Part shown: positions 1 through 25,803 of the stretch, one piece after another | How the letters are laid out: every line of letters starts with the position of its first letter | How positions within the stretch are numbered: the stretch's first letter is position 1 | From: Escherichia phage CBA6 | DNA length: 25,803 nt | Reading direction: 5' to 3' (one strand) | Sequence record: KM389300.1 | The notes under the pieces: model-generated | What the model saw: only the letters and a program-made list of their open reading frames with translations | Told to the model about the DNA's origin: nothing | Databases searched by the model: none | Made by a program: the position numbers and the translations under genes

Positions 1-130
1 ATGCAAGTGAAATGCAAATAGCTTTCAGCGTCCTGACGATTTCGGGTTCGATTCCCGACGCACTCTCCCAACGCCCATTATCAGAAATTGCTGTGAGTAG
101 TCTTTCCATCCCCACGATGGTTTAACATAG

Positions 131-159
131 CCCGATCAGGACGATCGGGTTTCTTTTTG
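131..159 (+). terminator. intrinsic terminator
   Basis: 7-bp stem CCCGATC (131..137) / GATCGGG (143..149), loop AGGAC, then T-tract TTTCTTTTT (150..158). Confidence 0.7.
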
Positions 160-198
160 TCTGTAATAAATAGATCTGACTTGTAAAGGAGGTCTATT

Positions 199-432
199 AT
201 GGCAACTGCTAAGATCACACCAAACGCAAGTACATGGACGCAAGTCTCAGACGGCACATCTTTGAAAACTCTTCAAGTGACTCACGGTTCTGTGTATCTG
301 TGTGATAGCCCCAGCACTCCAACGGGTAACAACGCGCATATCATATATCAAGGAAATATGGTCGTTTTAACCCCGCCGACGGTGGGATGGGTTAAGGCAA
401 TTAATTCTGATGCGACGGTTATCGTTTCTTAA
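199..432 (+). CDS. hypothetical protein (77 aa)
   Basis: ATG at 199 with SD AAAGGAGG (185..192); ORF ends TAA 430..432; no recognisable motif. Confidence 0.6.
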   Translation: MATAKITPNASTWTQVSDGTSLKTLQVTHGSVYLCDSPSTPTGNNAHIIYQGNMVVLTPPTVGWVKAINSDATVIVS

Positions 433-441
433 GGAGGGAGT

Positions 442-960
442 ATGGCCATTTTGATATCTCCCTATTTGGGGAATATGCTTCAGACCCATCGCATCAAAAC
501 AGAAGTCAGATTTTCCGGTTTGTCACAACTTCTAACTTCTGGGGCAACTGGAATAGATTTGTTAACTGTGTTGGATGGGAAGACTCCGAACCCTTCTTCT
601 CCTACTGGTTTGGCTCCGTTCTTTAAATTATCAGATCACAAATTTCATGTGTTTCCCTATGATTCTATTCTTCCTGTGAAGGTTAATATTGTCGGATCAT
701 GGTCTGGGTCTACTTCTAATAGAACCATGATATTAGATTTTGTGGGTTCTGTGGGGAACCAGTTATCAAGAAGTCGTGATGCTAGCGTCCCGCCGCCGGA
801 CACTTTGTCTTTCATTACATTCTTCAGCGTTGACAAGGATGGGAACCTGGCGACCAACGGAGCGCAAATGAAACTGTACTCTTATGGTGGTGACTTTACC
901 ATTACCGAGGTCGTGTTGATCGCTGAGCAGGTTGTCCCACTCTATATGACTAGTATTTGA
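442..960 (+). CDS. hypothetical protein (172 aa)
   Basis: ATG at 442 with SD AAGGAGG (431..437), 9 nt after the upstream stop; Ser/Gly/Thr/Val-rich; no recognisable motif. Confidence 0.6.
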   Translation: MAILISPYLGNMLQTHRIKTEVRFSGLSQLLTSGATGIDLLTVLDGKTPNPSSPTGLAPFFKLSDHKFHVFPYDSILPVKVNIVGSWSGSTSNRTMILDFVGSVGNQLSRSRDASVPPPDTLSFITFFSVDKDGNLATNGAQMKLYSYGGDFTITEVVLIAEQVVPLYMTSI

Positions 961-977
961 TTTGTTCAATGAGGAAG

Positions 978-1019
978 AGGGGTTTAAAATTTAACCGTTT
1001 ATAAACCCCTTCATTGATT
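978..1019 (+). terminator. hairpin, possible terminator or attenuator
   Basis: 9-bp stem AGGGGTTTA (978..986) / TAAACCCCT (1002..1010) with 15-nt loop, followed by a weak T-rich stretch; lies between two + strand genes. Confidence 0.4.
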
Positions 1020-1031
1020 TGAGGAAACAAC

Positions 1032-1733
1032 ATGCGTAATGTTACGATTTGGGATTACAACGATGTCGTTTGTGACCTGCCTCCATTTGCTCGCCTGTAC
1101 ACATACAAAGGGAACAAACGTACTCTGAATGAGTTCTTGTATCCGGCATATATCTATCGGGACGGACATCTTGCTCCGCGATCACTTGAAGAAACTGGTG
1201 TGTGTACTCCTTTTGATATCAACAAGAAAGGACAAGCGATATTCATTGGTTATTCCAGCGAAGACGACATGGTAAATGGTCGACGCGGTCTGTATATGGT
1301 GTTTAACACATTTGAGCAAGCCGTGAATTGGTTATTCAAAAATGGTTATGATTTCTATGGTGAAGAGAGTTCTACTGCTCGCCGCCGTAAAGTAAAGAAT
1401 GTTGATTTCTACGCAGAGCGCAAGAAATATATGGATATTGCTCATCAATATGAGCAATCTAAGAAATCCGTTCTAATCAAACCATGCGTTACGGTCGGTG
1501 AAGAAGTGAGTGTCGTGGACAATTCCTATTTGAATCAGGCAATTAAATCTTTGAAGCCAACTCCTCTGGCCAGTGGTGCTCCGGTTGTTAAACATGACAG
1601 TTCAATCCCGACACCGCCTACTCCTCCGGCCAGTCGTGTTCTGAATGATCAGGGCGCTCCGGTAAAACAAAAGGTCAAGAAGCCGACTTTCATGGATAAC
1701 ATGATGAAGTTCCTTCGTCTGTTCAAGAAGTAA
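1032..1733 (+). CDS. hypothetical protein (233 aa) with Pro-rich, basic C-terminal region
   Basis: ATG at 1032 with SD GAGGA (1021..1025); C-terminal region has an imperfect internal repeat (PTPLASGAPVVK / PTPPASRV...GAPVKQK) and tail KKPTFMDNMMKFLRLFKK. Confidence 0.6.
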   Translation: MRNVTIWDYNDVVCDLPPFARLYTYKGNKRTLNEFLYPAYIYRDGHLAPRSLEETGVCTPFDINKKGQAIFIGYSSEDDMVNGRRGLYMVFNTFEQAVNWLFKNGYDFYGEESSTARRRKVKNVDFYAERKKYMDIAHQYEQSKKSVLIKPCVTVGEEVSVVDNSYLNQAIKSLKPTPLASGAPVVKHDSSIPTPPTPPASRVLNDQGAPVKQKVKKPTFMDNMMKFLRLFKK

Positions 1734-1755
1734 GCCGAGATTCTCCTTTTCTATA

Positions 1756-1795
1756 CTCCTGTAGATACGCTATGATAAGCCAATGCCTACAGGAG
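1756..1795 (+). promoter_or_regulatory. SD-sequestering hairpin in the leader of the PLP-enzyme gene
   Basis: 9-bp perfect inverted repeat CTCCTGTAG (1756..1764) / CTACAGGAG (1787..1795); the 3' arm contains the SD AGGAG (1791..1795), 7 nt before ATG 1803. Confidence 0.4.
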
Positions 1796-1802
1796 AAATA
1801 GA

Positions 1803-3074
1803 ATGAACGATACACAAATAAAATGTGAAGAGACTTCATCTGGTGTCAACGATTTCGTAAACCACTGGATTGATTTAGTCAACCAAAAAACGATATTCAA
1901 CACTCTTTCACTCAGTCGTGACCAGGTTCACTGGGAAGACTATCTTTACAAACACACCCCGTGCGAACTCGTTGCCAACCCCGAAACCAATCAGCAGGTC
2001 TGGTTCAAGCGTGAAGACTACTTCGCGCCGCTGTCCAATTATGCAAATGGCCAGCAGGGCATTAATGGGAGCAAACTCCGTCAGGCCATCTGGCTCATGA
2101 TGGAGCATCTTAAAGCGGGAGGATCCCCAGATCTTATCCATGGTACTGTCGTTGGTAGTCCGCAGTCCCCTATGGCGACGGCAGTCTCACGGCATTTCGG
2201 CGGCAAGACAACCACTGTGCTGGGTGCCACTAAACCAACCACATGCATGAACCATGATATGGTTTCAATGTCAGCATGGTTTGGTAGTGAATTTAACTTT
2301 GTTGGATCTGGTTACAATAGCACCATTCAGCCGCGCTGTAAGAAACTCATTGAACAATTAAATCCAAAGGCGTATTATCTGGAATATGGCATTACATTGG
2401 ATCATACCGTTCATTCACCAGAACGCATTGCTGGATTCCATATGCTGGGTGGTGAGCAGGTTGCCAATATCCCAGACCATATCACTGATCTGATCATTCC
2501 TGCTGGTTCTTGTAATTCATGCACCAGTATCCTGACAGGTTTGGCGATGCATCCGAAACCAAATCTGAAGAATGTCTATCTGATCGGGATTGGACCTAAC
2601 CGATTAGATTTCATTGAAAGTCGTTTGCGCATTATCGGTAAGCAAGCAAACCTCCCTCACATAACTGATTTCACTCGTCGCTATCACGACAACCCAGACT
2701 ATGTGTATGGTAAGAAGGATCTTCAGCATGCCTCTAAGAGCGTTTCGTTGGCTGGCCTCCTAAGTGGTATCAGGCCAAAGAACGAGCCGGATATCGTGCT
2801 TCCTCGCTTTGAGGTACACCATTGGGATCTTCATACCACTAATTGGGTTCGTTACAACGACCTCATGGATTACCAGTGGGGGGATATTGAGTTGCATCCT
2901 CGTTATGAAGGTAAGGTCATGACATGGATACAGGAACACAAACCAGAATTGCTTAATGAGAACTCATTGTTTTGGATCGTGGGGAGCAAGCCATATCTGG
3001 AAGCGATGAAAGCTGCTTGTCCTGAATTATCAATCCCCGAACATGTCCCTGTGAATGAGTTTGTCCCCAGCTAA
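1803..3074 (+). CDS. PLP-dependent enzyme, ACC deaminase / D-cysteine desulfhydrase fold (tryptophan synthase beta-like, fold type II)
   Basis: Family motifs in order: FKREDYFAP...NGSKLRQ (KRDD...GGNKLRKLE block with candidate PLP lysine), VVGSPQSPMATAVSRHFG (GxxQSNHxR phosphate loop), IIPAGSCNSCTSILTGLA, HPRYEGKVM (DPVYTGKAM block), IVGSKP (HTGG block); 423 aa with a C-terminal extension. Confidence 0.75.
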   Translation: MNDTQIKCEETSSGVNDFVNHWIDLVNQKTIFNTLSLSRDQVHWEDYLYKHTPCELVANPETNQQVWFKREDYFAPLSNYANGQQGINGSKLRQAIWLMMEHLKAGGSPDLIHGTVVGSPQSPMATAVSRHFGGKTTTVLGATKPTTCMNHDMVSMSAWFGSEFNFVGSGYNSTIQPRCKKLIEQLNPKAYYLEYGITLDHTVHSPERIAGFHMLGGEQVANIPDHITDLIIPAGSCNSCTSILTGLAMHPKPNLKNVYLIGIGPNRLDFIESRLRIIGKQANLPHITDFTRRYHDNPDYVYGKKDLQHASKSVSLAGLLSGIRPKNEPDIVLPRFEVHHWDLHTTNWVRYNDLMDYQWGDIELHPRYEGKVMTWIQEHKPELLNENSLFWIVGSKPYLEAMKAACPELSIPEHVPVNEFVPS

Positions 3075-3084
3075 TCCATCCTAA

Positions 3085-3112
3085 ATACCCCATACGGACC
3101 AGTGTGGGGTAT
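3085..3112 (+). promoter_or_regulatory. hairpin immediately upstream of the ART-like gene start
   Basis: 8-bp stem ATACCCCA (3085..3092) pairing with TGGGGTAT (3105..3112), 12-nt loop; the G-run (3106..3109) that could act as SD for ATG 3115 lies in the 3' arm; no T-tract. Confidence 0.35.
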
Positions 3113-3114
3113 CT

Positions 3115-3564
3115 ATGAAAACCTTTCTAGAATTTTATCGCGAATCAACGCTACCTGATTTTACGAATATCGTTTTGTATCATGGGTCTAATGTTGAATT
3201 CGATATATTTGATTTTGAAAAATTTGGCCAGACTGACTCTGGTACGATGGGTGCTGGGTTTTACCTGACGGGGGATCCAGAAAAGGCACAGATCTACGCA
3301 GAAAATGCCGTGCGCTATCGTCAATCTGGTGAACCTATTGTCATGGCATTTCGTGTCAAGGCCAAGAAGACTCTTGTAATAGATTCCAACAATGTTTCGG
3401 TGTGGGAAAATAAAATGCGAGAGTTGGGGATAAAGCCTGGTAAGATACATGATAATGTGAAAGAACTTATCAACAAAGGGTTCGATTCCATAGCCTCTAT
3501 AAGTGCCAATAACGTTGAGGAAATGGTGGTGTTTAAGCCAGGGTTGGCGACCAGAGAAGCCTAA
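3115..3564 (+). CDS. putative H-Y-E class ADP-ribosyltransferase (diphtheria toxin / PARP-like minimal catalytic domain), 149 aa
   Basis: YHGS (His23); GAGFYLTGD with Tyr50 and a second Tyr61 exactly 11 residues later (as in DT Tyr54/Tyr65 and PARP1 Tyr896/Tyr907); NNVEEMVVF (Glu135/Glu136) near the C-terminus; function is inferred from motifs only. Confidence 0.5.
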   Translation: MKTFLEFYRESTLPDFTNIVLYHGSNVEFDIFDFEKFGQTDSGTMGAGFYLTGDPEKAQIYAENAVRYRQSGEPIVMAFRVKAKKTLVIDSNNVSVWENKMRELGIKPGKIHDNVKELINKGFDSIASISANNVEEMVVFKPGLATREA

Positions 3565-3599
3565 ATAGTCCAAAGCGGTTTATTCAAGAGGACATTACC

Positions 3600-4058
3600 A
3601 TGCCAATTTCGAAATTATTTGAATCTGATTCCCCAGCAGATATGCCTATCTGGACTGGTGTTCAAGACGGGACTACGATTGAATTCTTTGAGCGCGGGGA
3701 AACAGGCGCTGAAGAGATTTATGCTTCCGTACAAGGGACAGACGTCGTCCGCGCCGCCGTAGCTCTTGCTACATTTTTAGAGGACGCCCCGATTGACGGT
3801 ATCCCGTTTGAAGCCCATGTGGACCCAGAAGACCCGACGTCTATCATCATTACAGTCCAGGGTGCTGAATATACATCTTACAGTATTGAGCACGATGAAG
3901 AAACAGGGGCGCTGTTTATAGCCACGGATCTTCAATTGGAAGATGACGAAATTGAATATCTGAAACAGAATGGTCGTCTTCCGGAGTACTCTGACGAAGA
4001 ATTGGATTCTGCGTTTGATGAAGTAGACGATGAAGACGACTTTTGGGATGGGAAATAA
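3600..4058 (+). CDS. highly acidic hypothetical protein (152 aa), possible DNA mimic or partner of the ART-like protein
   Basis: ATG at 3600 with SD AGAGGA (3587..3592); very Asp/Glu-rich, ending DEVDDEDDFWDGK; 35 nt after the ART-like gene. Confidence 0.6.
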   Translation: MPISKLFESDSPADMPIWTGVQDGTTIEFFERGETGAEEIYASVQGTDVVRAAVALATFLEDAPIDGIPFEAHVDPEDPTSIIITVQGAEYTSYSIEHDEETGALFIATDLQLEDDEIEYLKQNGRLPEYSDEELDSAFDEVDDEDDFWDGK

Positions 4059-4088
4059 ACAAAGGGGCTTAATGCCCCTTTGTTTTAG
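4057..4088. terminator. bidirectional intrinsic terminator between convergent genes
   Basis: Stem AAAGGGGC (4061..4068) / GCCCCTTT (4074..4081), loop TTAAT; T-tract on both strands; sits between the + gene ending at 4058 and the - gene ending at 4085. Confidence 0.75.
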
Positions 4089-4459
4089 ATATCGTTTGTG
4101 TGTACTGTGAATCTCATTGTTACGACATCTGTTCTTTCATCCTTGTGTAATTCGAACTTCAAACCTTCCTTCAGAAGACTCGCCACCAACAATGTTTTGA
4201 ACTTTTCGACTTGCTTGTCTGTTGGGTATTTTTGAGACTTATATGCCTGTTGAAATGCGGTTAATATTTCGTCAAACCTGTGGCCACCAACAGCGTACAC
4301 CATGTCATCAATTTCAACTCCGCGATTTGCTTGGGAAACGAGTTGCTTCTTCATTTTACAAACAAAGATATCAACGGCTTTTTCAACTATCCCCATGGCT
4401 TCCCAAATCTGAGCCTGGTCAATCGTAGTCTGTAATTCTTGTGCGAAGTTCTTCATCAT
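4085..4459 (-). CDS. hypothetical protein (124 aa)
   Basis: ATG at 4459 (- strand) with SD GAGGAAGG; start overlaps the stop of the upstream - strand gene (ATGA overlap), suggesting translational coupling. Confidence 0.55.
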   Translation of the reverse strand: MMKNFAQELQTTIDQAQIWEAMGIVEKAVDIFVCKMKKQLVSQANRGVEIDDMVYAVGGHRFDEILTAFQQAYKSQKYPTDKQVEKFKTLLVASLLKEGLKFELHKDERTDVVTMRFTVHTNDI

Positions 4460-4998
4460 TTCACCTTCCTCGTTGGATATTGGTTAAAGAGTTTGCCCAG
4501 CTTGGACACATTGATAATCGTCTGAGTCTTCCAGCGCTCGATCCCCTCTGGTGTAGTCACGGTTAGGATTGAATAACCCCATATATGGGAACCATTCAGC
4601 ACAGCCGCGCTGTGCCCACCAATTTTGTCTTCCAGTTTACAAATGAAAGACTCATATTGCATCGCAGCGTTTCGACGTGCTTCTTTGACAAACAGAGCAT
4701 GGCGCTCAGGATCAGCTTTGACAATATCCGGCTTCCCAGGTATGTAAGAAGGATTCACTGCCTGGGTCAAAGAACGGTAGAGCGCATGTTTTGATTTCAT
4801 TCGTTGGTAATCTGGATCACCAAACTTGACACCAACCGAAGATGGCCACGGAGCGCACTTCTCGACGTCCCAGCCGTTGGATGCCAGATCGTCCATTATG
4901 TTCTTGATGACTTTGTTCGCGTACTGCTCAGCAGCATTCTCAGCATCAACCAGCAGAGGCTCAACTGCGATACGGACAGGAGTTTTTGGCATATTCAT
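4456..4998 (-). CDS. hypothetical protein (181 aa from the SD-supported start)
   Basis: Preferred start ATG at 4998 (MNMPKTPV...) with SD AAGGA 8 nt upstream; the alternative ATG at 5046 directly abuts the upstream stop and lies inside a hairpin; contains KHALY and ERHALF motifs of unknown meaning. Confidence 0.5.
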   Translation of the reverse strand: MNMPKTPVRIAVEPLLVDAENAAEQYANKVIKNIMDDLASNGWDVEKCAPWPSSVGVKFGDPDYQRMKSKHALYRSLTQAVNPSYIPGKPDIVKADPERHALFVKEARRNAAMQYESFICKLEDKIGGHSAAVLNGSHIWGYSILTVTTPEGIERWKTQTIINVSKLGKLFNQYPTRKVK

Positions 4999-5021
4999 GA
5001 TATAGTCCTTCAGTTCAAAGT

Positions 5022-5039
5022 AAGCCCCCGAAGGGGCTT
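5022..5039 (-). terminator. GC-rich hairpin, possible weak terminator or RNA stability element
   Basis: AAGCCCC / GGGGCTT stem with 4-nt loop directly after the stop (5047..5049) of the upstream - strand gene; downstream T-run is weak. Confidence 0.35.
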
Positions 5040-5046
5040 CAGTCAT

Positions 5047-5577
5047 TTAGATACGGGAATCCAACCATGCATTCTTTTCATTCTGCCATTCCCAAGCGGC
5101 CTGACCACCAGCCATGATAACTTCCAGAGAAGGAGTATTGTCATCCTCGCCACCGTGTAGGTCTGGGTCAAATCCATCATCTTCAGGATCGTCTTCACAT
5201 TCGTTCTGATATGCGGAATATTCAATATAATGCGCTTCGGCTTCGCAATCCATGTCTCCTAGAGCAGTCTCAAGAGTCATTTTACCTTCGGCAATCAGCT
5301 CAGCCGTTGCGTCGTCCAGACCTGCGTCTTTCGCTTCAACGAACAGTTCGTGACGTTTCTGGAAGAAAAAGAACTGCATTGCGTCGCAGTGGTTGTCGAA
5401 CTTCTGTTTGAGTTCGCAACGAACACCCTTGACAACCGGATGGTAAACCACCATGTAACGGCCAGCAGAAATTTTGTCACCGTTTATAGCAGCGCCGAAG
5501 AAGTTACCGAAGACTTGGCCTTCGCCTGCGTCGCACAGAACGGTATTTTTGTTTGCTGTTTCTGCTAAAATTTTCAT
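5047..5577 (-). CDS. hypothetical protein (177 aa) with strongly acidic C-terminal half
   Basis: Start ATG at 5577 (MKILAETANK...) with SD AAGGAAA, about 45 nt downstream of the early-type promoter; the longer ORF to 5757 is an SD-less extension; C-terminal half rich in D/E. Confidence 0.55.
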   Translation of the reverse strand: MKILAETANKNTVLCDAGEGQVFGNFFGAAINGDKISAGRYMVVYHPVVKGVRCELKQKFDNHCDAMQFFFFQKRHELFVEAKDAGLDDATAELIAEGKMTLETALGDMDCEAEAHYIEYSAYQNECEDDPEDDGFDPDLHGGEDDNTPSLEVIMAGGQAAWEWQNEKNAWLDSRI

Positions 5578-5626
5578 GATGTATTTCCTTCTCTTCAGAT
5601 TGTTGTTTGTTCGTACTACAATTAGA

Positions 5627-5655
5627 AGTATACGCCAGTTATTGAAGAAGTAAAC
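5627..5655 (-). promoter_or_regulatory. T4 early-type (sigma70-like) promoter on the - strand
   Basis: On the - strand: -35 GTTTAC (5655..5650), 17-nt spacer, -10 TATACT (5632..5627), with an A/T-rich block upstream (5656..5680); positioned to drive the gene starting at 5577. Confidence 0.5.
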
Positions 5656-5672
5656 TTTATTCAATAAATATT

Positions 5673-5885
5673 TTAATAAATTTTGAACTCTGCTCCCCTG
5701 TATGTCGCCGATCCTCGTTCTATGAGGCCGTCGGGGACAATTACCTTTGTGGGCCATCCGCCGTCCGGTGCTTTGACAGTCAGGCGTGTCTTATGATCAC
5801 CCAGCTGAATCTGTTCGTAAATCCTTCCTCTCACTATCGTCGCCCCGCCTTGGGTGACCAGCAATCTCTTGTTTACCACTTTCAT
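5673..5885 (-). CDS. small hypothetical protein (70 aa)
   Basis: Single ATG at 5885; AAGGA lies only 1-2 nt from the ATG (poor spacing) and the gene sits between a terminator and a downstream promoter, so expression is uncertain. Confidence 0.4.
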   Translation of the reverse strand: MKVVNKRLLVTQGGATIVRGRIYEQIQLGDHKTRLTVKAPDGGWPTKVIVPDGLIERGSATYRGAEFKIY

Positions 5886-5889
5886 TCCT

Positions 5890-5921
5890 TAACACCAAAA
5901 GAAAGGGGAGTTTCCTCCCCT
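5890..5921 (-). terminator. intrinsic terminator (- strand)
   Basis: Stem AGGGGAG (5904..5910) / CTCCCCT (5915..5921), loop TTTC; on the - strand it is followed by TTTCTTTTGG; lies just after the stop of the membrane-protein gene. Confidence 0.6.
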
Positions 5922-5926
5922 CTAAC

Positions 5927-6499
5927 TTATTTCTTCAGATCAGGCCACGCACCAGAGGTCGCAGTAGACCCAGCTGGGGGAGCAGACTCAAGATCGGGAG
6001 AACCCGACTGAGTAACAACAGTGGGATCTTTGTTAACCACTTTGACCCCAAACTGTTTGAGAGCATCCACAGCTTGCGCCTTCCGGCTATTGCTTTTGTA
6101 ATGGTTGTACCCCTTGATACCGAATGATGCACTAATTGCTGTCAATAGCGAAGCAGTATACCAATCAGGCGCTGTTTCAAGGGCTTGCATACCATCAATT
6201 ACTGCTTTGATGAAATCCCCTTTATGATACTCGGTGGGGAACATTAGAAGTTCCACAACCGGAGCGATCATAACAAGGATAGCGGGAACAGCCAAAACGA
6301 TTGTCCAGAATTCATCTTTCCAAGATCCGCCGACTTCGGTAATCTTAGAAAGTTCCCATTCTGAAGAAGACTTTATTGCCTCCAGTTTAACATCGTGTTT
6401 AGCCTGAACAATTTCCCGCTTATATTGCACCAAATCAGTCCCAAGATTCCAGAGTTGCTTTAGCGCCCCTGGAATCATGCTCACAAAGGGGATTGCCAT
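5927..6499 (-). CDS. membrane protein (191 aa), central hydrophobic helix; divergent from the DNA polymerase gene
   Basis: Start ATG at 6499 (MAIPFVSM...) with SD GGAG 7 nt upstream; central TM segment FWTIVLAVPAILVMIAPVV; Ser/Thr/Pro-rich C-terminus; ORF extends to 6559 but without SD. Confidence 0.55.
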   Translation of the reverse strand: MAIPFVSMIPGALKQLWNLGTDLVQYKREIVQAKHDVKLEAIKSSSEWELSKITEVGGSWKDEFWTIVLAVPAILVMIAPVVELLMFPTEYHKGDFIKAVIDGMQALETAPDWYTASLLTAISASFGIKGYNHYKSNSRKAQAVDALKQFGVKVVNKDPTVVTQSGSPDLESAPPAGSTATSGAWPDLKK

Positions 6500-6528
6500 T
6501 TTAAACTCCTTGGTCATTGAACGTTCCT

Positions 6529-6568
6529 CGGTTAAATTACGGGGACGTGCTGACGGCACGGTTAACCG
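6529..6568 (+). promoter_or_regulatory. structured leader of the DNA polymerase gene, candidate translational operator
   Basis: Inner hairpin CGTGC (6546..6550) / GCACG (6556..6560) with loop TGACG, nested in an outer stem CGGTTAA (6529..6535) / TTAACCG (6562..6568) whose 3' end abuts the SD GGAG (6568..6571); ATG at 6579. Confidence 0.4.
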
Positions 6569-6578
6569 GAGACAAACA

Positions 6579-9575
6579 ATGACTGTTTTCTATACGAACG
6601 TTGCCCGACAGGGTAACGACCTTCTGATTCGTATCGCAGACGACAACGGCAATCGCCGCATGTTGCGTAAGAAATTCGAACCCACCTTGTATTTACCCAC
6701 AGCTGATTATTCCAAAGTTGAAAAGATTGGCCTCCTCAATGAACCGTTGGTGTCTAAAAAGTTTGCATCAATGCGAGACGCTGACAACTATCTTGAGGAG
6801 TACAAGGAGGTCGAAGGGGCTGCGGTGTATGGACAAACGGATTATGCATATCAATTCATCGCCCATAGTTTTCCTGGGATGATCACACCTGATTATTCAA
6901 ATATCCACATCGCCAACGTGGATATCGAAGTGTTCTCGGCTGGTTGGCGTGACGGAGAAATGACTAAAGGTCCATTCCCACACGCAACGATTGAATCTCA
7001 CACGTTTAAAGGCAGCGAGGCGCGGGTTCGTCGTTTCCATAAGCAAGTACTGGCCAACCATGATTTCGTTCGGGAGCATTTCCCTGGTTCCTTTATTTCC
7101 AATAACGTGACTGACCAATTCCCTATAATTGACAGTAACGGTAAAATCACACAGAACATGAATGCGGCGTTCCCTATTACGCTGATACAGCTCCAAGATA
7201 TGAATACCAATAAATTCTATGTCTGGGGCATGCCGTGTTCCAAGGATCGCCATAAATTCAAATATGACCCCAATGATGAAGAAGTCGGCGGTCTTGAGGT
7301 TGAATATAAAGAATATACGACGGAACAAGATCTGCTTCGCGCCTTCTTAGATTACTGGTCGGAACGTCAATTTGACGGTTGGACGGGGTGGAACATTGAA
7401 ACGTTCGATAGCCCCTATTTGGTTGAACGAATTATGCAGGTTCTTGGTGAATCTGAAGCCCAGCGCCTCAGTCCTTGGGGTAAACTCAAGAAACGTTTCA
7501 TCAAAGACCGTAAAGGCGACGTGACTTCTTATCAATTCGTGGGTTGTCCTATGATGGACTACATGCAAGTTTACAAGAAACACACTTACACCACCCGCGA
7601 AAAATACTCACTGGACTGGATCGCTTATTGTGAACTCGGTGAGAAGAAGTTGGATTATAGTGAAAGCAAATCATTGTATGACCTTTATTTCAATGATTAT
7701 TGCAAGCATACGCGATATGGTATCAAAGACGTCAAGCTGGTGTGGCGCTTAGAACAAAAACTGCGTTTGATACAGCTGATGTTTGTATTGGCTTATCGCA
7801 CTAAATCCAACTATGAAGACGGTCTCGGCACTGTAGCACCGTGGCTGGCAATGTGCTATTATCGTCTTTATGAGAAGGGGATTGTCCCGAAAATCCAGCG
7901 CGTCTATGATGGGCCAACAGATTTTGAAGGCGCATATGTCATGGAGGTTGCCCCAGGGATATATTTCTGGGTCTTCTCTGAGGACTTAAACTCCCTGTAT
8001 CCCCACATCATACAGCAATACAACCTTGGTCCAGAGACTATCGTTTCTGATAAGCACACACGCCGTGATATTATTGAGGCCATGTGTGAGGAATTGACCA
8101 AAGCGATGAATGATATGACAACGCCGATGAATAAACGTCGTCATCTCAAAAATCTTCACGACAAGTTGCAGCGTGCTATTGATGAACGCATACAAGTTGT
8201 TGATGAATTGGTCGCGCTGGGCGAATTCCATTTTGAAACACTACGCCGATATAACGTTTCGTTTACCCCGAACGTTCAGTTCTTCAGTAATGAGAAGATG
8301 TCCTTCCTTTCCGAAATTATGCGAGGCATATACGCTGACCGTAAAGGAGAGAAAGCAACTGGCCTGAAGTATGAGCAATGGGCTGGTTGGTGTAAGGAAA
8401 TGTCTAAAGGTGATTTCCACCTTGAATCCGCCATGAAGTCTCGTTTCTACGATCCTGAATGGTATGAAGAACACAAGCACATCGATCTTGATCACCTGAC
8501 TGAAGTCATGCACAAGTGGGAAGATCTGGGGGTTGCTCAAGATACGTTACAACAAGGTCTGAAGATCTTGATGAACGCAGGTTATGGCGCAATCTCCAAC
8601 GTCTGGTTTAAAGAATACTTCAACATCAACATCGCTGAAGCAATCACCACTTCCGGCCAGCTGATCAACAAATGGAACAAACGCCACACCGATGATTATC
8701 TGAACAAACTTTGCGGCACTACTGGTCAGGATTTTGTTATCGCGGGTGATACTGACTCCAACTACATTTGCATTGAACGTCTGGTCAAGCAATTGTGGCC
8801 TGAAGAAAAGGATCATCACAAACTCGTTGATAACATTGACCAATGGATCAAAGAGAATTACCAGCCAAAAACCAGTGAATGGGCGCAGTTGTTGTGTAAT
8901 ACCATGAACGGGTTTGAGCAGCGCATGGTCTGGGAACGTGAGGTCATCGCATCGTCTGCTGTATGGCGAGCCAAGAAGATGTATTGCATGGCAGTATACG
9001 ATAGCGAAGGCATCAAGTATGAGAAGCCAAAGATCAAATTCAAAGGTCTGGAAGCGCGTAAATCTACAACGCCGGAATGGTGTCGTGAGCGTCTGGTTAA
9101 ATGCTATGAGAAAGTTCTGCTGGGGACGGAGGCTGAAGTTCAGGAATTGATCGCGGGTTATAAGAAGGAATATATGGAATTAACCGTGGATGATATTGCT
9201 CAAGCCTCTGGCGTTAGTGATATTGAGAAGTGGTTAGACGGCAACGGAAATTATATCAGTGGCACACACTTTGCTGCCAAGGCTTGTATTATGTACAACA
9301 AGCTGATAGACAAGCATGAAGACCTCGGTCTCCCGCCGATAGAATCTGGCGATAAGGTTAAAATCATTAACCTGAAACCTGGGAACCCTGTGGGGAACGA
9401 CCGCATAGCCTTCCCTGACTTCCTCCCTCCGGAGTTGGGGCTGGATAAGTGGGTAGATTACCACACCACGTTTGAAAAGACCTTCATAGAGCCGATTCAG
9501 TCTATTCTAGACGTGGTTGGTTGGTCTCACAAACGTCGAGTTAATCTGTTGTCCATGATGGGCAAGAAAGGTTGA
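6579..9575 (+). CDS. DNA polymerase, family B (T4 gp43-like), 999 aa
   Basis: N-terminus MTVFYTNVARQGN... resembles T4 gp43 MKEFYISIETVGN...; exo I motif VDIEVF; motif A DLNSLYPHII; motif C IAGDTDSNYI; start at 6579 chosen for SD GGAG (6568..6571) rather than the SD-less ORF start at 6477. Confidence 0.93.
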   Translation: MTVFYTNVARQGNDLLIRIADDNGNRRMLRKKFEPTLYLPTADYSKVEKIGLLNEPLVSKKFASMRDADNYLEEYKEVEGAAVYGQTDYAYQFIAHSFPGMITPDYSNIHIANVDIEVFSAGWRDGEMTKGPFPHATIESHTFKGSEARVRRFHKQVLANHDFVREHFPGSFISNNVTDQFPIIDSNGKITQNMNAAFPITLIQLQDMNTNKFYVWGMPCSKDRHKFKYDPNDEEVGGLEVEYKEYTTEQDLLRAFLDYWSERQFDGWTGWNIETFDSPYLVERIMQVLGESEAQRLSPWGKLKKRFIKDRKGDVTSYQFVGCPMMDYMQVYKKHTYTTREKYSLDWIAYCELGEKKLDYSESKSLYDLYFNDYCKHTRYGIKDVKLVWRLEQKLRLIQLMFVLAYRTKSNYEDGLGTVAPWLAMCYYRLYEKGIVPKIQRVYDGPTDFEGAYVMEVAPGIYFWVFSEDLNSLYPHIIQQYNLGPETIVSDKHTRRDIIEAMCEELTKAMNDMTTPMNKRRHLKNLHDKLQRAIDERIQVVDELVALGEFHFETLRRYNVSFTPNVQFFSNEKMSFLSEIMRGIYADRKGEKATGLKYEQWAGWCKEMSKGDFHLESAMKSRFYDPEWYEEHKHIDLDHLTEVMHKWEDLGVAQDTLQQGLKILMNAGYGAISNVWFKEYFNINIAEAITTSGQLINKWNKRHTDDYLNKLCGTTGQDFVIAGDTDSNYICIERLVKQLWPEEKDHHKLVDNIDQWIKENYQPKTSEWAQLLCNTMNGFEQRMVWEREVIASSAVWRAKKMYCMAVYDSEGIKYEKPKIKFKGLEARKSTTPEWCRERLVKCYEKVLLGTEAEVQELIAGYKKEYMELTVDDIAQASGVSDIEKWLDGNGNYISGTHFAAKACIMYNKLIDKHEDLGLPPIESGDKVKIINLKPGNPVGNDRIAFPDFLPPELGLDKWVDYHTTFEKTFIEPIQSILDVVGWSHKRRVNLLSMMGKKG

Positions 9576-9588
9576 TTCAATAAAACAA

Positions 9589-9608
9589 AGGGGGATATAA
9601 TTCCCCCT
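9589..9608 (+). terminator. hairpin after the DNA polymerase gene, possible terminator
   Basis: Stem AGGGGGA (9589..9595) / TCCCCCT (9602..9608), loop TATAAT; preceded by TTCAATAAAA (9576..9585); T-tract is weak. Confidence 0.45.
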
Positions 9609-9635
9609 GTTATCCCTTTGACAACAGGTATTGTT

Positions 9636-9980
9636 ATGAAACTCAATAAGATTCTTCTGGTGTGTGCTCTGGCTTTCTCTACCACTGCATGCTCTACCCT
9701 TCTGGACGTTGCGTCTACTGTTGACCTCGATGCGCCGACGTTCACCAATCAGCAAGCGGTGAATAAGATGGAAGACACCATCAAGGCACATGCAGCTTTG
9801 GACAACACCACTCCTGGTCCGTTGCAAACTGTTTGCAATTATGATGATTCCATCCAGGAAGATGAAACCTATCACTGCACCACTTACGTGAAGGAATCTT
9901 CTGTGGTTCTGTATGCCGATTGCACCGAAGAGCAATGCACCGCAACGGGTTATGACAATGTGGAGAAATCTGATGAATAA
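9636..9980 (+). CDS. putative lipoprotein (114 aa)
   Basis: ATG at 9636; N-terminus MKLNKILLVCALAFSTTAC resembles a signal peptide with a lipobox-like Cys; acidic, Cys-containing mature part; the ORF track start at 9618 is TTG. Confidence 0.5.
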   Translation: MKLNKILLVCALAFSTTACSTLLDVASTVDLDAPTFTNQQAVNKMEDTIKAHAALDNTTPGPLQTVCNYDDSIQEDETYHCTTYVKESSVVLYADCTEEQCTATGYDNVEKSDE

Positions 9981-10755
9981 TCACGTTGGTCTGTATGACG
10001 CATGTTCTAAAATTGGCGGGTTATATCGCGTTCTGGTGGATGTGGATTTGACTCTGGTTGATTCCCTATCGCCGTGGGTTGAATGGTTCAATATTTCTAA
10101 TTCTAAAGCCGCTGCGGAAAATATGGGATGTCACGACTACCCATCTGAATTTCAACCAATCACCAAAGAGTGTTATATGTCACACGCTGGTGATCTGGCG
10201 ATCCTCATGCGTGAACGCGCGCATCCGGCCTGGTTAACGCGCCGTGTATTCGTTGCTGGTCAGTGGATGGATTCGCCAACAGGACGTGATCCGATGGATT
10301 GGTGGCGTATGCCTGATCTGTATTCCAGAATGTCACCACTGCCAGGGGCTGTTGAATTCCTTACGAATTTAAAGGCCGCTCTCCTTCAGAAGTTTGAGCA
10401 AGTGGAAATGGTGGCTGTTACAAAATGCGAACCGGAACACGAACGCAGCAAGCGTCAGTTCATATACCATCACTTTGAATCGTTGATTAATGGGTTCGTG
10501 AGCACGGATGAAAAGCATCTGCTTGCTGGCGATGTCCTGATCGACGACAATCCGAAGTATGTTGAGCCGTGTGCCCTGAATAACATCTTCGTCATCTTCG
10601 TCCCTCAGGGCAATTATGAAAAACTGGATCTTTCGAATTGCGAGGATATGCTTTATATTAAGCATGTAGAAGGCCAAAACCACTTTGACTTCTTGAATCG
10701 TAACCTCGATGAAGTGGTGAATCGCCTGGTTTCTCATTATCAATATGTCCGATAG
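9973..10755 (+). CDS. HAD-superfamily phosphatase, 5'(3')-deoxyribonucleotidase-like (260 aa)
   Basis: Start ATG 9973 with SD GGAG (9962..9965), overlapping the upstream stop; HAD motif I VLVDVDLTLVD (DxDxT) and motif IV GDVLIDDNP. Confidence 0.65.
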   Translation: MNNHVGLYDACSKIGGLYRVLVDVDLTLVDSLSPWVEWFNISNSKAAAENMGCHDYPSEFQPITKECYMSHAGDLAILMRERAHPAWLTRRVFVAGQWMDSPTGRDPMDWWRMPDLYSRMSPLPGAVEFLTNLKAALLQKFEQVEMVAVTKCEPEHERSKRQFIYHHFESLINGFVSTDEKHLLAGDVLIDDNPKYVEPCALNNIFVIFVPQGNYEKLDLSNCEDMLYIKHVEGQNHFDFLNRNLDEVVNRLVSHYQYVR

Positions 10756-10764
10756 GAGCACATC

Positions 10765-11070
10765 GTGCAAGAACAAAATAAAGTTGTAGAAAGCCCTGAC
10801 AAGCGTTCCGGTGACAGTGATATGGATGGTATCATTATCCATGTAAACAACTTCATCCGTAATCAGAATCCACCAACTTCCGTTGGCGCAGCGTTGGAAT
10901 TAAAACGAGTTCTGATTGAAAACGGTATGGCACCTGATGACGACGAAATTTTCTATAACTTTGATGACCAGTATAAAGTGAAGTTTGTTGAGAATGGTCA
11001 TCCGCAAGTTGCCGTGTTTTGGGCACCTTGGTTGGGTGGAGTGAGTTGGCGCATTGAGGATGCTGCATAA
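10765..11070 (+). CDS. hypothetical protein (101 aa)
   Basis: GTG start at 10765 with SD TAGGAG (10753..10758); stop overlaps the kinase start (TAATG at 11068..11072). Confidence 0.5.
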   Translation: MQEQNKVVESPDKRSGDSDMDGIIIHVNNFIRNQNPPTSVGAALELKRVLIENGMAPDDDEIFYNFDDQYKVKFVENGHPQVAVFWAPWLGGVSWRIEDAA

Positions 11071-11984
11071 TGGCAAAGATCATCGTAATCAAAGGAACCA
11101 GCGGCACGGGTAAAGGCACTCGTGTCGTACAGTTCATCGAGTGGCTCCGCACTAAGCTGAAGCCGACTGAATTGTCGTACACTGTTGGGGATAAGACGCG
11201 CTCCTTCGGCCTGAAATTTGAAGAGCTGAAGTTAATCTTCGTCGGCCAATACACAGTGTCCAATAAATCCGGCCTGGCGTCTTGGACCTCTATGGACGCC
11301 ATTCATGCTGCCACAGGCTCTGGGGATATTGCTCGCGACCTCGTCAAGGGTTGGCTGGCTCAGGGATATACCCTGGTGTGTGAGGGCGAACCTCTGATGC
11401 TGTCGGACAAGTGGCGTCCTGAATGGATGTTCAATAACTATCCGATTGATTCTTTGGCGCTGCTGTACTTTGCATATCCAGACCGCTATCAGTACGATGC
11501 CCGCATCCGTGGACGCTCTGGTAAAGAAGCGGGGGATTCCGGCTGGTCGCGCAACGAATCTTACTCCAAGGAGTTCGAGAAGTCCAAGGCTGAAATGCTG
11601 GCGCTTGGCTGGAATGTTGCCGTGGATGATTACAGTGGGCAAGACGTTTTGTACCACCAAACGGCTACGAACACCCAAGAATTCAAGACTGGGAATGATA
11701 GCGAATTGGCTATGTTGCCGTTCGACGCCCCGTTGTGGGTGGTGGGTAATGCTATCTATCATCAGCTTGGCACAGTTTGCCGCGCTAACAATCTGATGTC
11801 GAAAGACTTCTACGGCTATTGCGAAACCAATCCGATGACGCGTGAAGTCGGCGGTCAGGATCCTTTGGCTCACAGAGTGCCTGAGAAGCCGCAGAAGGCA
11901 TCCAAAACTAAAAACAAGGCCGTCGCCAAGGAAGAACCAAAGACCTCATCCGTGTCCCTTCTGGGGCTAATGCGTAAGGTGTAG
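11070..11984 (+). CDS. P-loop kinase, NMP-kinase-like Walker A; candidate nucleic-acid (5-hydroxymethyl-pyrimidine DNA) kinase
   Basis: N-terminal Walker A GTSGTGKGT (the GxxGxGKGT form typical of adenylate/NMP kinases) at residues 9-17; 304 aa; C-terminal tail KTSSVSLLGLMRKV matches the polymerase tail. Confidence 0.7.
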   Translation: MAKIIVIKGTSGTGKGTRVVQFIEWLRTKLKPTELSYTVGDKTRSFGLKFEELKLIFVGQYTVSNKSGLASWTSMDAIHAATGSGDIARDLVKGWLAQGYTLVCEGEPLMLSDKWRPEWMFNNYPIDSLALLYFAYPDRYQYDARIRGRSGKEAGDSGWSRNESYSKEFEKSKAEMLALGWNVAVDDYSGQDVLYHQTATNTQEFKTGNDSELAMLPFDAPLWVVGNAIYHQLGTVCRANNLMSKDFYGYCETNPMTREVGGQDPLAHRVPEKPQKASKTKNKAVAKEEPKTSSVSLLGLMRKV

Positions 11985-11987
11985 ATA

Positions 11988-12191
11988 ATGAAAAAGATGT
12001 CTAAATATTTTGTGTTCGTCGGTCTGGTGATGTGCTTTTCAGCTATGCTTGTCGGTGTTATGAAATATTTGGGCATCGTTGAATTAGACTCAACCGAAAT
12101 ATTGAATGTTTACGCGTTATATTATTCGGGCGGTGTCGCTTTATTAACGCCGTTCGTTTACAACATAATTGAAAGTTTCAAAAGGAATTAA
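11988..12191 (+). CDS. small hydrophobic protein (67 aa), probably two TM helices
   Basis: ATG at 11988 with SD AAGGTG (11975..11980); hydrophobic segments FVFVGLVMCFSAMLVGV and GGVALLTPFVYNII. Confidence 0.45.
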   Translation: MKKMSKYFVFVGLVMCFSAMLVGVMKYLGIVELDSTEILNVYALYYSGGVALLTPFVYNIIESFKRN

Positions 12192-12192
12192 A

Positions 12193-12543
12193 ATGAAAAT
12201 TCTTATTCCACGCAATGCCATTGCTATTGCTGTTGACTATCGTGGCGATGCCAATATGATTAACGCTGTCCGATATTATCCGGAACAGAATAAAATCATT
12301 CCCCAATTCCAGCTGAACACCAATCCATCTTCTAAAGATTTCGGTGCATGGCGGCAAATTGGGTTGGCACGGACTCAGGTTAATGCCCAGCATTATATTT
12401 CTGAAAAAACGAAAACCGCCAAGCAAATCTGGGTAGTATCCAATGACCGTCGGTTCCTTCCAATTTGGTCTTTGGGCCAGCCCGTTTTAAACCCTGAAGA
12501 TATCCAACTCGAAGCCGAGGTGAAGGATGACGCATCTATCTAA
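12193..12543 (+). CDS. hypothetical protein (116 aa)
   Basis: ATG at 12193 with SD AGGA (12183..12186); the ORF track start at 12169 is TTG. Confidence 0.5.
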   Translation: MKILIPRNAIAIAVDYRGDANMINAVRYYPEQNKIIPQFQLNTNPSSKDFGAWRQIGLARTQVNAQHYISEKTKTAKQIWVVSNDRRFLPIWSLGQPVLNPEDIQLEAEVKDDASI

Positions 12544-13762
12544 AATGCCGACAGGTTATACGCCTCCGGCTGAATGGAAGTACCCAATTGATTTGTCAAT
12601 CGATTATCGTAAGCCAGAGAATCGGATGTATCTGCTCAAAGCATGGGTGGAGGCGCTGTCGTATACGGAAGAACACAACCAACAAGTTCGTCTGATGGAT
12701 TATGCGATTGAAGTCACTGAAGGCATTACGCAGCTTGAGAAGATCGAGCGCAAGATCTGGATGGCGTTCCTTTGGGGCTGTTGTTATAATGGGATTGGCC
12801 CATGGACGATTTATAGTGAGTTTCCTGTACCGCCTCAGTCACCACAAGAGTTCAAGCGATTCTGTGATTGGTATAACCTGAACTTCGAGCGTATGCGATT
12901 CGATACTGATTGCCGCTATCGCAAATCGAAGATGATCCCGTGTGTTCAGTCCTACATTGATTGGCTGGCTGGTCGTACTCAGATGGATGCTTTCCGTCCG
13001 TTGTTGGAGACTAAACTGCAAAGTGATCAATTCGTTAAGCTATGGGACACGGCTATGGGGTGGAAATACTTCGGTCGCCTGAGCGCCTGGAACTTCCTGG
13101 AAGCCCTGAACATGGTATTCGGCAACATGTATCAGATCGACGTCCCTGGGTTCATGTTGCGTGACCGTGATGGTAGTGAGTCCAACCGCAACGGCGCGGC
13201 ATTCTTGTCAAACCGTGACGACTGGGTGACCAAGCACGGAAAGAAAAAGATCAACGGCTGTCCTATCACCGATGAAGAATGCGACATCCTTGAGGCTGAT
13301 CTTGAACAGGCATTCAAAGATTGTGTCGCCGAGTTTGGTCACATCACGTTCATCAATCGTTTGAACTTTGAGACTTCCGGCGCTTGTTGGCTTAAGAAAT
13401 TCTTCCGTCTGAAAAACACTCGTTACATCGGGTGGGATGCCGAGCGTACTTGGGATGAGATCGACTACATGGAACGCATCTGGCCTGAGTACTCCTGTAA
13501 GGCATTATGGGAAGCCCGTTCCCTCTGGCTACCAGATACCCTGTTATGCGAAAAAGCTCCTGCAGGGCACGTTCCTGGCGTCCAGAAGTGGAAGATGCCT
13601 GTGTTCTTTGAGACGGGTGTTCCTCTACATATATGGCACCTGCAGCAGGGTACGCGTTGGGAACCATCTGAGGTTTACACTAATCTGAAAATGCCCGTCC
13701 GGAAGATAGATGACAATCCGAAGTCGACCAGTGTAAACCTCATGTCTTTGTTGAAACGATGA
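12527..13762 (+). CDS. hypothetical Trp-rich enzyme (411 aa); candidate DNA base-modifying transferase carrying the polymerase-like C-terminal tail
   Basis: ATG at 12527 with SD GAGGTG (alternative in-frame ATG at 12545); no motif I can name; C-terminal tail KSTSVNLMSLLKR matches the polymerase and kinase tails; two genes downstream of the kinase. Confidence 0.6.
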   Translation: MTHLSKMPTGYTPPAEWKYPIDLSIDYRKPENRMYLLKAWVEALSYTEEHNQQVRLMDYAIEVTEGITQLEKIERKIWMAFLWGCCYNGIGPWTIYSEFPVPPQSPQEFKRFCDWYNLNFERMRFDTDCRYRKSKMIPCVQSYIDWLAGRTQMDAFRPLLETKLQSDQFVKLWDTAMGWKYFGRLSAWNFLEALNMVFGNMYQIDVPGFMLRDRDGSESNRNGAAFLSNRDDWVTKHGKKKINGCPITDEECDILEADLEQAFKDCVAEFGHITFINRLNFETSGACWLKKFFRLKNTRYIGWDAERTWDEIDYMERIWPEYSCKALWEARSLWLPDTLLCEKAPAGHVPGVQKWKMPVFFETGVPLHIWHLQQGTRWEPSEVYTNLKMPVRKIDDNPKSTSVNLMSLLKR

Positions 13763-13770
13763 TATAAATA
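13763..13770 (+). promoter_or_regulatory. T4 late-type promoter box TATAAATA
   Basis: Exact TATAAATA at 13763..13770, about 30 nt upstream of the ATG at 13801; the only exact copy I found in the window. Confidence 0.5.
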
Positions 13771-13800
13771 TCCTTGCTTATAAAAGTGAGGATATAAATC

Positions 13801-13968
13801 ATGTTACAAGATCTGTTGGTGTATGCGCTCCCAGGCGTGGTTGTTGGTTTCATTGCTGGCGCTCTGGTTTTTCGTAAACACGCGCAAGACGGTGAAGCCA
13901 TCGTCCAGAAAGGTAAAGAGATTCTGGACCAAATTGAAGCCAAGCTGGAAGAGCTGAAGAAAAAGTAA
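13801..13968 (+). CDS. small single-pass membrane protein (55 aa; below the ORF-track size cutoff)
   Basis: ATG at 13801 with SD GTGAGGA (13786..13792); TM segment LLVYALPGVVVGFIAGALVF; charged C-terminal helix; followed by a strong terminator. Confidence 0.45.
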   Translation: MLQDLLVYALPGVVVGFIAGALVFRKHAQDGEAIVQKGKEILDQIEAKLEELKKK

Positions 13969-13996
13969 TCTGACTGCGATTGCGTTCTTCAATAAA

Positions 13997-14034
13997 GGGG
14001 AATGGGTTATTATTAGCCCGTTCCCCTTTCTTTT
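13997..14034 (+). terminator. intrinsic terminator
   Basis: 10-bp stem GGGGAATGGG (13997..14006) / CCCGTTCCCC (14017..14026) with one G-U pair, then TTTCTTTT; preceded by the conserved 18-mer CGTTCTTCAATAAAGGGG (13983..14000). Confidence 0.75.
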
Positions 14035-14049
14035 ACAAGGAAATACATC

Positions 14050-14304
14050 ATGGCAATGCAACGAATTGAAGATATGGACTCCCTCGATATTGAATCTATG
14101 GTATCGGTGATTCTGGAAGAAGATCATAAAAATCCAACAAAATACCAGATGACTGAGTTAGGCGATGCTGATGCTCTTTGGAATATACTGAACGGCAACA
14201 AAAATTCCGGCAAGAGTGCGTTTGGTCTACTACATGGCGAGGGGCAAGGCGGTTTCCGTCGCGGTGAACTGAATATTATCTGTGCCGGAGGGATTACGAG
14301 ATGA
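14050..14304 (+). CDS. hypothetical protein (84 aa)
   Basis: ATG at 14050 with SD AAGGAAA (14037..14043); stop overlaps the next start (ATGA). Confidence 0.5.
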   Translation: MAMQRIEDMDSLDIESMVSVILEEDHKNPTKYQMTELGDADALWNILNGNKNSGKSAFGLLHGEGQGGFRRGELNIICAGGITR

Positions 14305-14687
14305 TGCGCCCCGAATACAAACAATATTTGTACGATCTGTTCATGAAAGAAACAGACGGCGTGTTACATCCTAAGAAAGCGACTATTGTTAAATTGCATT
14401 CTGAAGGTGATTTGTCTATTGCATATATTCGGAAAGAACTCGATTTGATGGGTATTGAATATGAAGACCATATCACTGATACACGTGCTTTAAAAAGAGC
14501 GACAGCAATCGTTCTTCATACCGTTGCAACAATTATGCATCGCCACCATGTTTCTTTTGACGATGCAATGACTCCACAGTATCATGAAGAACGTTGGGAT
14601 CTGTTGTTGAAAAATGGAGCTGAATCAGATCATAAAAATCAACTTCTTGGTATGACGAAGGAACAACTCGTGGATGGTGTGTTATGA
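14301..14687 (+). CDS. hypothetical protein (128 aa)
   Basis: ATG at 14301 with SD GGAGGG (14287..14292); stop overlaps the next start. Confidence 0.55.
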   Translation: MMRPEYKQYLYDLFMKETDGVLHPKKATIVKLHSEGDLSIAYIRKELDLMGIEYEDHITDTRALKRATAIVLHTVATIMHRHHVSFDDAMTPQYHEERWDLLLKNGAESDHKNQLLGMTKEQLVDGVL

Positions 14688-15793
14688 TTTACCTTCTGTT
14701 TGTGGTCCCTATTATTTTAGCCATATTGTTCGTGGTTTACCATCGCAAAACCCATGAACCAAAAGAAACGCTAATTGCTACTGCGATAGTGGTTGTATTA
14801 TCCTGTCTTATCCAGGCGGGAGCATACGCTGCATTTTCCCTGGGTAGTTCGGGAGATGTTGAAATTTTGAATGGGTACGTTACTGACAAGCAACGAAATA
14901 AGGTGGGTTGTAGCCATTCTTATGAATGTATGTGCTATTACACAACTTCTTGCTCTGGTTCAGGAAATAACCGATCTTGTACACAAACGCGTCATTGCAG
15001 CACGTGCTATGAGCACTCTTATGACGTTGATTGGGACGTATTAACAACCGTCGGGGATCTGAGCATTGACCGTATTGATCGTCAGGGTACTACAGAGCCT
15101 CCGCGTTGGGCGCAAGTTAAAATCGGAGAACCTGCAGCTCGTGAACATGCATATATGAACTATGTTCTGGGGAACAAGGATTCTTTATTCTCCAAATCTG
15201 ACCAACAATTCGCTGAGAAGTTCAAAGACCATATCCCGTCATATCCAAGGGTGTATGATTATTATCGGGTGACTCGTGTTCTGAATATGTCAGGGATGGA
15301 TATTCCCGTTGATTATTGGAATGATTATCTGAACAACACTTTGAAAACATTGGGGGCATCACGTCAGGTCAATATCGTGTGGGTAGTGACTTCTGGCCAG
15401 CCTGTGGAATATTTTCAGGGGCTGCTATATGCATGGTCTGGTGGTAAAAAGAACGATGTCATTGTGGTTACTGACATATCGAAGGATATGAAAATCAATT
15501 GGGGTAAATCCACGTCATTTGCTGATGGGATGAATAACATGGAACTCCATTCCCGAAACGGTCTTTCATTGACTGGCAAACCCATGGGGATATCAGTATT
15601 CCAAGAAGTTGCAGTCAATATCAGCAAAGGATATAACCGCGTTGAAATGAAGGAAATGGAGTATCTGAAATGGCGTGACCTCAAGACATGGGAAGTGATT
15701 ATCGTCGTTTTATTAGGTTGTGTTCCGTTTACCGCAATTTTCATATTAGGCCATATGCAGTACAATGGTCGCACTTACAAACGTTTGTTTTAA
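14684..15793 (+). CDS. membrane protein with Cys-rich domain (369 aa)
   Basis: Two N-terminal TM helices and one C-terminal TM helix (WEVIIVVLLGCVPFTAIFILG); Cys-rich stretch CSHSYECMCYYTTSCSGSGNNRSCTQTRHCSTCYEHSYD between them; directly upstream of the LemA-like gene. Confidence 0.6.
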   Translation: MIYLLFVVPIILAILFVVYHRKTHEPKETLIATAIVVVLSCLIQAGAYAAFSLGSSGDVEILNGYVTDKQRNKVGCSHSYECMCYYTTSCSGSGNNRSCTQTRHCSTCYEHSYDVDWDVLTTVGDLSIDRIDRQGTTEPPRWAQVKIGEPAAREHAYMNYVLGNKDSLFSKSDQQFAEKFKDHIPSYPRVYDYYRVTRVLNMSGMDIPVDYWNDYLNNTLKTLGASRQVNIVWVVTSGQPVEYFQGLLYAWSGGKKNDVIVVTDISKDMKINWGKSTSFADGMNNMELHSRNGLSLTGKPMGISVFQEVAVNISKGYNRVEMKEMEYLKWRDLKTWEVIIVVLLGCVPFTAIFILGHMQYNGRTYKRLF

Positions 15794-15808
15794 CAAGAGG
15801 AAGTAAAG

Positions 15809-16378
15809 ATGTCGCAGCGTAAAGGTATTTCAATTGGTTGGATCATCGGTTTGGCGATTCTGGCTTTTGTTGTAATCGGTGTTGGTAGTTTCGTCAGTTA
15901 TTTCAATGATTTCAATCGTATTGAACAGCAAGTCAAAAAGTTCAATAAAGATTCTGAAAACCATCTGAGCAACTATACAAACAAAGTACAAGAGACGGCT
16001 CAGATACCTGGCCTGTACAAAGACGGTCTGAAAGAAGTGATCAAAGATACTTTCCAGGGTCGTTATGGTGCTGATGGTTCAAAGGCGGTTATGCAATGGA
16101 TCCAGGAACAGAACATCCAGTTTGATTCAAGCCTGTACAAAGAAATTCAGGTGGTCATCAGTTCAGGACGTGATGAATTCCGTATCAGCCAGACAAAGAA
16201 ATTGGACGCGTGTGCTATCTATGAAACCAAACTCGGCCAGTTCCCTGGATCTGTCATTGCTGGCATCTTTGGATACCCTCGCATCGATCTTGACAAGACC
16301 TGTCAGGTGGTGAGCGATACCCGTACCCAGGCCGCGTTTGACTCTGGGGTTCAGAACCCAATTAATTTCAAAGGTTAG
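15809..16378 (+). CDS. LemA-family membrane protein (189 aa)
   Basis: ATG at 15809 with SD AAGAGGAAG (15795..15803); N-terminal TM helix GWIIGLAILAFVVIGVGSFV; LemA-like C-terminal motif QFPGSVIAGIFGYP (compare FPTNxVAxxFGF). Confidence 0.6.
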   Translation: MSQRKGISIGWIIGLAILAFVVIGVGSFVSYFNDFNRIEQQVKKFNKDSENHLSNYTNKVQETAQIPGLYKDGLKEVIKDTFQGRYGADGSKAVMQWIQEQNIQFDSSLYKEIQVVISSGRDEFRISQTKKLDACAIYETKLGQFPGSVIAGIFGYPRIDLDKTCQVVSDTRTQAAFDSGVQNPINFKG

Positions 16379-16381
16379 ACC

Positions 16382-16807
16382 ATGAGCGTGAAACTTACTG
16401 AATCTTTGACTCTGGAACAGCAACAGGCTTTGTTGGATGAAGTGGTGATCTCTGCTATCAAACAGGGGATCATCCGTGACGACACGTTGCTTACCCGTCC
16501 TGAGATGATCCATCATCTGGTGGTGTGCCTTGGTGAGGCGAATAATCCTCGTAAGAAGATTCGCATGTTCAAAGGCGGGGTGATTTATCCAAATGGCCGT
16601 TTCGCCTTCCTGGAGCCAGTGCTGAAGTCTGATGGTGCCCCAAATAACGTTGGTGATCATATCAAAACTTCAGTTCCGGTAACTCCATACACTGAAGGAG
16701 TTGATGAATTGTCTTGGTTTGAGACAATTAACACCATCTACATCATGTCGCCGGATGGCAAACCCGTCCAGGATCTGCGCGGTGATAAAGTAGAATCCAA
16801 AGACTAA
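16382..16807 (+). CDS. hypothetical protein (141 aa)
   Basis: ATG at 16382, 3 nt after the upstream stop; followed by a terminator. Confidence 0.55.
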   Translation: MSVKLTESLTLEQQQALLDEVVISAIKQGIIRDDTLLTRPEMIHHLVVCLGEANNPRKKIRMFKGGVIYPNGRFAFLEPVLKSDGAPNNVGDHIKTSVPVTPYTEGVDELSWFETINTIYIMSPDGKPVQDLRGDKVESKD

Positions 16808-16822
16808 TCGTTCTTCAATAAA

Positions 16823-16856
16823 GGGGGATAGGGTATTATTGCTCTATCCTCTTTTT
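16823..16856 (+). terminator. intrinsic terminator
   Basis: Stem around GGATAG (16826..16831) / CTATCC (16844..16849), extended by G-U pairs, then TTTTT (16852..16856); preceded by the same 18-mer CGTTCTTCAATAAAGGGG (16809..16826) as at 13983. Confidence 0.7.
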
Positions 16857-16868
16857 ATGGAATGTAAT

Positions 16869-17240
16869 ATGTCTGACAAGCCAAGAAAGATTGCAATTAT
16901 TGGAGGAGGGGTGGGCGCTCGTACTATGGCCATCATCCTTCAAGAAAAATTGAAAGGCGTTGAGGTGGAATGCATCAGTGTTGACGACATTCCCAAACGT
17001 CGTTGTGAACCAGGCGAGCGCATGATAATTTGTGATGACCTGGTAGAAAGCGAACGTAAAATGCTGGTGTCACAAGCGGTCGCGCAATTACGAAGAACGG
17101 ATGTTTCTTGCTGTGAAGCCGAAGCCGACTACAGGGATATAATTGCCTCACAGCGTTATCAAAAGCCTCCGCGCTTGTATGGAGCCGCTCAGCATAAACG
17201 TCAAGCCAAGAAATCTAAAAATAGGAATAAACGAAAATGA
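16869..17240 (+). CDS. hypothetical protein (124 aa) with GGGxG motif and polybasic C-terminus
   Basis: ATG at 16869 (alternative ATG 16857 lies in the terminator hairpin); KIAIIGGGVGA resembles a dinucleotide-binding P-loop, but the protein is too short for a full Rossmann enzyme; tail HKRQAKKSKNRNKRK. Confidence 0.5.
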   Translation: MSDKPRKIAIIGGGVGARTMAIILQEKLKGVEVECISVDDIPKRRCEPGERMIICDDLVESERKMLVSQAVAQLRRTDVSCCEAEADYRDIIASQRYQKPPRLYGAAQHKRQAKKSKNRNKRK

Positions 17241-17683
17241 CTGCTCAAAAACCAACTTATGATGAACTGGCCGCCGCGCTGATTCATCTGGATGACGCCT
17301 TCCAAGATCTCTTCGGACAAGTGTGTTCCAACACAGTGACGAACGCTTGGGGAAAACCCGTGAACTTTTCCGTTATGAACAAACACCGCGAACAGGCGAG
17401 TTCAACTATCAGCAATCTGCGTAGAACGATGGATGCGAAACAACCAAGTATCCAGCAGTATCTGGAAAACTTCGATGAGTATTCTTTCAAAGACCTTCTG
17501 TTCAAAGACCTCGTTGAGCAAGAACAACGTCGACAGAGCAAGAACTGCTCCGAAATACAATCTTCTGATGAAATACGTGAGATTTTAGAACAAGAATTCG
17601 AAGGTACGTGCGACCCAATCGGATTGGCCGTGATGATTGTAAAAGCACTGGCATATGCAGCAAAAGGAGAAACAGATGTCTAA
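17237..17683 (+). CDS. hypothetical protein (148 aa)
   Basis: ATG at 17237 overlapping the upstream stop (ATGA); no recognisable motif. Confidence 0.55.
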   Translation: MTAQKPTYDELAAALIHLDDAFQDLFGQVCSNTVTNAWGKPVNFSVMNKHREQASSTISNLRRTMDAKQPSIQQYLENFDEYSFKDLLFKDLVEQEQRRQSKNCSEIQSSDEIREILEQEFEGTCDPIGLAVMIVKALAYAAKGETDV

Positions 17684-17882
17684 ACCATTATCTGCTGCGG
17701 CTGTAGCAACCCTCGCCTTGTCCGCGATGGCTGAAGATATGTCTCACAAAGGACGCCTCTGGGATGACCAACGTTATGCCCAAGGTTGTACCCCTGGGGA
17801 GCCTGGGCATGCCCGTCCTTCCGTTAGTCGTCCTAAAAAGGCCAAGATCCATGGAAAGAACAAAAAGAAACGCCGTAAATGA
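17676..17882 (+). CDS. small protein with signal-peptide-like N-terminus and polybasic C-terminus (68 aa)
   Basis: ATG at 17676 with strong SD AAGGAG (17664..17669); N-terminus MSKPLSAAAVATLALSAMA; tail RPKKAKIHGKNKKKRRK; overlaps the upstream gene end by 8 nt. Confidence 0.45.
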   Translation: MSKPLSAAAVATLALSAMAEDMSHKGRLWDDQRYAQGCTPGEPGHARPSVSRPKKAKIHGKNKKKRRK

Positions 17883-18054
17883 TGTCATCCCCGAATACCG
17901 CCTTCATGCATTATCTGAAGGCGAACCCAGATTATCACGTTGCCATGTGATGTTTGAAGAGGGAAAGATAATGGCCGATGAAATCCTTTTCCTTCGAGCA
18001 GAGGTCGTCCGGTTAAGTAACAATAACCCCCAAAGAAATGAGGATATGTCATGA
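17851..18054 (+). CDS. possible small ORF (67 aa), start uncertain
   Basis: Open frame between two better-supported genes; in-frame ATGs at 17851 and 17971 (the latter with SD GAGGGA); overlaps the 17676 gene in another frame; weak. Confidence 0.25.
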   Translation: MERTKRNAVNDVIPEYRLHALSEGEPRLSRCHVMFEEGKIMADEILFLRAEVVRLSNNNPQRNEDMS

Positions 18055-18404
18055 GTTCTATTGAACAGCTGATCACGCCACAATATGTTTACAGCAACAT
18101 TGTGGAACACCTTCGTTCACAACTGAATGTGAAGCAGTTGAGCAGCTCTGAATTGAGTGGTTTGGAAATTACAGAAGTTGAAGTGGCGGCGTTTGGTAGT
18201 CGTTACCATTTTGTTGTGGCTCACACCCAAGTCGAACAAGTTACTTCCAGTATCATTGAACTTGGAGCAACGAAGCCTTCACGTTCTGAGCCTAAAACCG
18301 TGGTGCGGAATATCGCAGGTTATCTGGAAGAAACGTTAGAGCCAGGCGCTACCCATCCGACATTCAACTTTAACGCTGCCGTTGTAAATGTAGACCAGAG
18401 TTAA
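18051..18404 (+). CDS. hypothetical protein (117 aa)
   Basis: ATG at 18051 with SD GAGGA (18040..18044); followed by a strong terminator. Confidence 0.55.
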   Translation: MSSIEQLITPQYVYSNIVEHLRSQLNVKQLSSSELSGLEITEVEVAAFGSRYHFVVAHTQVEQVTSSIIELGATKPSRSEPKTVVRNIAGYLEETLEPGATHPTFNFNAAVVNVDQS

Positions 18405-18412
18405 ACCTGATT

Positions 18413-18436
18413 AAGCCTCCTTTTGGAGGCTTTTTC
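18413..18436 (+). terminator. intrinsic terminator
   Basis: Stem AAGCCTCC (18413..18420) / GGAGGCTT (18425..18432), loop TTTT, T-tract to 18436. Confidence 0.75.
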
Positions 18437-18512
18437 TATTGAGTCCCCCGCTAGTATCATACCCATACCCCAATAATGTGTTCCCTTTGAAACTGAATAG
18501 GAATTCTATACT

Positions 18513-21254
18513 ATGAAAATGCGCAAGTCTGAGCATTTCGTGCGCTCTTCTTCCACTATCGTCGGACAGACATTTAATGTCAAGATGACGGATAAATTAT
18601 TTGAAACATTATTTTCAAGTCTCTACAAATATAAAGAGGCCGCATCTTTGCGTGAGACGTTATGTAACGGTATAGACTCGCATAATATGCGTGATCGCCA
18701 ACAGCGTTGGTTGCCGTCCCATTATGCCCCTCTTACCCCTATGCCCCAAAGATACAGCAAGCATCTTGCTCCCAAAGGGACGCCCGTTGTGGTCCATTTA
18801 CCTGATGTTATGGAACCATGGTTGGAAATCAAGGATTATGGGATTGGCCTTCCGTTAGAAATGATTATCGGGGAACCTATCGCAGCGCGGGAAGATGAAG
18901 TGCTTGTCGAAGGCAACATTGTTGTGAAGGAAGATGAAATCCCTGACAGCACTGCTGTTATTGGGACGCCTGGTTATTACAATGGGGTGTTGGTATTCCG
19001 CGCTGAGGATGGCGAGATCATCCGCGGACCTGGTTTGTACACCACACTCTTCCACAGCACCAAAGAGGACGACGACGGGCAGATCGGCGCGTTCGGGCTG
19101 GGTTCTAAATCCCCATTTGCAGTGTCGGACTCATTTACTGTAGAAAGTCGTTATGAAGGTAAACTGTATCGCTTCCTTATGTATCTGAATGCGGACAGGA
19201 TTCCTACTGTGGACCTGATCACCAAGGATTTGGATACCCGTGATCCGAAACCAGAAGACACTGATGAGTTCAATGGTCTGACTGTTAAAGTGCCTGTAAA
19301 GAATCAGCGATTTACCGCATTTGAACAAGAACTGGTCCGTCTGGGTCGAGTTATGCGCCCATCAATGCGCCCGAAGGTTGAAAATGCCAGTTATTCTTTC
19401 CGCTGGCAGGACATCAATTTTGAAAACCGTGTGGGCAACACGTATATTCAGCCGAAGTCTGATTCTGATAATACCCACTATGCCGTTATGGGCGGGGTTT
19501 CTTATCCGATAGATCTTGAGCAATTGGATTCTGAAATACGTTCGGTGCTGGAGAAATTCCCGAGTTCCTATACATTCTTTGAACTTGGAGAATTGAATGT
19601 TCCTCCATCACGTGAAGACTTGTCATATGACGAGTTCACCCGTGAAAGCCTGAACCGAGTGTTCAAATATGTGGCTGACAATATTATGCAGGCGAAGATG
19701 TATGAACTTCGCCAGGCCGAATCTATGGGTCCTCTTATGCTTTATATGAAGAAGGCTCAATTGACCGATATGTTCGGTAGTGGTTTCCGTAAATTAGTGG
19801 AGCGAGAATTTCCTGCAGATAACCGTTTCTACAAAGGCACGTTCCGTTATATCGGAGCGCCGGACGTCGTGCGCGATTACTCTGTGGATGCACCTTTCCG
19901 GTCTATTGGTAGTCCTTACGAAATTGAAGTACACGACGACGGTGTAGTACACGACAGCATTTATGTGAACTCTGTCGGAAATTGGTTGAAATCTAAATCA
20001 AAAATTGCTGTTATTATTGATAACTCGAATCGTGCTCGAAACCTGAAGATACAAACAGCACGCAATAACTTCAATGTCGTTATCGTCGTCAAGCCGAATG
20101 AAAATTATTTCAGTAATCGGAATCAGCTGGCGGCACATAAAGAATCATTCACCAACCATGAGGAATTGAAGTCTTATTTTGAATCATGGATCGGTGTACA
20201 AGAAACAACACCGGACTACCTGGTCTTTGCCGATAAACTGATCGAGGTTTTTGGCGATTTATTCAATCCGGATGAAGTTTATTTCATGCATGAAATGGAA
20301 TATGTTCGCCCGACCGTTGAAAAAGATCCTGGGATGTTTAGTTTCCATTACAATTCATTTAACTTCGACAGCGTTTATGAATTGGATGGAAAAACCGTTT
20401 CAGATATTATTGATTCAGGCAAAAAGATCGTATATATCGAAGTATCTGGCCGAGAAGGTATCCATAAAATTCATGGTAATACCTTACGGCAATCCACGGC
20501 TGGACATTTGCGTGAAGCGATGGAAAGAACGAAGTTCGGCGAGAATGGAAACGAAAACATGTTTGATTTGCTGGGAGCGCATCCAACAATCGTTCTTGCG
20601 CGTCGTAAATCTGTTCCGATGATGAAGAAATTCCCAGAAGTATTCATCCCCATTGACGCAGTGTTTGATATGTTGCTTGAGCATTATAAAGATGAATTTC
20701 AGGCGCTTGAATCTAAGAAACTCCTGAAACTTCGCAAGGGCATAAACATCATGTCTCATCGCATTGATTATGGTGCCAAGCTGTTGATTGATTCCCATGG
20801 AGAAGTTACGGATGGCTATGCTCATCATCAACACAGGGCAAAAGCAATCATCGGTTATGCGAAACAACAAATCACTGAAGAAGAATGGAAGGTTGTTCGT
20901 ATGCTGGCCAAACGAAACCCGTCTGGATCGGGGTATGGTTATTTCCGCAAGGCGGTTGAGGAATTACATTATCGTATAGAAATGCCTTTCTCAACTACGA
21001 GATTTTTCCGCGCCTGTAACCAGTTAACTCAAGTTGTTGATTTATTGAATGAAAAATTAACTGCTGAAGGATTTGATGAGATAAAGGTCACTAGCACTAT
21101 ATCTCAAAAGCAAAAGGCCAAAAACCGATACCGAGTTGAATGTCATCGTTTGGTGAAATTCATGATGTCAAAATATCAGCCAACGGCGCATAATGCGATT
21201 GAAGATGCCACTAGATTTGTGAAGGCTATTTCAAAACGTATTCTCGGGGCATAA
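18513..21254 (+). CDS. rIIA: rIIA protein (913 aa)
   Basis: Clear resemblance to T4 rIIA as I recall it: N-terminal ATPase-like block FNVKMTDKLFETLFSSLYKYKEAASLRETLCNGIDSHNM, GAFGLGSKSPFAVSDSFTV, GGVSYPIDLEQLD, LNVPPSREDLSYDEFTRESLNRV. Confidence 0.9.
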   Translation: MKMRKSEHFVRSSSTIVGQTFNVKMTDKLFETLFSSLYKYKEAASLRETLCNGIDSHNMRDRQQRWLPSHYAPLTPMPQRYSKHLAPKGTPVVVHLPDVMEPWLEIKDYGIGLPLEMIIGEPIAAREDEVLVEGNIVVKEDEIPDSTAVIGTPGYYNGVLVFRAEDGEIIRGPGLYTTLFHSTKEDDDGQIGAFGLGSKSPFAVSDSFTVESRYEGKLYRFLMYLNADRIPTVDLITKDLDTRDPKPEDTDEFNGLTVKVPVKNQRFTAFEQELVRLGRVMRPSMRPKVENASYSFRWQDINFENRVGNTYIQPKSDSDNTHYAVMGGVSYPIDLEQLDSEIRSVLEKFPSSYTFFELGELNVPPSREDLSYDEFTRESLNRVFKYVADNIMQAKMYELRQAESMGPLMLYMKKAQLTDMFGSGFRKLVEREFPADNRFYKGTFRYIGAPDVVRDYSVDAPFRSIGSPYEIEVHDDGVVHDSIYVNSVGNWLKSKSKIAVIIDNSNRARNLKIQTARNNFNVVIVVKPNENYFSNRNQLAAHKESFTNHEELKSYFESWIGVQETTPDYLVFADKLIEVFGDLFNPDEVYFMHEMEYVRPTVEKDPGMFSFHYNSFNFDSVYELDGKTVSDIIDSGKKIVYIEVSGREGIHKIHGNTLRQSTAGHLREAMERTKFGENGNENMFDLLGAHPTIVLARRKSVPMMKKFPEVFIPIDAVFDMLLEHYKDEFQALESKKLLKLRKGINIMSHRIDYGAKLLIDSHGEVTDGYAHHQHRAKAIIGYAKQQITEEEWKVVRMLAKRNPSGSGYGYFRKAVEELHYRIEMPFSTTRFFRACNQLTQVVDLLNEKLTAEGFDEIKVTSTISQKQKAKNRYRVECHRLVKFMMSKYQPTAHNAIEDATRFVKAISKRILGA

Positions 21255-21261
21255 TAGCCCC
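21246..21261 (+). promoter_or_regulatory. hairpin spanning the rIIA stop codon
   Basis: GGGGC (21246..21250) / GCCCC (21257..21261) with loop ATAATA containing the rIIA stop TAA (21252..21254); no T-tract; 25 nt before the rIIB start. Confidence 0.35.
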
Positions 21262-21286
21262 ATTACCCCACAGTGAGAACTACAAG

Positions 21287-22870
21287 ATGAATGCTATAGA
21301 AAAACGTATTCTCAAGCTGTTGAATGAGAACAGAAGTCAAAGTTCAATAGCCAGTGAATTGGGCGTACCGCGCTCAATGATACAACGCGTGTCGGATAAA
21401 GAACTGGGAGTGGATCCGGCTTCGATTAAGTCTCTGACCACTGAACAGATTCAAGAAATACAAACCAAGAGCAGCAAAGGTGAAAGCAATTCTTCTCTGG
21501 CATCAGTTTATGGTGTCAGTGCCAAAACAATTGCCCGTGCCCTGATGGTTCGTATCATCAAAGAATCTAATAACGTGGTCGTGATTTCGCCAATTAAAGA
21601 ATTGACTGAAGAAGGCAAAATCCCCGACACCTATGAAGTTCTGGAAGGTTCGGTGTCTGTCGATTCTGAAGGCGAAGAATGGTATGTTGGCCGTTTCCTG
21701 GAAAACCAAACAGTGTTTATCTGTATGCGTTATGATAGCTCTGCTGCTATTCAGGCCAAACTTTTCAGAAGCGAAGAACTGAAACCGTTAGAAACTCGGT
21801 CAAGCCGCTTCAATGAAGAAAATATTTCGCCGTTAGCAGAACTGGCTACTGCATTGGTTGATGGCGTGGTTAAAGTCAATGATGGTGTGGAAATCAGCGT
21901 ACAGCATGACGGTGAAACATATCCGATGCGCGGTTCCCTTGATGCCCGTCGGCGCGTGGGTTACTTTGATGCAATTTTAGGCCGTACACTTCGTCTGGCA
22001 TTGTCATCCGTATTATTCGTGGTCAAGACGGTTGCAGTTGTTGAAGAAACAGGCGACAAGCAAACTCAGAATTCATTTAATGAAAAAGAACTGTCTGTGT
22101 TCCTGAACGAACACCAGATCATGATTTTGCCGGAAAGTATCGTGATTGTGGTCGATGGTAAACCGGAAACGATCACAACGAGCCACCAGGCGTATGACCG
22201 TATTGTTGAAGCGATTAAAAATCGTGACGTCAAAACAGCTTACACTCTGATGAAACCGCGTGAAGCCATCAAACAATTCACTACAGGCATGGTTGATCTT
22301 TCAGACAATCGTGTTCGCTGGGGTGGCTATGATATCACCGGAACTTCCGTTGCCAAACGCATTTTGGCTTTGGCATTAAAAGGCGATTATCCGAACTTGG
22401 AACGCTTGGGCCGTTTCCTTGATAAGATGTTCCAAAACCCGAGCGCTGCTCTGGTTCAGTCTGGTCGGATCTATGAATTCATGGCATACTCAGACATTGA
22501 GATTCATGAAGACGGCGACATTATTCTATACAAATCCGTTCGCGGAAATTATATGGATAAGCGCACAGGTAAAGTCAGCAACGCACCTGGCACTATCGTC
22601 CGGATGGCTCGCTCATTCGTGAACGATAACAACAAAGACCTGTGCTCCTATGGTCTTCACGTTTGTTCTCTGGCGTATCTGAAACAATGTTTCGGTAGCC
22701 TGGGCCAGCGGGTTGTGCGTTGTAAACTGAACCCGAAAGACATCGTGTCTATCACTGATGATTACGGTTCTAGTAAAATCCGTTGCTGTGAATATCTCGT
22801 GATGGATGACTATACCACGGAATACAACCGCCAACATAAATCTATTGACGTTGACGGTCTGTACAAGTAA
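21287..22870 (+). CDS. rIIB: rIIB protein (527 aa)
   Basis: N-terminal block SLTTEQIQEIQTKSSKGESNSSLASVYGVSAKTIARAL and C-terminal block LCSYGLHVCSLAYLKQCFGSLGQRVVRCKLNPKDIVSITDDYGSSKIRCCEYLVMDDYTTEY resemble T4 rIIB; immediately downstream of rIIA. Confidence 0.88.
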   Translation: MNAIEKRILKLLNENRSQSSIASELGVPRSMIQRVSDKELGVDPASIKSLTTEQIQEIQTKSSKGESNSSLASVYGVSAKTIARALMVRIIKESNNVVVISPIKELTEEGKIPDTYEVLEGSVSVDSEGEEWYVGRFLENQTVFICMRYDSSAAIQAKLFRSEELKPLETRSSRFNEENISPLAELATALVDGVVKVNDGVEISVQHDGETYPMRGSLDARRRVGYFDAILGRTLRLALSSVLFVVKTVAVVEETGDKQTQNSFNEKELSVFLNEHQIMILPESIVIVVDGKPETITTSHQAYDRIVEAIKNRDVKTAYTLMKPREAIKQFTTGMVDLSDNRVRWGGYDITGTSVAKRILALALKGDYPNLERLGRFLDKMFQNPSAALVQSGRIYEFMAYSDIEIHEDGDIILYKSVRGNYMDKRTGKVSNAPGTIVRMARSFVNDNNKDLCSYGLHVCSLAYLKQCFGSLGQRVVRCKLNPKDIVSITDDYGSSKIRCCEYLVMDDYTTEYNRQHKSIDVDGLYK

Positions 22871-22888
22871 CCGCGAACTGACATAAAA

Positions 22889-22914
22889 GAGGAGGCTTCG
22901 GCCTCCTTTTCTTT
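22889..22914 (+). terminator. intrinsic terminator
   Basis: Stem AGGAGGC (22890..22896) / GCCTCCT (22901..22907) with TTCG tetraloop, then TTTTCTTT. Confidence 0.8.
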
Positions 22915-22923
22915 GAGGTTAAT

Positions 22924-23223
22924 ATGGAAACCAGAGATGTTTACTTCGTGTATGAGCAACAGGCATTTGGATCACTGCGTCGAAAAACAAAGTTCCTTGT
23001 TGATTCATTCCAATTTGAGGGTGAACTCAGAGAATACTCGTTTAAGAATTTTCCTCCAAGAGAAGTCAGCGGTGACCAGTTTGTAAAATTGTTTTGTCGT
23101 TGCGGTGGGTGTGACTTCAATGACGACGGATATTCCATGCACGTTTATTGCTGCAATTGCTGTGGTAAATACATTACAGTCTATAGGAGAACTGATCATG
23201 GCGAAGACACCAAAGAAAATTGA
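22924..23223 (+). CDS. small Cys-rich protein (99 aa), possible zinc-binding
   Basis: ATG at 22924 with SD GAGG (22914..22917); Cys cluster CRCGGCDFNDDGYSMHVYCCNCCGKY; 3' end overlaps the next gene. Confidence 0.5.
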   Translation: METRDVYFVYEQQAFGSLRRKTKFLVDSFQFEGELREYSFKNFPPREVSGDQFVKLFCRCGGCDFNDDGYSMHVYCCNCCGKYITVYRRTDHGEDTKEN

Positions 23224-23611
23224 AAATACCCAAACTTCCCAGGAAATCACCGCCCAGGAAGAAAACAAACTTCCAAGTTATCTTCAGCGTGTGGTGGATA
23301 ACATTCCTCAGGGTGGCGACGGCGGCATTGTTTATGCTGGTGACTACGGTTGGGTATGTGAATACAAAGACGGCACGAAAGAGCTTCTCGCGGAACTTAC
23401 GGGGCTGGCGGGTACTTTACGTCGATATGGGCTAGACAAGTTCGGTAAGCCTATGAAACCAGGCACTGTGGTATCCACCGATATTACGGTTGAAGTCCTT
23501 CTCTTGCTTGACATCAATGATCTTAAAACATTGGCCGAACCTTTGGGAATTGTTTCTACCGACCGGAATGAAATTATTGCTCAATTGACTGAAAAACTCC
23601 AGATTAAATAA
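23198..23611 (+). CDS. hypothetical protein (137 aa)
   Basis: ATG at 23198 with strong SD TAGGAGAA (23184..23191); the ORF track start at 23105 is an SD-less extension. Confidence 0.5.
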   Translation: MAKTPKKIENTQTSQEITAQEENKLPSYLQRVVDNIPQGGDGGIVYAGDYGWVCEYKDGTKELLAELTGLAGTLRRYGLDKFGKPMKPGTVVSTDITVEVLLLLDINDLKTLAEPLGIVSTDRNEIIAQLTEKLQIK

Positions 23612-23643
23612 TCCCAGTGTATAACTGCTGATTATAATTCAAT

Positions 23644-24036
23644 ATGGCTATCGTTGACGAAAGCAATTTGATGGAATATGCCCTGAGACACTATATCACT
23701 GCTGGTGTCTCACGGGATGATTTGATGGTAGACATTCAGCGAATTTCGCTAATTAATCAATCATTGAAGAGATTTGTGCCAGGGAAAAGTCCTCGTGTGC
23801 TTATCAATCAATTGATTATTCTTTTCAATACTTTCGAAACTGAAGCTGTGTGTCGAATGCTGGTGTTGAAAACGGATAAGAACCAACATCCTCGTCTAAA
23901 GGCAGCGCTGTTGACGTTAGGAGTTTGGAGAGATGATTTATGTTCCGGTTCATACGAACCAGATAACGAGCTGATGATGGCTCTGAACAACGATTTGGAT
24001 GAGTGGAGGAAACCATGCCAACAATCACAGTATTAG
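23644..24036 (+). CDS. hypothetical protein (130 aa)
   Basis: ATG at 23644; no clear SD; 3' end overlaps the next gene by 22 nt. Confidence 0.45.
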   Translation: MAIVDESNLMEYALRHYITAGVSRDDLMVDIQRISLINQSLKRFVPGKSPRVLINQLIILFNTFETEAVCRMLVLKTDKNQHPRLKAALLTLGVWRDDLCSGSYEPDNELMMALNNDLDEWRKPCQQSQY

Positions 24037-24824
24037 TCGCGCCGGAAGTTGTCCGCAACAAACCGGAAACCGAACGCAATCATGTCGTGACGGGTGTTGC
24101 AAAGGGTTGGCAAAAAACCAGCCTAAATCAAGATCCTGATGAGATCCTGACCGAATGTAAAGGTCTTGATGCGTTGCTGACCAAAAGTAATCTGCAAGCG
24201 GACGGTGTCACCAAAGTTGATCCGACCAAGCCAGTAGGTTTCCAGGTTTCTTATGAAATCCATGATCCGACTGCTGTTCTTACCACAGGTCTGACCATTA
24301 CTCCGGCTACGGCCAGCGGGGAAATAGGCCAAATCGTTGAATTGCTGGCCACTGTTGCTCCTGTGAACGCAACATATCAAGGAGTGAACTGGTATTCTGG
24401 CGACCTGACGAAGGCGATCCATATCGGCGGTGGTAAATTCAAACTGCTTCAGTCTGGTTCTGTTACAGTTTATGGTGTTACTGTAGAAGGAAATCACACC
24501 GATTCCACCGTCATTACCGTCGCAGGGTTGTTGTCGTTGACAACTGACCTCATCGCCACCAAAGATGTTACTGCTGGTCAGGATGGCACTTTTAGCGTTG
24601 TGGCTGCGGGTGGGACAACCCCTTACACTTATGTGTGGCACTTCTCTGATGTTCCTGGCGGTGCGGGTGCGGTGATTGATGCCAGTGCTAACACGACTGC
24701 TGCTACTGCCAATTTGGTCATCACTGCAGTTGAAGCATCAGATGAAGGCGAATATTGGTGTGTAGTTTCTGATGCGGATGGTCATTCTGTAACATCCACC
24801 CGTTGTGAAATGGCTGTGGTGTAA
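24015..24824 (+). CDS. Ig-like domain protein (269 aa), Big_2-like plus Ig-like domains
   Basis: ATG at 24015 with SD GGAGG (24005..24009); Big_2-like stretch ATASGEIGQIVELLATVAPVNATYQGVNWYSGD...VTVYGVTVEGNHTDSTVITV; second Ig-like domain with DEGEYWCVV; Thr/Ala/Gly-rich linkers. Confidence 0.6.
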   Translation: MPTITVLVAPEVVRNKPETERNHVVTGVAKGWQKTSLNQDPDEILTECKGLDALLTKSNLQADGVTKVDPTKPVGFQVSYEIHDPTAVLTTGLTITPATASGEIGQIVELLATVAPVNATYQGVNWYSGDLTKAIHIGGGKFKLLQSGSVTVYGVTVEGNHTDSTVITVAGLLSLTTDLIATKDVTAGQDGTFSVVAAGGTTPYTYVWHFSDVPGGAGAVIDASANTTAATANLVITAVEASDEGEYWCVVSDADGHSVTSTRCEMAVV

Positions 24825-24827
24825 TTT

Positions 24828-25049
24828 ATGAAGAGCTTCCAGGATTACCTAGAAGACTCTTCGGCTCCGGCCACCACTACCGCTGATGTGGGGAAACCCG
24901 AAGGCGGTATGGTTCAAGAACCTGTCAAGAGACCGAAAGATCTTGAAGAAGAGTCAGGGTTTAAAAAGATCTTCGGTAATATATTCAAAGACCTTGACCT
25001 ATCCAAGGCCAGGAAATGGAATTTCAGGACAGGCAAATATGACGATTAA
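24828..25049 (+). CDS. small hypothetical protein (73 aa)
   Basis: ATG at 24828, 3 nt after the upstream stop; charged and Pro/Lys-rich; followed by a strong terminator. Confidence 0.45.
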   Translation: MKSFQDYLEDSSAPATTTADVGKPEGGMVQEPVKRPKDLEEESGFKKIFGNIFKDLDLSKARKWNFRTGKYDD

Positions 25050-25070
25050 AGAGGCTTCGGCCTCTTTTTC
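25050..25070 (+). terminator. intrinsic terminator
   Basis: Stem AGAGGC (25050..25055) / GCCTCT (25060..25065) with TTCG tetraloop, then TTTTTC. Confidence 0.8.
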
Positions 25071-25137
25071 ATTGTTGTGTCTAAGGGTATAATTTTTATG
25101 TTCCCCATGAGCGGAACGTAAATTCGAGGCTCCAACA

Positions 25138-25716
25138 ATGAAATCTTTAGTTAAACGAAAAGTAGAAGTATCCCTTAATGCGCATATTGAAATGCTACAA
25201 CAATTGGTTCTAGATGCGTATGAAATTCAAAAAGATCGCCGGATTCGTCACGACCTTGATCCCGCAGACAGTGGGAGCATGCTCTACTATCGAATGCTTC
25301 GCCAGACTGGTCACACTGCGGCGTTAAAGAAACTCCTTTCTGAAAAATTCCAAATTGAAAATGACATCGACGTATTCGGTGTATTTCACACTGCGGCGTT
25401 AAAGAAACTCCTTTCTGAAAAATTCCAAATTGAAAATGACATCGACGTATTCGGTGTATTTCACACTGCTCGTGAACGTGATACGTTTTTCACTCAATCG
25501 AAAAATGTAACCACAGGGGAGCAGTATGAAAAATTTGATCGAAAAGAGAAAACGTCGACCATGGCCAATTTTATGGGAACCAAAATCGACAAGGCCAATA
25601 TCATCGTGTTTTCAGATACTCTGCATGATGCTAAGCGCCTTTCCGCTGCCCATCAAATGTTAAAAGATAATCGCAGCTGCTTTACAAATTTGACTTTAGT
25701 AGTGTTTCTGGGCTAG
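25138..25716 (+). CDS. hypothetical protein (192 aa) containing a perfect 25-aa tandem duplication
   Basis: ATG at 25138 with SD GAGG (25124..25127); internal repeat HTAALKKLLSEKFQIENDIDVFGVF x2 encoded by identical 75-bp units. Confidence 0.6.
   Translation: MKSLVKRKVEVSLNAHIEMLQQLVLDAYEIQKDRRIRHDLDPADSGSMLYYRMLRQTGHTAALKKLLSEKFQIENDIDVFGVFHTAALKKLLSEKFQIENDIDVFGVFHTARERDTFFTQSKNVTTGEQYEKFDRKEKTSTMANFMGTKIDKANIIVFSDTLHDAKRLSAAHQMLKDNRSCFTNLTLVVFLG
25312..25461 (+). repeat. perfect 75-bp direct tandem duplication (2 copies), in frame within a CDS
   Basis: 25312..25386 and 25387..25461 are identical base for base; each copy begins CACACTGC, and the same 8-mer follows the second copy at 25462. 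Confidence 0.9.
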
Positions 25717-25725
25717 ATAATTTGT

Positions 25726-25748
25726 ATGGGGAGGAAACTCCCCATTTG
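25726..25748 (+). terminator. hairpin, possible terminator
   Basis: Stem ATGGGGAG (25726..25733) / CTCCCCAT (25738..25745), loop GAAA, then TTTG; its core is the reverse complement of the terminator at 5904..5921. Confidence 0.5.
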
Positions 25749-25763
25749 AATCGGAGGTGATTT

Positions 25764-25803
25764 ATGCTACGTTGCAAAAGAGGTTCCAACTCCTTTAAGT
25801 TGG
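25764..25803 (+). CDS. 5' end of a CDS running off the window (13 codons seen)
   Basis: ATG at 25764 with SD GGAGGTGA (25754..25761); reads MLRCKRGSNSFKL... to the window edge. Confidence 0.3.
   Translation, partial: MLRCKRGSNSFKL

Follow-up and report, generated by a model that had tools for sequence, protein, structure and literature searches.

The window analysed here is the whole stretch of 25,803 nucleotides from Escherichia phage CBA6 (sequence record KM389300.1). In the list of its open reading frames, a frame of 423 amino acids running from ATG to stop occupies exactly the span 1803..3074 on the + strand. The features assigned at and just upstream of its 5' end, together with the gene itself, are the following.

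1791..1795, + strand: AGGAG ribosome-binding site, read from the sequence, 7 nt before the ATG at 1803.
1803..3074, + strand: gene for a predicted PLP-dependent 5-O-serinylthymidine (DNA) decarboxylase of 423 amino acids, assigned as the orthologue of Salmonella phage ViI gp226 (Vi01_182, YP_004327553) on the basis of identity, synteny, PHROG, Pfam and a structural model.
1812..1886, + strand: hypervariable N-terminal tail (codons 4-28), placed outside the catalytic fold by DNA alignment, tblastn, homologue alignment and the model.

A chance reading frame was ruled out by the presence of the gene in 346 phage records (tblastn) and by the match of the protein to PHROG 3650 (E = 2.5e-241). The DNA of phages ViI and SeF3a was aligned with the window, and the 80 nt upstream of the gene, the AGGAG and the ATG were found to be near-identical, with one mismatch; since these elements are common to ViI and SeF3a, position 1803 was taken as the true start. 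A downstream start, raised because most relatives align only from residue 29, was rejected because residues 2-98 contain no in-frame Met and because ViI shares this ATG together with its ribosome-binding site and upstream region. A scan for promoters and terminators in the vicinity returned no more hits than shuffled sequences did, and a hairpin at 4061-4081 was its sole noteworthy feature.

The gene order around 1803..3074 is the same in ViI and in Salmonella phage SeF3a (Kuttervirus), and SeF3a is 99.7% identical to the window over the gene. The window is DNA of a Kuttervirus-type, ViI-like phage of the Ackermannviridae. The protein was aligned with ViI gp226 (YP_004327553) without gaps over residues 29-422 at 93% identity, 26 of the 394 aligned positions being different and 378/394 being positives. 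The two proteins are of similar length (423 amino acids here, 424 in ViI), their position and neighbours are the same, and their predicted Schiff-base lysines (K91 and K92, respectively) correspond. On this sequence and gene-order evidence the product of 1803..3074 is identified as the syntenic orthologue of ViI gp226.

The differences from ViI gp226 consist of the 26 scattered substitutions and of residues 4-28, which are of unrelated sequence. In the DNA alignment with ViI, similarity is wholly lost from codon 4 to codon 28, with both flanks near-identical. For most Kutterviruses the tblastn match begins at residue 29, and distant homologues are without the tail altogether; in the AlphaFold model its pLDDT is 47-72. 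The complete replacement of these 25 N-terminal residues and the substitutions elsewhere could be read as signs of an inactive or diverged copy, in which case the DNA of this phage would carry O-serinylthymidine or another end product. This is scarcely credible: the open reading frame is intact, the substitutions are mostly conservative, and the tail concerned differs from one family member to the next or is missing, and is disordered in the model. All 33 of 33 family-invariant residues are also present, a count to be read with the fact that invariance was computed with this protein as the reference row. No functional difference from ViI gp226 is expected.

The preliminary description, made from the sequence alone, had placed the protein in the fold-type II PLP family, and this was borne out by several searches. 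The Pfam family PALP (PF00291) was matched over residues 50-275 with E = 1.5e-7 and 31.5 bits, just short of the gathering score (35 bits); precomputed PF00291 matches exist for several close homologues. A family profile search of the PDB matched ACC deaminase (1rqx, E = 2.3e-5) and D-cysteine desulfhydrase (4d8t, E = 1.8e-3), with no dehydratase among the matches. Only the family profile reached these two enzymes, the single-sequence search of the PDB having returned noise only (E>=0.21). The NCBIfam scan gave no family at E<=1, including the curated equivalog models of ACC deaminase, D-cysteine desulfhydrase and the dehydratases. PDB sequence and profile searches and the literature yielded no solved structure of any gp226-family member.

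The AlphaFold model (pLDDT 90, pTM 0.88) was compared with the PDB using Foldseek, which returned 342 matches at E<=0.001; the best 50 of the 342 were all fold-type II enzymes. D-cysteine desulfhydrase and ACC deaminase were on top, matched over the full target length with E of ~5e-11 to 4e-9 and TM on target of 0.58-0.70, and threonine/serine dehydratases were weaker (TM on target 0.46-0.57). The protein is therefore a fold-type II PLP enzyme of two-domain alpha/beta architecture, nearest to the ACC deaminase/D-cysteine desulfhydrase clade.

The motif blocks quoted earlier are all present: FKRED at residues 68-72, NGSKLRQ at 88-94, VVGSPQSPMATAVSRHFG at 116-133, HPRYEGKVM at 365-373 and IVGSKP at 392-397. 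Invariance was counted in homologue alignments of n=38 and n=56 sequences, with identity down to 41%. The following elements of the catalytic fold were located.

2073..2075, + strand: codon of Lys91 (GSKLR), the predicted internal-aldimine (Schiff-base) lysine for PLP, invariant in the 38 and in the 56 homologues of the alignments.
2157..2165, + strand: Ser119-Pro120-Gln121, counterpart of the Ser78-Asn79-Gln80 loop of ACC deaminase; in the profile alignment SPQ falls on SNQ of 1rqx and 1f2d.
2493..2543, + strand: IIPAGSCNSCTSILTGL, residues 231-247, counterpart of the phosphate-binding loop and helix, aligned with VVCCVTGSTTAGILAG of ACC deaminase 1f2d.
2649..2807, + strand: variable internal insertion relative to ACC deaminase and D-cysteine desulfhydrase, residues ~283-335, poorly modelled.
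2895..2915, + strand: HPRYEGK, residues 365-371, counterpart of DPVYEGK (Tyr294/Glu295) of ACC deaminase, aligned to residues 291-297 of 1rqx.

Conservation of the GSKLR lysine had been singled out for checking. K91 is invariant in all 56 homologues of the larger alignment, opens helix 89-104 of the model and aligns with K51 of ACC deaminase 1rqx, with K92 of ViI gp226 and with K36 of Pseudomonas phage M6 gp52. Alignment thus points to Lys91 as the conserved Schiff-base lysine, a role that is predicted. In ViI gp226 the lysine K92 is named by PMC8989533; neither a lysine mutant nor a structure of gp226 was found in the literature.

The block VVGSPQSPMATAVSRHFG had been described as the phosphate-binding loop; it aligns instead with a 21-residue block of ACC deaminase that holds the Ser78/Asn79 loop. 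Within it S119, P120 and Q121 are invariant across the homologues, and the Pro stands where ACC deaminase has Asn79. In the Ser78-Asn79-Gln80 loop of ACC deaminase the Asn contacts the cofactor. The ACC deaminase stretch VVCCVTGSTTAGILAG is the one that we take to be the phosphate-binding loop of fold-type II enzymes. In the corresponding region here, IIPAGSCNSCTSILTGL, G235 and N238 are invariant and S236 and S239 nearly so in the homologue alignments. In the HPRYEGK motif, H365, Y368, E369 and K371 are invariant in the same alignments.

An 80-90-residue C-terminal extension relative to the bacterial enzymes had also been proposed, and is absent. The extra length was divided using as anchors K51 and YEGK 294-297 of the 338 residues of ACC deaminase and K91 and YEGK 368-371 of the 423 residues here. 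The lysine-to-YEGK spacing is 277 residues here versus 243 in 1rqx, and this motif spacing rules out a C-terminal extension: the extra ~85 residues comprise ~40 at the N-terminus, ~34 internally and ~11 at the C-terminus. Among the homologues the internal insertion ranges in length from 0 to ~55 residues (alignment columns ~345-400), and pLDDT falls to 52-58 at residues ~301-330 inside it.

Two further genes of the window belong to the pathway in which ViI gp226 acts.

11070..11984, + strand: 5-hmdU DNA kinase, orthologue of ViI gp243, first post-replicative step; 99% identical to YP_004327565, Pfam HMUD2 (PF18747) 559.6 bits.
12527..13762, + strand: serine:DNA transferase, orthologue of ViI gp247 (aGPT-Pplase2/AADT), which makes O-SerT; 100% identical to YP_004327568, Pfam ADDT (PF18724) 197.6 bits.

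Both lie ~8-9.5 kb from 1803..3074 within the window. These pathway partners, at 99-100% identity, are shared with ViI, as are the gene's start codon and the sequence before it with the ribosome-binding site. Kinase activity of ViI gp243 and activity of ViI gp247 with L-serine have been shown (PMC8989533). Homologues of the 1803..3074 protein at 40-44% identity sit in hypermodification clusters; one of them carries a fused 5-hmdU kinase domain, and another is located between the genes of a Tet/JBP dioxygenase and an amino-acid:DNA transferase.

ViI gp226 itself has been purified and characterized as a PLP-dependent decarboxylase (Lee et al., PNAS 2018, PMC5889632; NAR 2021, PMC8989533). The purified protein is yellow, with absorbance at 410-425 nm, and converts 5-O-serinylthymidine in DNA to 5-(2-aminoethoxy)methyl-dU (5-NeOmdU); with O-SerT DNA a nucleoside of 301 u is obtained that is identical to native 5-NeOmdU (PMC8989533). 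With 13C3,15N-labelled serine exactly one carbon is lost in the presence of gp226, and in lysate mixtures without gp226 a product heavier by 44 u builds up (PMC8989533). 5-NeOmdU has been reconstituted by a five-gene set (PMC5889632) and has been reported in the DNA of ViI and CBA120 (PMC5889632; PMC11721090). In PMC8989533, gp226 was modelled by Phyre2 on the template 1j0a. The subjects of the 2024 and 2026 NAR papers are the transferase and a flavin lyase, not the gp226-type decarboxylase.

The identity of 93% to ViI gp226 suggests that the protein of this phage likewise binds PLP and decarboxylates O-SerT. The gene very probably encodes the last enzyme of the ViI-like (Kuttervirus) thymidine hypermodification pathway, a PLP decarboxylase converting O-SerT to 5-NeOmdU in DNA; none of the results obtained is at odds with this assignment. 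In the proposed sequence of steps, the phage DNA would be replicated with 5-hydroxymethyl-dU instead of dT. Once replicated, this DNA would be phosphorylated on the hydroxymethyl group by the 5-hmdU DNA kinase (11070..11984; a paralogue is encoded at another site of the genome), and the serine:DNA transferase (12527..13762) would let the side-chain oxygen of free L-serine displace the phosphate, giving 5-O-serinylthymidine in DNA. In the 1803..3074 protein PLP would be bound to Lys91 as an internal aldimine; the free alpha-amine of the serine on the DNA would then take the place of the lysine, giving an external aldimine. Departure of the alpha-carboxylate as CO2 would leave the aminoethoxy group of 5-(2-aminoethoxy)methyl-2'-deoxyuridine (5-NeOmdU).

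The fold by itself would also be consistent with the beta/gamma elimination or replacement chemistry envisaged in the preliminary description. A beta-eliminating or beta-replacing lyase could act on a free amino acid or on DNA-bound O-SerT, which it would convert to 5-hmdU and aminoacrylate (and on to pyruvate and ammonia). All of the closest solved structures belong to beta-eliminases or deaminases (D-cysteine desulfhydrase, ACC deaminase, serine/threonine dehydratases), the YEGK motif and lysine block of ACC deaminase are retained, and an O-substituted serine is a classic elimination substrate of fold-type II enzymes, for example O-acetylserine sulfhydrylase. However, the gp226 family has an invariant Pro where the Ser-Asn-Gln loop of ACC deaminase has its Asn, which indicates an active site different from that of the eliminases, and elimination would remove a modification known from ViI. 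The 93%-identical ViI enzyme, moreover, performs alpha-decarboxylation of DNA-bound O-serinylthymidine, with loss of 44 u, exactly one labelled carbon, and formation of the native base (PMC8989533). A lyase is accordingly very improbable here.

Just as improbable is a role in metabolism with a free small molecule as substrate, whether as threonine dehydratase/ammonia-lyase, ACC deaminase, D-cysteine desulfhydrase or a free-serine decarboxylase supplying ethanolamine for transfer to DNA. The names of related GenBank records ('putative threonine dehydratase', 'threonine ammonia lyase', 'PLP-dependent lyase/thiolase'; the SeF3a protein bears a dehydratase name) and the resemblance of the fold in Foldseek speak for such a role. 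These names, however, are automatic fold-based transfers and no NCBIfam equivalog match accompanies them; the threonine/serine dehydratases are structurally more remote than D-cysteine desulfhydrase and ACC deaminase, and homologues are fused to or adjoin DNA-modifying enzymes. Decarboxylation can be placed on the DNA, after transfer, because gp247 transfers serine itself and a carboxylated DNA intermediate accumulates without gp226 (PMC8989533). The earlier suggestion of host-metabolite remodelling found no support, and its alternative, an enzyme tailoring an amino-acid-derived DNA base adduct, corresponds to the activity shown for the ViI orthologue (PMC8989533). Nor is the gene unexpected in a phage replication region, as had been thought: it is conserved among ViI-like phages as a published component of their thymidine hypermodification, with its partners in the window.

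The predicted decarboxylation of O-SerT in DNA by the 1803..3074 protein has a parallel in the one other characterized DNA decarboxylase, M6 gp52 (YP_001294560), a PLP enzyme of the same fold family whose substrate is likewise an amino acid carried by thymine within DNA. Its segment 'VKREDLCAPL...SKIR' aligns with 'FKREDYFAPL...SKLR' here, K36 falling on K91. The relationship is remote (hhalign E = 2.3e-4, 22% identity over 211 columns); M6 gp52 is much shorter, at 278 amino acids, and the hhalign match, which reaches about residue 287 of the present protein, ends ahead of the internal insertion. M6 gp52 acts on C-alpha-glycinylthymidine in the 5-NedU pathway, where the C-linked glycine arises via a radical SAM isomerase that is absent from ViI-like phages (PMC8989533).

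Salmonella DcyD (4d8t) and the ACC deaminases (1rqx, 1tzk, 1f2d, 1j0a) align in the lysine block, the Ser...Gln loop, the phosphate-loop region and YEGK, but at 13-16% identity only, and differ by the ~40 extra N-terminal residues and the ~34-residue internal insertion found here. Their substrate is a free amino acid, which undergoes ring-opening deamination or beta-elimination, whereas enzymes of the gp226 type decarboxylate a residue on double-stranded DNA. It is conceivable, though rather doubtful, that the invariant Ser-Pro-Gln loop, the ~35-50-residue insertion (283-335) and the N-terminal segment adapt a beta-eliminase scaffold to decarboxylation on a duplex DNA base, and that the swapped residues 4-28 tune interaction with a partner or with DNA. 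If true, this would refine the picture of a known enzyme and not amount to a new system.

The gene is real and its predicted function is already known from ViI gp226. An enzyme 93% identical to this one was published in 2018-2021, and this instance therefore adds no new biology. To our knowledge, few other fold-type II PLP enzymes catalyse decarboxylation, and the substrate of the gp226-type enzyme is a polymer. In ViI, 5-NeOmdU stands in place of ~40% of thymidines and many restriction endonucleases are blocked; protection against CRISPR-Cas by DNA hypermodification has also been speculated (review PMC11721090). The gp226-type enzyme completes the DNA hypermodification that shields ViI-like phages from many restriction enzymes.

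The 423-residue open reading frame in the ORF listing of the window runs from ATG to stop at exactly 1803..3074 (+), with an AGGAG site 7 nt before the ATG. The motif blocks quoted in the preliminary description, which had proposed a fold-type II PLP enzyme here, were all found in its translation:

Residues 68-72: FKRED
Residues 88-94: NGSKLRQ
Residues 116-133: VVGSPQSPMATAVSRHFG
Residues 365-373: HPRYEGKVM
Residues 392-397: IVGSKP

The protein matched PHROG 3650 (E = 2.5e-241) and the gene was present in 264 phage records by megablast and 346 by tblastn; it is a real, conserved gene. In most Kuttervirus records only residue 29 onward was matched. The translation start at 1803 is nevertheless correct, and residues 4-28 form a freely exchanged and probably disordered tail, because in the DNA alignment the window and the reference Salmonella phage ViI (NC_015296) have in common the 80 nt ahead of the gene together with its ribosome-binding site, ATG and first three codons, and because the tail is absent from aligned distant homologues and is a low-confidence part of the AlphaFold2 model. 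Codons 4-28 (1812..1886) lack any similarity to ViI, which returns at codon 29, and both flanks of this cassette are near-identical to ViI. The cassette is hypervariable; its counterparts in other Kutterviruses are again unrelated in sequence and differ in length.

The closest DNA match was Salmonella phage SeF3a (99.7% identity; Ackermannviridae, Cvivirinae, Kuttervirus). The remaining matches were ViI-like phages that infect Salmonella, Escherichia, Klebsiella, Dickeya, Serratia and Erwinia; Vibrio phages were more distant relatives. These matches assign the window to a ViI-like phage genome. The ViI gene at the same position (Vi01_182, orf00226, YP_004327553) encodes gp226, to which the window protein aligned ungapped over residues 29-422 with 93% identity. 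Gene order is alike in both, with a tail-needle-knob gene and then one hypothetical gene upstream, and an ADP-ribosyltransferase-like gene and then DNA polymerase downstream. Two further pathway genes were identified:

11070..11984, 5-hmdU DNA kinase, orthologue of gp243 (99% identity to ViI YP_004327565; Pfam HMUD2 '5-hmdU DNA kinase 2', 559.6 bits)
12527..13762, amino acid:DNA transferase, orthologue of gp247 (100% identity to ViI YP_004327568; Pfam ADDT, 197.6 bits)

As judged by orthology, the product of 1803..3074 is the already characterized 5-O-serinylthymidine decarboxylase of the pathway to 5-(2-aminoethoxy)methyl-2'-deoxyuridine (5-NeOmdU). The gene, described earlier as unexpected, is a standard, published part of ViI-like phages; the modification genes are conserved throughout the Ackermannviridae according to a 2024 review (PMC11721090).

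Pfam PALP matched residues 50-275 (E = 1.5e-7, 31.5 bits, just below the gathering score of 35). In the PDB, a profile built from 38 homologues matched two ACC deaminase entries, 1rqx (E = 2.3e-5) and 1f2d, as well as 4d8t, the D-cysteine desulfhydrase of Salmonella (E = 1.8e-3), aligning the GSK lysine with K51 and 'HPtYEGK' with 'DPVYEGK' of ACC deaminase. The AlphaFold2 model (56 homologues; mean pLDDT 90, pTM 0.88) gave D-cysteine desulfhydrase and ACC deaminase chains as top PDB matches over the full target length (E about 5e-11, TM on target 0.65-0.70, identity 13-16%), followed at lower rank by serine and threonine dehydratases, SbnA, CysM and tryptophan synthase beta. Because the PALP, profile and model matches agree, the placement in the ACC deaminase/D-cysteine desulfhydrase clade of the fold-type II enzymes is borne out.

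The candidate PLP lysine of the GSKLR block, K91, is invariant in both homologue alignments (38 and 56 members, down to 41% identity), and the assignment survives the refuting condition set in the preliminary description, lack of conservation of this lysine. K91 corresponds to K92 of gp226 and, by profile comparison (E = 2.3e-4, 22% identity), to K36 of M6 gp52, the other characterized decarboxylase of this kind. The block at residues 116-133, previously read as the phosphate-binding loop, aligns instead with the Ser78/Asn79 loop block of ACC deaminase; here the Ser-Asn-Gln position is occupied by Ser119-Pro120-Gln121, the Pro being invariant in the family. The ACC deaminase segment 'CCVTGSTTAG', which we take to be its phosphate-binding loop, aligns with 'PAGSCNSCTS' at residues 233-242. 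Motif spacing likewise gave no C-terminal extension of the 80-90 residues previously suggested: K51 and YEGK 294-297 in the 338-residue ACC deaminase correspond to K91 and YEGK 368-371 here, distributing the surplus of about 85 residues as ~40 N-terminal, ~34 internal and ~11 C-terminal. The internal insertion lies at roughly residues 283-335; its length in homologues ranges from 0 to about 55 residues, and pLDDT is 52-58 over part of it (about residues 301-330).

Elimination from an O-substituted serine is typical of fold-type II enzymes, which makes beta-elimination structurally attractive here; this reading, close to the beta/gamma elimination or replacement chemistry first proposed, is contradicted by the mass and isotope data of the orthologue gp226, shown to perform alpha-decarboxylation. 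ViI DNA contains 5-NeOmdU, and the nucleoside was reconstituted by treating 5-hmdU DNA with lysates in which gp67, gp160, gp226, gp243 and gp247 were expressed (Lee et al., 2018, PMC5889632). The order of steps was established with purified proteins (Lee et al., 2021, PMC8989533): 5-hmdU in DNA is phosphorylated by kinases, free L-serine is attached via its side-chain oxygen by gp247 to give 5-O-serinylthymidine (345 u), and this is converted by purified gp226 to a 301 u nucleoside identical to native 5-NeOmdU. In the same study exactly one carbon of labelled serine was lost in the gp226 step, a +44 u intermediate built up when gp226 was omitted, purified gp226 was yellow with absorbance at 410-425 nm, and K92 was the predicted Schiff-base lysine in a Phyre2 model based on 1j0a, a Pyrococcus ACC deaminase homologue (PMC8989533). 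No solved structure or lysine mutant of gp226 was found in the literature search. Action on a free metabolite, for which automatic annotations such as 'threonine dehydratase' are the sole support, is contradicted by the step order and by zero NCBIfam matches for the protein. Decarboxylation via K91-bound PLP is the best-supported mechanism on this orthology: PLP carried on K91 would form an external aldimine with the free alpha-amine of the DNA-bound serine, and CO2 would be released to leave 5-NeOmdU. A candidate cause of decarboxylation over elimination is that Pro invariably replaces Asn in the Ser-Asn-Gln loop.

Other features of the window were as follows:

3115..3564 (+), Pfam ART-PolyVal (ADP-ribosyltransferase in polyvalent proteins, 41.1 bits) and DUF3990, directly 3' of the decarboxylase gene
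4061..4081 (both strands), hairpin AAGGGGC...GCCCCTT followed by a T-rich run, between the convergent + block (ends 4058) and - block (starts 4085)
6477..9575 (+), DNA polymerase ORF, 1032 residues as mechanically called, overlapping the start of ORF 5927..6559 (-)
9913..10755 (+), NT5C-like 5'-deoxynucleotidase/HAD hydrolase (33 bits), between DNA polymerase and 5-hmdU DNA kinase
25311..25469 (+), perfect in-frame 75 bp tandem duplication (2.1 copies, 100% match) inside ORF 25138..25716

The first is named ADP-ribose transferase in SeF3a. The hairpin is likely to be a bidirectional terminator. Since ViI annotates 998 residues, the polymerase probably starts at Met35 (6579), which would remove the overlap. 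The 9913..10755 product may serve nucleotide-pool rewiring for 5-hmdU DNA. The duplication repeats 25 residues (HTAALKKLLSEKFQIENDIDVFGVF) in a protein named 'histone-like' in related records; it is either strain-specific or an assembly artefact, because the region is 579 bp here versus 504-505 bp in every one of the 12 best-matching related phages listed, SeF3a and ViI among them.

Metagenome homologues with 40-44% identity to the decarboxylase sit in thymidine hypermodification clusters. One (P0113, 620 residues; contig L004, Logan SRR32390732, 8001..9863) is a fusion of an HMUD2 5-hmdU DNA kinase domain and a PLP decarboxylase domain, neighboured by a second kinase (HMUDK_hel), a thymidylate-synthase-like gene, an HD hydrolase and a dUTPase. 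Another (P0086, 44% identity; contig L005, JGI 3300045970, 7175..11946) has a Tet/JBP dioxygenase on one side and an amino-acid:DNA transferase on the other, and a radical SAM gene is nearby. This cluster suggests that 5-hmU is made there by thymine oxidation in DNA rather than by a dUMP hydroxymethylase. The clusters agree with the fusions and gene combinations of this kind described in PMC8989533, and support a DNA-directed role for the whole decarboxylase family.

Follow-up and report, generated by a model that had tools for sequence, protein, structure and literature searches.

The window analyzed here, a stretch of 25,803 nucleotides from Escherichia phage CBA6 (KM389300.1), derives from a Kuttervirus of the family Ackermannviridae and not from the T4 lineage in which a sequence-only reading had placed it. 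The locus of interest (Table 1) comprises a small open reading frame (ORF) encoding a candidate ADP-ribosyltransferase (ART), a gene for a PLP-dependent enzyme upstream of it and a gene for a strongly acidic protein downstream. The position, strand and length proposed earlier for the ORF were confirmed. The PLP-enzyme gene is the orthologue of the ViI thymidine-hypermodification gene encoding gp226, and read-through transcripts from it would enter the ART gene. A search for Rfam families returned none anywhere in the window. A third copy of CTAAATA, at position 12001, falls within a coding sequence, and its occurrence agrees with chance.

Table 1. Features of the ART locus, with positions counted from the first nucleotide of the window.
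Feature	Coordinates	Strand	Basis or remark
Upstream PLP-dependent enzyme	1803..3074	+	Pfam PALP match; context, outside the late unit
Late promoter CTAAATA (3081-3087) with conserved initiation region CCCCATA	3081..3094	+	Annotated in relatives
RNA hairpin, 11-bp stem, 6-nt loop	3085..3112	+	5' arm overlaps late promoter, 3' arm holds Shine-Dalgarno
Shine-Dalgarno GGGGU, 5 nt before ATG	3106..3110	+	GGGG (3106-3109) in 3' arm; RBS of Menlow annotated likewise
ART coding sequence, 149 aa	3115..3564	+	ATG start; 16.8 kDa, pI 5.45; CBA120 orf229
Residues 1-10, MKTFLEFYRE, capsid-targeting-sequence-like propeptide, possible prohead-protease cut after E10	3115..3144	+	Likeness to T4 internal proteins (IP)
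Y22-H23-G24-S25, beta-1 NAD-binding His motif (predicted)	3178..3189	+	H23 in 189/189 distant domains
G46-A-G-F-Y50-L-T52, beta-2 Tyr motif (predicted)	3250..3270	+	G46 176/185, G48 178/188, Y50 172/188
Y61, predicted second aromatic of nicotinamide pocket, 11 residues past Y50	3295..3297	+	Y/W/F in 185/187 domains
D124 in G-F-D-S, equivalent of PARP G-Y-D-S	3484..3486	+	Kept in 74/75 aligned distant domains
E136, predicted catalytic glutamate	3520..3522	+	E/D/Q in 43/45 aligned domains
Second CTAAATA late promoter, for the acidic gene; coincides in part with the ART stop codon	3561..3567	+	Annotation in relatives and sequence
Acidic protein, 152 aa, pI 4.05, 41 D+E vs 6 K+R	3600..4058	+	Co-conserved, co-packaged
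Bidirectional intrinsic terminator closing the two-gene late unit	4062..4081	.	LIMEstone1 terminator annotated at the same place

Family membership was computed directly. The ORF matched the Pfam ART-PolyVal domain (PF18760) at 41.1 bits (E = 4e-10), where the gathering score is 31.2; residues 19–142 were aligned to profile positions 7–127 of 140, and the same assignment is precomputed on the orthologue clusters. A word-indexed homologue search retrieved Ackermannviridae orthologues only; the distant relatives needed an exhaustive profile (HMM) search, which yielded 1,908, many being giant proteins in which several stretches match. Conservation was counted over 189 distant domain copies, with denominators that vary by aligned position. 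The H-Y-E landmarks claimed by the sequence-only reading, including their order and spacing, stood up well: YHGS, GAGFYLT and Y61 are read directly from the ORF, and they are conserved far above chance, with His23 and Tyr50 kept in the homologues at the frequencies of Table 1, Gly24 in 183/189 and Ser or Thr at position 25 in 186/189. The same reading had named Glu135/Glu136 (codons 3517–3522) as catalytic, and here only the second residue held, since position 136 is occupied by Glu in 28, Asp in 12 and Gln in 3 of the 45 aligned copies, whereas orthologues carry His, Arg or Val in place of Glu135. Asp124 was also considered as the catalytic acid and rejected, as it aligns with the G-Y-D-S of PARPs while E136 aligns with the triad Glu of PARP4.

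The AlphaFold2 model of the protein (pLDDT 81, pTM 0.77) matched ART folds only, the top matches being PARP15, tankyrases and diphtheria toxin. It displays the split beta-sheet predicted for an ART, with the His on strand 1, the Tyr on strand 2 and the acid on the catalytic strand of the model, which is the H-Y-D/E arrangement of ART-PolyVal domains. The earlier proposal of an H-Y-E ADP-ribosyltransferase fold is thus in agreement with the model, and the match is to the diphtheria toxin/PARP division. A search of the PDB with the single protein sequence gave one spurious match only, and the family profile was needed: 50 of its 52 matches to PDB sequences were exotoxin A, PARP4/10/12/16, diphtheria toxin and tankyrases. 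These alignments, of marginal significance (E = 0.004–1), pair H23, Y50, Y61 and E136 with their counterparts in the solved enzymes, such that YHGT/GFYIAGDPALAYGYA of exotoxin A and GYDSV...DDEFVVYK of PARP4 fall on H23, Y50, Y61, D124 and E136. The H23 motif is aligned with the exotoxin A YHGT, the His of which is His440; the Tyr50 motif with GFYIAG (exotoxin A) and GSGIYFS (PARP4); and Y61 with the PALAYGYA of exotoxin A, which holds the second Tyr of that enzyme. The region around E136, VEEMVVFK, is aligned with DDEFVVYK of PARP4, whose Glu belongs to an H-Y-E triad with the motif DDE (PMC7955679). Among viral models, Foldseek retrieved ART-PolyVal domains in polyvalent proteins, in an N4-like virion RNA polymerase and in a MuF/protease fusion.

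Three other enzyme groups were considered and set aside. The Tpt1/KptA RNA 2'-phosphotransferases (the H-H-h clade) are recognized by a His at the second position and a match to the PTS_2-RNA HMM, a combination that the ORF does not have. DarT is recognized by a match to the DarT HMM or close structural similarity, together with an adjacent macrodomain antitoxin, and this was not found at the locus. Alt, ModA and ModB of T4 belong to the R-S-E class (PMC5512222); the triad here is H-Y-E and the ORF gave no match to Pfam ADPrib_exo_Tox or ART, so that the different catalytic class anticipated by the sequence-only reading was upheld.

Taken at the level of sequence, the gene very probably encodes a diphtheria-toxin/PARP-type (H-Y-[ED]) NAD+-dependent ADP-ribosyltransferase, with H23, Y50 (together with Y61) and E136 as its predicted catalytic residues. 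It is a standalone member of ART-PolyVal, hence of an enzyme family already known, and represents no unrecognized kind of enzyme; UniProt labels one orthologue ART-PolyVal, and two GenBank records read "ADP-ribose transferase". The ORF is a single domain of 149 aa and is not embedded in a multidomain polyvalent protein. Such embedding is the context behind the name of the family and not the definition of the domain, and other standalone members exist. Our literature search found no biochemical report of NAD+ use by any ART-PolyVal member, this protein included.

The late-promoter motif lies directly upstream of the ORF and would restrict its expression to the late phase of infection. At the same offset, relatives carry the annotations 'Kuttervirus late gene promoter' (SPTD1) and 'putative late promoter' (LIMEstone1). 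The sequence CCTAAATACCCCATAC is invariant across 8 phages from 4 genera, and by analogy with T4 late promoters, late transcription is predicted to start at approximately 3092–3094. Folding of the same region gave a hairpin in which ATACCCCA(TAC) pairs with (GTG)TGGGGTAT over 11 bp, at approximately -18 kcal/mol; its z-score against shuffled sequences was -2.95, and an equally good fold was obtained in 1 of 200 shuffles. The Shine-Dalgarno lies in the 3' arm of this stem, buried as the sequence-only reading had it. Across the four genera the loop varies and the stem does not. Being invariant, the stem presents no compensatory changes, and its 5' arm is doubly constrained, as it forms part of the late promoter/initiation consensus; CTAAATACCCCATA recurs at the neighboring gene, the acidic one, in front of which it is found in other genera.

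Read-through RNA from the upstream DNA-modification gene would fold into this hairpin and bury the Shine-Dalgarno. Late transcripts, with a predicted start within the 5' arm, would not form the hairpin, and because the promoter lies in the 5' arm and the Shine-Dalgarno in the 3' arm, only late transcripts should be translated. The unpaired probability of the Shine-Dalgarno was calculated as 0.00 in the read-through RNA and 0.04–0.5 in RNA starting at 3092–3096; according to folding, it is only partly freed in the predicted late transcripts. A late promoter within an RBS-sequestering hairpin has precedent in T4 (PMC3014915). The leaders of T4 genes e, soc, 49 and I-TevI place the late promoter in the DNA of the 5' strand and the Shine-Dalgarno in the 3' strand, and the ART leader has the same layout; in the case of gene e (TATAAATACCTTC...AGGAGGTATTATG), it agrees nearly base for base with that of the ART leader (CTAAATACCCCA...TGGGGTATCTATG). 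The leaders differ in the gene that they serve and in phage family, and the ART leader is known from sequence and folding; a search of the literature for an Ackermannviridae transcriptome or transcript-mapping paper found none. The hairpin was also considered as an intrinsic terminator and rejected for the window, where no T-run follows it. In Taipeivirus TTTTAT comes directly after the hairpin, which the annotation there calls a terminator. A secondary role of the hairpin as an attenuator may exist.

The sequence-only reading held that the protein lacked any targeting domain. This did not stand: residues 1–10 conform to M-K-T-[YF]-x-E-F-x-x-E, the decapeptide of T4-type capsid-targeting sequences (CTS), and the orthologues are virion proteins. 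The N-termini of T4 IPII and IPIII read MKTYQEFIAE and that of IPI reads MKTFKEF (NC_000866). The first 10 residues of IPIII are sufficient for head targeting, in which positions 4 and 7 serve targeting and positions 8 and 10 processing (PMC9026906). In the ART, the peptide precedes the Pfam match, pLDDT is below 50 at residues 5–10, and the sequence continues from S11 as STLPDFTNIVLYHGSNVEFDIFDFEK. Residues K2, T3, F4 and L5 are conserved in at least 90% of the orthologues. Position 10 is Asp, Gly or His in some of them, and cleavage is therefore perhaps not universal. It should be noted that F4, F7, Y8 and S11 are partly inherited, as a family motif F-x-x-W-F-x-x-S precedes the core in polyvalent copies, which leaves M-K-T, E6 and E10 as the only residues peculiar to the T4-like signal.

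The strict motif occurs in the window in the ART and one small ORF only, and in 20 kb of T4 in ipI, ipII and ipIII only. Similar N-termini are found on unrelated virion proteins of this phage family confirmed by mass spectrometry, namely LIMEstone1 ORF080 (MKPFIQYFNE) and ORF082 (..SFLQFMQE) and GG32 gp084 (MKPFIEYFKE), and hhalign comparison of the ART family with these proteins found no other alignable region beyond the peptide. A loose motif gave 3 matches in 110 kb, all of them such N-termini, against 0.10 in shuffles; it was derived post hoc from the sequences seen, and only its specificity constitutes a test. Homologues of gp21, gp22 and gp23 are present.

Published proteomics has shown orthologues of the ART in purified virions, as is the case for internal proteins bearing a CTS. 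LIMEstone1 ORF173 (64% identical) has the status of 'confirmed structural protein' from ESI-MS/MS, a detection based on a single unique peptide, at a coverage of 11.8% (PMC3296691). Sajous1 gp116 (96% identical) was represented by 10 spectra from CsCl-purified virions, and the upstream PLP enzyme, gp117, was absent from the virion protein list of that phage (PMC10892097). Low counts can represent contamination, a caution given by the Sajous1 authors themselves. The ViI annotation of both the ART and the acidic gene is 'phage associated protein'. We conclude that the enzyme is very probably made late and carried inside the virus particle, and that injection along with the DNA, to modify a host target, is probable.

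Several known systems resemble the one described here in part. The ART-PolyVal domains ('N4-ART', of the Tox-ART-HYD2 clade) share with the ART the H/Y/acid active site, the HMM match, the predicted fold and the C-terminal motifs G-[YF]-D-[GS] and E-x-V-x-F-x-P. The polyvalent copies are modules within polypeptides of 1,000–7,000 aa, and the prototype is described with Asp as its acid, whereas the ART is a 149-aa single domain with Glu. Like the ART, these domains are predicted to be delivered with the DNA, and the Aravind group has proposed that they are injected, Alt-like effectors (PMC5512222, PMC9503650); delivery of the ART is apparently by a T4-type N-terminal peptide, in contrast to the MuF, virion RNA polymerase and metallopeptidase fusions of the polyvalent members. 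Diphtheria toxin, exotoxin A and the PARPs have in common with the ART the H-Y-E triad, the 11-residue spacing from Tyr to Tyr and the order of secondary structures, and the ART carries the PARP4-like motifs TD.G..G.G.Y and GYDS...E.VV[YF]K; the similarity is marginal (E ~0.004–0.07 with the family profile), and the ART is far smaller, without receptor-binding, translocation or regulatory domains. The phage anti-CRISPR AcrIF11 (an AcrF11 structure is listed) is unlike the ART in that the two have no detectable sequence relationship. Its expression begins early, as its genome enters the cell, and it is not known to be packaged.

T4 Alt is alike in that it is made late and packaged in a T4-type head; prohead-protease processing is a probable further likeness, and action on the host at DNA entry a predicted one. 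It differs in its 682 aa, its R-S-E class, by which it is related to the ART only through the superfamily fold, and its propeptide, which is not a CTS of the IP type. Among the targets of Alt are RNA polymerase alpha and others. Homologues of Alt are confined to genomes of approximately 162–170 kb, and none was seen at Kuttervirus size; among Salmonella-phage records, 30 have an Alt homologue and approximately 154 have the ART. We would therefore regard the ART as a functional counterpart of Alt, by analogy, built on a different ART class and not a member of the Alt family. [quoted passage not shown] The mature parts of the internal proteins are unrelated to it and are not enzymes of the ART kind. 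IPI* inhibits the restriction enzyme GmrSD.

The explanation that we favor, with a probability of roughly 55%, is that of a late-made, capsid-packaged and injected H-Y-E ADP-ribosyltransferase that fills the role of T4 Alt and most likely acts on a host protein. In this scheme, residues 1–10 would direct the enzyme to the prohead core, a gp21-type prohead protease would possibly remove them by a cut after E10, and the mature enzyme would ride in the virion alongside the acidic protein. At the next infection it would be ejected with the DNA and would ADP-ribosylate a host macromolecule before phage gene expression, the most likely target being a protein of the transcription/translation machinery or of a defense system. 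The same enzyme and delivery could instead serve a substrate other than protein, either host DNA (as for DarT) or RNA, or the enzyme could plainly hydrolyze NAD+; we regard this variant as unlikely.

An equally unlikely alternative concerns the acidic protein, which could form with the ART a toxin/inhibitor pair, or could act on its own as an injected DNA mimic and block restriction. As a toxin/inhibitor pair, the acidic protein would bind the ART and keep it silent, both in cells late in infection and inside the capsid, and ejection would separate the two. Four Ackermannviridae genera keep the genes side by side and in synteny, the proteins are both late, and virions contain the one as well as the other, the acidic protein having been detected as LIMEstone1 ORF174 and as Sajous1 gp115 (31 spectra). 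The acidic protein has a net charge of approximately -35 and an invariant acidic C-terminal tail, D-x-x-D-F-W, and at a mean column identity of 81% it is more conserved than the ART. Against a pairing, it has its own late promoter; it is confined to Ackermannviridae; and a fold search produced no informative match, neither to known ART inhibitors nor to DNA mimics. Moreover, the nearest standalone metagenomic relatives of the ART (P0022 and P0024), whose contexts are uninformative, have no such neighbor, and for P0022 and P0030 no cultured relative was found outside Ackermannviridae. The pairing is compatible with the injected, Alt-like enzyme that we favor and does not exclude it.

Less probable again is a role of the ART late in the producing cell, for instance in modifying host or phage proteins during assembly, with its presence in virions incidental. 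The late promoter and the low peptide counts in one proteome would suit such a role, and ModA and ModB of T4 act intracellularly without being packaged (PMC5512222). Nevertheless, two independent virion preparations were positive, and one of them did not list the adjacent PLP enzyme; the N-terminal peptide is common to other virion proteins and to the T4 internal proteins; and across the wider family the domain sits in proteins delivered by the virion.

Genes for the 5-(2-aminoethoxy)methyl-uridine modification lie in the same window. We see a slim chance that the injected enzyme is an ART for nucleic acids that would hit host DNA or RNA at entry and spare the phage DNA carrying this modification, with the acidic protein as an in-capsid inhibitor or a DNA mimic; if so, base hypermodification would amount to self-immunity against the phage's own weapon. 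Least probable of all is a catalytically dead protein of ART fold that serves the head as structure or scaffold, given that orthologues with an overall identity of 60% preserve the His, the Tyr, the aromatic, the Glu, the GxG and the D-loop without exception.

Members of the Ackermannviridae, a family with CBA120, ViI, LIMEstone and over 200 further sequenced phages, are in wide use for biocontrol and therapy, and a 2024 review of the family makes no mention of ADP-ribosylation. If the injected, Alt-like enzyme is the correct explanation, each virion carries an enzyme of the PARP/diphtheria-toxin class into Salmonella, E. coli, Klebsiella or Dickeya, and a host-takeover or anti-defense step like that of T4 Alt is achieved by a different catalytic class. 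For ART-PolyVal, a very large family without characterized members, the protein would then also provide the smallest and most easily handled representative, and as such it is a good entry point to the substrates of that family. The shared N-terminal peptide suggests that capsid targeting in the style of T4 reaches into the Ackermannviridae, which would point to further cargo proteins and to a tag for the packaging of foreign proteins.

The window belongs to a Kuttervirus genome (CBA120/ViI-like, Ackermannviridae), and its region 2800-4300 is 98.7-99.1% identical to many Kuttervirus phages of Salmonella and E. coli. The gene of the 149-aa candidate ADP-ribosyltransferase, here ART, corresponds to CBA120 orf229, ViI Vi01_183 and Sajous1 gp116. 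Most records label it hypothetical, two label it "ADP-ribose transferase" and several "putative structural protein", and the UniProt name of the orthologue in phage Mutine is "ART-PolyVal-like domain-containing protein". Discordant labels were also seen ('DarB-like antirestriction protein', used in one record, 'ParB C-terminal domain' and 'structural protein'; records PP889471 phi1_146021, PP974338 FKP10 and PQ863687 CAU_YEP3), and these probably derive from profile matches to neighbouring domains of polyvalent proteins. The features discussed here are collected in the table.

Features of the window and of the related phages LIMEstone1 and GG32
Feature	Position	Strand	Remark
Tail-needle-knob domain protein	442-960	+	Sf6-type; Pfam Phage_tail_NK, E = 9e-30
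Thymidine-hypermodification gene set	1803-3074, 9913-10755, 11070-11984, 12527-13762	+	ViI-type
CTAAATA late promoter, ART gene	3081-3087		motif and annotation in relatives
Hairpin before ART gene	3085-3112		11-bp stem
ART gene	3115-3564	+	149 aa
CTAAATA late promoter, acidic gene	3561-3567		motif and annotation in relatives
Acidic partner gene	3600-4058		152 aa, pI 4.05, 41 D+E, 6 K+R
Bidirectional terminator	4062-4081		end of two-gene unit (ART and acidic)
DNA polymerase	6477-9575		flanked by hypermodification genes
Ig-domain structural gene	24003-24824		directly 5' of the 73-aa ORF
73-aa ORF beginning MKSFQDYLEDSS	24828-25049	+	other strict CTS-like match in the window
Peptide-bearing virion proteins, LIMEstone1 (within 50001-100000)	8789-9358, 10520-11011, 23878-24327	-	N-terminal peptide
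Peptide-bearing proteins, GG32 stretch	3001-5382, 5434-5979		N-terminal peptide

ART scored 41.1 bits against the Pfam family ART-PolyVal (PF18760; gathering score 31.2) and slightly below the cut-off against the related DUF3990. Orthologues of at least 60% identity are confined to Ackermannviridae, and an exhaustive profile search gave 1,908 relatives, including many giant proteins (2,000-7,000 aa, each matched in as many as eight stretches) and a group of standalone proteins of ~120-160 aa. The motifs quoted by the sequence-only reading were all found at the residues it named. H23 never varies among 189 distant domain copies; G24, S/T25, G46, G48, Y50 and A58 hardly vary, and position 61 carries an aromatic residue; D124 is kept in 74/75 aligned distant copies. 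The proposal of Glu135/Glu136 as a catalytic landmark stood for the second residue, position 136 being E, D or Q in 43/45 aligned copies, and fell for E135, which is not conserved. ART genuinely belongs to the ART-PolyVal domain family, though as a standalone protein, and both this membership and the H-Y-E reading are well supported by the alignments and the predicted fold. PADLOC models PDC-M13A/B, PDC-M42A and PDC-M10A, which describe candidate bacterial anti-phage systems, match residues ~18-89 in the N-terminal half of ART (E down to 3e-9); from these matches, hosts also seem to use relatives of the family, on its DUF3990-like side.

The AlphaFold2 model, made from the orthologue alignment, reached a pLDDT of 81.4 and a pTM of 0.77, with low confidence at residues 5-10 and in the conserved loop ahead of GxGFY (38-48). 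Fold comparison, the structural check proposed earlier, returned PARP15 and the cyanophage A4 pre-ejectosome protein 9k3a_B (both 7.5), SAIP toxin (7.3), tankyrases (6.3-6.4), diphtheria toxin and homologues (about 6.3), the RES toxins ParT and MbcT (about 6.1), AcrIF11 (6.0), Tpt1 (5.7), Arr (5.4) and DarT (3.1). Foldseek hits among viral models were ART-PolyVal domains, carried by polyvalent proteins, by an N4-like virion RNA polymerase and by a fusion of MuF with a capsid protease. When a profile from 31 family members was searched against PDB sequences, exotoxin A (E = 0.004), PARP4, PARP12, diphtheria toxin, tankyrases, PARP10 and PARP16 made up 50 of the 52 matches. Exotoxin A "YHGT...GFYIAGDPALAYGYA" aligns to ART "YHGS...GFYLTGDPEKAQIYA", and PARP4 "GYDSV...DDEFVVYK" to ART "GFDSI...VEEMVVFK". 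Read with the PARP4 triad, listed as HGS / YFS / DDE (PMC7955679), the latter alignment makes E136 the predicted equivalent of the catalytic Glu and D124 the counterpart of the PARP G-Y-D-S motif. The Aravind group described polyvalent-protein ARTs with H in strand 1, Y in strand 2 and D in strand 5, placed them in the Tox-ART-HYD2 clade close to PARPs and diphtheria toxin, and set them against the R-S-E enzymes Alt, ModA and ModB (PMC5512222), the same contrast with T4 that the sequence-only reading had drawn for ART.

Relatives of ART have been detected in virions. In LIMEstone1, ESI-MS/MS yielded one unique peptide each for ORF173, the positional orthologue of ART (64% identical), and for ORF174 downstream of it, and both are classed as "confirmed structural proteins" (PMC3296691). 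CsCl-purified Sajous1 virions yielded 10 spectra for gp116, 96% identical to ART, and 31 for gp115, and the neighbouring PLP enzyme gp117 is absent from that list (PMC10892097). The ViI record labels both the ART and the acidic gene "phage associated protein". The window also encodes a tail-needle-knob protein, a podovirus-type module unexpected for a myovirus; its LIMEstone1 orthologue ORF169 was likewise confirmed in the virion, and in the Sajous1 table 16 spectra are given for gp119, named 'putative tail needle knob'.

The earlier statement that ART lacks a targeting domain has to be revised. Residues 1-10 (MKTFLEFYRE), which the Pfam match does not cover and the model leaves poorly ordered, resemble the N-termini of the T4 internal proteins: in the T4 genome sequence, IPII and IPIII start MKTYQEFIAE and IPI starts MKTFKEF. 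K2, T3, F4 and L5 are each kept by 90% or more of the orthologues. The first ten IPIII residues suffice for head targeting, residues 4 and 7 acting in targeting and 8 and 10 in processing, and gp21 cleaves after Glu (PMC9026906). In 20 kb of T4, a strict motif for such a capsid-targeting sequence (CTS) picked out ipI, ipII and ipIII alone; in six frames of the 25.8-kb window it picked out ART and one 73-aa ORF, nothing else. Part of the resemblance is inherited from the ART family, as MAFFT aligned F4, F7, Y8 and S11 with "F-x-x-W-F-x-x-S" ahead of the core in polyvalent copies. Against this reservation, MS-confirmed LIMEstone1 virion proteins unrelated to ARTs have a like start (for example ORF080 MKPFIQYFNE, ORF082 MSKPSFLQFMQE, ORF101 MFMSSFIDWLN). 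In Kuttervirus GG32, gp083 starts MAIPSFLNFLEE and gp084, which has a CTAAATA promoter on its upstream side, starts MKPFIEYFKE. In hhalign, the decapeptide of these virion proteins aligned with the ART family and nothing beyond it did. A loose CTS-like motif, drawn up after the sequences were known, its specificity alone being the test, matched three times in the six-frame translation of 110 kb of LIMEstone1 (shuffles, 0.10), each time 2-4 residues past the start of a confirmed virion protein. Since unrelated virion proteins begin alike, the motif is specific and counterparts of the T4 head proteins gp21 (protease), gp22 (scaffold) and gp23 (capsid) were all found, we consider capsid targeting of ART by its N-terminal peptide likely, with a probability of about 0.6.

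The peptide [TSP]-F-[LI]-x-[FYW]-[FLM]-x-E is common to ART, the T4 internal proteins and several MS-confirmed Ackermannviridae virion proteins that have no assigned function; its presence in unrelated virion proteins points to a capsid-targeting signal used across the family and to a set of head cargo proteins that had gone unrecognised. The 73-aa ORF, hypothetical in annotations of relatives such as Det7 and ending at a strong terminator hairpin, may encode a second cargo protein directed to the capsid. A single 793-aa protein of GG32 combines the orthologues of ORF082 and ORF081.

Late promoters are placed directly 5' of both the ART and the acidic gene in the SPTD1 and LIMEstone1 records. 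The stem of the hairpin before the ART gene is invariant in eight phages of four genera, in which the loop, the upstream sequence and the proteins (~62% identity) all diverge. Its 5' arm is the late promoter/initiation consensus CTAAATACCCCATA, found also before the acidic gene in other genera; the complementary GTGTGGGGTAT, with the Shine-Dalgarno (SD) sequence inside, occurs at the ART gene only. Burial of the SD in this hairpin, predicted by the sequence-only reading, was reproduced by folding, with an unpaired probability of 0.00 in read-through RNA. In RNAs starting at 3092-3096 the hairpin cannot form and per-base SD accessibility is 0.04-0.5, a predicted release that is partial, not complete. 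Such gating is a documented T4 mechanism (genes e, soc, 49 and I-TevI; PMC3014915), and the leader of T4 gene e is laid out in nearly the same way. The upstream gene corresponds to ViI gp226, whose product is a PLP enzyme in 5-NeOmdU DNA hypermodification, and is presumably transcribed ahead of the late genes; if so, one would expect read-through into the ART gene, and gating would make sense. The hypermodification set further comprises an NT5C-like nucleotidase, 5-hmdU DNA kinase 2 (HMUD2, 560 bits) and an amino-acid:DNA transferase (ADDT). A terminator role for the hairpin was rejected, its form in the window not being terminator-like; in Taipeivirus it may be. The acidic-gene late promoter is CTAAATACCCCATA in Limestonevirus, Agtrevirus and Taipeivirus, past the heptamer it has diverged in the window (CTAAATAGTCCAAA; 3561-3600 compared), and the ViI version is CTAAATATCCCATA, so that CCCCATA looks like a preferred yet dispensable initiation region.

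The acidic partner, restricted to Ackermannviridae and better conserved than ART, has invariant residues L6-F7-E8 and, at the C-terminus, a D-x-x-D-F-W tail. A fold search with its model, which is moderately confident (pLDDT 70), gave no informative match; the protein may act as an inhibitor of ART or as a DNA mimic, or it may just be one more cargo protein. In ViI Vi01_184, alignment columns ~41-62 read 'MHRYRARMCPRCR-SPCNVLRRR' against 'YASVQGTDVVRAAVALATFLED' in all other orthologues and then return to consensus, which suggests a compensated frameshift pair or a sequencing error in the record.

Membership of ART in the Alt/Mod, Tpt1 or DarT families was considered and rejected, and Alt homologues are apparently absent from Kuttervirus-sized genomes. 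The ViI core-gene list has a 'putative tRNA processing enzyme' beside a 'putative ADP-ribose binding protein', and LIMEstone1 ORF110 is a short nadV-like ORF; Ackermannviridae may therefore possess a broader set of NAD+/ADP-ribose functions with which ART could interact. The general idea that ART-PolyVal domains act as effectors delivered by injection, and that ART packaging is frequent among myoviruses, is already published (PMC5512222, PMC9503650); the main texts of these papers, like the 2024 Ackermannviridae review, make no mention of the ART gene, its targeting peptide or the hairpin. By analogy with T4 Alt, ART would be synthesized late, packaged into the head and, as predicted, injected, and this model of a packaged, injected and late-gated enzyme is both coherent and readily testable.

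Follow-up and report, generated by a model that had tools for sequence, protein, structure and literature searches.

A small and extremely acidic protein that travels in phage particles invites comparison with several described systems, and above all with the internal head proteins of phage T4. These proteins (IPI-IPIII) are small, basic and poorly conserved between relatives, and, like the ADP-ribosyltransferase Alt of T4, they enter the head by means of N-terminal propeptides. The T4 capsid-targeting sequence (CTS) is MKTYQEFIAE (PMC8442874), wherein targeting depends on positions 4 and 7 and processing on positions 8 and 10 (PMC9026906). A related concept comes from phage P1, since two reports describe its Dar anti-restriction factors as becoming part of the head while it is assembled and being delivered together with the DNA (PMC12810830; PMC5512222). 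The head core of T4 also contains gp67, a small late protein of 80 aa with a pI of about 4.05, a net charge of -25 and a polyacidic C-terminal tail, whose presence in the prohead core indicates that a capsid interior of the T4 type tolerates extreme polyanions. A further class of acidic proteins is that of the DNA mimics T7 Ocr, ArdA and T4 Arn, which combine immediate-early expression with a rigid DNA-shaped surface.

The Ackermannviridae (ViI, CBA120, Det7, LIMEstone and relatives) have found wide use in biocontrol and phage therapy. To our knowledge, neither location nor role has ever been assigned to the majority of their functionally uncharacterised virion proteins. The stretch of DNA analysed here, 25,803 nucleotides from Escherichia phage CBA6 (KM389300.1; hereafter the window), is 99% identical in this region to the Kuttervirus phages SFP10, CBA120, PhiSH19, Det7 and others, and is that of a Kuttervirus, among the CBA120/ViI-like Ackermannviridae. 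A preliminary description, made from the sequence alone, singled out a gene for a highly acidic protein next to a candidate ADP-ribosyltransferase (ART) gene, and proposed that its product could be either a DNA mimic or an inhibitor or chaperone of that transferase. The protein has been catalogued since 2010-2012 as an “unknown structural protein”; what is added here is its status as a core gene, its probable independence from ART, its conserved terminal motifs and a targeting context that resembles that of T4.

An extremely acidic core gene of enterobacterial Ackermannviridae

The protein holds 20 Asp and 21 Glu (27%) versus only three Lys and three Arg, and a charge calculation, which the preliminary description had proposed as a check, gives a computed net charge of -35 and a pI of 4.05. 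All three acidic runs quoted there (DEVDDEDDFWDGK, EDDEIEY and SDEELDS) are found in the translation, and the statement that the protein has no enzyme motif agrees with the absence of any domain match in Pfam, NCBIfam and PADLOC; searches of the PDB with phmmer and with a profile were equally negative. The single database match is PHROG 3852, where no function is assigned. Among the 37 window ORFs that reach 100 aa this one tops the ranking by acidity, and its orthologue in phage Sajous1 (gp115, 98% identical) likewise ranks first when the 280 ORFs of 80 aa or more from that complete genome are compared, with a charge per residue of -0.23 versus -0.145 for the next ORF. Such acidity lies far outside what chance would give. 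A second acidic protein, which had been pointed out at 5047..5577, is real (176 aa, net charge -22, pI 4.30), although it is encoded on the minus strand; when the two acidic ORFs of the window were compared, no sequence relationship was detected.

A profile search of 1.84 billion cluster representatives returned only seven clusters, all from the protein's own family. Matches occur in 277 phage records, all of them Ackermannviridae-type phages of enterobacteria, with genus counts (Salmonella 160, Klebsiella 44, Escherichia 28, Dickeya 19, Serratia 10, Shigella 6, Erwinia 4, Enterobacter 3) that equal those of the family's PLP enzyme. The acidic gene is a core gene, present in 277 of 277 enterobacterial Ackermannviridae, while the syntenic site of relatives from Vibrio and Pseudomonas revealed no homologue. 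Identity between genera is high (74% with LIMEstone1 ORF174), and the net charge stays between -30 and -39 in every homologue checked, down to about 40% identity. These homologues, together with the detection of the protein in virions by mass spectrometry, establish the ORF as a real gene. Its features and those of its surroundings are collected in Table 1.

Table 1. Features of the acidic gene, its product and its immediate surroundings (positions in the window).
Feature	Coordinates	Strand	Remarks
ART late-promoter-like motif CTAAATACCCC (3081..3091), overlapping the leader hairpin	3080..3112	+	
Leader hairpin, 11 bp	3085..3112	+	2 nt before the ART ATG; -18.3 kcal/mol, z -3.6
ART-PolyVal ADP-ribosyltransferase, also a virion protein	3115..3564	+	Pfam; residues 1-10, MKTFLEFYRE, at 3115..3144
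Late-promoter-like motif CCTAAATAGTCC (family motif CTAAATAcCcc)	3560..3571	+	33 nt upstream of the acidic-gene ATG
Shine-Dalgarno-like AAGAGGA	3586..3592	+	7 nt ahead of the ATG; read from sequence
Acidic-protein CDS, 152 aa	3600..4058	+	ATG to TAA; CBA120 orf230 / Vi01_184 / LIMEstone1 ORF174 / Sajous1 gp115; PHROG 3852
Residues 1-16, predicted disordered N-terminal segment, candidate capsid-targeting/processing propeptide	3600..3647	+	Low pLDDT; invariant columns
Residues 17-125, predicted folded alpha/beta core (b-b-b-a-b-b-b-b-a)	3648..3974	+	Net charge about -24
Residues 126-152, predicted disordered polyacidic C-terminal tail	3975..4055	+	Net charge about -11; pLDDT 34-43
Bidirectional intrinsic terminator	4057..4090	both	Common to the convergent gene 4085..4459 (-); terminator scan

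The element upstream of the acidic gene is a late-type CTAAATA motif and no sigma-70 promoter, and the stop codon of ART (3562..3564) falls within it. In each of the seven further loci that were examined (LIMEstone1, AG3, Menlow, Vi01, Bue1, phiMAM1 and Kevin), a motif cTAAATAcCCCA precedes the orthologue by 35-45 nt, and its position is kept down to about 40% protein identity in the last three of them. The raw count of CTAAATA in the window, three versus 2.4 expected, is by itself not significant, so that the argument for a late promoter comes from the position and conservation of the motif and not from its frequency. A variant, ATAAATAG, lies behind a terminator and ahead of the first gene of the cluster. 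The LIMEstone1 record labels an element of this type as a putative late promoter, and CTAAATAcCcc-type sequences are a recognised regulatory motif of Ackermannviridae (PMC7283392). The motif is also similar to the T4 late promoter TATAAATA, and Ackermannviridae encode homologues of gp55, gp33 and gp45. Taken at the level of sequence, these signals make it likely that the acidic gene is expressed late from its own CTAAATA-type promoter; a literature search for Ackermannviridae transcriptomes found nothing relevant. At its other end, the gene is followed by a terminator with a fold energy of -19.7 kcal/mol (z -5.2), and terminators are annotated at the equivalent place in the LIMEstone1 and AG3 records. 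A search with Rfam gave no match in the window. The stem of the hairpin in the ART leader is kept in LIMEstone1, Menlow and Vi01, and in Bue1, phiMAM1 and Kevin an analogous hairpin with another stem sequence is found ahead of the acidic gene.

An AlphaFold2 model, built on a 27-sequence alignment (mean pLDDT 73.7), predicts a confident alpha/beta core (residues 17-125) between a disordered N-terminus (1-16) and a disordered acidic end (131-152), so that about 30% of the protein is predicted to be disordered. The negative charge extends along the entire chain, and about 11 of its 35 net negative charges reside in the C-terminal tail. In alignments down to 33% identity, S4, L6 and F7 are invariant and E8 is nearly so. 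The tail ends in a conserved D-[DE]-D-F-W, wherein D147 and W149 never vary and D146 and F148 hardly do. Since both termini are predicted to be disordered and yet are invariant, they look like functional linear motifs. A third conserved segment, E-x-x-Y-L-x-x-N-G-x-L-P, closes the core, and in the alignment down to 33% identity its invariant form is E117-x-x-Y-L-x-x-x-G-x-L-P. A Foldseek search of the model against the PDB gave no fold relative (best E 0.3), and matches in BFVD were confined to the protein's own family. Two methods returned weak matches, below significance, to the small acidic type III secretion chaperones ExsC, ShcA, SpcS and SicP (class I fold alpha-beta-beta-beta-alpha-beta-beta-alpha), and the likeness of the predicted structure to these chaperones is only a lead. 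Mimicry of the C-terminal tail of SSB was considered and rejected: in the E. coli protein (...DDDIPF-COOH) it is the free carboxylate of the terminal aromatic or hydrophobic residue that is recognised, while the D-F-W motif of the acidic protein is not C-terminal and is followed by 0 to 9 residues (WDGK, WEE, WVSPSGAGVE and others).

Virion proteins and capsid targeting

In LIMEstone1, ESI-MS/MS found a single peptide each of the ART homologue (ORF173) and the acidic protein (ORF174), and both were reported as “confirmed structural proteins” (PMC3296691). In CsCl-purified virions of Sajous1, the acidic gp115 gave 31 spectra, compared with 33 for a neck protein and 52 for the tail tube, and the ART gp116 gave 10 (PMC10892097). 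The acidic protein has six tryptic sites only and offers about two peptides suitable for mass spectrometry, so that 31 spectra suggest an appreciable copy number. A third case is ViI, whose proteomics defined 41 particle-associated proteins according to the CBA120 paper: in the ViI record, Vi01_179, 180, 183 and 184 are each called “phage associated protein”, and Vi01_181 and 182 have no such label. Sajous1 repeats this pattern, with gp120, gp119, gp116 and gp115 detected and gp118 and gp117 undetected. The Sajous1 virion list, on the other hand, also holds proteins expected to be non-structural, namely RegB (31 spectra), ParB and SSB (PMC10892097), and therefore spectral counts alone are no proof of a structural or packaged role. 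The proteomes of AG3, phiD3, PD10.3 and EspM4VN covered major gel bands only and are uninformative on the acidic protein. From the three informative phages (LIMEstone1, Sajous1 and ViI) we conclude with high confidence that the acidic protein is a component of purified virions, and the question thus becomes which role a packaged polyanion may have.

The neighbouring ART offers a clue as to where in the particle such proteins could reside. Its N-termini in the window (MKTFLEFYRE), LIMEstone1 (MKTFLQYLQE) and Menlow (MKTFLDFLRE) match the CTS of T4 at all four of the positions that matter for targeting and processing. When the complete Sajous1 genome was scanned in six frames with a strict and a relaxed CTS pattern, the strict one was found only in ART and in a 73-aa ORF (24828..25049 in the window, MKSFQDYLED), the relaxed one added gp215 and gp216, and a shifted version, MAIPSFLNFLEE, is present in gp214. 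These last three were detected in virions, with 196 spectra for gp214, 32 for gp215 and 20 for gp216. A prohead protease of the gp21 type is also encoded (Peptidase U9 in PhiSH19; gp155 in Sajous1, within the portal-core-protease-scaffold-capsid cluster gp153-gp157). The combination of CTS-bearing proteins detected in virions with such a protease makes it very likely that a T4-style head-cargo system operates in these phages, and Ackermannviridae thus appear to have a capsid-targeting system with several cargo proteins (ART, gp214-216 and the 73-aa protein). In this way, a concrete set of proteins likely injected with the DNA is now defined.

The acidic protein itself fits this scheme in part. 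Its start, MPISKLFESD, shares with the T4 CTS F7 and an acidic residue (E/D) at position 10, while position 4 is Ser and position 8 Glu; in phiMAM1 and Kevin the N-terminus is MLESKLFLKE, with F7-L8-K9-E10. A closer resemblance is seen with the propeptide of T4 Alt (MELITELFDE), whose ITELFD aligns with ISKLFE, and the acidic gene is the only real gene of Sajous1 with such an Alt-like N-terminal pattern. Moreover, LFE|S would fit the L-x-E cleavage motif of the T4-type prohead protease. Judged by these sequence features, head targeting of the acidic protein is somewhat more probable than its absence. In a separate observation, the cleavage site of T4 gp23 was mapped on the Kuttervirus capsid protein, where the local site is ambiguous; the sequence NLGE|SDAP there resembles KLFE|SDSP and is a hint only.

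Possible roles of a packaged polyanion

The reading that we tentatively prefer is that of a polyanionic protein, encoded by a core gene and independent of ART, which is made late, travels in the particle and probably sits inside the head, to be ejected from it. Transcription from its own CTAAATA-type promoter would, with good probability, take place late, and incorporation into virions in appreciable copy number, to which the proteomics of three phages points, is the step that we hold most firmly. The protein would then be loaded into the prohead core through its N-terminal S-x-L-F-E and trimmed after the Glu by the gp21-type protease, in the manner of T4 Alt and the internal proteins, a proposal that we consider slightly better than evenly balanced. 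Its exit from the capsid with the DNA at infection is conceivable, just short of an even balance. Finally, and more doubtfully, the polyanionic surface and the flexible acidic D-F-W tail might act as a decoy for basic nucleic-acid-binding host proteins, and such a decoy, ready-made and DNA-mimic-like, would serve as a protector or as a take-over factor ahead of any phage gene expression. Against the location inside the head stands the only partial match of the N-terminus to the T4 CTS, and against packaging as such stand the single peptide of LIMEstone1 and the unexpected company of RegB, ParB and SSB in the Sajous1 list.

These last two facts are also what would be expected if the protein were no true virion component but an abundant late cytoplasmic one that co-purifies with particles, for example a classical DNA mimic in the producing cell. 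We consider this very unlikely, since the detections come from three phages and three laboratories with different purification and mass spectrometry schemes, and the same pattern recurs within the six-gene cluster, whose PLP enzyme and 233-aa protein are never detected. In addition, a polyanion would not be expected to adhere to DNA, itself negatively charged, and a late promoter means the wrong timing to protect incoming DNA. Even less credible is the proposal of the preliminary description that the protein serves the adjacent ART, as its cognate inhibitor, antidote or packaging chaperone. The premises of this idea do hold: the upstream ORF is ART-like (Pfam ART-PolyVal, 41.1 bits versus a gathering threshold of 31.2, E 4e-10), the acidic gene follows its stop on the same strand after exactly 35 nt, as stated, and both products are seen in virions. 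Co-occurrence, however, fails. ART matches are found in 229 phage records versus 277 for the acidic gene, so that at least 48 records have the latter without ART, and hardly any Serratia, Erwinia or Shigella phage carries ART. A direct check of the loci in Bue1, phiMAM1 and Kevin shows no ART and, directly upstream of the acidic gene, a homologue of the window's 233-aa “MRNV” protein. In AG3, all that is left of ART is a 14-codon remnant of its C-terminus, with the PLP gene on one side and an intact acidic gene (net charge of the product -37) on the other, and this loss of ART with retention of its neighbour counts against a cognate inhibitor. A separate promoter-like motif precedes each of the two genes, and phages that lack ART show no lower conservation of the acidic protein. 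This distribution, together with the losses, makes the acidic gene the core one and ART an accessory gene lost on repeated occasions, and the acidic protein is probably not a dedicated partner of ART, which would be context and no obligate partner.

Two further alternatives keep the protein in the particle and give it no task in the infected cell. An assembly or structural role, as a polyanionic scaffold or core component of the prohead like T4 gp67 or gp22, is the most serious competitor of the preferred reading, less probable than it although much can be said for it. The protein would balance very basic core proteins (the gp68-position protein, +23) and help to set head shape or DNA packing, and its strict core-gene distribution and high conservation between genera are in line with this, as are the late promoter motif and the virion detection, which serve the preferred reading just as well. 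The precedent of T4 gp67 favours it too, and where T4 has gp67, Kuttervirus has gp153 (56 aa, net charge -8), which has no such acidic tail and has the basic gp154 (+23) as its neighbour. Besides, an acidic and strictly conserved protein, set against the basic and poorly conserved internal proteins of T4, suits an assembly role better than that of an arms-race effector. Homology to gp67 itself was rejected (hhalign probability 0.2%), the gene lies 40 kb from the head-morphogenesis cluster and beside ART and a hypermodification enzyme, the alpha/beta core is unlike coiled-coil scaffolds, and a substantial amount of the protein stays in mature virions, whereas scaffold proteins are mostly degraded and expelled. 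An external or tail-associated position (decoration, neck, baseplate or tail-tip accessory), from which the protein would not be injected, is improbable. The proteomics-based annotation as a structural protein would allow it, the late cluster also holds a homologue of the Sf6/HS1 tail-needle knob (E 6e-26), and the invariant terminal motifs could serve as docking peptides; but the searches turned up no homologue or fold relative among tail, neck or decoration proteins, a predicted disorder of about 30% is unusual in a lattice component, and both the N-terminus, similar to head-targeting propeptides, and the adjacent and co-detected ART with its canonical head CTS point to the head.

Within the preferred reading of a head-internal, ejected protein, DNA mimicry as such is possible but unsupported. 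The preliminary description had named homologues that are not acidic as evidence against its proposal of a mimic, and all those checked stay acidic; nevertheless, no significant sequence or fold match to Ocr, ArdA, Arn or any solved protein was found. Packaging could replace early expression for a mimic that is needed at DNA entry. A more specific and unlikely proposal is that of a pre-packaged DNA or nucleic-acid mimic, a capsid-stored decoy ejected with or just ahead of the hypermodified genome and neutralising DNA-sensing defences or nucleoid proteins ahead of all phage gene expression. Less likely than this is a particle-resident chaperone, similar to those of type III secretion, for CTS-bearing cargo such as ART. 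The DNA of this family carries the positively charged 5-NeOmdU at about 40% of its thymidines, and any link between this base and the acidic protein is speculation.

Whatever its role, this protein, the most acidic one of the genome, is carried in the particle and encoded by a core gene. If it were an ejected decoy, DNA mimicry would come to include a weapon loaded beforehand, and this could account for some of the broad host range of these phages; if it were an assembly factor, it would represent a new type of head-core component.

Comparison with T4, P1 and the DNA mimics

Like the DNA mimics Ocr, ArdA and Arn, the acidic protein is small, has a pI of about 4 and no enzymatic motifs, and comes from a virulent phage. 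It differs from them in its late, not immediate-early, expression signals and in the placement of about a third of its negative charge in a predicted disordered tail instead of a rigid DNA-shaped surface. We know of no packaging into virions for any of these three mimics, whereas the acidic protein is found there. A packaged mimic, if this is what it is, would bring both a new fold and a new mode of delivery to DNA mimicry. The Dar proteins of P1 are large and not polyacidic; they share with the proposed packaging of the acidic protein a concept, and no sequence similarity was detected.

T4 gp67 approaches the acidic protein in size class, expression and charge, and the tolerance of the prohead core for such a polyanion is as much an argument for a role in core assembly as for storage. 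The two proteins are nevertheless built differently: gp67 is helical plus its tail, and its gene lies between those of the portal and the protease, while the acidic protein is predicted to have an alpha/beta core of 110 residues and is encoded elsewhere.

The resemblance to the internal proteins IPI-IPIII and Alt of T4 is broader. As in their case, the acidic protein occurs in purified particles, its gene has a late-type motif and lies outside the main head cluster, and the phage has a gp21-type prohead protease and a neighbouring ART with a near-identical CTS; its N-terminus, with an L-x-E site, is similar to the propeptide of Alt. Unlike the T4 internal proteins, it is strictly conserved and carries a net charge of -35, and it matches the CTS only at positions 7 and 10, so that its location in the head, its cleavage and its ejection are proposed by analogy. 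If it were indeed a packaged mimic, it would represent the first acidic counterpart of the basic internal proteins of T4.

Hairpin leaders and the locus in relatives

The leader of the ART gene folds into an 11-bp hairpin, whose 5′ edge lies within the CTAAATACCCC motif of this gene and whose 3′ edge is only 2 nt from the ATG; the sole G-rich, SD-like stretch before ART falls inside it. The stem is kept in LIMEstone1, Menlow and Vi01. Bue1, phiMAM1 and Kevin have an equivalent hairpin ahead of the acidic gene, its stem made of a different sequence. Such an element may act as a 5′-terminal mRNA stabiliser or as a translational throttle.

In Shigella phage AG3, the 145-nt gap from the PLP gene to the acidic gene harbours a short remnant of the ART C-terminus, the footprint of an ART deletion in Agtrevirus. 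The deposited ViI orthologue of the acidic protein diverges wholly at residues 41-60 (MHRYRARMCPRCR-SPCNVLRRR), after which 100% identity resumes. This pattern looks like a compensated frameshift, one that probably stems from faulty sequencing of the deposited entry.

Features of the window and of related loci (window positions unless a phage locus is named)
Feature	Position	Strand	Remarks
Tail-needle knob homologue	442..960	+	virion protein
PLP-dependent enzyme	1803..3074	+	weak PALP match
ART-leader hairpin	3085..3112	+	-18.3 kcal/mol, z -3.6
Second acidic protein	5047..5577	-	176 aa, net -22, PHROG 4823
Promoter-like site, sigma-70-like	5654..5627	-	~50 nt upstream of second acidic gene
73-aa ORF	24828..25049	+	MKSFQDYLED N-terminus, strict T4 CTS match
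192-aa ORF	25138..25716	+	tandem duplication
ART C-terminus remnant	AG3 (L007) 2921..2962		14 codons, 64% identity
Vi01_184	Vi01 (L010) 6338..6793		acidic-protein orthologue, NC_015296
gp153, gp154	Sajous1 (L013) 5427..5923		T4 gp67 and gp68 positions, portal-protease interval
gp214, gp215, gp216	Sajous1 (L017) 33642..36898		CTS-like N-termini, virion spectra

A second acidic protein and other products of the window

The second acidic protein, which ranks third in acidity among the ORFs of this genome type, is encoded in a leftward cluster of non-structural genes, is missing from the virion protein lists and shows no sequence kinship with the studied ORF (3600..4058). Compared with the latter, it is the stronger candidate for a DNA mimic of the classical kind, early and cytoplasmic.

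The PLP enzyme was not found in virions either, and its gene is flanked by virion-protein genes. Most records annotate its start 27 codons further downstream, giving 396 aa. An enzyme of the same type, ViI gp226, is one of the five products sufficient for 5-NeOmdU thymidine hypermodification (PMC5889632).

Translation of the 192-aa ORF reveals a perfect tandem duplication of ~29 residues (HTAALKKLLSEKFQIENDIDVFGVF twice), either a recent event or an assembly artefact. The knob homologue is related to the tail-needle knob domains of Sf6 and HS1 (PDB 3rwn, 4k6b; E ~6e-26) and is here encoded by a myovirus without a P22-type needle.

Candidate head-internal proteins

A motif scan of one complete Kuttervirus genome returned only two strict matches to the T4 CTS, ART and the 73-aa ORF, the latter directly 3′ of a Hoc-like Ig-domain gene. 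Its CTS carries Asp at position 10, a residue that in the T4 CTS blocks processing and not targeting. This ORF likely encodes a small internal head protein.

CTS-like N-termini also occur in Sajous1 gp214 (MAIPSFLNFLEE), gp215 (MKPFIEYFKE) and gp216 (MKGFPDFLKE), which are abundant in virions (196, 32 and 20 spectra, respectively). The genes for gp215 and gp217 are preceded by CTAAATAC motifs. The N-termini suggest that gp214, gp215 and gp216 are head-internal cargo.

As for the T4 head-core positions, that of gp68 is occupied in Kuttervirus by a 104-aa protein of net charge +23 (Sajous1 gp154), and that of gp67 by an acidic protein of 56 aa (Sajous1 gp153), which, unlike T4 gp67, has no polyacidic tail.

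What the first reader, a model, noticed from the sequence alone, without database searches (positions are those of the whole stretch)
4085..6499. Five-gene island on the opposite strand with its own early-type promoter and terminators
All flanking genes run left to right, but 4085..6499 holds five - strand genes: a membrane protein, a 70-aa protein, a protein with an acidic tail, a 181-aa protein and a 124-aa protein. The island is bounded by a bidirectional terminator at 4057..4088 and the divergent polymerase leader at 6500..6578, and it has an internal T4 early-type promoter (5627..5655) and internal hairpins. None of the five products has a motif I can name. Inverted, self-contained cassettes of unknown small genes in a replication region are typical sites for host-takeover or anti-defence functions.
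Basis: partly seen in the sequence, partly recalled or inferred. Interest (0 to 1): 0.5.

Follow-up and report, generated by a model that had tools for sequence, protein, structure and literature searches.

The report
Leftward accessory gene block beside polymerase
This is the well-conserved, opposite-strand gene block that sits next to the DNA polymerase gene in ViI-like (Kuttervirus) phages: a probable lysis (holin) gene plus a small partner, followed by a promoter-driven string of dispensable, frequently swapped genes of unknown function; it is real but mostly ordinary.

Summary
Window 4085-6517 carries five real minus-strand genes (A124, B180, C176, D70, E196) between a perfect bidirectional terminator (4060-4083) and the divergent DNA polymerase gene. 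All other genes in the window are plus-strand.

The window is a Kuttervirus (Ackermannviridae) genome segment, and the same block occurs in more than 260 deposited genomes. It is not one self-contained cassette.

- **E** is present in every genus sampled and always lies divergent from pol. It belongs to a large family (phrog_2524). Short relatives of that family sit in the lysis cassettes of podophages, next to or fused with endolysins. E is therefore most likely the holin, and a few records already annotate it so.
- **D** accompanies E, downstream of a conserved terminator.
- **C, B and A** follow a T4-early-type promoter and leader that is 97-100% identical across genera. They are swapped, fused or deleted between and within genera at conserved linkers.

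None of the five proteins matches a named family. B gives a high-confidence model with no structural match to any characterised protein.

The parts
4060..4083 (.). Bidirectional intrinsic terminator closing the leftward block and the rightward virion-protein genes.
   Evidence: Perfect palindrome with T-runs on both strands. Predicted energy -19.6 kcal/mol. Terminators on both strands are annotated at the same place in AG3.
4085..4459 (-). A124: 124-aa protein of unknown function (phrog_6044). Its start overlaps the stop of B (ATGA).
   Evidence: ORF. PHROG E-value 4e-65. tblastn finds it in only 124 phage records. A very divergent member is present in Limestonevirus PP35. It is reduced to a 40-aa remnant in Kuttervirus D5lw.
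4456..4998 (-). B180: 180-aa basic protein (pI 9.3), phrog_4687. Three long helices pack against a six-stranded sheet. The C-terminal motif WKTQxIINVSKLGKLFNQxPTRKVK is strongly conserved.
4996..5011 (-). Linker GAAGGACTATATCATG (ribosome-binding site plus start codon). It is single-copy here. In relatives it is duplicated on either side of an extra 49-54-aa ORF.
   Evidence: Alignment of the C-B junction in six genomes. Two unrelated small ORFs, phrog_12990 and phrog_25715, occupy this slot in relatives.
5022..5039 (-). Conserved hairpin AAGCCCC-UUCG-GGGGCUU immediately after C. There is no T-run here. In Taipeivirus it is followed by a T-run and the block ends.
   Evidence: -14.0 kcal/mol. 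It is present in all six genomes aligned.
5047..5577 (-). C176: acidic protein (pI 4.3), phrog_4823. It has a variable N-terminal third, a conserved helical centre, an acidic linker, and the conserved C-terminal motif GGEDDNTPxLEVIMAGGQAAWEYQNEKNAWLDSR.
   Evidence: It is only 67% identical to the copy in most Kuttervirus genomes, but 91% identical to Agtrevirus Gloob and 87-88% to some Klebsiella phages. At nucleotide level only the 3' two-thirds align to other Kuttervirus genomes. AF2 gives pLDDT 71.6, and the fold search was uninformative.
5578..5680 (-). Conserved regulatory spacer: A+T-rich upstream element, -35 GTTTACT (5654-5649), 16-nt spacer, -10 TATACT (5632-5627), a leader of about 40 nt, and a Shine-Dalgarno sequence AAGGAAA in front of C. 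It overlaps the last codons of D.
   Evidence: It is 97-100% identical in Kuttervirus, Agtrevirus and Taipeivirus, while the flanking genes are 80-90% identical. It is found in 280 phage records.
5673..5885 (-). D70: 70-aa basic protein (pI 10.1), phrog_4732. It starts about 17 nt after the terminator of E.
   Evidence: Found in 267 phage records. A 28%-identical member is present in Miltonvirus phiMAM1. In Limestonevirus its first ~51 codons are fused to B.
5902..5923 (-). Intrinsic terminator or attenuator after E.
   Evidence: Stem of 9 pairs followed by CTTTTGG. Predicted energy -15.5 kcal/mol. The outer GGGG/CCCC stem is conserved and the hairpin is kept in Taipeivirus with a different inner stem and loop (GGGGCTTCGGCCCC against GGGGAGGAAACTCCCC).
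5927..6517 (-). E: membrane protein, 190 aa from the conserved start at 6499 or 196 aa from the ATG at 6517. It belongs to phrog_2524 and carries an invariant SWKDE motif before its transmembrane segment. Probable holin.
   Evidence: It lies next to and divergent from pol in all eight genomes from five genera. The lysis-cassette context of short homologues is shown. Two relatives are fused to endolysin domains and a few give weak holin-family hits. It is annotated 'holin' in PP35, D5lw and Serratia 3M.
6518..6578 (.). Divergent pol/E spacer containing the invariant palindrome CGTGCCGTCAGCACG (6546-6560). Neither promoter could be identified.
   Evidence: Alignment of eight genomes. In the pol sense, a hairpin forms about 19 nt upstream of the pol ATG at 6579.

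Best explanation
The region is the standing leftward gene block of ViI-like phages, and it has two parts with different behaviour.

**Part 1: E, its terminator, and D.** E is a two-segment inner-membrane protein of a large, uncharacterised holin-like family, and most likely the phage's holin. It would accumulate in the membrane and at a set time open holes that let an endolysin encoded elsewhere in the genome reach the cell wall. D is a small basic protein reached by read-through of E's terminator.

**Part 2: C, an optional small ORF, B and A.** This string of non-essential genes is transcribed by host sigma-70 RNA polymerase from a conserved T4-early-type promoter. These genes are exchanged, fused or lost by homologous recombination at short conserved linkers: the promoter and leader, the GGGG/CCCC hairpins, and a 16-nt RBS-plus-start repeat. 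This is the same logic as the hyperplastic regions of T4-type phages.

**What is shown and what is inferred.**
- Shown: the anatomy, the conservation pattern, the recombination junctions, and the lysis-cassette context of E's relatives.
- Inferred: holin activity, early timing, promoter and terminator activity, and any host-directed role of C, B and A.
For: **E as a holin.**
- E is present and divergent from pol in five genera.
- The family numbers 1005 clusters at 50% identity, mostly of 115-135 aa.
- In Pseudomonas phage K4 the homologue lies two genes from a Phage_lysozyme (9e-47) and next to a protein with a transmembrane segment plus coiled coil.
- In four groups of marine podophage contigs the homologue shares an operon with a Peptidase_M15_3 gene. 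It overlaps that gene by 4 nt in two groups.
- Of 93 relatives sampled, two are fused to endolysin domains, three weakly match PF11351 (GTA holin), and one matches a PHROG annotated as holin.
- E has one strong and one weak hydrophobic segment, and the first part of its C-terminal tail is rich in Lys/Arg.
- The CBA120, AG3 and Sa157lw papers report that no holin had been found (PMC3184105, PMC3121705, PMC9686305).

**The accessory part.**
- tblastn hits fall away from pol: E 334 records, D 267, C 245, B 225, A 124.
- D5lw lacks B and most of A. KN2-1 ends after C. AG3 has another gene in place of B. PP35 carries a D::B fusion.
- The promoter spacer is 97-100% identical across genera, against 80-90% for the neighbouring genes.
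- The small-ORF indel is flanked by the 16-nt repeat.
- The 5' third of C is replaced relative to other Kuttervirus genomes.
- The PeSL precedent is described in PMC2839356 and PMC4122927.
Against: - No endolysin or spanin gene lies near E in this window.
- E's own promoter was not found, and there is no TATAAATA late-promoter motif in the block.
- The window protein itself does not reach any Pfam holin model.
- The holin-family hits among relatives are weak (E = 0.0035 at best) and few.
- An antiholin or other lysis regulator would show the same genomic context as a holin.
- The promoter matches only 9 of 12 consensus positions, and the window holds just one copy.
- The GC-rich hairpins are not adjacent to the promoter, unlike in true PeSLs.
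- B is strongly conserved in sequence across distant phages, which is unusual for a fast-turnover accessory gene.
Confidence: 0.6

Rival explanations
1. One reading: all five genes form one self-contained early cassette whose products take over the host or inhibit its defences.
For: - The promoter is of T4-early type and is highly conserved.
- The products are ORFans with no named family.
- C is strongly acidic and has a swapped N-terminal domain, as expected for a protein in an arms race.
- B and A are dispensable in D5lw.
Against: - E is core to the family and D nearly so. E's relatives sit in lysis cassettes.
- A conserved terminator separates E from the rest, and the promoter lies downstream of both E and D.
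- No hit to any defence-related model was found. No anti-defence library was available to test directly.
Confidence: 0.15
2. E is a membrane protein of the lysis or superinfection pathway but not the holin itself. It could be an antiholin or lysis-timing regulator, or a superinfection-exclusion protein comparable in role to T4 rI, Imm or Sp.
For: - The lysis-cassette context would be the same for such proteins.
- CBA120 shows lysis inhibition at high multiplicity (PMC3184105).
- E has a 60-aa C-terminal extension that the short homologues lack.
- E lies far from any endolysin gene.
Against: - In the K4 and marine cassettes no other product of the operons read combines membrane segments with holin size, so the E homologue fills the holin slot.
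- The endolysin fusions and weak holin-family hits point to the holin itself.
Confidence: 0.2
3. The block encodes conserved, essential replication-associated functions. For example, E could anchor the replisome to the membrane, and B could be a nucleic-acid-binding factor. Its position next to pol would then be functional.
For: - E is invariably adjacent to pol.
- The block lies within a replication and thymidine-hypermodification region.
- B is basic with a conserved Lys/Arg-rich C-terminus.
Against: - C, B and A are each missing from viable relatives.
- E's relatives in podophages lie in late/lysis operons, not replication modules.
- No similarity to any replication protein was found.
Confidence: 0.05

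Closest known systems
Orthologous block in published ViI-like phages: CBA120 D = orf235, the Det7 184-188 region, the AG3 orf00229-orf00234 region, D5lw D5_00022-25
   Same: Same position, strand, terminators and promoter. Proteins are 94-100% identical, except C.
   Different: This window carries the less common C allele, otherwise seen in Agtrevirus and Taipeivirus. It also lacks the 49-aa ORF between C and B.
Hyperplastic regions and PeSL (early promoter plus stem-loop) cassettes of T4-type phages (PMC2839356, PMC4122927)
   Same: Non-essential ORFans sit under a sigma-70-like promoter that has an A+T-rich upstream region. GGGG...CCCC stem-loops are present. Insertions, deletions and replacements are bounded by the conserved regulatory motifs.
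   Different: The promoter and the GC-rich stem-loops are separate elements here, not one composite element. There is only one promoter copy in the window. One recombination linker is an RBS-plus-start 16-mer. None of this has been described for Ackermannviridae in the papers read.
Holins, in particular two-segment (class II) holins and the Pfam family PF11351 (GTA_holin_3TM)
   Same: Small membrane protein with a hydrophilic, partly basic C-terminal tail. Relatives are linked to three different endolysin types. A few relatives give weak PF11351 and holin-PHROG hits.
   Different: The window protein does not score against PF11351. It has a ~65-aa N-terminal soluble or amphipathic region, an invariant SWKDE motif and a 60-aa C-terminal extension. 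In Ackermannviridae it is unlinked from the endolysin gene. Activity has not been tested.

Membership tests
Holin (functional class) | Small protein with at least one transmembrane segment and a hydrophilic, charged C-terminus | tested here: met
   Hydropathy shows a strong segment at aa 70-92 and a weaker one at 118-136. The tail begins NHYKSNSRKAQ...KVVNK.
Holin (functional class) | Gene linked to endolysin and spanin genes | tested here: inconclusive
   Not met in this window: no lysis gene is annotated across the 26 kb. Met for short homologues in K4 and in four marine contig groups, and two relatives are fused to endolysin domains.
Holin (functional class) | Timed, lethal hole formation that releases endolysin | not testable with these tools
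   Requires expression and complementation experiments.
Pfam PF11351 GTA_holin_3TM | Score at or above the family's gathering threshold | tested here: not met
   The window protein gives no hit at E <= 0.1. Three of 93 relatives reach at best E = 0.0035.
PHROG 2524 (unknown function) | Significant match to the family profile | tested here: met
   E = 1.4e-69 over aa 11-158. All 93 sampled relatives match.
PeSL cassettes / hyperplastic region of T4-type phages | [quoted passage not shown] | tested here: met
   GTTTACT-16-TATACT at 5654-5627, with 92% A+T in the 25 nt upstream.
PeSL cassettes / hyperplastic region of T4-type phages | GC-rich (GGGG...CCCC) stem-loop joined to the promoter in one composite, repeated element | tested here: not met
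   The stem-loops lie at 5923-5902, 5039-5022 and 4060-4083, none next to the promoter. There is no second promoter copy in the window. Other genomes show only 2-3 places per genome in total, and the lower-ranked matches listed were partial.
PeSL cassettes / hyperplastic region of T4-type phages | Indels and replacements of ORFans bounded by the conserved motifs | tested here: met
T4-type early promoter | Transcription by unmodified host RNA polymerase early in infection | not testable with these tools
   Only the sequence resemblance and cross-genus conservation are shown. No Kuttervirus transcriptome was found in the literature library.
Known anti-defence or DNA-mimic proteins | Homology to a characterised inhibitor, or a demonstrated effect on a defence system | not tested
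   No anti-defence library was available. PADLOC holds models of defence systems and gave nothing. PDB sequence and fold searches gave nothing. The acidity of C (pI 4.3) is only suggestive.

The most novel reading that the evidence does not exclude
E196 is the long-missing holin of ViI-like phages. It would represent a very large, experimentally untouched holin family (over 1000 clusters at 50% identity, with an invariant SWKDE motif) shared with Zobellviridae and marine podophages, and at most remotely related to GTA holins. In Ackermannviridae the gene has been uncoupled from the endolysin and has gained a 60-aa tail, which might take part in the T4-like lysis inhibition reported for CBA120. 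Separately, B180 would be a widespread phage protein with no structural match to any characterised protein.
Probability: 0.45. Interest if true: 0.45.

Novelty: new member of a known kind. Interest (0 to 1): 0.3.

Why it matters
The founding papers on ViI-like phages stated that no holin could be found and that the promoters at divergent gene junctions were unknown. This block offers one concrete holin candidate. The candidate is already annotated as 'holin' in a few records, but without published evidence.

It also offers one well-supported early promoter and a clear case of linker-mediated gene swapping in a phage family that is widely used for Salmonella and E. coli biocontrol.

For engineering, C, B and A appear to be dispensable, which makes them natural sites for payload insertion. 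Beyond that, the block consists of ordinary accessory genes of unknown function.

Tried and rejected
- **Family searches.** Pfam, NCBIfam and PADLOC scans of all five proteins gave nothing above threshold. The MCR_alpha hit for B (E = 0.002, below cut-off) was dismissed as chance.
- **PDB sequence searches.** Searches with four single sequences and with three family profiles gave nothing.
- **AlphaFold database.** The afdb50 library was not available.
- **Late promoter.** A search for the T4 late-promoter motif TATAAATA found none in the block. The single match in the window, at 13763, is what chance predicts.
- **Second promoter copy.** None was found in the window. The partial matches at 13985 and 16811 turned out to be terminators sharing the prefix TTCTTCAATAAAGGGG.
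- **Promoter for E.** I looked in the 60-80-nt pol/E spacer and in the first codons of pol and found nothing convincing.
- **Context of distant B homologues.** They sit among small unknown genes on large phage contigs, with no recurring neighbour.
- **Literature.** Searches for Kuttervirus or Ackermannviridae transcriptomes, or for anti-defence work on these genes, found nothing relevant.
Full report
**Identity of the window.** The window is a segment of a Kuttervirus genome (Ackermannviridae; ViI/CBA120-like). Megablast of 3500-7000 finds 268 phage records, 165 of which cover at least 80% of the query. In Sa157lw, the five genes of the finding are the only leftward genes across 26 kb. The surroundings are a replication and thymidine-hypermodification region:
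- a family-B DNA polymerase starting at 6579;
- a PLP-dependent enzyme at 1803-3074;
- a 5-hmdU DNA kinase at 11070-11984 (PF18747, E = 2e-168);
- an amino-acid:DNA transferase at 12527-13762 (PF18724);
- NT5C, rIIA and rIIB.

**Check of the observation.** Five minus-strand ORFs lie at 4085-4459 (A124), 4456-4998 (B180), 5047-5577 (C176), 5673-5885 (D70) and 5927-6517 (E196). Each matches a PHROG of unknown function with an E-value between 1e-40 and 1e-112. GC skew is negative only across 4001-6500, as expected for genes that have long resided on the other strand. G+C content is unremarkable.

The bidirectional terminator is a perfect palindrome at 4060-4083 with T-runs on both strands, and a predicted energy of -19.6 kcal/mol. 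Terminator-like sites are enriched across 3000-7500: 12 were found against 4.8 +/- 1.8 expected. The promoter-like site TTTACT-16-TATACT at 5654-5627 is not remarkable as a consensus match, since 7 sites were found against 7.5 expected. Comparison with relatives makes it credible, as described below. The conserved start of E is 6499 (MAIP...), preceded by AAGGAG. The upstream ATG at 6517 reads TTG in Aglimvirinae and Taipeivirus.

**Comparison across relatives.** I mapped the block in eight genomes from five genera, and later added D5lw.

| Genome (genus) | Content of the block |
|---|---|
| Most Kuttervirus | E-D-C-[49-aa ORF]-B-A |
| This window (Kuttervirus) | E-D-C-B-A (49-aa ORF absent) |
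| D5lw (Kuttervirus) | E-D-C plus a 40-aa remnant of A |
| Gloob (Agtrevirus) | E-D-C-[unrelated 54-aa ORF]-B-A |
| AG3 (Agtrevirus) | E-D-C-[another 128-aa gene]-A |
| KN2-1 (Taipeivirus) | E-D-C only |
| PP35 (Limestonevirus) | E, an in-frame fusion of D codons 1-51 to B residues 30-180, and a very divergent A-family gene |
| phiMAM1 (Miltonvirus) | E, a 28%-identical D, and three other genes |

tblastn hits in the phage collection fall with distance from pol: E 334 records, D 267, C 245, B 225, A 124. E is therefore core and D nearly so, while C, the small ORF, B and A are facultative.

**The linkers.** Three non-coding elements are better conserved than the genes around them.
- The 103-nt D-C spacer (5578-5680) is 97-100% identical in Kuttervirus, Agtrevirus and Taipeivirus, while E is 86-87% and D 80-90% identical at nucleotide level. 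It contains a 92% A+T upstream element, GTTTACT, a 16-nt spacer, TATACT, a leader of about 40 nt, and a Shine-Dalgarno sequence.
- The hairpin after E keeps its structure in Taipeivirus with a different inner stem and loop.
- The hairpin AAGCCCC-UUCG-GGGGCUU after C is present in all genomes. In Taipeivirus it acquires a T-run and the block ends there.

The optional small ORF is flanked by a direct repeat of GAAGGACTATATCATG (ribosome-binding site plus start codon). This window and AG3 have a single copy of that 16-mer. The window's C aligns over its full length only with Agtrevirus Gloob. With other Kuttervirus genomes, only the 3' two-thirds align. At protein level this C is 67% identical to the common Kuttervirus allele, 91% identical to Gloob and 87-88% identical to some Klebsiella phages. 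Both alleles occur in more than one genus.

This is modular shuffling by recombination at short conserved regulatory sequences. The process was described for the hyperplastic regions of T4-type phages, where PeSL elements combine a sigma-70-like promoter, an A+T-rich upstream region and a GGGG...CCCC stem-loop (PMC2839356, PMC4122927). The resemblance is functional, not a strict membership. Here the promoter and the GC-rich stem-loops are separate elements, and I found no second copy of the promoter in the window.

**E.** The protein has an invariant SWKDE motif followed by a strongly hydrophobic segment (aa 70-92). A conserved P-[DE]-W-Y...SFGIKG segment (aa 117-136) is weakly hydrophobic. 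The 60-aa tail is basic at its start and is found only in Ackermannviridae. No Pfam or NCBIfam model is matched.

A profile of the family finds 1005 clusters at 50% identity, mostly of 115-135 aa. The genomic context of these short relatives is consistent:
- In Pseudomonas phage K4 the homologue gp59 lies two genes from a Phage_lysozyme (E = 9e-47) and next to a protein with a transmembrane segment plus coiled coil.
- In four groups of marine podophage contigs the homologue shares an operon with a Peptidase_M15_3 gene, overlapping it by 4 nt in two groups.
- In Roseobacter phage CRP-6 an M15 peptidase lies five genes away.

Of 93 relatives scanned, two carry endolysin domains in the same polypeptide (Peptidase_M15_3; Glyco_hydro_108 plus PG_binding_3). 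Three weakly match PF11351 GTA_holin_3TM (best E = 0.0035), and one matches a PHROG annotated as holin. Linkage to three unrelated endolysin types is what one expects of a holin.

Three records already call the Ackermannviridae protein a holin: PP35, D5lw, and UniRef for Serratia 3M. In contrast, the CBA120, AG3 and Sa157lw papers state that no holin was found. I put the probability that E is the holin at about 0.55. An antiholin or another lysis regulator would share the same context. In this phage family the gene is unlinked from any endolysin, and its promoter is unknown.

**D, C, B and A.**
- **D** is a 70-aa basic protein with no detectable relatives outside Ackermannviridae. There is no room for a promoter between E's terminator and D, so D must be expressed by read-through.
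- **C** has a variable N-terminal third, a conserved helical centre, an acidic linker, and a strongly conserved C-terminal motif. Homologues occur among early or nucleotide-metabolism genes of two unrelated phages. The AF2 model is of moderate quality (pLDDT 71.6) and the fold search was uninformative.
- **A** evolves fast: it is 61-63% identical in Agtrevirus, and in Limestonevirus it is recognisable only by profile.

No function can be assigned to any of the four. Early-type promoter control, dispensability, allele swapping and the acidity of C fit host-directed accessory roles. That is an inference, not a finding.

**Verdict.** The block is a known, annotated feature of more than 260 genomes. 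The new points here are:
- the split into a core lysis-type gene and a shuffled accessory string;
- the identification of the recombination linkers;
- the independent context evidence that E is a holin;
- the apparently uncharacterised fold of B.

Interest is low to moderate.

Noticed in passing
window 6546-6560 (within the pol/E spacer 6518-6578): The palindrome CGTGCCGT(C/T)AGCACG is invariant in eight genomes from five genera, while the rest of the spacer varies. In the pol sense it forms a hairpin about 19 nt upstream of the pol start, just before the Shine-Dalgarno sequence. This layout recalls the translational operator through which T4 DNA polymerase represses its own mRNA (from my own knowledge of T4). 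It could equally be a protein-binding site in the divergent promoter region. No covariation is available to test it.
   Followed up: partly
window 3115-3564 (+): This 149-aa protein matches Pfam ART-PolyVal (ADP-ribosyltransferase; E = 4e-10, above the cut-off). By position and size it corresponds to LIMEstone1 ORF173, which was detected in virions by mass spectrometry (PMC3296691; the dinky annotation, calls it a LIMEstone structural protein). It may be an injected ADP-ribosyltransferase analogous to T4 Alt. In Sa157lw the gene appears disrupted: tblastn aligns it in two pieces, and only the 3' part is annotated.
   Followed up: partly
window 3600-4058 (+): This 152-aa protein is extremely acidic (pI 4.05, 41 Asp/Glu against 6 Lys/Arg). 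Its orthologue, LIMEstone1 ORF174, is a low-abundance virion protein. It could be an injected DNA mimic or an internal protein.
   Followed up: no
window 1803-3074, 9913-10755, 11070-11984, 12527-13762 (+): A PLP-dependent enzyme, an NT5C nucleotidase, a 5-hmdU DNA kinase (PF18747, E = 2e-168) and an amino-acid:DNA transferase (PF18724, E = 3e-58) are all present. This looks like a thymidine-hypermodification gene set, and it surrounds the block.
   Followed up: partly
window 13979-14033 and 16810-16858 (+): Two rightward terminators share the prefix GTTCTTCAATAAAGGGG before their stems. This suggests a repeated terminator motif in the genome.
   Followed up: no
L009 (Dickeya phage PP35) 1-4939 and 5633-6193: The polymerase gene of PP35 is split into three pieces by two HNH homing-endonuclease genes. 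Its orf173 is an in-frame fusion of the first ~51 codons of D to residues 30-180 of B.
   Followed up: partly
P0157 (Salmonella phage Vi01 copy of C), alignment A1: In the type phage Vi01, the C homologue diverges completely from the family after the acidic linker and lacks the conserved C-terminal motif. This looks like a frameshift or a sequencing error.
   Followed up: no
phage records OR844942.1 and MN871475.1: Records named 'Enterococcus phage Efm 3-10' and 'Pseudomonas phage Pa-sanjiao' carry Kuttervirus genes that are 100% and 94% identical to A and D respectively. The host labels are probably wrong, or the samples were contaminated.
   Followed up: no
window 6499-6517 (-): In Kuttervirus and phiMAM1, E has two in-frame ATG starts six codons apart, each with its own Shine-Dalgarno-like sequence. 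The extension MTKEFK adds two lysines. This resembles the dual-start holin/antiholin motif of lambda S (from my own knowledge). The upstream codon is TTG in three other genera.
   Followed up: partly

Follow-up and report, generated by a model that had tools for sequence, protein, structure and literature searches.

In phages T4 and RB69, translation of the gene 43 DNA polymerase is controlled by an autogenous operator, which was described by Andrake, by Tuerk and Gold and by the Karam laboratory (reviewed in PMC3014915). The operator loop has a UAAC core, which is CAAC in a SELEX variant and UAAA in RB49, and the 3′ AC or AA is important for binding; the top 10 bases of the operator are identical in T4 and RB69, and some T4-related polymerases are not autoregulated (PMC3014915). 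The start of the T4 P43 transcript was mapped at 29933 (PMC2988021). We worked out the layout of the operator from the sequences of T4 and RB18 themselves, and found that the T4 hairpin, AGCCU-AAUAACUC-GGGCU, begins 2-4 nt after the P43 start and ends 18 nt before the AUG. For phages related to the one studied here, neither the early promoters nor the promoters at divergence points had been identified, and divergence points must carry control signals of a yet-unrecognised kind (Kutter 2011). Our search of a limited collection of papers found no start-site, binding or expression data for the Ackermannviridae and no paper on a hairpin in the polymerase leader. Here, we analyzed the region upstream of the polymerase gene in a 25,803-nt stretch of Escherichia phage CBA6 (KM389300.1; hereafter the window).

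The window is a genome segment of a Kuttervirus (Ackermannviridae, Vi01/CBA120-like). Its polymerase is assigned to phrog_262 (PHROGs) and has its best match in PDB 1clq and related entries (E = 6.5e-112), which we take to be RB69 gp43, while the match to T4 polymerase chains (presumably 9ea3 and 1noy) has an E-value of about 5e-105. In the close relative CBA120, the polymerase gene heads a long rightward gene block (orf237-orf260, about 12 kb), which continues past the end of the record via orf001-039. The gene on the other side of the intergenic region is transcribed leftward, and its ATG at 6499 is conserved in all relatives and was chosen in the CBA120 and LIMEstone1 annotations. The Marshall record starts the leftward gene at another ATG (6517), which is TTG in other genera. 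The Shine-Dalgarno sequence of the leftward gene abuts the -35 of the polymerase promoter on the opposite strand. Since the upstream gene is divergent and starts at 6499, the whole 79-nt intergenic region must hold the promoter or promoters, which makes it doubtful that the polymerase mRNA has the 50-nt leader assumed in the initial annotation. The sequence features listed there (the ATG at 6579, the Shine-Dalgarno sequence GGAG, an inner stem, two outer arms and a palindrome) are all present, and their coordinates are given in Table 1.

Table 1. Features of the intergenic region upstream of the CBA6 polymerase gene (window coordinates)
Feature	Position	Strand	Remarks
Leftward gene start, ATG	6497-6499	-	190 aa, phrog_2524, no assigned function
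Leftward-gene Shine-Dalgarno, AAGGAG	6505-6510	-	invariant alignment columns
-35-like hexamer, TGGTCA	6511-6516	+	identical position and 16-nt spacer in every lineage
Outer-stem 5′ arm, CGGTTAA	6529-6535	+	overlaps promoter spacer and -10
-10-like hexamer, TAAATT	6533-6538	+	conserved in position
Predicted transcription start, A	6545	+	invariant column, 7 nt past the last base of the -10
Hairpin	6546-6560	+	stem CGUGC 6546-6550 / GCACG 6556-6560, loop UGACG 6551-6555
Palindrome, CGGTTAACCG	6559-6568	+	in part of Kuttervirus only; judged incidental
Linker, GUUAACC	6561-6567	+	single-stranded, from hairpin to Shine-Dalgarno; G-W-T-A-A part conserved
Outer-stem 3′ arm, TTAACCG	6562-6568	+	lies in the palindrome
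Polymerase Shine-Dalgarno, GGAG	6568-6571	+	7 nt upstream of the AUG; marked as RBS in the Marshall record
DNA polymerase gene	6579-9575	+	998 aa, family B, RB69/T4 gp43 homologue; ATG 6579-6581

From an alignment with relatives, the 79-nt region is predicted to hold a sigma-70-type host promoter for the polymerase operon. All lineages with the hairpin have the arrangement TKGTCA-16-(TAAATT, TTAAAT or TATTAT), and the promoter lies 6-7 nt before an invariant A, with its spacer fixed at 16 nt, in Kuttervirus, Aglimvirinae, Taipeivirus, Miltonvirus, Nezavisimistyvirus and the metagenomic lineage L058. The block that includes the -35 (6505-6520) is invariant in 14 of its 16 columns. The -35 reads TTGTCA in Miltonvirus, the Erwinia phages, L058 and Vibrio phage K414, and the -10 reads TTAAAT in Aglimvirinae and Miltonvirus, TATTAT in the Erwinia phages and L058, and TATAAT in Vibrio phage K414. 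The hexamers of the window itself are weak (8/12 matches) and were not called by a stricter promoter scan. Distant relatives have near-consensus hexamers, with 10/12 matches in L058/L059 (TTGTCA-16-TATTAT) and 11/12 matches in Vibrio phage K414 (TTGTCA-16-TATAAT), where they are found at the equivalent place. Based on the promoter geometry and the invariant column, transcription is predicted to start at A6545.

The GenBank record of LIMEstone1 marks the -10 of a "putative late promoter" at the same spot. We rejected this reading and prefer a sigma-70-type promoter because a conserved TATAAATA-like element is absent and because the -35 is conserved at a fixed spacing. For the leftward gene, no conserved sigma-70-like minus-strand site was found within the intergenic region, and a recurring weak leftward -10 inside the polymerase gene (about +127 to +130) was not accepted as it coincides with the conserved D-Y-S codons.

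The initial annotation proposed that the leader folds into two nested helices which may act as an autoregulatory operator for the polymerase. The inner hairpin of this structure (CGTGC-TGACG-GCACG) held up: folded alone it reaches -7.9 kcal/mol with a significant z-score of -3.36, and among 14 distinct relatives it is paired in 100% of cells. An optional sixth pair, U6551.G6555, would leave a triloop. When the predicted transcript was folded, the hairpin formed and the linker was unpaired; the distance from the end of the hairpin to the AUG is 18 nt, with the Shine-Dalgarno sequence included. Two further elements of this fold were rejected, namely a helix sequestering the Shine-Dalgarno sequence (GGAGACA/UGUUUUC), which is missing from the consensus fold, and a hairpin in the coding region (6599-6618), of which five pairs are left in the consensus and none is compensatory. 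An Rfam scan of 6350-6750 with E-values up to 10 gave no hit above noise, the best reaching 16 bits where the gathering score is 50.

The outer stem did not survive the same comparison. Both helices appear in the minimum free energy fold of 6500-6600, but its z-score is only -1.05, as 27 of 200 shuffled sequences fold as well, and when only 57 nt are folded a different helix takes the place of the outer stem (z = -1.59). Across the 14 distinct relatives, only 66% of cells keep the outer helix paired, and two of its seven pairs are broken, in 9/14 and 11/14 sequences. In close relatives the 5′ arm is CGGCTAA, an uncompensated change of T to C, and the 3′ arm is changed in all other genera. The whole-structure measures for the 14 relatives are not above those of shuffles, and the RNAalifold consensus keeps the inner hairpin only. 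Thus, as to stem covariation in relatives, the inner stem is always paired yet invariant, and the outer stem is broken without compensation in most of them. In addition, the 5′ arm should lie outside the mRNA, since it overlaps the conserved promoter spacer and the -10, upstream of the predicted start A6545. With these results, we consider it most improbable that the helix 6529-6535/6562-6568 and the inner hairpin together sequester the region next to the Shine-Dalgarno sequence and act as an operator. The 10-bp palindrome CGGTTAACCG, to which attention had also been drawn, is unremarkable by chance: by our own arithmetic, about 25 perfect 10-bp palindromes are expected in 25.8 kb, and CGGTTAACCG with at most one mismatch is expected 0.53 times in the window. 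It is altered in most relatives, to CGGATAACCT in Aglimvirinae and Taipeivirus and to CGGTTAAAAT in Miltonvirus. What stands of the original operator idea is the inner hairpin before the Shine-Dalgarno sequence of a T4-type polymerase, while the nested structure and the palindrome are unsupported.

The hairpin lies in a sharply conserved block of 17 nt (6545-6561), in which 15 of the 17 columns are invariant across six lineages, compared to 7 of the 46 remaining intergenic columns outside both conserved blocks (Fisher p = 1.4e-7). This conservation extends to relatives whose polymerases are about 54-56% identical in their first 200 residues. Four of the stem pairs never vary and the fifth changes from G-C to G.U, which is invariance and not covariation. 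The loop is conserved as strongly as the stems; it is UAACG in CBA120, Aglimvirinae, Taipeivirus, Miltonvirus, the Erwinia phages and L058, and UGACG in the window and some Kuttervirus. The hairpin is absent from the Vibrio Ackermannviridae, despite their better promoter, and in phiW-14 there are merely 17 nt upstream of the polymerase gene.

In E. coli, 5′ protection by ompA-type stem-loops tolerates few unpaired 5′ nucleotides, and what defines such stabilisers is a fold at the right place and not a given sequence. The CBA6 hairpin resembles them in being no more than 1-2 nt away from where a long mRNA is predicted to begin, so it might merely shield a long early transcript from the 5′-end-dependent decay by RppH and RNase E, with no dedicated protein. 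The predicted position at +2 is within the unpaired 5′ nucleotides that such protection allows, and the homologous promoter in CBA120 heads the long rightward gene block. However, if only the fold mattered, the stems could covary and the loop could change freely, and here the sequences of both stem and loop are frozen across genera, 15 of the 17 positions of the block being fixed, loop included. The Vibrio relatives, in addition, have an even better promoter and do without the hairpin. We therefore regard a purely structural stabiliser as rather improbable, though still a serious rival.

A site with two invariant arms may also be read in the DNA. In this case, a dimeric phage or host factor would bind the dyad CGTGC-N5-GCACG and repress or time the rightward promoter, the leftward promoter or both. 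The half-sites are 10 bp apart from centre to centre and cover +2 to +16 of the polymerase promoter. This resembles the operators of dimeric helix-turn-helix proteins, in which an inverted repeat of 15 bp, its half-sites separated by one helical turn, overlaps the start between divergent genes: the 5-5-5 inverted repeat is perfect and is kept by identity without covariation, as protein-DNA sites show; it has the classical repressor position, just past the start and inside a divergent control region; and control signals are expected at divergence points (Kutter 2011). In such operators the centre is expected to vary, and several sites are often present together with a cognate regulator gene. 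Here, by contrast, conservation is as strong in the central 5 bp and in the asymmetric flanks (A before, GGWTAA after) as in the half-sites, the site occurs once in the 157 kb of CBA120, and no regulator gene is adjacent, as the five leftward neighbour genes have no function from Pfam or PHROGs and no recognisable DNA-binding domain.

The two strands are distinguished by the sole substitution in the stem, a change of C to T in the Erwinia phages Bue1 and phiEa2809. This change breaks the dyad symmetry and preserves the pairing of the sense RNA, in which the hairpin is kept with a G.U pair (-5.9 kcal/mol), while the antisense hairpin is lost (-0.1 kcal/mol). The variant also disfavours the idea that the hairpin is part of the leftward 5′ untranslated region, which was rejected. 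The support for the sense-strand RNA comes from one evolutionary event, a transition, and we estimate its likelihood ratio at only about 2-6. Against an RNA operator, there is no compensatory change, and the invariance of both arms is equally expected of a DNA dyad site. Taken together, a DNA-level operator appears unlikely to us, though less so than the purely structural role, and it is still a serious rival.

Allowing up to 3 mismatches, we found a single match to the motif in the window; there is one copy per Ackermannviridae contig in IMG/VR, and one copy in the 157-kb CBA120 genome, whose second-best site differs at 4 positions; the idea of a repeated motif that marks a regulon was thus rejected. 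Eight IMG/VR matches outside the Ackermannviridae are in unrelated GC-rich contexts and are about as many as expected by chance, and a metagenome scan for further relatives confirmed none. The copy number bears on a further reading. The boxB elements of lambda and P22 have a 5-bp stem with a pentaloop. The CBA6 hairpin has the same shape and is located at the head of a long operon, so it might be a nut/boxB-like site that recruits an N-like factor and makes RNA polymerase resistant to termination. Antitermination was proposed for related phages (Kutter 2011). However, the hairpin is present in a single copy per genome and no similar one is found at other operon heads in the 157-kb CBA120 genome, no boxA-like partner was identified, and the loop is unlike the GNRA-like loops of boxB, which leaves this reading with very little probability. 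The single copy per genome fits an autogenous regulator with a single target.

The locus has much in common with the gp43 operator of T4 and RB69. The polymerase genes are homologous family-B members, and in the untranslated leader of both a 5-bp hairpin gives way to unpaired nucleotides that lead up to the ribosome-binding site; the hairpin-to-AUG distance is the same 18 nt. The T4 hairpin begins the proximal-promoter transcript, whose start is 2-4 nt before it, and the CBA6 hairpin is predicted to have a similar place, with a putative start 1 nt before it. Each is unique in its genome and is conserved as a sequence, beyond its shape. UAAC is found within the loop in most Ackermannviridae, as in T4 and RB69, and the UGACG loop of the window retains the 3′ AC. 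In contrast, the stems have no homology (CGUGC/GCACG vs AGCCU/GGGCU), the loop has 5 nt (or is a triloop closed by U.G) instead of 8 nt, and the window's own loop has UGAC. The promoter is sigma-70-like and not a MotA-dependent middle promoter, and the upstream gene is divergent, not co-oriented as regA and 43.1 are in RB18. The two elements show no sequence homology: ACGUGCUAACGGCACGG and AGCCUAAUAACUCGGGCU, compared directly, share only the tetranucleotide UAAC.

From these results, we infer that the hairpin and its immediate flanks are a sequence-specific and gene-specific cis-regulatory element that acts as RNA. The best explanation for the block, which we hold tentatively and at somewhat less than even chance, is that it is a gene-specific RNA operator and probably an autogenous one; the polymerase is put forward as the binding protein by analogy with T4 and RB69 only. 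With an RNA operator, the transcript would begin at A6545 and run directly into the hairpin of 5-6 bp (6546-6560), followed by 7 unpaired nucleotides, the Shine-Dalgarno sequence GGAG, 7 nt and the AUG. The mechanism we consider most likely is that known from T4 and RB69: polymerase that is off primer-template DNA may bind the hairpin and the adjacent single strand, and the bound polymerase would then occlude the ribosome-binding site and repress its own translation. The 5′-terminal hairpin would also guard the mRNA against 5′-end-dependent decay, which is compatible with a role as operator. More broadly, it is possible, though we would not wager on it, that RNA-mediated self-repression of a T4-type polymerase extends beyond the T4-like Straboviridae and also operates in enterobacterial Ackermannviridae, via an unrelated 5′-terminal pentaloop hairpin with a UAAC core. 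If this is true, self-repression would reflect either convergent control logic or an RNA-binding property that is ancient in this polymerase family. In this reading, the 17 nt might have a second function, as a DNA site for the leftward promoter.

The Vi01/CBA120-like phages are widely used for biocontrol of Salmonella, E. coli O157, Dickeya and Klebsiella, and the control of their early genes is essentially unmapped. This analysis supplies a candidate early promoter that is conserved in position in every lineage examined, together with a predicted start site and a sharply defined 17-nt element. If the polymerase binds this element, the classic T4 gp43 operator, which was the original SELEX target, would gain a second, independent natural example, which would bear on RNA recognition by family-B polymerases. 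If the polymerase does not bind it, the element would still mark a control point of the operon that starts the replication genes.

Folding separates the two parts of the proposed leader. The inner hairpin is stable by itself (-7.9 kcal/mol, z = -3.36), whereas the nested fold proposed in the initial annotation scores poorly over 6500-6600 (z = -1.05; 27 of 200 shuffled sequences are equally stable). Although the stems, arms, palindrome, SD and ATG of that annotation all lie at the positions given in the table, in a 57-nt context a different helix takes the place of the outer stem (z = -1.59), and a 10-bp palindrome is not unusual within 25.8 kb. The locus was then compared with several Kuttervirus phages, the Aglimvirinae LIMEstone1, A221, LHE287 and ZQ1, Taipeivirus-like Klebsiella phages, the Serratia phages IME250, KNP4, phiMAM1 and 3M, the Erwinia phages Bue1 and phiEa2809, an unclassified 7.5-kb IMG/VR contig (L058), and the Vibrio phages K414 and VAP7. 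In a set of 14 distinct sequences, the inner hairpin was paired in every member because it is almost invariant in sequence, while the outer helix was paired in 66% of cells, two of its seven pairs being broken in 9/14 and 11/14 of the sequences. Neither stem showed a compensatory change among these relatives, the measures for the whole nested structure were not above shuffled controls in the 14 distinct sequences, and the RNAalifold consensus kept the inner hairpin as its sole helix, without the outer stem. Close Kuttervirus relatives carry CGGCTAA as the 5′ arm with the 3′ arm unchanged; the other genera have ATAACCT or TTAAAAT in place of the 3′ arm, and thus the palindrome is lost there as well. 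Taken together, these results confirm a genuine and strongly conserved inner hairpin, while the outer stem and the palindrome are judged incidental, which makes the original nested model hardly credible.

Features of the polymerase start region and promoter sequences in the lineages compared
Feature	Position	Sequence	Strand
Leftward gene start	6499	ATG, SD AAGGAG	minus
Second conserved block	6505-6520
Promoter, window		TGGTCA-16-TAAATT	plus
Promoter, Aglimvirinae and Miltonvirus		TKGTCA-16-TTAAAT
Promoter, L058 and Erwinia phages		TTGTCA-16-TATTAT
Promoter, Vibrio K414 (hairpin absent)		TTGTCA-16-TATAAT
Outer stem	6529-6535 / 6562-6568	CGGTTAA / TTAACCG
-10 region	6533-6539	TAAATTA
Discriminator	6539-6544
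Hairpin block	6545-6561	ACGTGCTRACGGYACGG
Inner hairpin	6546-6560	CGTGC-TGACG-GCACG
Palindrome	6559-6568
Polymerase SD	6568-6571	GGAG	plus
Weak helix	6568-6590	GGAGACA / UGUUUUC
Polymerase gene	6579..9575		plus
Coding hairpin	6599-6618	CGUUGCCC-GACA-GGGUAACG

The window belongs to Kuttervirus (Ackermannviridae) and resembles Vi01, CBA120 and Marshall; 267 phage records match a 1.5-kb query around the hairpin locus at 80-99.6% identity. The ORF downstream of the hairpin encodes a family-B DNA polymerase of 998 aa (phrog_262), whose best matches among solved structures are PDB 1clq and related chains (E = 6.5e-112), which we take from their entry codes to be RB69 gp43, followed by T4 polymerase chains (E ~5e-105). 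Its upstream neighbour lies on the opposite strand. The conserved leftward start with a strong SD is ATG 6499, the one used in the annotations of CBA120 and LIMEstone1. In GenBank, the Marshall and Maynard entries begin the gene at an alternative ATG, 6517, a codon for which Aglimvirinae and Taipeivirus have TTG. The supposed 50-nt leader therefore falls within a divergent control region of 79 nt. In CBA120, five genes of unknown function lie on the leftward side, and the rightward block opens with the polymerase gene and runs past the record end to include rIIA, rIIB and topoisomerase genes. In LIMEstone1, A221 and ZQ1 (L054, L099 and L101), the annotation covers just a 1434-nt first part of the polymerase gene, which thus seems to be split or interrupted; the promoter and hairpin are kept upstream of this part.

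In the hairpin block 15 of 17 columns are identical, compared to 7 of the 46 intergenic columns that belong to neither conserved block (Fisher p = 1.4e-7), and this invariance persists to ~54-56% polymerase identity over the first 200 residues. Each Ackermannviridae contig in IMG/VR carries the 17-mer once, as does the complete CBA120 genome (157,304 bp), whose second-best site, with 4 mismatches, lies within a coding region. Outside the family the 17-mer has eight IMG/VR matches, which lie in unrelated contexts and are close to chance expectation in number. No Rfam family matches the hairpin region. Since there is a single copy per genome, the element is gene-specific with no regulon, which is consistent with autogenous control and argues against a global regulator site or a nut-like site, the latter being very unlikely. 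A purely structural 5′ stabiliser is improbable as well, since the frozen feature is the sequence rather than the shape. The Vibrio phages K414 (L022) and VAP7 (L023 and L060) lack the hairpin and keep the divergent arrangement; both encode an RpoS-like sigma factor just past the leftward gene, where VAP7 also has an XRE-family regulator, which points to another control scheme at the same locus.

The second conserved block (14 of 16 columns invariant) includes the SD of the leftward gene, and its plus strand contains a -35-like hexamer. All hairpin-bearing lineages share TKGTCA, a 16-nt spacer, a -10-like hexamer, 6-7 nt, an invariant A and then the hairpin, with hexamers nearer consensus in distant relatives than in the window. 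Transcription is predicted to start at A6545, so that the hairpin would be +2 to +16 of the mRNA and the outer 5′ arm, in the spacer and -10, would go untranscribed. The LIMEstone1 record labels the same -10 a "putative late promoter"; no T4-late-like TATAAATA is conserved, and the fixed-distance -35 found instead argues for a sigma-70-type promoter, as judged from sequence. Both strands of the -10 region read TAnnnT, a symmetry known from bidirectional promoters in bacteria; no leftward -35 to accompany it was found. The discriminator is G+C-rich in all lineages without being conserved in sequence (ACGGGG, ATGCCC, ATCGCC, TACGGG); such discriminators are typical of growth-state- and ppGpp-sensitive promoters. 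Early and divergence-point promoters of CBA120 had not been identified as of Kutter et al. 2011, and we found no start-site mapping for Ackermannviridae in the papers searched.

Because the stems are palindromic, either transcript could carry the hairpin, or the site could be a DNA dyad, and stems that are invariant without covariation would suit a DNA operator. The stem is altered by a single substitution, a C-to-T change shared by Bue1 and phiEa2809. In polymerase-sense RNA it gives G.U and keeps the hairpin (-5.9 kcal/mol), whereas in antisense RNA it gives A.C and the hairpin is lost (-0.1 kcal/mol). In addition, conservation of the loop and of both asymmetric flanks (A before, GGWTAA after) equals that of the arms, which is atypical for a dyad operator whose centre is free, and no conserved minus-strand promoter lies right of the hairpin inside the intergenic region. 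We therefore lean modestly towards a sense-strand RNA; the strand evidence comes from one evolutionary event, and thus a DNA operator, though unlikely, stays a serious rival. Two other helices lie near the start codon. The 8-bp coding hairpin (codons 7-14) contributes to the z-score of -3.65 of the predicted 76-nt 5′ end and is only partly kept in relatives, where some pairs are broken, others change to G.U and none is compensated. The weak helix, which would pair the SD region with codons 2-4 and place AUG in the loop, is not in the consensus fold of the relatives.

From its sequence, the T4 and RB18 gene 43 leader reads TATAAT-ATATCAAG-AGCCU-AAUAACUC-GGGCU-AUAAACUAAGGAAUAUCU-AUG. The mapped start of the T4 middle promoter P43 (coordinate 29933, PMC2988021) lies 2-4 nt ahead of the operator hairpin, compared to 1 nt predicted in the window, and the hairpin ends 18 nt before AUG in T4/RB18 and in the window (18-21 nt in its relatives). 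UAAC is common to the T4 and RB69 operator loops (Uzan and Miller, PMC3014915), with CAAC in a SELEX variant and UAAA in RB49, and binding depends critically on the 3′ AC or AA; not all T4-related polymerases autoregulate (PMC3014915). In most lineages of Ackermannviridae the loop reads UAACG, in the window UGACG; it has 5 nt rather than 8, and outside UAAC the hairpin is not alignable with the T4 operator. The anatomy of the inner hairpin thus matches the T4 operator well, and an operator function is suggested by analogy; the nested leader gains no support. In phage Phi1 (RB49-like; L107, 235-303), a consensus TTGACA-17-TATAAT ~40 nt ahead of gene 43 is directly followed by a possible hairpin, CUUUC-GUAAGU-GAAGG, with UAA in the loop and its 3′ arm overlapping the SD, which is the same pattern. 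Five environmental T4-like relatives (L061, L073, L085, L089 and L095; ~37-40% identity) have no operator-like hairpin upstream of the polymerase; ~60-100 nt before its ATG, immediately ahead of the gene, they carry a near-consensus promoter (TTGACA-17-TATAAT or TATACT), and a G+C hairpin with its T-run overlaps this promoter to form a joint terminator-promoter module.

The hairpin is likely a cis-regulatory element close to the promoter that acts on the sense transcript and controls polymerase expression. In the favoured model, host RNA polymerase would initiate at ~6545, the hairpin would fold from the nascent 5′ end, and a protein recognising hairpin and linker sequence-specifically would, bound beside the SD, tune translation of the polymerase. 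As in T4 and RB69, this protein may tentatively be the polymerase itself. The hairpin-operator idea is a clean hypothesis that is cheaply testable, and it is not a surprise; it probably adds a new example to a known type of regulatory element, here in Ackermannviridae.

Follow-up and report, generated by a model that had tools for sequence, protein, structure and literature searches.

A shared C-terminal peptide on the DNA polymerase and thymidine-hypermodification enzymes of ViI-like phages, a putative docking motif for the sliding clamp

Genes and features of the locus

The window analyzed here, a stretch of 25,803 nucleotides from Escherichia phage CBA6 (KM389300.1), is about 99.7% identical to Salmonella phage ViI, and the features relevant to this analysis are collected in Table 1. 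The polymerase ORF is readable from position 6477, with the annotated start in Vi01 corresponding to 6579, and RB69 polymerase aligns with the C-terminal 399 aa of its product (E 5e-60). The kinase matches Pfam HMUD2 (PF18747) over residues 1-303 of 304 (E 1.9e-168), carries a P-loop (GTSGTGKGT) that is invariant across the homolog alignment, and is 98% identical to homolog cluster P0001, whose C-terminus matches that of Vi01 gp243. The 411-aa protein matches Pfam ADDT (PF18724, E 3.2e-58) and is 100% identical to Vi01 gp247. Both are DNA-modifying enzymes, with activities taken from the literature: post-replicative action on 5-hmdU in DNA has been shown biochemically for ViI gp243 kinase and gp247 transferase (PMC8989533), and the pathway role of the PLP-dependent decarboxylase gp226 comes from the same work. 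In ViI, only part of the thymidines are modified.

Table 1. Coordinates of the polymerase, the hypermodification enzymes and their C-terminal features within the window
Feature	Position	Strand	Basis or remark
Family-B (gp43-type) DNA polymerase	6579..9575	+	Pfam DNA_pol_B_exo1, DNA_pol_B; phrog_262
Polymerase C-terminal tail, HKRRVNLLSMMGKKG	9528..9572	+	Putative clamp-binding peptide, polymerase type
5-hmdU DNA kinase ORF (304 aa, ViI gp243 homolog)	11070..11984	+	Translation
Kinase catalytic domain, residues 1-270, HMUD2 family	11070..11879	+	Pfam, AF2 pLDDT
Kinase linker, low-complexity, basic, flexible, approx. residues 271-290, ...PEKPQKASKTKNKAVAKEEP	11880..11939	+	Alignment, AF2
Kinase C-terminal tail, KTSSVSLLGLMRKV	11940..11981	+	Putative clamp-binding peptide
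411-aa protein ORF (AADT)	12527..13762	+	Translation
Amino acid:DNA transferase (AADT, aGPT-Pplase2; ViI gp247, serine:DNA transferase), catalytic part and linker	12527..13720	+	Pfam ADDT
Transferase C-terminal tail, KSTSVNLMSLLKR	13721..13759	+	Putative clamp-binding peptide
PLP-dependent decarboxylase (ViI gp226 homolog, same pathway)	1803..3074	+	Weak Pfam PALP match, phrog_3650

A peptide shared by three C-termini

Translation of the three ORFs returns exactly the tails listed in Table 1, each running directly into the stop codon, which bears out the observation of a first-pass annotation that polymerase (...VNLLSMMGKKG), kinase (...VSLLGLMRKV) and 411-aa protein (...VNLMSLLKR) have near-identical ends. 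The positions assigned there to the kinase and 411-aa tails stand; the interval given for the polymerase, 9531..9572, covers only 14 residues (KRRVNLLSMMGKKG) and omits the H at 9528-9530. In all three proteins the short, hydrophobic core sits 3-5 residues before the stop codon, and the ViI tails combine hydrophobic with basic residues (..MMGKKG, ..LMRKV, ..LLKR). The further claim that no other protein in the window has this tail also holds among the window ORFs. The decarboxylase of the same pathway provides an internal contrast, ending in ...VPVNEFVPS without a tail, and the gp226 counterparts in K475 and Cygsa01 likewise lack one. Tail likeness is found at the peptide level and is not that of a DNA repeat, as the cores differ in their codons (GTT AAT CTG TTG TCC ATG ATG in the polymerase, GTG TCC CTT CTG GGG CTA ATG in the kinase, and GTA AAC CTC ATG TCT TTG TTG in the transferase).

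The tail was then sought in the assembled, near-identical Vi01 genome (157,061 bp; 1141 ORFs of at least 40 aa). The core V-[NS]-L-[LM]-[SG]-[LM]-[LM] is found four times within the final 20 residues of these ORFs and never internally, while a looser pattern gives four C-terminal matches and three internal ones among 89,748 positions. From composition, 0.02 matches would be expected in 208 genes (Poisson P of about 9e-9), a value that is only indicative because the motif was defined after the data had been seen. Judged from sequence, the shared tails are beyond chance and under peptide-level selection. Only two further carriers were found in Vi01, both outside the window: a 70-aa zinc-ribbon protein (Vi01_049c, the fourth core match, ending in ..SDKVNLLSLMRK) and, as a looser fifth copy, aGPT-Pplase1 (gp160, ending in ..RGSVNLLDRLKKPE). 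ViI gp33 ends in KSKKLI, which is not of the VNLLSMM type. Two other clamp-binding motifs were considered for the window tails and rejected: the PIP box (Qxx[LIM]xx[FY][FY]), as no window tail has a Q or an aromatic pair, and the bacterial beta-clamp motif (QL[SD]LF / QLxLxL), as VNLLSMM, VSLLGLM and VNLMSLL have no Q-L start.

Relation to known clamp-binding peptides

A gp45-like clamp gene, which the first-pass annotation expected elsewhere in the genome, lies outside the window as Vi01_135c. Its product has full-length matches to 1B77/1B8H (E 2.7e-12) and 1CZD (E 6e-12), the RB69 and T4 gp45 proteins, and a gp45-type clamp is encoded in all tailed lineages that could be checked. HMMER aligned the polymerase peptide KRRVNLLSM to RB69 EKKASLFDM (RB69 residues up to 900 of 903), and polymerase tails form a graded positional series across 120 polymerase homologs. 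On these alignments, the clamp peptide of RB69/T4 gp43 is the positional homolog of the ViI polymerase tail; the C-terminal peptide of RB69 polymerase has been co-crystallized with the RB69 clamp (PMC2988020). The T4 clamp-binding tails are described in the same study as hydrophobic and acidic, a combination not met by the ViI tails, although the acidic form is present in related lineages.

Conservation and co-variation of the tail

Absence of the tail from homologs in related phages would have refuted a function for it as a clamp tether, but it is retained across all Ackermannviridae genera while the preceding linker diverges and changes length. Phages Ag3, Menlow, phiMAM1 and LIMEstone1 have x-[NS]-[LV]-[LM]-x-[LM]-[LM]-basic on all three proteins. 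The ViI dialect is found in 72 of 87 kinase homolog clusters, with other dialects in its place in 14, and a tail of some dialect occurs in 45 of 59 transferase clusters. A further 13 full-length transferase clusters are tail-less, and the one of these that was examined is located in a siphovirus-like contig. Enzyme homologs of the clamp-less phages M6 and Bane1 have no tails.

The linker of the kinase varies from 0 to approximately 30 aa and in composition among 38 aligned homologs, and a 16-aa linker deletion is tolerated in the kinase of cluster P0024. AF2 assigns high pLDDT to kinase residues 1 to approximately 270, coil with pLDDT from below 50 to 66 to residues 271-296, and a short terminal helix to residues 297-302. 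The kinase is thus predicted to consist of a folded domain, a disordered linker of variable length and a short terminal helix, an arrangement like that described for T4 gp55, with a variable linker followed by a terminal helix (PMC2988020).

Relatives from Vibrio/Aeromonas, Pseudomonas, Delftia and metagenomes have dialects of their own (..KKLW, ..NVFDLF, ..TTGLGSFFR, ..SLW and ..SLFDF; C-terminal peptides are written up to the stop codon unless followed by dots). In these diverged lineages the enzyme dialect matches the polymerase and/or gp33 and gp55 of the same phage. Polymerase, kinase, AADT, Pplase1 and the small Zn protein of Vibrio K475/K382 all end in [KR][KR]LW, with gp33 ending in KTKRLF. 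In Pseudomonas Cygsa01, polymerase ASVMDFFS, gp33 ASLTTLFG and gp55 TSIFDAFF.. are accompanied by kinase NVFDLF, AADT NDLMGFFQ, Pplase1 SVLDLF and Zn protein NSLLDFF. In Delftia PhiW-14, polymerase (AKLGAFFV), gp33 (TSLGGFAAT) and gp72 (TTLAQFAP) stand beside the validated enzymes, kinase gp37 (HGLGGFFKG) and transferase gp109 (TGLGSFFR). Among these phages, the enzyme peptide recurs on the polymerase of ViI, Cygsa01 and PhiW-14, on gp33 of the latter two, and on gp55 of Cygsa01. Blind dialect predictions held on two unseen contigs: [SAD]LW closes the polymerase, two kinases, AADT and Pplase1 alike in L029, and L031 has polymerase SLEDFFS, AADT SLFDF and kinase EFFDIFH. In a formal test, the best match of the enzyme tails was the polymerase tail of their own lineage in 15 of 15. 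Aeromonas phiA8-29 departs from this rule, with polymerase VNVLKFFK and enzymes ending in K[KR]LW; a tail identical to that of the polymerase is therefore not universal, and the clamp-docking model has to allow for two classes of clamp-binding peptide, one of polymerase type and one of gp33 type. This co-variation of dialects is the decisive evidence for a clamp tether, albeit evidence of a comparative kind.

Identity of the binding partner

The proposal that the kinase and the 411-aa protein are clamp clients is supported by dialect co-variation, homology to the RB69 peptide, the presence of a gp45-family gene and the tail-less enzymes of clamp-less phages; physical binding is inferred. Every in-silico test able to refute a clamp tether favored it, and we regard it as highly probable that the shared tail docks proteins onto the trimeric gp45-type clamp encoded by the phage itself, with binding and functional benefit both inferred. 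That the enzymes act at the fork remains an inference.

Co-variation proves only that the tails have a common partner and not its identity, so that another shared hub of the phage replisome, such as the acidic C-terminus of gp32 SSB, the clamp loader or the helicase loader, could be bound instead. The strongly basic character of the ViI and Vibrio tails would suit such a hub, as would the acidic ends of gp32 homologs (..IDEFEQFLKQD and ..LDDFERMLAQAD), but type C and type D tails occupy the same position without being basic. Furthermore, the polymerase tail aligns residue-for-residue with the RB69 peptide crystallized on the clamp, and gp33 and gp55, whose known C-terminal role is clamp binding, share the dialects in Cygsa01 and PhiW-14. 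We consider a different phage hub improbable.

Less probable still is recruitment of polymerase and enzymes to a host factor, for example the beta clamp (DnaN), with dialects reflecting adaptation to the host genus. Dialects do correlate with host group (enterobacteria, Vibrio/Aeromonas, Pseudomonas, Delftia), which means that a host partner is not formally excluded, and beta-clamp clients also bind via short hydrophobic C-terminal peptides. However, the pockets of the beta clamp are highly conserved among these hosts, so that such different dialects would be unexpected, and the tails, lacking Q, are unlike the beta-binding consensus. The tailed lineages that could be checked all encode their own gp45-type clamp, and clamp-less M6, which infects Pseudomonas, has tail-less enzymes. 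A general amphipathic signal for localization or turnover, unrelated to replication (a membrane-targeting helix or C-terminal degron), has in its favor the short terminal helix that AF2 places after a disordered linker and the resemblance of hydrophobic-plus-basic C-termini to membrane-targeting sequences, but is scarcely credible. Across three fully scanned genomes, the scan patterns matched no annotated genes other than those for polymerase, the hypermodification enzymes and a single small Zn-ribbon protein, with the tails of gp33/gp55 recognized by inspection. Neither ..SLW nor the acidic dialects of T4-like character (types C and E) resemble a membrane helix, and a degron would not account for the polymerase tail being a positional homolog of the clamp peptide of RB69.

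Proposed mechanism and significance

Under the clamp-docking interpretation, gp243 kinase, gp247 transferase and aGPT-Pplase1 (gp160), which turn 5-hydroxymethyl-dU of freshly replicated phage DNA into hypermodified 5-NeOmdU, each end, after a flexible linker, in the same kind of docking motif as T4-type polymerase, gp33 and gp55. As clamps are loaded solely on replicating DNA and then left behind there, docking would concentrate post-replicative enzymes on nascent phage DNA and would allow them to scan it in one dimension. One clamp ring has three sites and possibly carries consecutive enzymes of the pathway. In vitro, recombinant ViI enzymes modify naked DNA with no clamp present (PMC8989533, PMC5889632); catalysis therefore does not require the tail. 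A more speculative extension, which we hold to be unlikely, is that the clamp serves as a moving assembly line. One ring remaining on nascent DNA would hold kinase, transferase and aGPT-Pplase1 simultaneously, and labile 5-phosphomethyl-dU would pass directly between them. Which thymidines are modified, and how many, would then depend on clamp occupancy and on competition of the enzymes with polymerase, gp33 and gp55. In this scenario the Zn-ribbon protein (phrog_4789), which has this tail in all lineages, would bind the clamp and regulate such traffic, a role not known before.

The window encodes the same enzymes (gp243, gp247 and gp226) as the thymidine hypermodification pathway described for ViI, M6 and PhiW-14 (Lee et al. 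2018, 2021). Clamp tethering of these enzymes is not reported in the literature searched; in PMC8989533 and PMC5889632, "clamp" and "replisome" do not occur, and the single use of "C-terminal" concerns an unrelated SP10 construct. The pathway-defining papers leave unexplained how the enzymes locate and cover the whole phage genome and why no more than a fraction of thymidines is modified, and a clamp tether, if true, would offer a concrete and testable answer in which modification is coupled to replication via the sliding clamp. An ending like that of the phage's own polymerase or gp33 is a simple signature for new clamp clients in T4-like phages, already flagging an uncharacterized Zn-ribbon family, and the peptide dialects, at least six in number, form a natural co-evolution series for clamp-peptide specificity. 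For enzyme tools, the tails may be dispensable in vitro, or an added clamp and loader could make modification processive.

Comparison with known systems

As with the gp43, gp33 and gp55 epitopes of T4/RB69 (PMC2988020), the ViI tails present a short hydrophobic C-terminal peptide common to unrelated proteins after a divergent flexible linker, and gp33 and gp55 of ViI relatives also carry the enzyme dialects. The ViI-type clients differ in comprising three enzymes of thymidine hypermodification plus a small Zn-ribbon protein. The dialect of ViI (..NLLSMM-GKKG) is basic whereas that of T4 is acidic, and K-[KR]-[KR]-L-[WFI] forms a second class of dialect. T4 alpha-glucosyltransferase, likewise a post-replicative phage DNA-modifying enzyme physically associated with the phage clamp, offers a precedent, as it pulls down gp45 (Sommer et al. 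2004; PMC13216743). It differs in glucosylating 5-hmC and in being an unrelated enzyme, and the accessible part of that text describes no shared C-terminal motif. Clamp binding proved not to be the main determinant of the modification share for this enzyme, and the physiological effect of the ViI tails could therefore be modest. In ViI, a recognizable motif is instead found on several consecutive enzymes of one pathway, with binding only inferred. Eukaryotic PIP-box clients of PCNA, such as DNMT1, couple a modification or maintenance enzyme to replication via a short clamp-binding peptide. The concept is the same as that proposed for the ViI tethers, with a different clamp family and different organisms.

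Hypermodification genes and their products

Judged from its sequence, the 25.8-kb window belongs to a Salmonella phage of the ViI type (Kuttervirus, Ackermannviridae); positions 9000-14000 share 99.7% identity with Salmonella phage Vi01. This region encodes a family-B polymerase, an NT5C-like protein, a DUF7254 protein, a 304-aa P-loop protein, two small proteins and a 411-aa protein. The first-pass annotation had guessed that the P-loop protein (a kinase) and the 411-aa protein are DNA-modifying enzymes. The guess was correct, because the former matches Pfam HMUD2, “5-hmdU DNA kinase 2” (E 1.9e-168), the latter, 100% identical to Vi01 gp247, matches Pfam ADDT, “amino acid:DNA transferase” (AADT; E 3.2e-58), and ViI gp243 and gp247 are established as a 5-hmdU DNA kinase and a serine:DNA transferase (PMC5889632, PMC8989533). 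Together with the PLP decarboxylase gp226, these two turn 5-hmdU that is already part of the DNA into 5-NeOmdU (PMC5889632, PMC8989533). A PDB sequence search with kinase and transferase queries returned no solved relative, so domain boundaries were drawn from alignment and AlphaFold2.

Coordinates of features discussed in the text
Feature	Sequence	Position	Strand	Remark
233-aa protein, phrog_4050	window	1032-1733	+	amphipathic basic end ..PTFMDNMMKFLRLFKK
PLP decarboxylase gp226 counterpart	window	1803-3074
ORF divergent to polymerase	window	5927-6559	-
Polymerase, readable from ATG	window	6477		1032 aa; overlaps divergent ORF
Polymerase, Vi01-annotated start	window	6579		998 aa; length agrees with homologues
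phrog_4789 member	Vi01 (L001)	30355-30567	-
phrog_4789 member	K475 (L012 8224-8529)	58224-58529	+
phrog_4789 member	Cygsa01	109399-109710	-	unannotated
Modification cluster, Pseudomonas lineage	L015; L018 (Cygsa01)	8838-17240; 27469-35918		NT5C-like, Alc-like, kinase, AADT, Pplase1 immediately upstream of gp45, gp44, gp62; also a protein with a Pfam ALC match
Long HMUD2 kinase ORF	Dickeya LIMEstone1 (L008)	7290-8885
Vibrio polymerases	L009; L010	6030-9008; 5494-8472
Tandem HMUD2 kinase paralogues	L029	8531-9988
Tet/JBP-type dioxygenase genes directly upstream of AADT genes	L031; L032	8616-11734; 7860-11077
gp55	M6 (L024)	22261-23232		end RKATTLA
gp72, homologue of M6 gp55	PhiW-14 (L023)	13676-14683		goes on ..KATTTTLAQFAP
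Distant AADT-like gene (25% identity)	Caulobacter phage Cr30 (L027)	2788-4925		end TDKWFKVL; neighbour ends ISDLSKLF

A C-terminal tail on polymerase and enzymes

One short C-terminal peptide had been described on the polymerase, the kinase and the 411-aa transferase. ORF translation reproduced all three sequences exactly and moved the polymerase coordinates by one codon. The whole Vi01 genome was assembled and scanned for the tail core, which was present at four ORF C-termini and at no internal position. With a looser pattern there were 4 C-terminal versus 3 internal matches in about 90,000 positions, with a C-terminal expectation of 0.02 (P about 1e-8 for C-terminal enrichment, post hoc). 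These genome-wide scans exclude chance or low complexity as the source of the tails. A DNA-level repeat or recent duplication is likewise excluded, since the codons of the three window tails differ at nearly every position and the similarity is therefore kept at the peptide level. The tails meet neither the PIP box nor the bacterial beta-motif consensus.

Vi01 has two further carriers outside the window: Vi01_049c, the fourth protein with the core, a 70-aa CxxC...CxxC protein ending in KVNLLSLMRK, and, more loosely, gp160, which ends in ..SVNLLDRLKKPE and matches Pfam HMUDK_hel (aGPT-Pplase1 family). Because gp160 also carries the looser tail, the tail is present on three hypermodification enzymes, not two. 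Inspection of the ends of the second kinase gp67 and of the PLP enzyme revealed no tail. The small Cys-rich family phrog_4789 (CxCGG...CxxC), which is uncharacterised and appears below as the small Zn protein, has lineage-specific tails in ViI, K475 and Cygsa01 (KVNLLSLMRK, KTRKLW and TNSLLDFF). In the latter two its gene adjoins that of the DNA ligase. The protein is a new candidate for clamp binding. The phrog_4050 protein was left out as a further clamp client because neither K475 nor Cygsa01 has a homologue and because its C-terminus is unlike even that of Vi01_181 (..SFFRRLMDFLTK). At the DNA level its gene shares only 76% identity with Vi01_181 (neighbouring genes about 99.7%) and marks a locally divergent patch.

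The clamp-tether proposal of the first-pass annotation would have been refuted had homologues in related phages lacked the tail. In Shigella Ag3, Klebsiella Menlow, Serratia phiMAM1 and Dickeya LIMEstone1, whose kinases are 84% to 47% identical to the window kinase, polymerase, kinase and transferase all keep an x-[NS]-[LV]-[LM]-x-[LM]-[LM]-basic end (4/4), while the linker before it is divergent. A search of 5.8 billion proteins yielded 87 kinase clusters, 72 of which have the ViI-type dialect (a lineage-specific version of the tail); other ends are K[KR]LW (9/87) and N[VI]FD[LI]F or NVFSFF (5/87), and the sole cluster without a tail (1/87) is a truncated fragment. Counts were corrected by eye, the automatic classifier having misplaced some T[KR][KR]L[WF] tails. 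The tail anatomy is plain in an alignment of 38 kinases, which are conserved to an invariant PL (P265, L266), followed by a linker whose length varies from 0 to about 30 residues and then the tail. Run on this alignment, AlphaFold2 (mean pLDDT 86) predicts a confident domain over residues 1 to roughly 270; residues 271-296 are modelled as coil, with pLDDT ranging from below 50 to 66, and residues 297-302 as a short helix. T4 gp55 similarly has a variable, dispensable linker and then its clamp epitope (PMC2988020). HMUD2 kinase ORFs of about 500-530 aa, annotated as homing endonuclease F-LimXI, occur in several phages (LIMEstone1; kinase homologues P0066-P0072); an N-terminal endonuclease appears to be fused or run-on to the kinase, and the clamp-type tail is still C-terminal.

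Joint change of the tail within lineages

Our key result is that in diverged relatives the tail changes jointly in a phage's enzymes and in its canonical clamp clients.

C-terminal ends by lineage or contig
Source	Polymerase	gp33	gp55	Kinase	AADT	aGPT-Pplase1	Small Zn protein
Vibrio K475/K382	KKARKLW (after internal RVNLFAL)	KTKRLF		KTKKLW	KTRKLW	VTKRLW	KTRKLW
Pseudomonas Cygsa01 and metagenomic kin	KASVMDFFS	TTASLTTLFG	TSIFDAFF..	TTKNVFDLF	TTNDLMGFFQ	TTKSVLDLF	TNSLLDFF
Delftia PhiW-14	VAKLGAFFV	TTSLGGFAAT		TTHGLGGFFKG (gp37, validated)	TTGLGSFFR (gp109, validated)	TTTTLAQFAP (gp72)
L029	KETSALW			TTNDLW, NKSSLW	EENALW	QENSLW
L030	outside this locus				STARPLFD	TTASVFDLI
L031	ETVSLEDFFS			ILEFFDIFH	EEELSLFDF

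In a formal test we asked which lineage's polymerase tail is closest to each enzyme tail; it was that of the enzyme's own lineage in 15/15 cases (binomial P about 1e-9; conservative lineage-level figure 1/24). Sequences of PhiW-14 and of Pseudomonas phage M6 were retrieved by accession because tblastn with ViI gp247 reached neither. PhiW-14 gp37 is a member of the other P-loop family, which in ViI has no tail. The Vibrio polymerases keep an ancestral internal RVNLFALGG and have a roughly 27-residue lysine-rich extension, giving two putative clamp peptides in tandem, the second being KKARKLW.

A transferase census uncovered further dialects and one tail-less group. Blind predictions were tried, and held, on contigs previously unseen: L029 (141 kb, T4-like, metagenomic), L030, L031 (T4-like, with a Tet/JBP-based pathway) and L032, a siphovirus-like ParB/Tet-JBP contig whose transferase is tail-less and in which no clamp and no family-B polymerase were seen within 18 kb. 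The AADT and P-loop kinase3 of L031 have T4-like tails; the Tet/JBP-type dioxygenase itself has none in L031 or L032. M6, a siphovirus, has a family-A polymerase and no annotated gp45-type clamp or loader in the ~39 kb covered. Its enzymes are shorter (kinase 187 aa, transferase 291 aa, Pplase 323 aa) and have no terminal peptide common to one another or to the polymerase. Mycobacteriophage Bane1 gp3 has no tail, and these cultured negative controls, M6 and Bane1, agree with the tail pattern. M6 gp55 stops at the very point where its PhiW-14 homologue gp72 goes on; its end may be a truncated tail relic or a coincidence.

The sliding clamp as the probable tail partner

The tails are almost certainly a shared partner-binding motif, and their partner, in the absence of binding data, is probably the gp45 clamp. 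Several observations make the clamp the most likely partner. T4 gp43, gp33 and gp55 have interchangeable C-terminal clamp-binding epitopes in common, and 11 C-terminal residues of the RB69 polymerase have been crystallised on the clamp (PMC2988020). HMMER aligned the ViI polymerase to that of RB69 right to the end (..GWSHKRRVNLLSM opposite ..LDYEKKASLFDM), which demonstrates homology to the RB69 peptide. The best 120 polymerase homologues form a graded tail series: KRR-VNLLSMM-GKKG, KKK-VNVFGFF-KKG, PK-ASVMDFF-V and KK-STLESFF-T. The enzyme dialects also occur on gp33 and gp55 in Cygsa01 and on gp33 in PhiW-14, K475 and Aeromonas, and no reason other than clamp binding is known for such tails on gp33 and gp55. 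A clamp gene sought elsewhere in the genome was found: Vi01_135c is of the gp45 family and matches the RB69 and T4 clamps at full length (E about 1e-12). Modification genes of the Cygsa01 lineage directly adjoin clamp and clamp-loader genes.

Under this model, 5-hmdU would enter DNA during replication, and clamps loaded at primer termini would stay on the daughter duplex. Kinase, transferase and Pplase1 would dock via tails on flexible linkers of about 20-30 residues, slide with the clamp, phosphorylate 5-hmdU and transfer serine, and the untethered PLP enzyme would then carry out decarboxylation. The sequence analysis and the pathway papers establish what the enzymes are and do, how the tail is built, that it co-varies and that it is homologous to the RB69 peptide; binding, sliding, hand-over between enzymes and any effect on modification extent are inferred.

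Comparison with known clamp clients

The dialects do not always follow the polymerase. ViI gp33 ends in KSKKLI, closer to the Vibrio dialect than to VNLLSMM; the polymerase of Aeromonas phiA8-29 ends in KKKVNVLKFFK and its three enzymes in K[KR]LW; and gp33 of an Aeromonas phage of equal size ends in KTARLF. The simplest reading, an inference, assumes two peptide classes, a polymerase type and a gp33 type (K-[ST]-[KR]-[KR]-L-[FWI]), of which enzymes use one or the other and the Vibrio polymerases carry both. Two classes would fit a gp45 with at least two attachment sites (PMC2988020). By the same inference they coincide in T4, and likewise in Cygsa01 and PhiW-14.

The words “clamp” and “replisome” are absent from both pathway-defining papers, and in vitro the ViI enzymes act on naked DNA with no clamp present (PMC5889632, PMC8989533). 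Full-text literature searches found no paper tying 5-HMUDK, AADT or aGPT-Pplase to a clamp. DNMT1-PCNA offers a precedent. Another is T4 alpha-glucosyltransferase, which binds gp45 (Sommer 2004; confirmed in PMC13216743), and for which clamp binding was not the main determinant of its modification share (PMC13216743). The T4 epitope is acidic, whereas the ViI dialect is basic. On support that is good in silico and without bench data, the tails are best classed with the T4-type C-terminal clamp-binding peptides, a known kind to which they would add new members and new dialects.

Follow-up and report, generated by a model that had tools for sequence, protein, structure and literature searches.

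The region between the DNA polymerase gene and a candidate late promoter in the sequence of Escherichia phage CBA6 (KM389300.1; the window, i.e. the whole 25,803 nt stretch that was analysed) corresponds, with a probability of about 0.9, to the post-replicative thymidine-hypermodification arm of Kuttervirus, within which a nucleotide-pool role for a HAD phosphatase, and docking of the kinase, the transferase and a gp160-type protein on the sliding clamp, are inferred. The window derives from a Kuttervirus (Ackermannviridae) and its DNA is 99.7% identical to that of Salmonella phage ViI (Vi01) over 3901 bp (megablast). The stretch matched 276 phage records, 172 of which covered at least 80% of its length. 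All of its ORFs are annotated CDSs in Vi01, every feature of the original prediction lay where it had been placed, and all features of the window described below are on the plus strand.

The module is the ViI gene set and is already known, since Lee et al. (2018, 2021) worked out the biochemistry of gp243, gp247 and gp226. Table 1 of PMC8989533 lists YP_004327565 as gp243 (5-hmdU DNA kinase), YP_004327568 as gp247 (serine:DNA transferase) and YP_004327553 as gp226 (PLP decarboxylase), and the corresponding genes of ViI carry these same accessions. The apparent novelty lies in the docking-type tails of the DNA-acting hypermodification enzymes. The papers of Lee et al. (2018, 2021) on the ViI pathway mention neither C-terminal tails nor the HAD gene, and no report of clamp-type tails on these enzymes was found in the literature.

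Enzymes of the thymidine hypermodification pathway

DNA of ViI-type phages is replicated with 5-hydroxymethyl-dU (5-hmdU) substituting for dT. The hydroxymethyl group of 5-hmdU in DNA is then phosphorylated by gp243, giving 5-PmdU (PMC8989533), after which gp247, using an active-site Cys and Glu, allows the phosphate to be displaced by the side-chain hydroxyl of free serine, giving O-serinyl-thymidine. Decarboxylation of the latter by gp226 yields 5-(2-aminoethoxy)methyl-dU (5-NeOmdU), which takes the place of about 40% of T in ViI and blocks many restriction enzymes. The activities of the three proteins are experimental (PMC5889632, PMC8989533), and 5-NeOmdU has been reconstituted in lysate using five proteins (Lee et al., PNAS 2018; PMC5889632). 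The original prediction had proposed thymidine hypermodification of the ViI/M6/SP10/PhiW-14 type, and this was borne out by the profile matches of the kinase (PF18747) and of the 411-aa protein (PF18724), and by 93–100% identity to the ViI enzymes.

The kinase gene (11070..11984), a homologue of ViI gp243 (Vi01_196), encodes 304 aa, of which only three differ from the ViI protein (99.0% identity). The P-loop had been recognised earlier from an NMP-kinase-type Walker A, and this motif, GTSGTGKGT, was found at residues 9–17. The family is 5-hmdU DNA kinase 2 (Pfam HMUD2, PF18747), matched with 559.6 bits (cutoff 25), residues 1–303 aligning to positions 1–298 of the 298-position profile. As judged by this similarity, the window kinase is predicted to phosphorylate 5-hmdU in DNA, as does gp243.

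The transferase gene (12527..13762) encodes the 411-aa, Trp-rich protein that had been proposed as a putative transferase; 20 Trp were counted (4.9%), and the protein is 100% identical to ViI gp247. Its profile match is to PF18724, 'amino acid:DNA transferase' (ADDT, formerly aGPT-Pplase2, clade 2), with 197.6 bits (cutoff 26.2). Residues E282, T283 and C287 are present; across 51 homologues the first two are invariant and the third reaches at least 90% conservation. The pattern corresponds to E243/T244/C247 of PUGT. Mutation of the Cys or the Glu of gp247 abolishes activity. The HhH DNA-glycosylase-like fold is one that the protein has in common with a solved member of the family. On the evidence of its identity with gp247, the window protein is predicted to put O-linked serine onto 5-PmdU DNA.

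The PLP-dependent enzyme (1803..3074), which the original prediction had assigned to the same pathway logic, is indeed the homologue of the gp226 decarboxylase (93% identical to Vi01_182). As a candidate fold-type II PLP enzyme it gave a weak PALP match (31.5 bits), below the cutoff of 35, and Lys91, in GINGSK, is the counterpart of gp226 K92, the proposed Schiff-base lysine. This enzyme is without a tail.

Three small ORFs complete the region. A 101-aa DUF7254 protein (Vi01_195; 10765..11070; PF23912, E = 3e-47; phrog_3911) precedes the kinase, and no homologue of it was detected in phages K447 and phiA8-29. Between kinase and transferase lie genes for a 67-aa protein (Vi01_197; 11988..12191; phrog_4514) and a 116-aa protein (Vi01_198; 12193..12543; phrog_4163), both 100% identical to ViI; no Vi01_197-type gene occurs between the kinase and transferase genes of phiA8-29 and K447. 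Directly 3' of the transferase stop codon is TATAAATA (13763..13770), the T4-type late promoter consensus and the sole match in the window. Alone this match is not significant, because 51 of 100 shuffled sequences contained at least one.

The HAD phosphatase

The first gene of the region (9973..10755) specifies a HAD phosphatase of the NT5C 5'(3')-deoxyribonucleotidase family (PF06941), 100% identical to its ViI homologue (Vi01_194, orf239). The ORF, ending at 10755, could start at 9913, and the ATG at 9973 agrees with the ViI annotation. Both motifs from which a HAD phosphatase had been predicted were located in the 260-aa form, namely DVDLT at residues 23–27 (motif I, DxDxT) and GDVLIDDNP at residue 186 (acidic motif IV). 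The match to PF06941 scores 33 bits (cutoff 24.8), its best stretch covering only profile positions 56–143 of 180, while homologues on L037, L070, L071 and L076 give fuller matches. As a member of the NT5C family it would act at most on the nucleotide pool rather than on DNA, and it was outside the five proteins used in the published reconstitution (PNAS 2018). It is most likely a deoxyribonucleotidase of NT5C type working on the nucleotide pool where, for example as a dTMPase, it would keep dTTP out of replication. Such a depletion of dTMP is inferred by analogy with the classical hmU-phage pathway; phage dTMPases are a known component of the pre-replicative 5-hmdU pathway (PMC8989533), which argues against leaving the protein outside hypermodification altogether.

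That it should be left outside, as a general deoxyribonucleotidase serving nucleotide salvage or host-DNA recycling and a neighbour of the polymerase gene by chance, is nevertheless quite possible, if somewhat short of probable. The protein falls in phrog_420, a large phage family, its deoxyribonucleotidase match is weak, it is absent from the five reconstitution proteins, and it lacks the docking tail described below. Its genomic setting speaks the other way: in all replisome-encoding lineages examined, an NT5C-type gene adjoins the genes for kinase and transferase, and the HAD homologues of K447, phiA8-29, L037, L070, L071 and L076 neighbour the polymerase or the kinase gene, while both small Tet_JBP/ParB contigs lack such genes.

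Shared C-terminal tails in the ViI-type genome

The family-B DNA polymerase (gp43 homologue; 6579..9575; Pfam DNA_pol_B_exo1 and DNA_pol_B; 98.7% identical to Vi01_190), the kinase and the transferase end in similar peptides, ...RRVNLLSMMGKKG (9534–9572), ...SSVSLLGLMRKV (11946..11981) and ...STSVNLMSLLKR (13724..13759), respectively. The first is a type-A tail by comparison with the others, and the latter two are putative type-A sliding-clamp-binding motifs. The DNA coding for the tails is only 45–47% identical between genes of the window, so that the similarity is one at the protein level. In the AF2 model of the transferase the tail follows a disordered linker, residues 392–403 having pLDDT values below 50 and residues 405–410 forming a short helix; the linker varies in both length and sequence among homologues. 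When the 1794 stop-to-stop ORFs of ViI were scanned for the tail motif, the polymerase, gp243 and gp247 were hit and, apart from these, just the small Vi01_049c and an antisense ORF; a broader pattern added gp160 (...GSVNLLDRLKKPE) and one tail-tube protein, the latter probably a chance match.

We consider it rather probable, from the comparison of sequences, that the hypermodification kinase, the transferase and the gp160-type protein are clients of gp45, using interchangeable tails that co-evolve with those of the polymerase and gp33. Recruitment of these three proteins, the last of which is helical and encoded elsewhere in the genome, to freshly replicated phage DNA would depend on a short, flexibly linked peptide at each C-terminus. 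This peptide would dock on the gp45-type sliding clamp of the phage, the gene for which is outside the window. The polymerase and the late-transcription coactivator gp33 would use the same device. The original prediction had taken the shared clamp-type tail to fit action on DNA; the shared tail was confirmed and gains new comparative support, while action through the clamp is still a prediction. Purified enzymes are active on naked DNA without a clamp (PMC8989533), so the tail is dispensable for the chemistry. Were the docking to be real, base modification after replication would be tied to the replication fork, and this could help explain why replacement of T is incomplete (about 40% in ViI).

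Covariation of the tails across lineages

One genome-specific C-terminal tail is common to kinase, transferase and gp160-type helical protein in at least five lineages, and the variants (VNLLSLM, TKKLW, xSLW, T4-like SLxDFF) switch in concert between lineages. The shared tail also resembles the C-terminus of the DNA polymerase and/or the gp33 homologue of the same phage: it matches the polymerase in the ViI-type genome, K447, L072 and L070, and gp33 in K447 and phiA8-29 (in phiA8-29 gp33 only). The identity of the gp33 proteins of ViI, K447 and phiA8-29 was confirmed by PF16805. The putative clamp motifs fall into at least two classes, the polymerase-type VNLLxLM and the gp33-type TKKLW, with T4-like variants in addition.

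In Vibrio phage K447, six of 2358 ORFs end in [KR][KR]L[WF]$. Besides the polymerase, which carries both motifs in tandem, and the gp33 homologue, these are the ORFs of the kinase, the transferase and the gp160 homologue together with that of a phrog_4789 protein. On contig L072, xxLW ends the polymerase, two kinases, the transferase and the helical protein. The L070 tails resemble those of T4/RB69 (polymerase SLEDFFS, kinase FFDIFH, transferase SLFDF), and in L037, L071 and L076 the three enzymes have T4-like tails (SVLDLF, SLNDFFG, NVFDIF), with clamp-loader genes within about 3 kb downstream. The intervening ORF of about 227 aa has a Pfam match to the gp45 clamp family in L037; in L071 and L076 its position leads us to regard it as the clamp. 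A different arrangement is seen in phiA8-29 and L039/L040, where the polymerase keeps type A (KKVNVLKFFK) and the three enzymes carry the gp33-type TKKLW. This mismatch, which speaks against docking, shows that the tails of the enzymes are not always polymerase-like, and the docking hypothesis has to assume clamp binding by both motif classes.

When tail classes were scored over 58 transferase homologues, a hydrophobic tail was found in all 45 that were at least 45% identical and in none of the 13 of a distant clade. The two distant-clade contigs examined are small (32–36 kb) and siphovirus-like, with no polymerase or clamp genes within the approximately 21 kb read. In permutation tests, 2 of 40320 permutations attained the agreement seen between kinase and transferase tails (score 217, against 117.8 ± 20.7). 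The corresponding figures were 2/720 for helical protein and transferase, 16/720 for polymerase and transferase, and 11/720 for polymerase and kinase.

The tails might instead dock elsewhere (another replisome or nucleoid component, DNA directly, or as a turnover tag), or represent repeated modular exchange with no common function. This appears unlikely, though several observations are in its favour. The type-B KTKKLW is strongly basic compared with the T4 motifs, making it a candidate for direct DNA binding; polymerase and enzymes differ in tail type in phiA8-29 and L039; and among the gp55 homologues, whose tails were also compared, none clearly matched. Set against these are that gp45 is the sole partner common to DNA polymerase and gp33 in the T4 paradigm, that the tails of some lineages are nearly identical to T4/RB69 peptides and have clamp-loader genes nearby (with the Pfam-supported gp45 of L037), that a linker followed by a short helix is typical of clamp-binding motifs, and that tail-less transferases occur on contigs without a phage clamp gene within the part read. 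Docking on gp45 is the preferred reading.

Pnkp is frequent in T4-type phages, and a P-loop kinase lies some 300 bp from a HAD phosphatase. The earlier alternative of a split polynucleotide 5'-kinase/3'-phosphatase for healing DNA or RNA ends is nonetheless refuted for practical purposes, as the kinase aligns with HMUD2 over its whole length (E = 1.9e-168) and matches none of the PNK families, is nearly identical to an enzyme acting on 5-hmdU in DNA, and is accompanied by a HAD protein that matches NT5C and not HAD_PNKP.

Comparison with known systems

Relative to the ViI 5-NeOmdU pathway (Lee 2018 PNAS; Lee 2021 NAR), the window represents a sister isolate with the same gene order and proteins that are 93–100% identical. 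The enzymes are without material difference, gp226 (93%) and the upstream 233-aa gene (85%) being more diverged than the rest. Compared with the 5-PmdU glycinyltransferase of Pseudomonas phage PaMx11 (gp46; PUGT; PDB 8z2m) and with M6 gp51, the ViI-type transferase uses the hydroxyl of serine as donor, rather than the amine of glycine, and is about 120 residues longer. A linker and tail are recorded for the ViI-type protein, and the comparison covered the parts of PaMx11 gp46 and M6 gp51 other than their C-termini.

Similar in concept is the eukaryotic DNMT1-PCNA system, in which a PIP box couples maintenance methylation to the replication fork. By analogy only, a DNA-modifying enzyme would in both cases be held on the clamp by a short linear motif and newly replicated DNA would be modified, but the proteins, the chemistry and the domain of life are unrelated.

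In T4, gp43, gp33 and gp55 each bind the clamp through a C-terminal motif that follows a flexible linker and can be exchanged among the three proteins (PMC2988020, PMC7892883, PMC6212786). The tails described here are like those of T4/RB69 (gp43, gp33, gp55 and a DNA ligase loop; LDFLF, SLFDMFDF) in being short and hydrophobic, in standing at the very end of the protein behind a flexible linker of variable make-up, and in being common to the polymerase and non-replicative clients. Clear resemblance to LDFLF/SLFDMFDF was seen in L037, L070, L071, L076, P0011 and P0012, and near-T4 tails of hypermodification lineages include SVLDLF, SLNDFFG and ELSLFDF. The ViI motif (S-V-N-L-[LM]-S-[LM]-[LM]-K) and TKKLW both differ from T4 LDFLF, SVNLMSLL of the window being only loosely similar to LDFLF/SLFDMFDF (S-h-[ND]-h-h) and TKKLW dissimilar; type-B tails are basic, whereas the T4 motif is acidic and hydrophobic. 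A further difference from T4/RB69 lies in the clients, which are here enzymes that modify DNA bases and for which binding to the clamp is predicted.

The hypermodification locus of CBA6

Downstream of the family-B DNA polymerase gene (nt 6579–9575) lies a run of tightly packed, co-directional genes, all on the plus strand. They encode a small DUF7292 protein (nt 9636–9980), a HAD protein (nt 9973–10755), a DUF7254 protein (nt 10765–11070), a P-loop kinase (nt 11070–11984), two small ORFs (nt 11988–12191 and 12193–12543) and a 411-aa Trp-rich protein (nt 12527–13762); a PLP-type protein is encoded at nt 1803–3074. The motifs named in the original prediction are all present: the HAD protein has DVDLT and GDVLIDDNP, the kinase has GTSGTGKGT, and the 411-aa protein contains 20 Trp residues (4.9%). 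The only copy in the window of the T4-type late promoter consensus, TATAAATA, is found directly 3' of the stop codon of the last gene (nt 13763–13770), and one match is the number expected by chance.

A megablast search with nt 9900–13800 matched 276 phage records, with members of Kuttervirus at the top; identity to Salmonella phage Vi01 (ViI) was 99.7% across all 3901 bp of the query. The HAD protein and the 411-aa protein are 100% identical to Vi01_194 and Vi01_199, the kinase shares 99.0% identity with Vi01_196, and the PLP-type protein 93% with Vi01_182. The original prediction had guessed at thymidine hypermodification from the raw sequence, and profile searches of the two key ORFs bear this out: the kinase matches 5-hmdU DNA kinase 2 from end to end (PF18747, E=1.9e-168) and the 411-aa protein is an amino acid:DNA transferase (PF18724, E=3e-58). 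The PLP-type protein gave a PALP match under the Pfam cutoff. Neither the transferase nor the kinase nor the HAD protein matched any PDB entry in sequence searches, and NCBIfam had no model for any of the eight proteins searched, the HAD protein included. The locus is the 5-NeOmdU pathway of ViI in a near-identical sister phage, a system that is already known.

Table 1 of Lee et al. 2021 (PMC8989533) names the same accessions as the ViI genes matched here, these being YP_004327565 (gp243, the 5-hmdU DNA kinase), YP_004327568 (gp247, the serine:DNA transferase) and YP_004327553 (gp226, the PLP-dependent decarboxylase). In ViI, gp243 phosphorylates 5-hmdU in DNA, and purified gp247, which needs a conserved Cys and Glu for activity, joins serine to 5-PmdU via its side-chain oxygen (PMC8989533; Lee et al. 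2018, PMC5889632). Gp226 was purified with PLP bound and is assigned the role of decarboxylase; without it a carboxylated (+44 u) intermediate remains, and 5-NeOmdU was reconstituted with mixed lysates (PMC8989533; PMC5889632).

The HAD protein was also placed in the module by the original prediction. It has the HAD motifs and matches the NT5C 5'(3')-deoxyribonucleotidase family (PF06941, 33 bits, cutoff 24.8), and a role in the pathway is plausible. PHROGs places the protein in a large family without known function, and it is absent from the five-protein reconstitution set (PMC5889632). Every replisome-encoding lineage examined (Vibrio phage K447, Aeromonas phage phiA8-29, and the related genomes or contigs L037, L070, L071 and L076) has a gene of the NT5C type adjoining the kinase/transferase cluster; none was seen on two small Tet_JBP/ParB contigs. 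In classical hmU phages, dTTP is kept out by a dTMPase (PMC8989533). From this precedent, the family match and the pattern of neighbours, we infer with moderate confidence a role in nucleotide-pool editing.

The first gene of the Vi01 record, rIIA (Vi01_001), begins at nt 18513, and the window thus spans the point where that record starts. Divergence from ViI is uneven (18513–25803 compared against 1–18404), with 100% identity in the transferase and HAD proteins, 93% in the PLP enzyme, and only 85%, with indels, between a 233-aa protein (nt 1032–1733, phrog_4050) and Vi01_181, a pattern that points to local mosaicism. The ORF at nt 25138–25716, a homologue of Vi01_008 ('histone family DNA-binding'), contains a perfect 75-bp tandem duplication (nt 25311–25469, 2.1 copies, 100% match) that repeats 25 aa (TAALKKLLSEKFQIENDIDVFGVFH), giving 192 aa relative to 168 aa in ViI. 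The repeat may be a genuine duplication in frame, or it may have arisen in the assembly.

C-terminal tails in CBA6 and ViI

The polymerase ends in RRVNLLSMMGKKG, the kinase in SSVSLLGLMRKV and the transferase in STSVNLMSLLKR, a VNLLSLM-like peptide (type A) that is found at the C-terminus of no other gene in the window. In an AF2 model of the transferase the tail forms a short helix (residues 405–410) after a disordered linker (residues 392–403, pLDDT <50). The whole ViI genome was assembled and its 1794 stop-to-stop ORFs were scanned for the motif; besides the polymerase, gp243 and gp247, only Vi01_049c (70 aa) and a single antisense ORF matched. A broader pattern added gp160, an aGPT-Pplase1/HMUDK_hel protein ending in GSVNLLDRLKKPE, along with one probable chance match in a tail-tube protein. 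ViI gp67, gp226 and the HAD protein lack the tail, as did the further replication proteins that were checked.

The 233-aa protein of no assigned function, whose gene immediately precedes that of the PLP decarboxylase, has a hydrophobic, amphipathic C-terminus (TFMDNMMKFLRLFKK; SFFRRLMDFLTK in ViI) that is unrelated to the type-A motif and might be a further docking peptide. The divergent genomes of K447 and phiA8-29 have no homologue of it. In ViI, a SLOG/YspA-like protein encoded outside the window (Vi01_144c, PF10686; ViI genome nt 97862–98284) ends in KPKTKRLL, resembling the gp33-type tail (gp33 is the late-transcription coactivator).

Tails in divergent relatives

Across syntenic relatives the tails change in concert. 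In K447 the kinase, transferase, gp160 homologue, polymerase, gp33 homologue and phrog_4789 protein end in [TSA][KR][KR]L[WF] (type B, TKKLW-like), an ending found in just 6 of 2358 ORFs, all six of them annotated genes. At the C-terminus of the K447 polymerase (L007:9440–9664) two candidate docking motifs stand one after the other: the ancestral KKRVNLFALGG, and then a Lys-rich extension of ~25 aa ending in ARKLW. In phiA8-29 and L039/L040 the three enzymes (kinase, transferase and gp160-type helical protein) and gp33 have type-B tails and the polymerase keeps type A. On L072, a metagenomic contig, xxLW is the ending of the polymerase, of two kinases, of the transferase and of the helical protein.

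A further class (SLxDFF) is T4-like. On L070 the C-terminal half of a split polymerase ends in SLEDFFS, the kinase in FFDIFH and the transferase in SLFDF; on L037, L071 and L076 such peptides (SVLDLF, SLNDFFG, NVFDIFGA, SVFDI) end the three enzymes. Genes of the gp44/62 clamp-loader type follow within ~3 kb on the latter three, and the intervening ORF of ~227 aa matches the Pfam gp45 (sliding clamp) family in L037 and is taken, by position, to be the clamp in L071 and L076. When viral contigs were scanned with the polymerase, the contig of L037 did not come up, so its polymerase tail falls outside the comparison.

Among 59 transferase homologues, a tail of one of these types is present in all 45 with at least 45% identity to gp247 and in 0 of 13 members of a distant clade (about 41–43% identical). 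The two contigs examined from that clade are small and siphovirus-like, with ParB, Tet_JBP, kinase and transferase genes adjoining the terminase gene, and no polymerase or clamp gene in the ~21 kb read.

Several other features of these genomes were observed. Vi01_049c (ViI genome nt 30355–30567) and VPHK447_0079 (K447 genome nt 56708–57007), both outside the window, belong to phrog_4789, a family of small, Cys-rich, zinc-ribbon-like proteins encoded near DNA ligase (adjacent in K447, a few genes off in ViI). Their tails are genome-specific, DKVNLLSLMRK in ViI and KPKTKKLW in K447, and this is a fourth protein family with the tail switch. On L070 (nt 8616–11734), a T4-like contig whose family-B polymerase is split, a Tet_JBP dioxygenase gene is followed by the transferase gene and a Ploopntkinase3-type kinase gene; RB69/T4-like tails occur on the transferase, kinase and polymerase, with none on the dioxygenase, and 5-hmdU may here be made by oxidising T in DNA. 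The kinase-containing ORF is 532–535 aa long in some Limestonevirus, Taipeivirus and Kuttervirus genomes (L023:7663–9261, L030:7816–9414, L038:7836–9443), and the kinase forms the C-terminal 300 residues of a 497-aa PHROGs 'endonuclease' family, which suggests a homing-endonuclease insertion or fusion ahead of the kinase gene in those genomes.

Putative clamp binding by the tails

The gp43, gp33 and gp55 proteins of T4 each end in a peptide on a variable linker; the three peptides closely resemble one another, can be freely exchanged, and bind a hydrophobic patch of the gp45 clamp and possibly also its subunit interface; an internal LDFLF loop serves the same purpose in the ligase, and the similarity of tails is not kept in all T4-family phages (PMC2988020, PMC7892883, PMC6212786). 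The gp33 proteins compared here are true homologues (PF16805). The simplest reading of the sequence comparisons is that both tail classes are putative clamp-binding motifs, and the three DNA-acting hypermodification components putative clamp clients. Gp67, a tail-less kinase paralogue in ViI, may work with the tailed gp160, as SP10 gp186 and contig L075 have domains of the two types in fused form, and the Pfam name of the gp160 family is now "5-hmdU DNA kinase, helical domain".

Some observations speak against the clamp reading of the tails. Polymerase and enzyme tails are of unlike types in phiA8-29 and L039, the gp55 homologues checked gave no convincing match to a motif, type-B tails are basic, and the purified enzymes are active without a clamp (PMC8989533). 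On the side of clamp binding, the remark in the original prediction on a shared clamp-type tail has gained strong comparative support from the censuses, the tail switching and the permutations. Shared ancestry cannot yield the similarity because the compared proteins are not mutually homologous. Chance is ruled out by the genome-wide censuses and by tests in which genomes were permuted and tails scored with BLOSUM62. Kinase and transferase tails scored 217 (permuted mean ± sd 117.8 ± 20.7, reached in 2 of 40320 permutations), helical protein and transferase 148 (94.3 ± 16.3, 2 of 720), polymerase and transferase 138 (90.8 ± 19.9, 16 of 720), and polymerase and kinase 114 (82.0 ± 13.3, 11 of 720). 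A repeated DNA element is ruled out, since the tail-coding DNA of the three window genes is only 45–47% identical.

We found no literature linking hypermodification enzymes to the clamp, although an earlier mention is possible. If true, clamp binding would explain how enzymes acting on polymer DNA reach fresh phage DNA fast enough against restriction, and modification density would depend on clamp loading, e.g. on leading versus lagging strand or distance from nicks. Set beside known systems, the gene module itself is the textbook ViI pathway, with nothing new, and the result mainly confirms what had been predicted; the clamp-tail idea, seemingly unreported, strongly supported by comparison and directly testable, is the sole interest beyond routine re-identification. 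It would add base-modifying enzymes to the list of phage clamp clients, and, in the genomes of T4-like phages and Ackermannviridae, a tail in common with the cognate polymerase or gp33 would then be a simple signature for further accessory proteins that act on DNA.

Follow-up and report, generated by a model that had tools for sequence, protein, structure and literature searches.

The locus between two operons

The window, that is, the whole stretch of DNA analysed here, comprises 25,803 nucleotides of Escherichia phage CBA6 (KM389300.1) and belongs to a Kuttervirus (ViI-like phage) with ~99.7% identity to Salmonella phage Vi01. Within it, a gene of thymidine hypermodification, which carries the same transferase annotation in the phages Guerrero and Sa157lw, is followed by a small ORF for a bitopic membrane protein (Table 1). 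The TGA stop of the upstream gene (13760-13762) abuts a candidate late-promoter box, and the gap between the two genes is 38 nt. An earlier note on this DNA had described an exact TATAAATA ~30 nt upstream of a 55-aa ORF with a good Shine-Dalgarno sequence, a near-copy of the box abutting the ATG and a strong terminator after the ORF; inspection of the sequence finds all of these where they had been placed, the terminator having both its hairpin and its U-tract. The ORF, which that note took to be unlisted, does exist but is not new, since it had already been annotated as Vi01_200 (hypothetical or putative membrane protein), as CBA120 orf249 and as GUERRERO_205 (“putative membrane protein”). 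What is new is a predicted hairpin joining the box with the Shine-Dalgarno sequence.

Table 1. Positions of the features of the locus in the window
Feature	Positions	Strand	Description
Sigma-70-like family promoter (TTGATTCAAT..N..TATAAT)	9572..9601	+	After DNA polymerase gene; exact match TTCAAT-N14-TATAAT
Upstream gene, aGPT-Pplase2 / amino-acid:DNA transferase (thymidine hypermodification)	12527..13762	+	Pfam PF18724 ADDT, E = 3e-58
Candidate late-promoter box TATAAATA	13763..13770	+	Family core TAAATA at 13765-13770; directly after TGA stop
Predicted RNA hairpin, 12 bp	13768..13795	+	5' arm 13768-13779, loop 13780-13783, 3' arm 13784-13795
Shine-Dalgarno sequence GTGAGGA	13786..13792	+	8 nt before ATG; from sequence
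TATAAATC, “second box”	13793..13800	+	Not a functional element; not conserved
ORF, 55-aa bitopic membrane protein (Vi01_200 / phrog_3879)	13801..13968	+	ATG..TAA; translation; family profile
Family promoter-like TTCAAT-N14-TATTAT	13988..14013	+	Inside terminator; one mismatch to family motif
Intrinsic terminator	13994..14034	+	16-bp stem 13994-14009/14014-14029, then CTTTT

The promoter after the DNA polymerase gene scores 10/12 in a sigma-70 scan and corresponds to Porf237 in the supplement of the phiSboM-AG3 paper. There is no convincing terminator on the + strand between 9610 and 13760, and pre-late transcripts that would pass through the genes at 9618..13762 into the 55-aa ORF probably originate at this promoter. 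We infer the pre-late status of this upstream operon from its gene content and the consensus promoter only.

On the other side of the ORF, the segment 13969-14049 folds with -28.9 kcal/mol (z = -4.7), a stability attained by 0/200 shuffles. The last three pairs of the terminator stem are A-U, giving UUUCUUUU, and the terminator is annotated in OR122688 and MN066127. Our sigma-70/terminator scanner overlooked it and called a small hairpin inside. The promoter-like element in the same place has the 5' arm of the terminator as its spacer and the loop as its -10, and such composites of terminator and promoter also occur at 9572-9612 and 16811-16855. Allowing at most one mismatch, the family promoter motif has 13 sites in the window against 4.1 expected, a number that 0/100 shuffles reach. 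From its sequence, the element at 13988..14013 probably drives the next operon, which starts at 14050. The earlier note had missed this promoter within the terminator.

Placement of the candidate late box and predicted structure of the leader

The count of TATAAATA in the window (1 observed, 0.70 expected) is uninformative by itself because 51/100 shuffles also have at least one copy. What makes the box credible above chance is its placement, its conservation at saturated synonymous divergence and the independent boxes before homologues elsewhere. Placement was tested in Guerrero, a near-identical complete relative of 157.5 kb, taking as the relevant zone the 12-50 nt 5' of a same-strand start codon. 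This zone holds 25 of the 66 copies of TAAATA (1.7 expected, P = 9e-23) and three of the four copies of TATAAATA (0.1 expected, P = 7e-5), and AT-rich control hexamers show no enrichment in it. The genes behind the TAAATA boxes are mostly structural and include lysis genes; of the 22 copies of CTAAATA, 15 are intergenic, and nearly all stand 21-43 nt before structural genes. TATAAATA also precedes the baseplate hub gene.

At the site itself, the box is retained or exchanged for CTAAATA in relatives at dS 0.6-2, including metagenomic relatives with dS up to ~2; a common relative, metaP0006, has CTAAGTA in place of TAAATA. Homologues of the small gene occur in three genomic contexts, each with a box ~30 nt upstream. 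In Serratia phage phiMAM1 the neighbourhood is different and CTAAATA lies ~28 nt before the ATG, and in the T4-like Erwinia phage FBB1 a tRNA gene precedes the homologue, whose ATG lies 25 nt after an exact TATAAATA. The late box of the Ackermannviridae can be written [C>A,T]TAAATA, usually CTAAATA. Comparison and position therefore uphold a late promoter, as the earlier note had proposed, but not its reading as T4's own consensus, because several relatives have CTAAATA at this same site. These sequence comparisons support TATAAATA here as a promoter of the gp55 type in its Ackermannviridae variant. Homologues of gp55, gp33 and gp45 (the sliding clamp) are annotated in Guerrero, in a part of the genome outside this window, and have been reported for CBA120 and AG3. 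From the geometry of T4 late promoters, which we take to apply here, the late start would lie near 13776. A sigma-70 scan made no call at 13763-13770, and we rejected a reading of the site as an extended -10 sigma-70 promoter (TGnTATAAA), the TG being lost in relatives with GCGCTAAATA and there being no -35 element.

The 5' arm of the predicted hairpin comprises the end of the box and the following 9 nt, and the entire Shine-Dalgarno sequence (GUGAGGA) lies within the 3' arm, the GAGG of this sequence being invariant among nine relatives. Its predicted stability is -13.2 kcal/mol (z = -4.9; 0/200 shuffles are as stable), and an RNA beginning at 13776 reaches only -5.3 kcal/mol (z = +0.9), that is, no significant structure. 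The earlier note did not record this hairpin between box and Shine-Dalgarno sequence. Across the nine relatives, 93% of the cells are paired, with one compensatory change (U-A to C-G) and three wobble changes. Covariation within the Ackermannviridae is weak, amounting to one double change that 97/500 shuffles equal, and since both arms are also constrained as promoter or as ribosome-binding site, selection for the pairing itself is not established. For every lineage, a hairpin is predicted whose first bases fall in the box or just behind it and which covers the Shine-Dalgarno sequence (-5 to -16 kcal/mol), whereas RNAs that begin 6 nt past the box have no structure to speak of (0 to -3 kcal/mol); the hairpins of phiMAM1 and FBB1 are analogous but of different sequence. 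Overlap of the 5' arm with the box recurs at 10 of 11 homologous loci. The geometry is also found at other genes: in nine of the 25 box-bearing genes the box region is predicted to pair with the initiation region with a free energy of -9 kcal/mol or lower, against 3.8% of pseudo-box controls (P = 2e-7), and the endolysin, two tailspikes, neck and wedge genes are among these nine. An Rfam search returned nothing above threshold and only terminator-like noise. Cleavage by RegB was considered and rejected, the Shine-Dalgarno sequence being GAGG and not GGAG.

The near-copy of the box abutting the ATG, offered in the earlier note as a second box, is present as sequence but is not conserved as a box. 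Its site reads TATTATC, TATAATC, TATGATC or TACCACC in relatives, and CBA120, EspM4VN, Coodle and the metagenomic relatives all lack it. The first three bases of TATAAATC, TAT (13793-13795), form the end of the 3' arm of the hairpin and the rest is an AT-rich spacer before the ATG; its ATAT, as the 3' end of the arm, is the pairing partner of ATAT in the first box. Transcription from a promoter at this place would begin inside the 55-aa ORF.

We propose that transcripts from 9572 would run through the DNA-modification genes into the 55-aa ORF with the ribosome-binding site closed, because they contain the whole hairpin. After the onset of replication, the host RNA polymerase with the phage gp55, gp33 and gp45 homologues would initiate near 13776, inside the 5' arm, producing late transcripts in which the hairpin could not form and which would be translated. 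Late-only synthesis of the protein is probable because the late box lies inside the hairpin that hides the ribosome-binding site, and the earlier suggestion of a late-expressed small membrane protein is supported. A search of the accessible literature found no transcription-start, RNA-seq, transcript or peptide data for the Ackermannviridae. As a whole, we consider it moderately probable that, in this ViI-like phage, 13763-14034 is a self-contained, late-gated membrane-protein cassette with a pre-late operon on either side.

In a simpler arrangement, the pre-late DNA-modification operon would end with the ORF, TATAAATA having arisen by accident in an AT-rich spacer beside a TGA stop and the hairpin serving only to tune translation or to stabilise the mRNA. 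The single window copy of the box is indeed within chance, the gap is only 38 nt and has no terminator, and structured leaders are common, many genes without a box having them; a general comparison of the free energy of 45-nt leaders between genes with and without a box was not significant, and only the geometry-specific test was. Such an arrangement would not account for a box that is kept or swapped for CTAAATA where synonymous sites are saturated, nor for the phiMAM1 and FBB1 homologues, which lie outside this operon and yet have the box at the same distance. The strong positional enrichment of the motif and the recurrence of pairing between box and initiation region at late genes also speak against it, and we regard it as improbable.

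The 55-aa protein and its candidate roles

A dN/dS of 0.04-0.16 marks the 55-aa ORF as a genuine gene under strong constraint. Its product matches phrog_3879 over residues 2-55 (profile positions 1-54 of 54; E = 3.5e-32), as do 25/25 aligned relatives, and the gene is carried by 226 phage records. The family motif is VGF[IV]AGALV[FY]R. In agreement with the earlier description of one transmembrane helix and a charged C-terminal helix, residues L5-F24 form a hydrophobic stretch, after which come RKH and an amphipathic charged helix, and AlphaFold2 returns one single helix (residues 2-54, pLDDT 84). The membrane segment (~residues 5-24) bears a glycine zipper, G12xxxG16xxxG20, and the positive-inside rule predicts an N-out/C-in topology. 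Profile searches of the PDB matched designed coiled coils only, a word-indexed protein search returned close relatives only, and an exhaustive profile search widened the family with no gain in annotation; tblastn with the FBB1 homologue found FBB1 alone and no counterpart in T4 or the RB phages. In Taipeivirus the gene is absent from the syntenic site, with no tblastn match in Klebsiella phages, and it therefore cannot be essential to the family. Inserted in the inner membrane in the predicted orientation, the protein would probably use its glycine-zipper helix and short cytoplasmic coiled coil to self-associate or to bind other membrane proteins as partners, and would be an accessory rather than a core factor acting on the envelope late in infection.

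The leading specific model, tentative and in itself unlikely, is that the protein copies the membrane anchor of the host protein ZapG/YhcB (DUF1043, PF06295) and interferes with ZapG's partners. The two proteins align collinearly over ZapG residues 3-53, share the predicted topology, in which a membrane anchor at the N-terminus leads into a cytoplasmic coiled coil, and have 11 of 18 membrane-segment residues identical (YAL.G.VVG.I.GA..R). The hhalign probability is 92-93%, against 61% for the reversed sequence and no more than 39.5% for any of 30 segment shuffles, to be read knowing that membrane and coiled-coil segments inflate profile scores. YhcB is confined to gamma-proteobacteria (PMC8163987), the group to which the hosts of these phages belong, and conserved residues of its membrane segment are needed for interactions with RodZ and YciS (PMC8163987). 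However, the scores are far below the family cut-offs: in Pfam ZapG-like, the window protein has no match at E <= 1 and the best of the other family members attains 20.7 bits against a cut-off of 33.5, and in NCBIfam ZapG the window protein attains 16 bits against 150. In addition, the phage protein ends where the cytoplasmic domain of ZapG begins and is devoid of the conserved partner-binding region, located at about residues 76-95 of the DUF1043 domain (PMC8163987). The sub-threshold matches (ZapG, the N-terminal part of RNase Y and EzrA) all combine an N-terminal anchor with a cytoplasmic coiled coil, and the likeness could be a convergence of glycine-zipper anchors, similar weak matches being given by RNase Y, EzrA, LapA and DUF883. 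If the model were true, a hairpin-gated late copy of the anchor would titrate RodZ or LapA/YciS or poison ZapG oligomers, and the uncoupling of fatty-acid, LPS or peptidoglycan synthesis or of cell division would suit late infection or prepare lysis.

A role in lysis timing is about as likely as the ZapG model. The protein would then be the missing holin, pinholin or antiholin, oligomerising by its glycine zipper and setting the time of lysis or taking part in the lysis inhibition that CBA120 shows; with a second late membrane ORF, of 56 aa, it might form the holin/antiholin system of ViI-like phages, which we hold to be a similarly doubtful proposition. Like T4 T, lambda S and S21 68, it is small, probably late and membrane-embedded, with a charged, basic C-terminus. 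The pore-lining segment of pinholins is a glycine-zipper helix, and so is the single membrane segment with GxxxGxxxG found here. The late-gated leader predicted for the gene has the same design as that of the endolysin, and in the Guerrero genome only one other small membrane ORF has a late box. No protein of this phage family has yet been recognised as its holin (PMC3184105, PMC6509533, PMC6486244, PMC9686305). By contrast, the protein has no sequence relationship to holins, matching none of their families in Pfam, PHROGs or NCBIfam. The endolysin and spanin genes lie tens of kilobases away, and Taipeivirus, whose endolysin is of the same type, has no detectable homologue, so that the gene is not family-wide. 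The endolysin needs a canonical large-hole holin because it has no N-terminal membrane or SAR segment, and this would be an unusual role for a 55-aa protein with one N-out/C-in segment.

It is rather improbable that the protein helps morphogenesis by tethering assembly or packaging to the inner membrane, or that it is a minor protein associated with the virion. Expression predicted to be late would suit such a role, as would the location of distant metagenomic homologues, one (L015) behind the major capsid gene of a head module and two (L013 and L017) directly after genes for giant DarB-like proteins. These three loci have no T4-type box and their neighbours are mostly unannotated. In the Ackermannviridae, however, the gene stands among DNA-metabolism and membrane-protein genes and not among structural ones, and it is dispensable in Taipeivirus. 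Finally, superinfection exclusion or another membrane defence, conceivable for a small protein of the inner membrane whose accessory cassette is present in some genera and not in others, is very improbable, since it would be needed from the first minutes of infection and the leader appears built against early translation, the superinfection-exclusion annotation of Guerrero lies on a different gene, and the protein has no similarity to T4 Imm, Sp or any defence-annotated family in Pfam, PHROGs or NCBIfam.

Proposed late gates in ViI-like phages and those of T4

ViI-like phages are widely used for the biocontrol of Salmonella and E. coli O157. Our observations provide a testable rule for their late promoters, [C/A/T]TAAATA, often fused to a hairpin predicted to hide the ribosome-binding site. 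They also narrow the late small membrane candidates for a ViI-like holin to two ORFs and bring out an unexpected likeness to a host envelope-regulating protein.

The same rule explains the extended motif CTAAATAcCcc, quoted as a genus-specific regulatory motif of the Ackermannviridae (PMC7283392). The box studied here shares with it the core TAAATA, the distance to the start codon and the pyrimidine-rich continuation (ATATCCT), and differs in that its first base is A, preceded by T, hence its identity to the T4 consensus. In our own reading, the “cCcc” tail of the published motif would be complementary to the Shine-Dalgarno sequence within the hairpin.

The closest parallel to the whole arrangement is found in T4 itself, where genes e, soc, 49 and I-TevI have a late promoter in a hairpin that sequesters the ribosome-binding site and limits expression to late times (PMC3014915). 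As in gene e, and likewise in the other three, the late box overlaps the DNA from which the 5' arm is transcribed, and the Shine-Dalgarno sequence lies within the 3' arm; long transcripts are expected to fold and box-initiated ones are not, and no terminator intervenes between the gene and the preceding genes, which here would be of an earlier class. Here, by contrast, the gate is known from sequence predictions, and it belongs to another phage family, whose usual box is CTAAATA, and to another gene. It also differs from the T4 gate in being widespread, with nine of 25 box-bearing genes sharing the design, tailspikes and endolysin included, which suggests that the “better late than early” translational gate of T4 is a general design in this phage family.

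A small conserved gene and its neighbourhood

The 2.5 kb around the 55-aa ORF are 99.7–99.8% identical to the Salmonella phages Vi01 and vB_SenM-AKM_ssTn, and bases 13650–14060 (411) match Escherichia phage ECML-4 at 100% identity, a closeness that identifies the source of the window, by sequence comparison, as a Kuttervirus (Ackermannviridae, the “ViI-like” phages). Positions of the box, Shine-Dalgarno (SD) sequence, ORF, second box and post-ORF hairpin in the earlier note all match the sequence. The ORF, there described as missed by the ORF track, does lie with its SD where it was placed, but it is not new: it appears as Vi01_200 (“putative uncharacterised protein”), CBA120 orf249 and GUERRERO_205 (“putative membrane protein”), and is an annotated member of an uncharacterised family. 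It is a genuine gene: homologues occur in 226 phage records (tblastn), pairwise dN/dS is 0.04–0.16 among relatives with synonymous divergence of 0.6 to about 2, and the protein is a full-length member of phrog_3879 (E = 3.5e-32; family function not assigned). Among 1.84 billion representative proteins, exhaustive profile searching retrieved 28 clusters at E < 0.001, nearly all of 41–62 residues and with the motif VGF[IV]AGALV[FY]R[KN][HN]A ahead of an amphipathic helix.

Downstream lie genes for small hypothetical proteins, for a membrane protein of 369 aa and for a LemA-like protein, the last two in region 14684–16378. The Vi01 record labels the 369-aa protein “host lysis protein”, for which no support is visible, and the LemA-like protein after it is a virion structural protein according to PHROGs; this pair stays near the 55-aa gene both in Kuttervirus and in the Serratia phage phiMAM1.

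Features at and around the 55-aa ORF (window positions)
Feature	Position	Remarks
aGPT-Pplase2 / amino-acid:DNA transferase gene (thymidine hypermodification)	12527–13762	Upstream gene; Pfam PF18724, E = 3e-58
Late box TATAAATA	13763–13770	Adjoins 3′ side of upstream gene's TGA stop
Hairpin 5′ arm AUAUCCUUGCUU	13768–13779	Box end and next nine bases
Hairpin 3′ arm AAGUGAGGAUAU	13784–13795	
SD sequence GTGAGGA	13786–13792	Read in sequence
Second box TATAAATC	13793–13800	Read in sequence
55-aa ORF	13801–13968 (+)	ATG at 13801, TAA at 13966–13968
Sigma-70-like family promoter TTCAAT-N14-TATTAT	13988–14013	Inside terminator, −10 hexamer in loop
Terminator	stem 13994–14009/14014–14029	16 bp, then CUUUU; hairpin and U-tract 3′ of ORF

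The protein and its candidate roles

As the earlier note had proposed, the protein combines one transmembrane helix with a charged C-terminal helix: AlphaFold2 predicts one continuous helix (residues 2–54, pLDDT 84), whose hydrophobic stretch L5–F24 holds G12xxxG16xxxG20, with G16 invariant in the family and G20 nearly so. With D4 at one end of this stretch and R25-K26-H27 at the other, the positive-inside rule predicts an N-out/C-in topology, which places the heptad-patterned, charged C-terminal helix on the cytoplasmic side. The protein matched no curated family above threshold. Weak matches recur to ZapG-like proteins (16/25 members, best E = 4.5e-4), the RNase Y N-terminal region, EzrA, LapA, YtxH and the DUF883 glycine zipper, all families with one membrane segment (mostly an N-terminal anchor) and a cytoplasmic coiled coil. 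The NCBIfam ZapG model aligns residues 7–53 to its positions 4–49 and scores 16 bits where the cut-off is 150. When profiles were compared, a set of 16 enterobacterial ZapG sequences gave 92–93% probability over about 50 columns, versus 61% for the reversed query and at most 39.5% for 30 segment-wise column shuffles. In pairwise alignment the membrane segment shares 11 of 18 residues with that of E. coli ZapG. The relationship is one of resemblance, not membership; the start of the ZapG cytoplasmic domain marks the point at which the phage protein stops. ZapG/YhcB requires conserved residues of its membrane segment to interact with RodZ and YciS, and all interactions are lost without the segment (PMC8163987); YhcB restrains fatty-acid synthesis (PMC12977641).

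Most of the probability falls to membrane roles other than ZapG-anchor mimicry and lysis. That the protein mimics the ZapG anchor is a tentative, rather improbable model. A role in lysis, the earlier note's suggestion together with superinfection exclusion, is likewise doubtful: the protein has a generic holin-like look and a late-gated leader like that of the endolysin, and the only small membrane proteins with late boxes in Guerrero, a complete close relative, are this one and a 56-aa ORF, but no holin family matches it, its gene is not linked to those for the endolysin and spanins, Taipeivirus lacks it, and the endolysin, having no membrane signal, would depend on a large-hole holin. The literature searched names no holin for the family; CBA120 shows lysis inhibition. 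The 56-aa ORF (phrog_4845; Guerrero 96819–96989, minus strand; MLQILLVLCVAFTMYFMARICF...) lies outside the window and has a TATAAATA box 27 nt upstream.

Among metagenomic contexts of distant homologues, two (L013 2–607 and L017 1–3742) place the gene directly 3′ of genes for giant DarB-like or very large phage proteins, and in L017 the next gene encodes a 121-aa protein with three membrane segments (phrog_30147). In a third (L015 3947–6553, contig SRR6476468_152035), three genes beside the homologue contain in-frame stops under table 11, which could reflect stop-codon recoding or gene-calling errors.

The late box in Guerrero and across relatives

According to PMC3184105, no late promoter had been identified in ViI-like phages, and a search with T4's TATAAATA in one paper found only three sites, that of the 55-aa ORF not among them (PMC3121705). 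Because one copy occurs in the window versus 0.70 expected by chance, this count alone carries no weight. In the complete Guerrero genome (157,565 bp), where gp55, gp33 and sliding clamp homologues are annotated, 15 of 22 CTAAATA copies are intergenic, almost all of them 21–43 nt upstream of same-strand structural genes, including those for scaffold, sheath, neck, VrlC, three tailspikes and wedge. The core TAAATA occurs 66 times and in 25 cases ends 12–50 nt before a start codon, versus 1.7 expected (P = 9e-23), and AT-rich control hexamers show no enrichment in this zone. The proportion in the zone varies with the preceding base (C 15/22, A 6/15, T 4/16, G 0/13). Three of four TATAAATA copies fall there, before the baseplate hub gene, the 56-aa membrane ORF and the 55-aa ORF.

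The intergenic sequence in Kuttervirus, Agtrevirus and Limestonevirus reads TGA-TATAAATATCCTCGCCTATAAAGTGAGGATAT..ATG. Divergent metagenomic relatives, still 3′ of the same transferase gene, have GCGCTAAATATCC, in which CTAAATA, the form usual in the family, overlaps a TAA stop rather than following TGA; another has TATAAATACCCTC, and the metaP0006 lineage departs by one base (CTAAGTA). In phiMAM1 (Miltonvirus) the homologue sits in another neighbourhood, after a LemA-like gene and near rIIA, with CCTAAATAA about 28 nt before its ATG. In the Erwinia phage FBB1, a true T4-like member of Straboviridae, a 43%-identical homologue lies directly 3′ of a tRNA-Gly gene, with an exact TATAAATA 25 nt before its ATG. 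A late-type box at the same distance in three independent contexts is hard to explain by chance. Motif placement in Guerrero and the boxes across lineages support the late-promoter interpretation in corrected form, as the family's CTAAATA/TAAATA, extended by a hairpin gate. The second near-copy abutting the ATG, also claimed in the earlier note, is present but not conserved (relatives have TATTATC, TATAATC, TATGATC or TACCACC); the hairpin 3′ arm ends in its first bases, and we reject it as a promoter, from which transcription would start inside the ORF.

Probable read-through and a predicted hairpin over the Shine-Dalgarno sequence

The strong terminator proposed after the ORF is borne out by its stem and U-tract and is annotated in two records. 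Similar terminator-promoter composites occur at 9572–9612 and 16811–16855. All three have TTCAAT-N14-TAT(A/T)AT built into a G-rich terminator hairpin whose loop holds the −10 hexamer, and TTCAAT-N14-TATAAT-like sites number 13 in the window versus 4.1 expected. Since the promoter at 9572 matches the family motif exactly and no convincing plus-strand terminator was found between it and 13760, read-through of the DNA-metabolism operon into the 55-aa ORF is likely. In Klebsiella Taipeivirus (Bestiario, L022 1268–2567) the terminator-promoter lies directly 3′ of the transferase gene and is the only part of 13650–14060 conserved; the cassette of box, hairpin and ORF is absent from the site, and no homologue of the ORF was detectable in Klebsiella phages. 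The cassette behaves as an accessory, movable unit. Its presence or absence is a clean polymorphism between genera, the phiMAM1 copy lying elsewhere (L011 1473–1665).

The earlier note did not include the hairpin that joins box and SD. Its two arms are complementary, the 3′ arm taking in the entire SD (−13.2 kcal/mol, z = −4.9; 0/200 shuffles equally stable). T4 late transcripts begin a few bases past the box, and +1 was taken here as 6 nt after the last A. For an RNA starting at 13776, the position predicted on this T4-based geometry, folding is not significant (−5.3 kcal/mol, z = +0.9); whatever its exact start, a box-derived transcript cannot hold pairs involving the box itself. Equal geometry is seen with unrelated sequence in phiMAM1 (AACUC...GAGUU), in FBB1 (CUCUUGUU-AAUU-AACAGGAG, an 8-bp stem over AGGAGG) and likewise in metagenomic relatives. 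In an alignment of nine Ackermannviridae sequences pairing holds in 93% of cells, versus at most 58% with the partner strand slid; there are one compensatory change (U-A to C-G) and three wobble changes, and the sequences are too alike for the covariation measures to reach significance.

In Guerrero, 25 genes have a [C/A/T]TAAATA box at the right distance. In nine of them (endolysin, two tailspikes, neck, wedge, a structural protein, an acetyltransferase-like gene, a hypothetical gene and the 55-aa ORF) 6 nt or more of the initiation region pair with the box and 5 further nt, with an energy of −9 kcal/mol or better, versus 3.8% of pseudo-boxes at matched distances in other genes (P = 2e-7). 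A looser criterion gives 11/25 versus 21% (P = 0.009), and an unspecific comparison of leader stability between box and no-box genes was not significant. The predicted box-hairpin design is general in the phage, and given this recurrence the pyrimidine-rich tail of the published CTAAATAcCcc is most simply read as the complement of a GGGG/GAGG SD. Such a module also lies at window 3081–3112, before an ORF at 3115 (CTAAATACCCCAUAC...GUGUGGGGUAU, also given as CTAAATACCCCATAC...GTGTGGGGTAT; −19 kcal/mol, z = −3.7).

Early read-through RNA would fold the helix and close the SD, and late RNA starting from the box would lack it and be translated, a regulatory reading founded throughout on computation and comparison. 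In T4, genes e, soc, 49 and I-TevI carry an inhibitory helix in early read-through transcripts, and a late promoter in its 5′ strand yields transcripts without the helix, which are translated (PMC3014915). In Guerrero (loci in L004–L007) the design is also found before a RuvC-like resolvase gene, a parallel to T4 gene 49. The arrangement at the 55-aa ORF is that of these T4 genes, and its proposed regulatory logic extends to another phage family a mechanism already described in T4.
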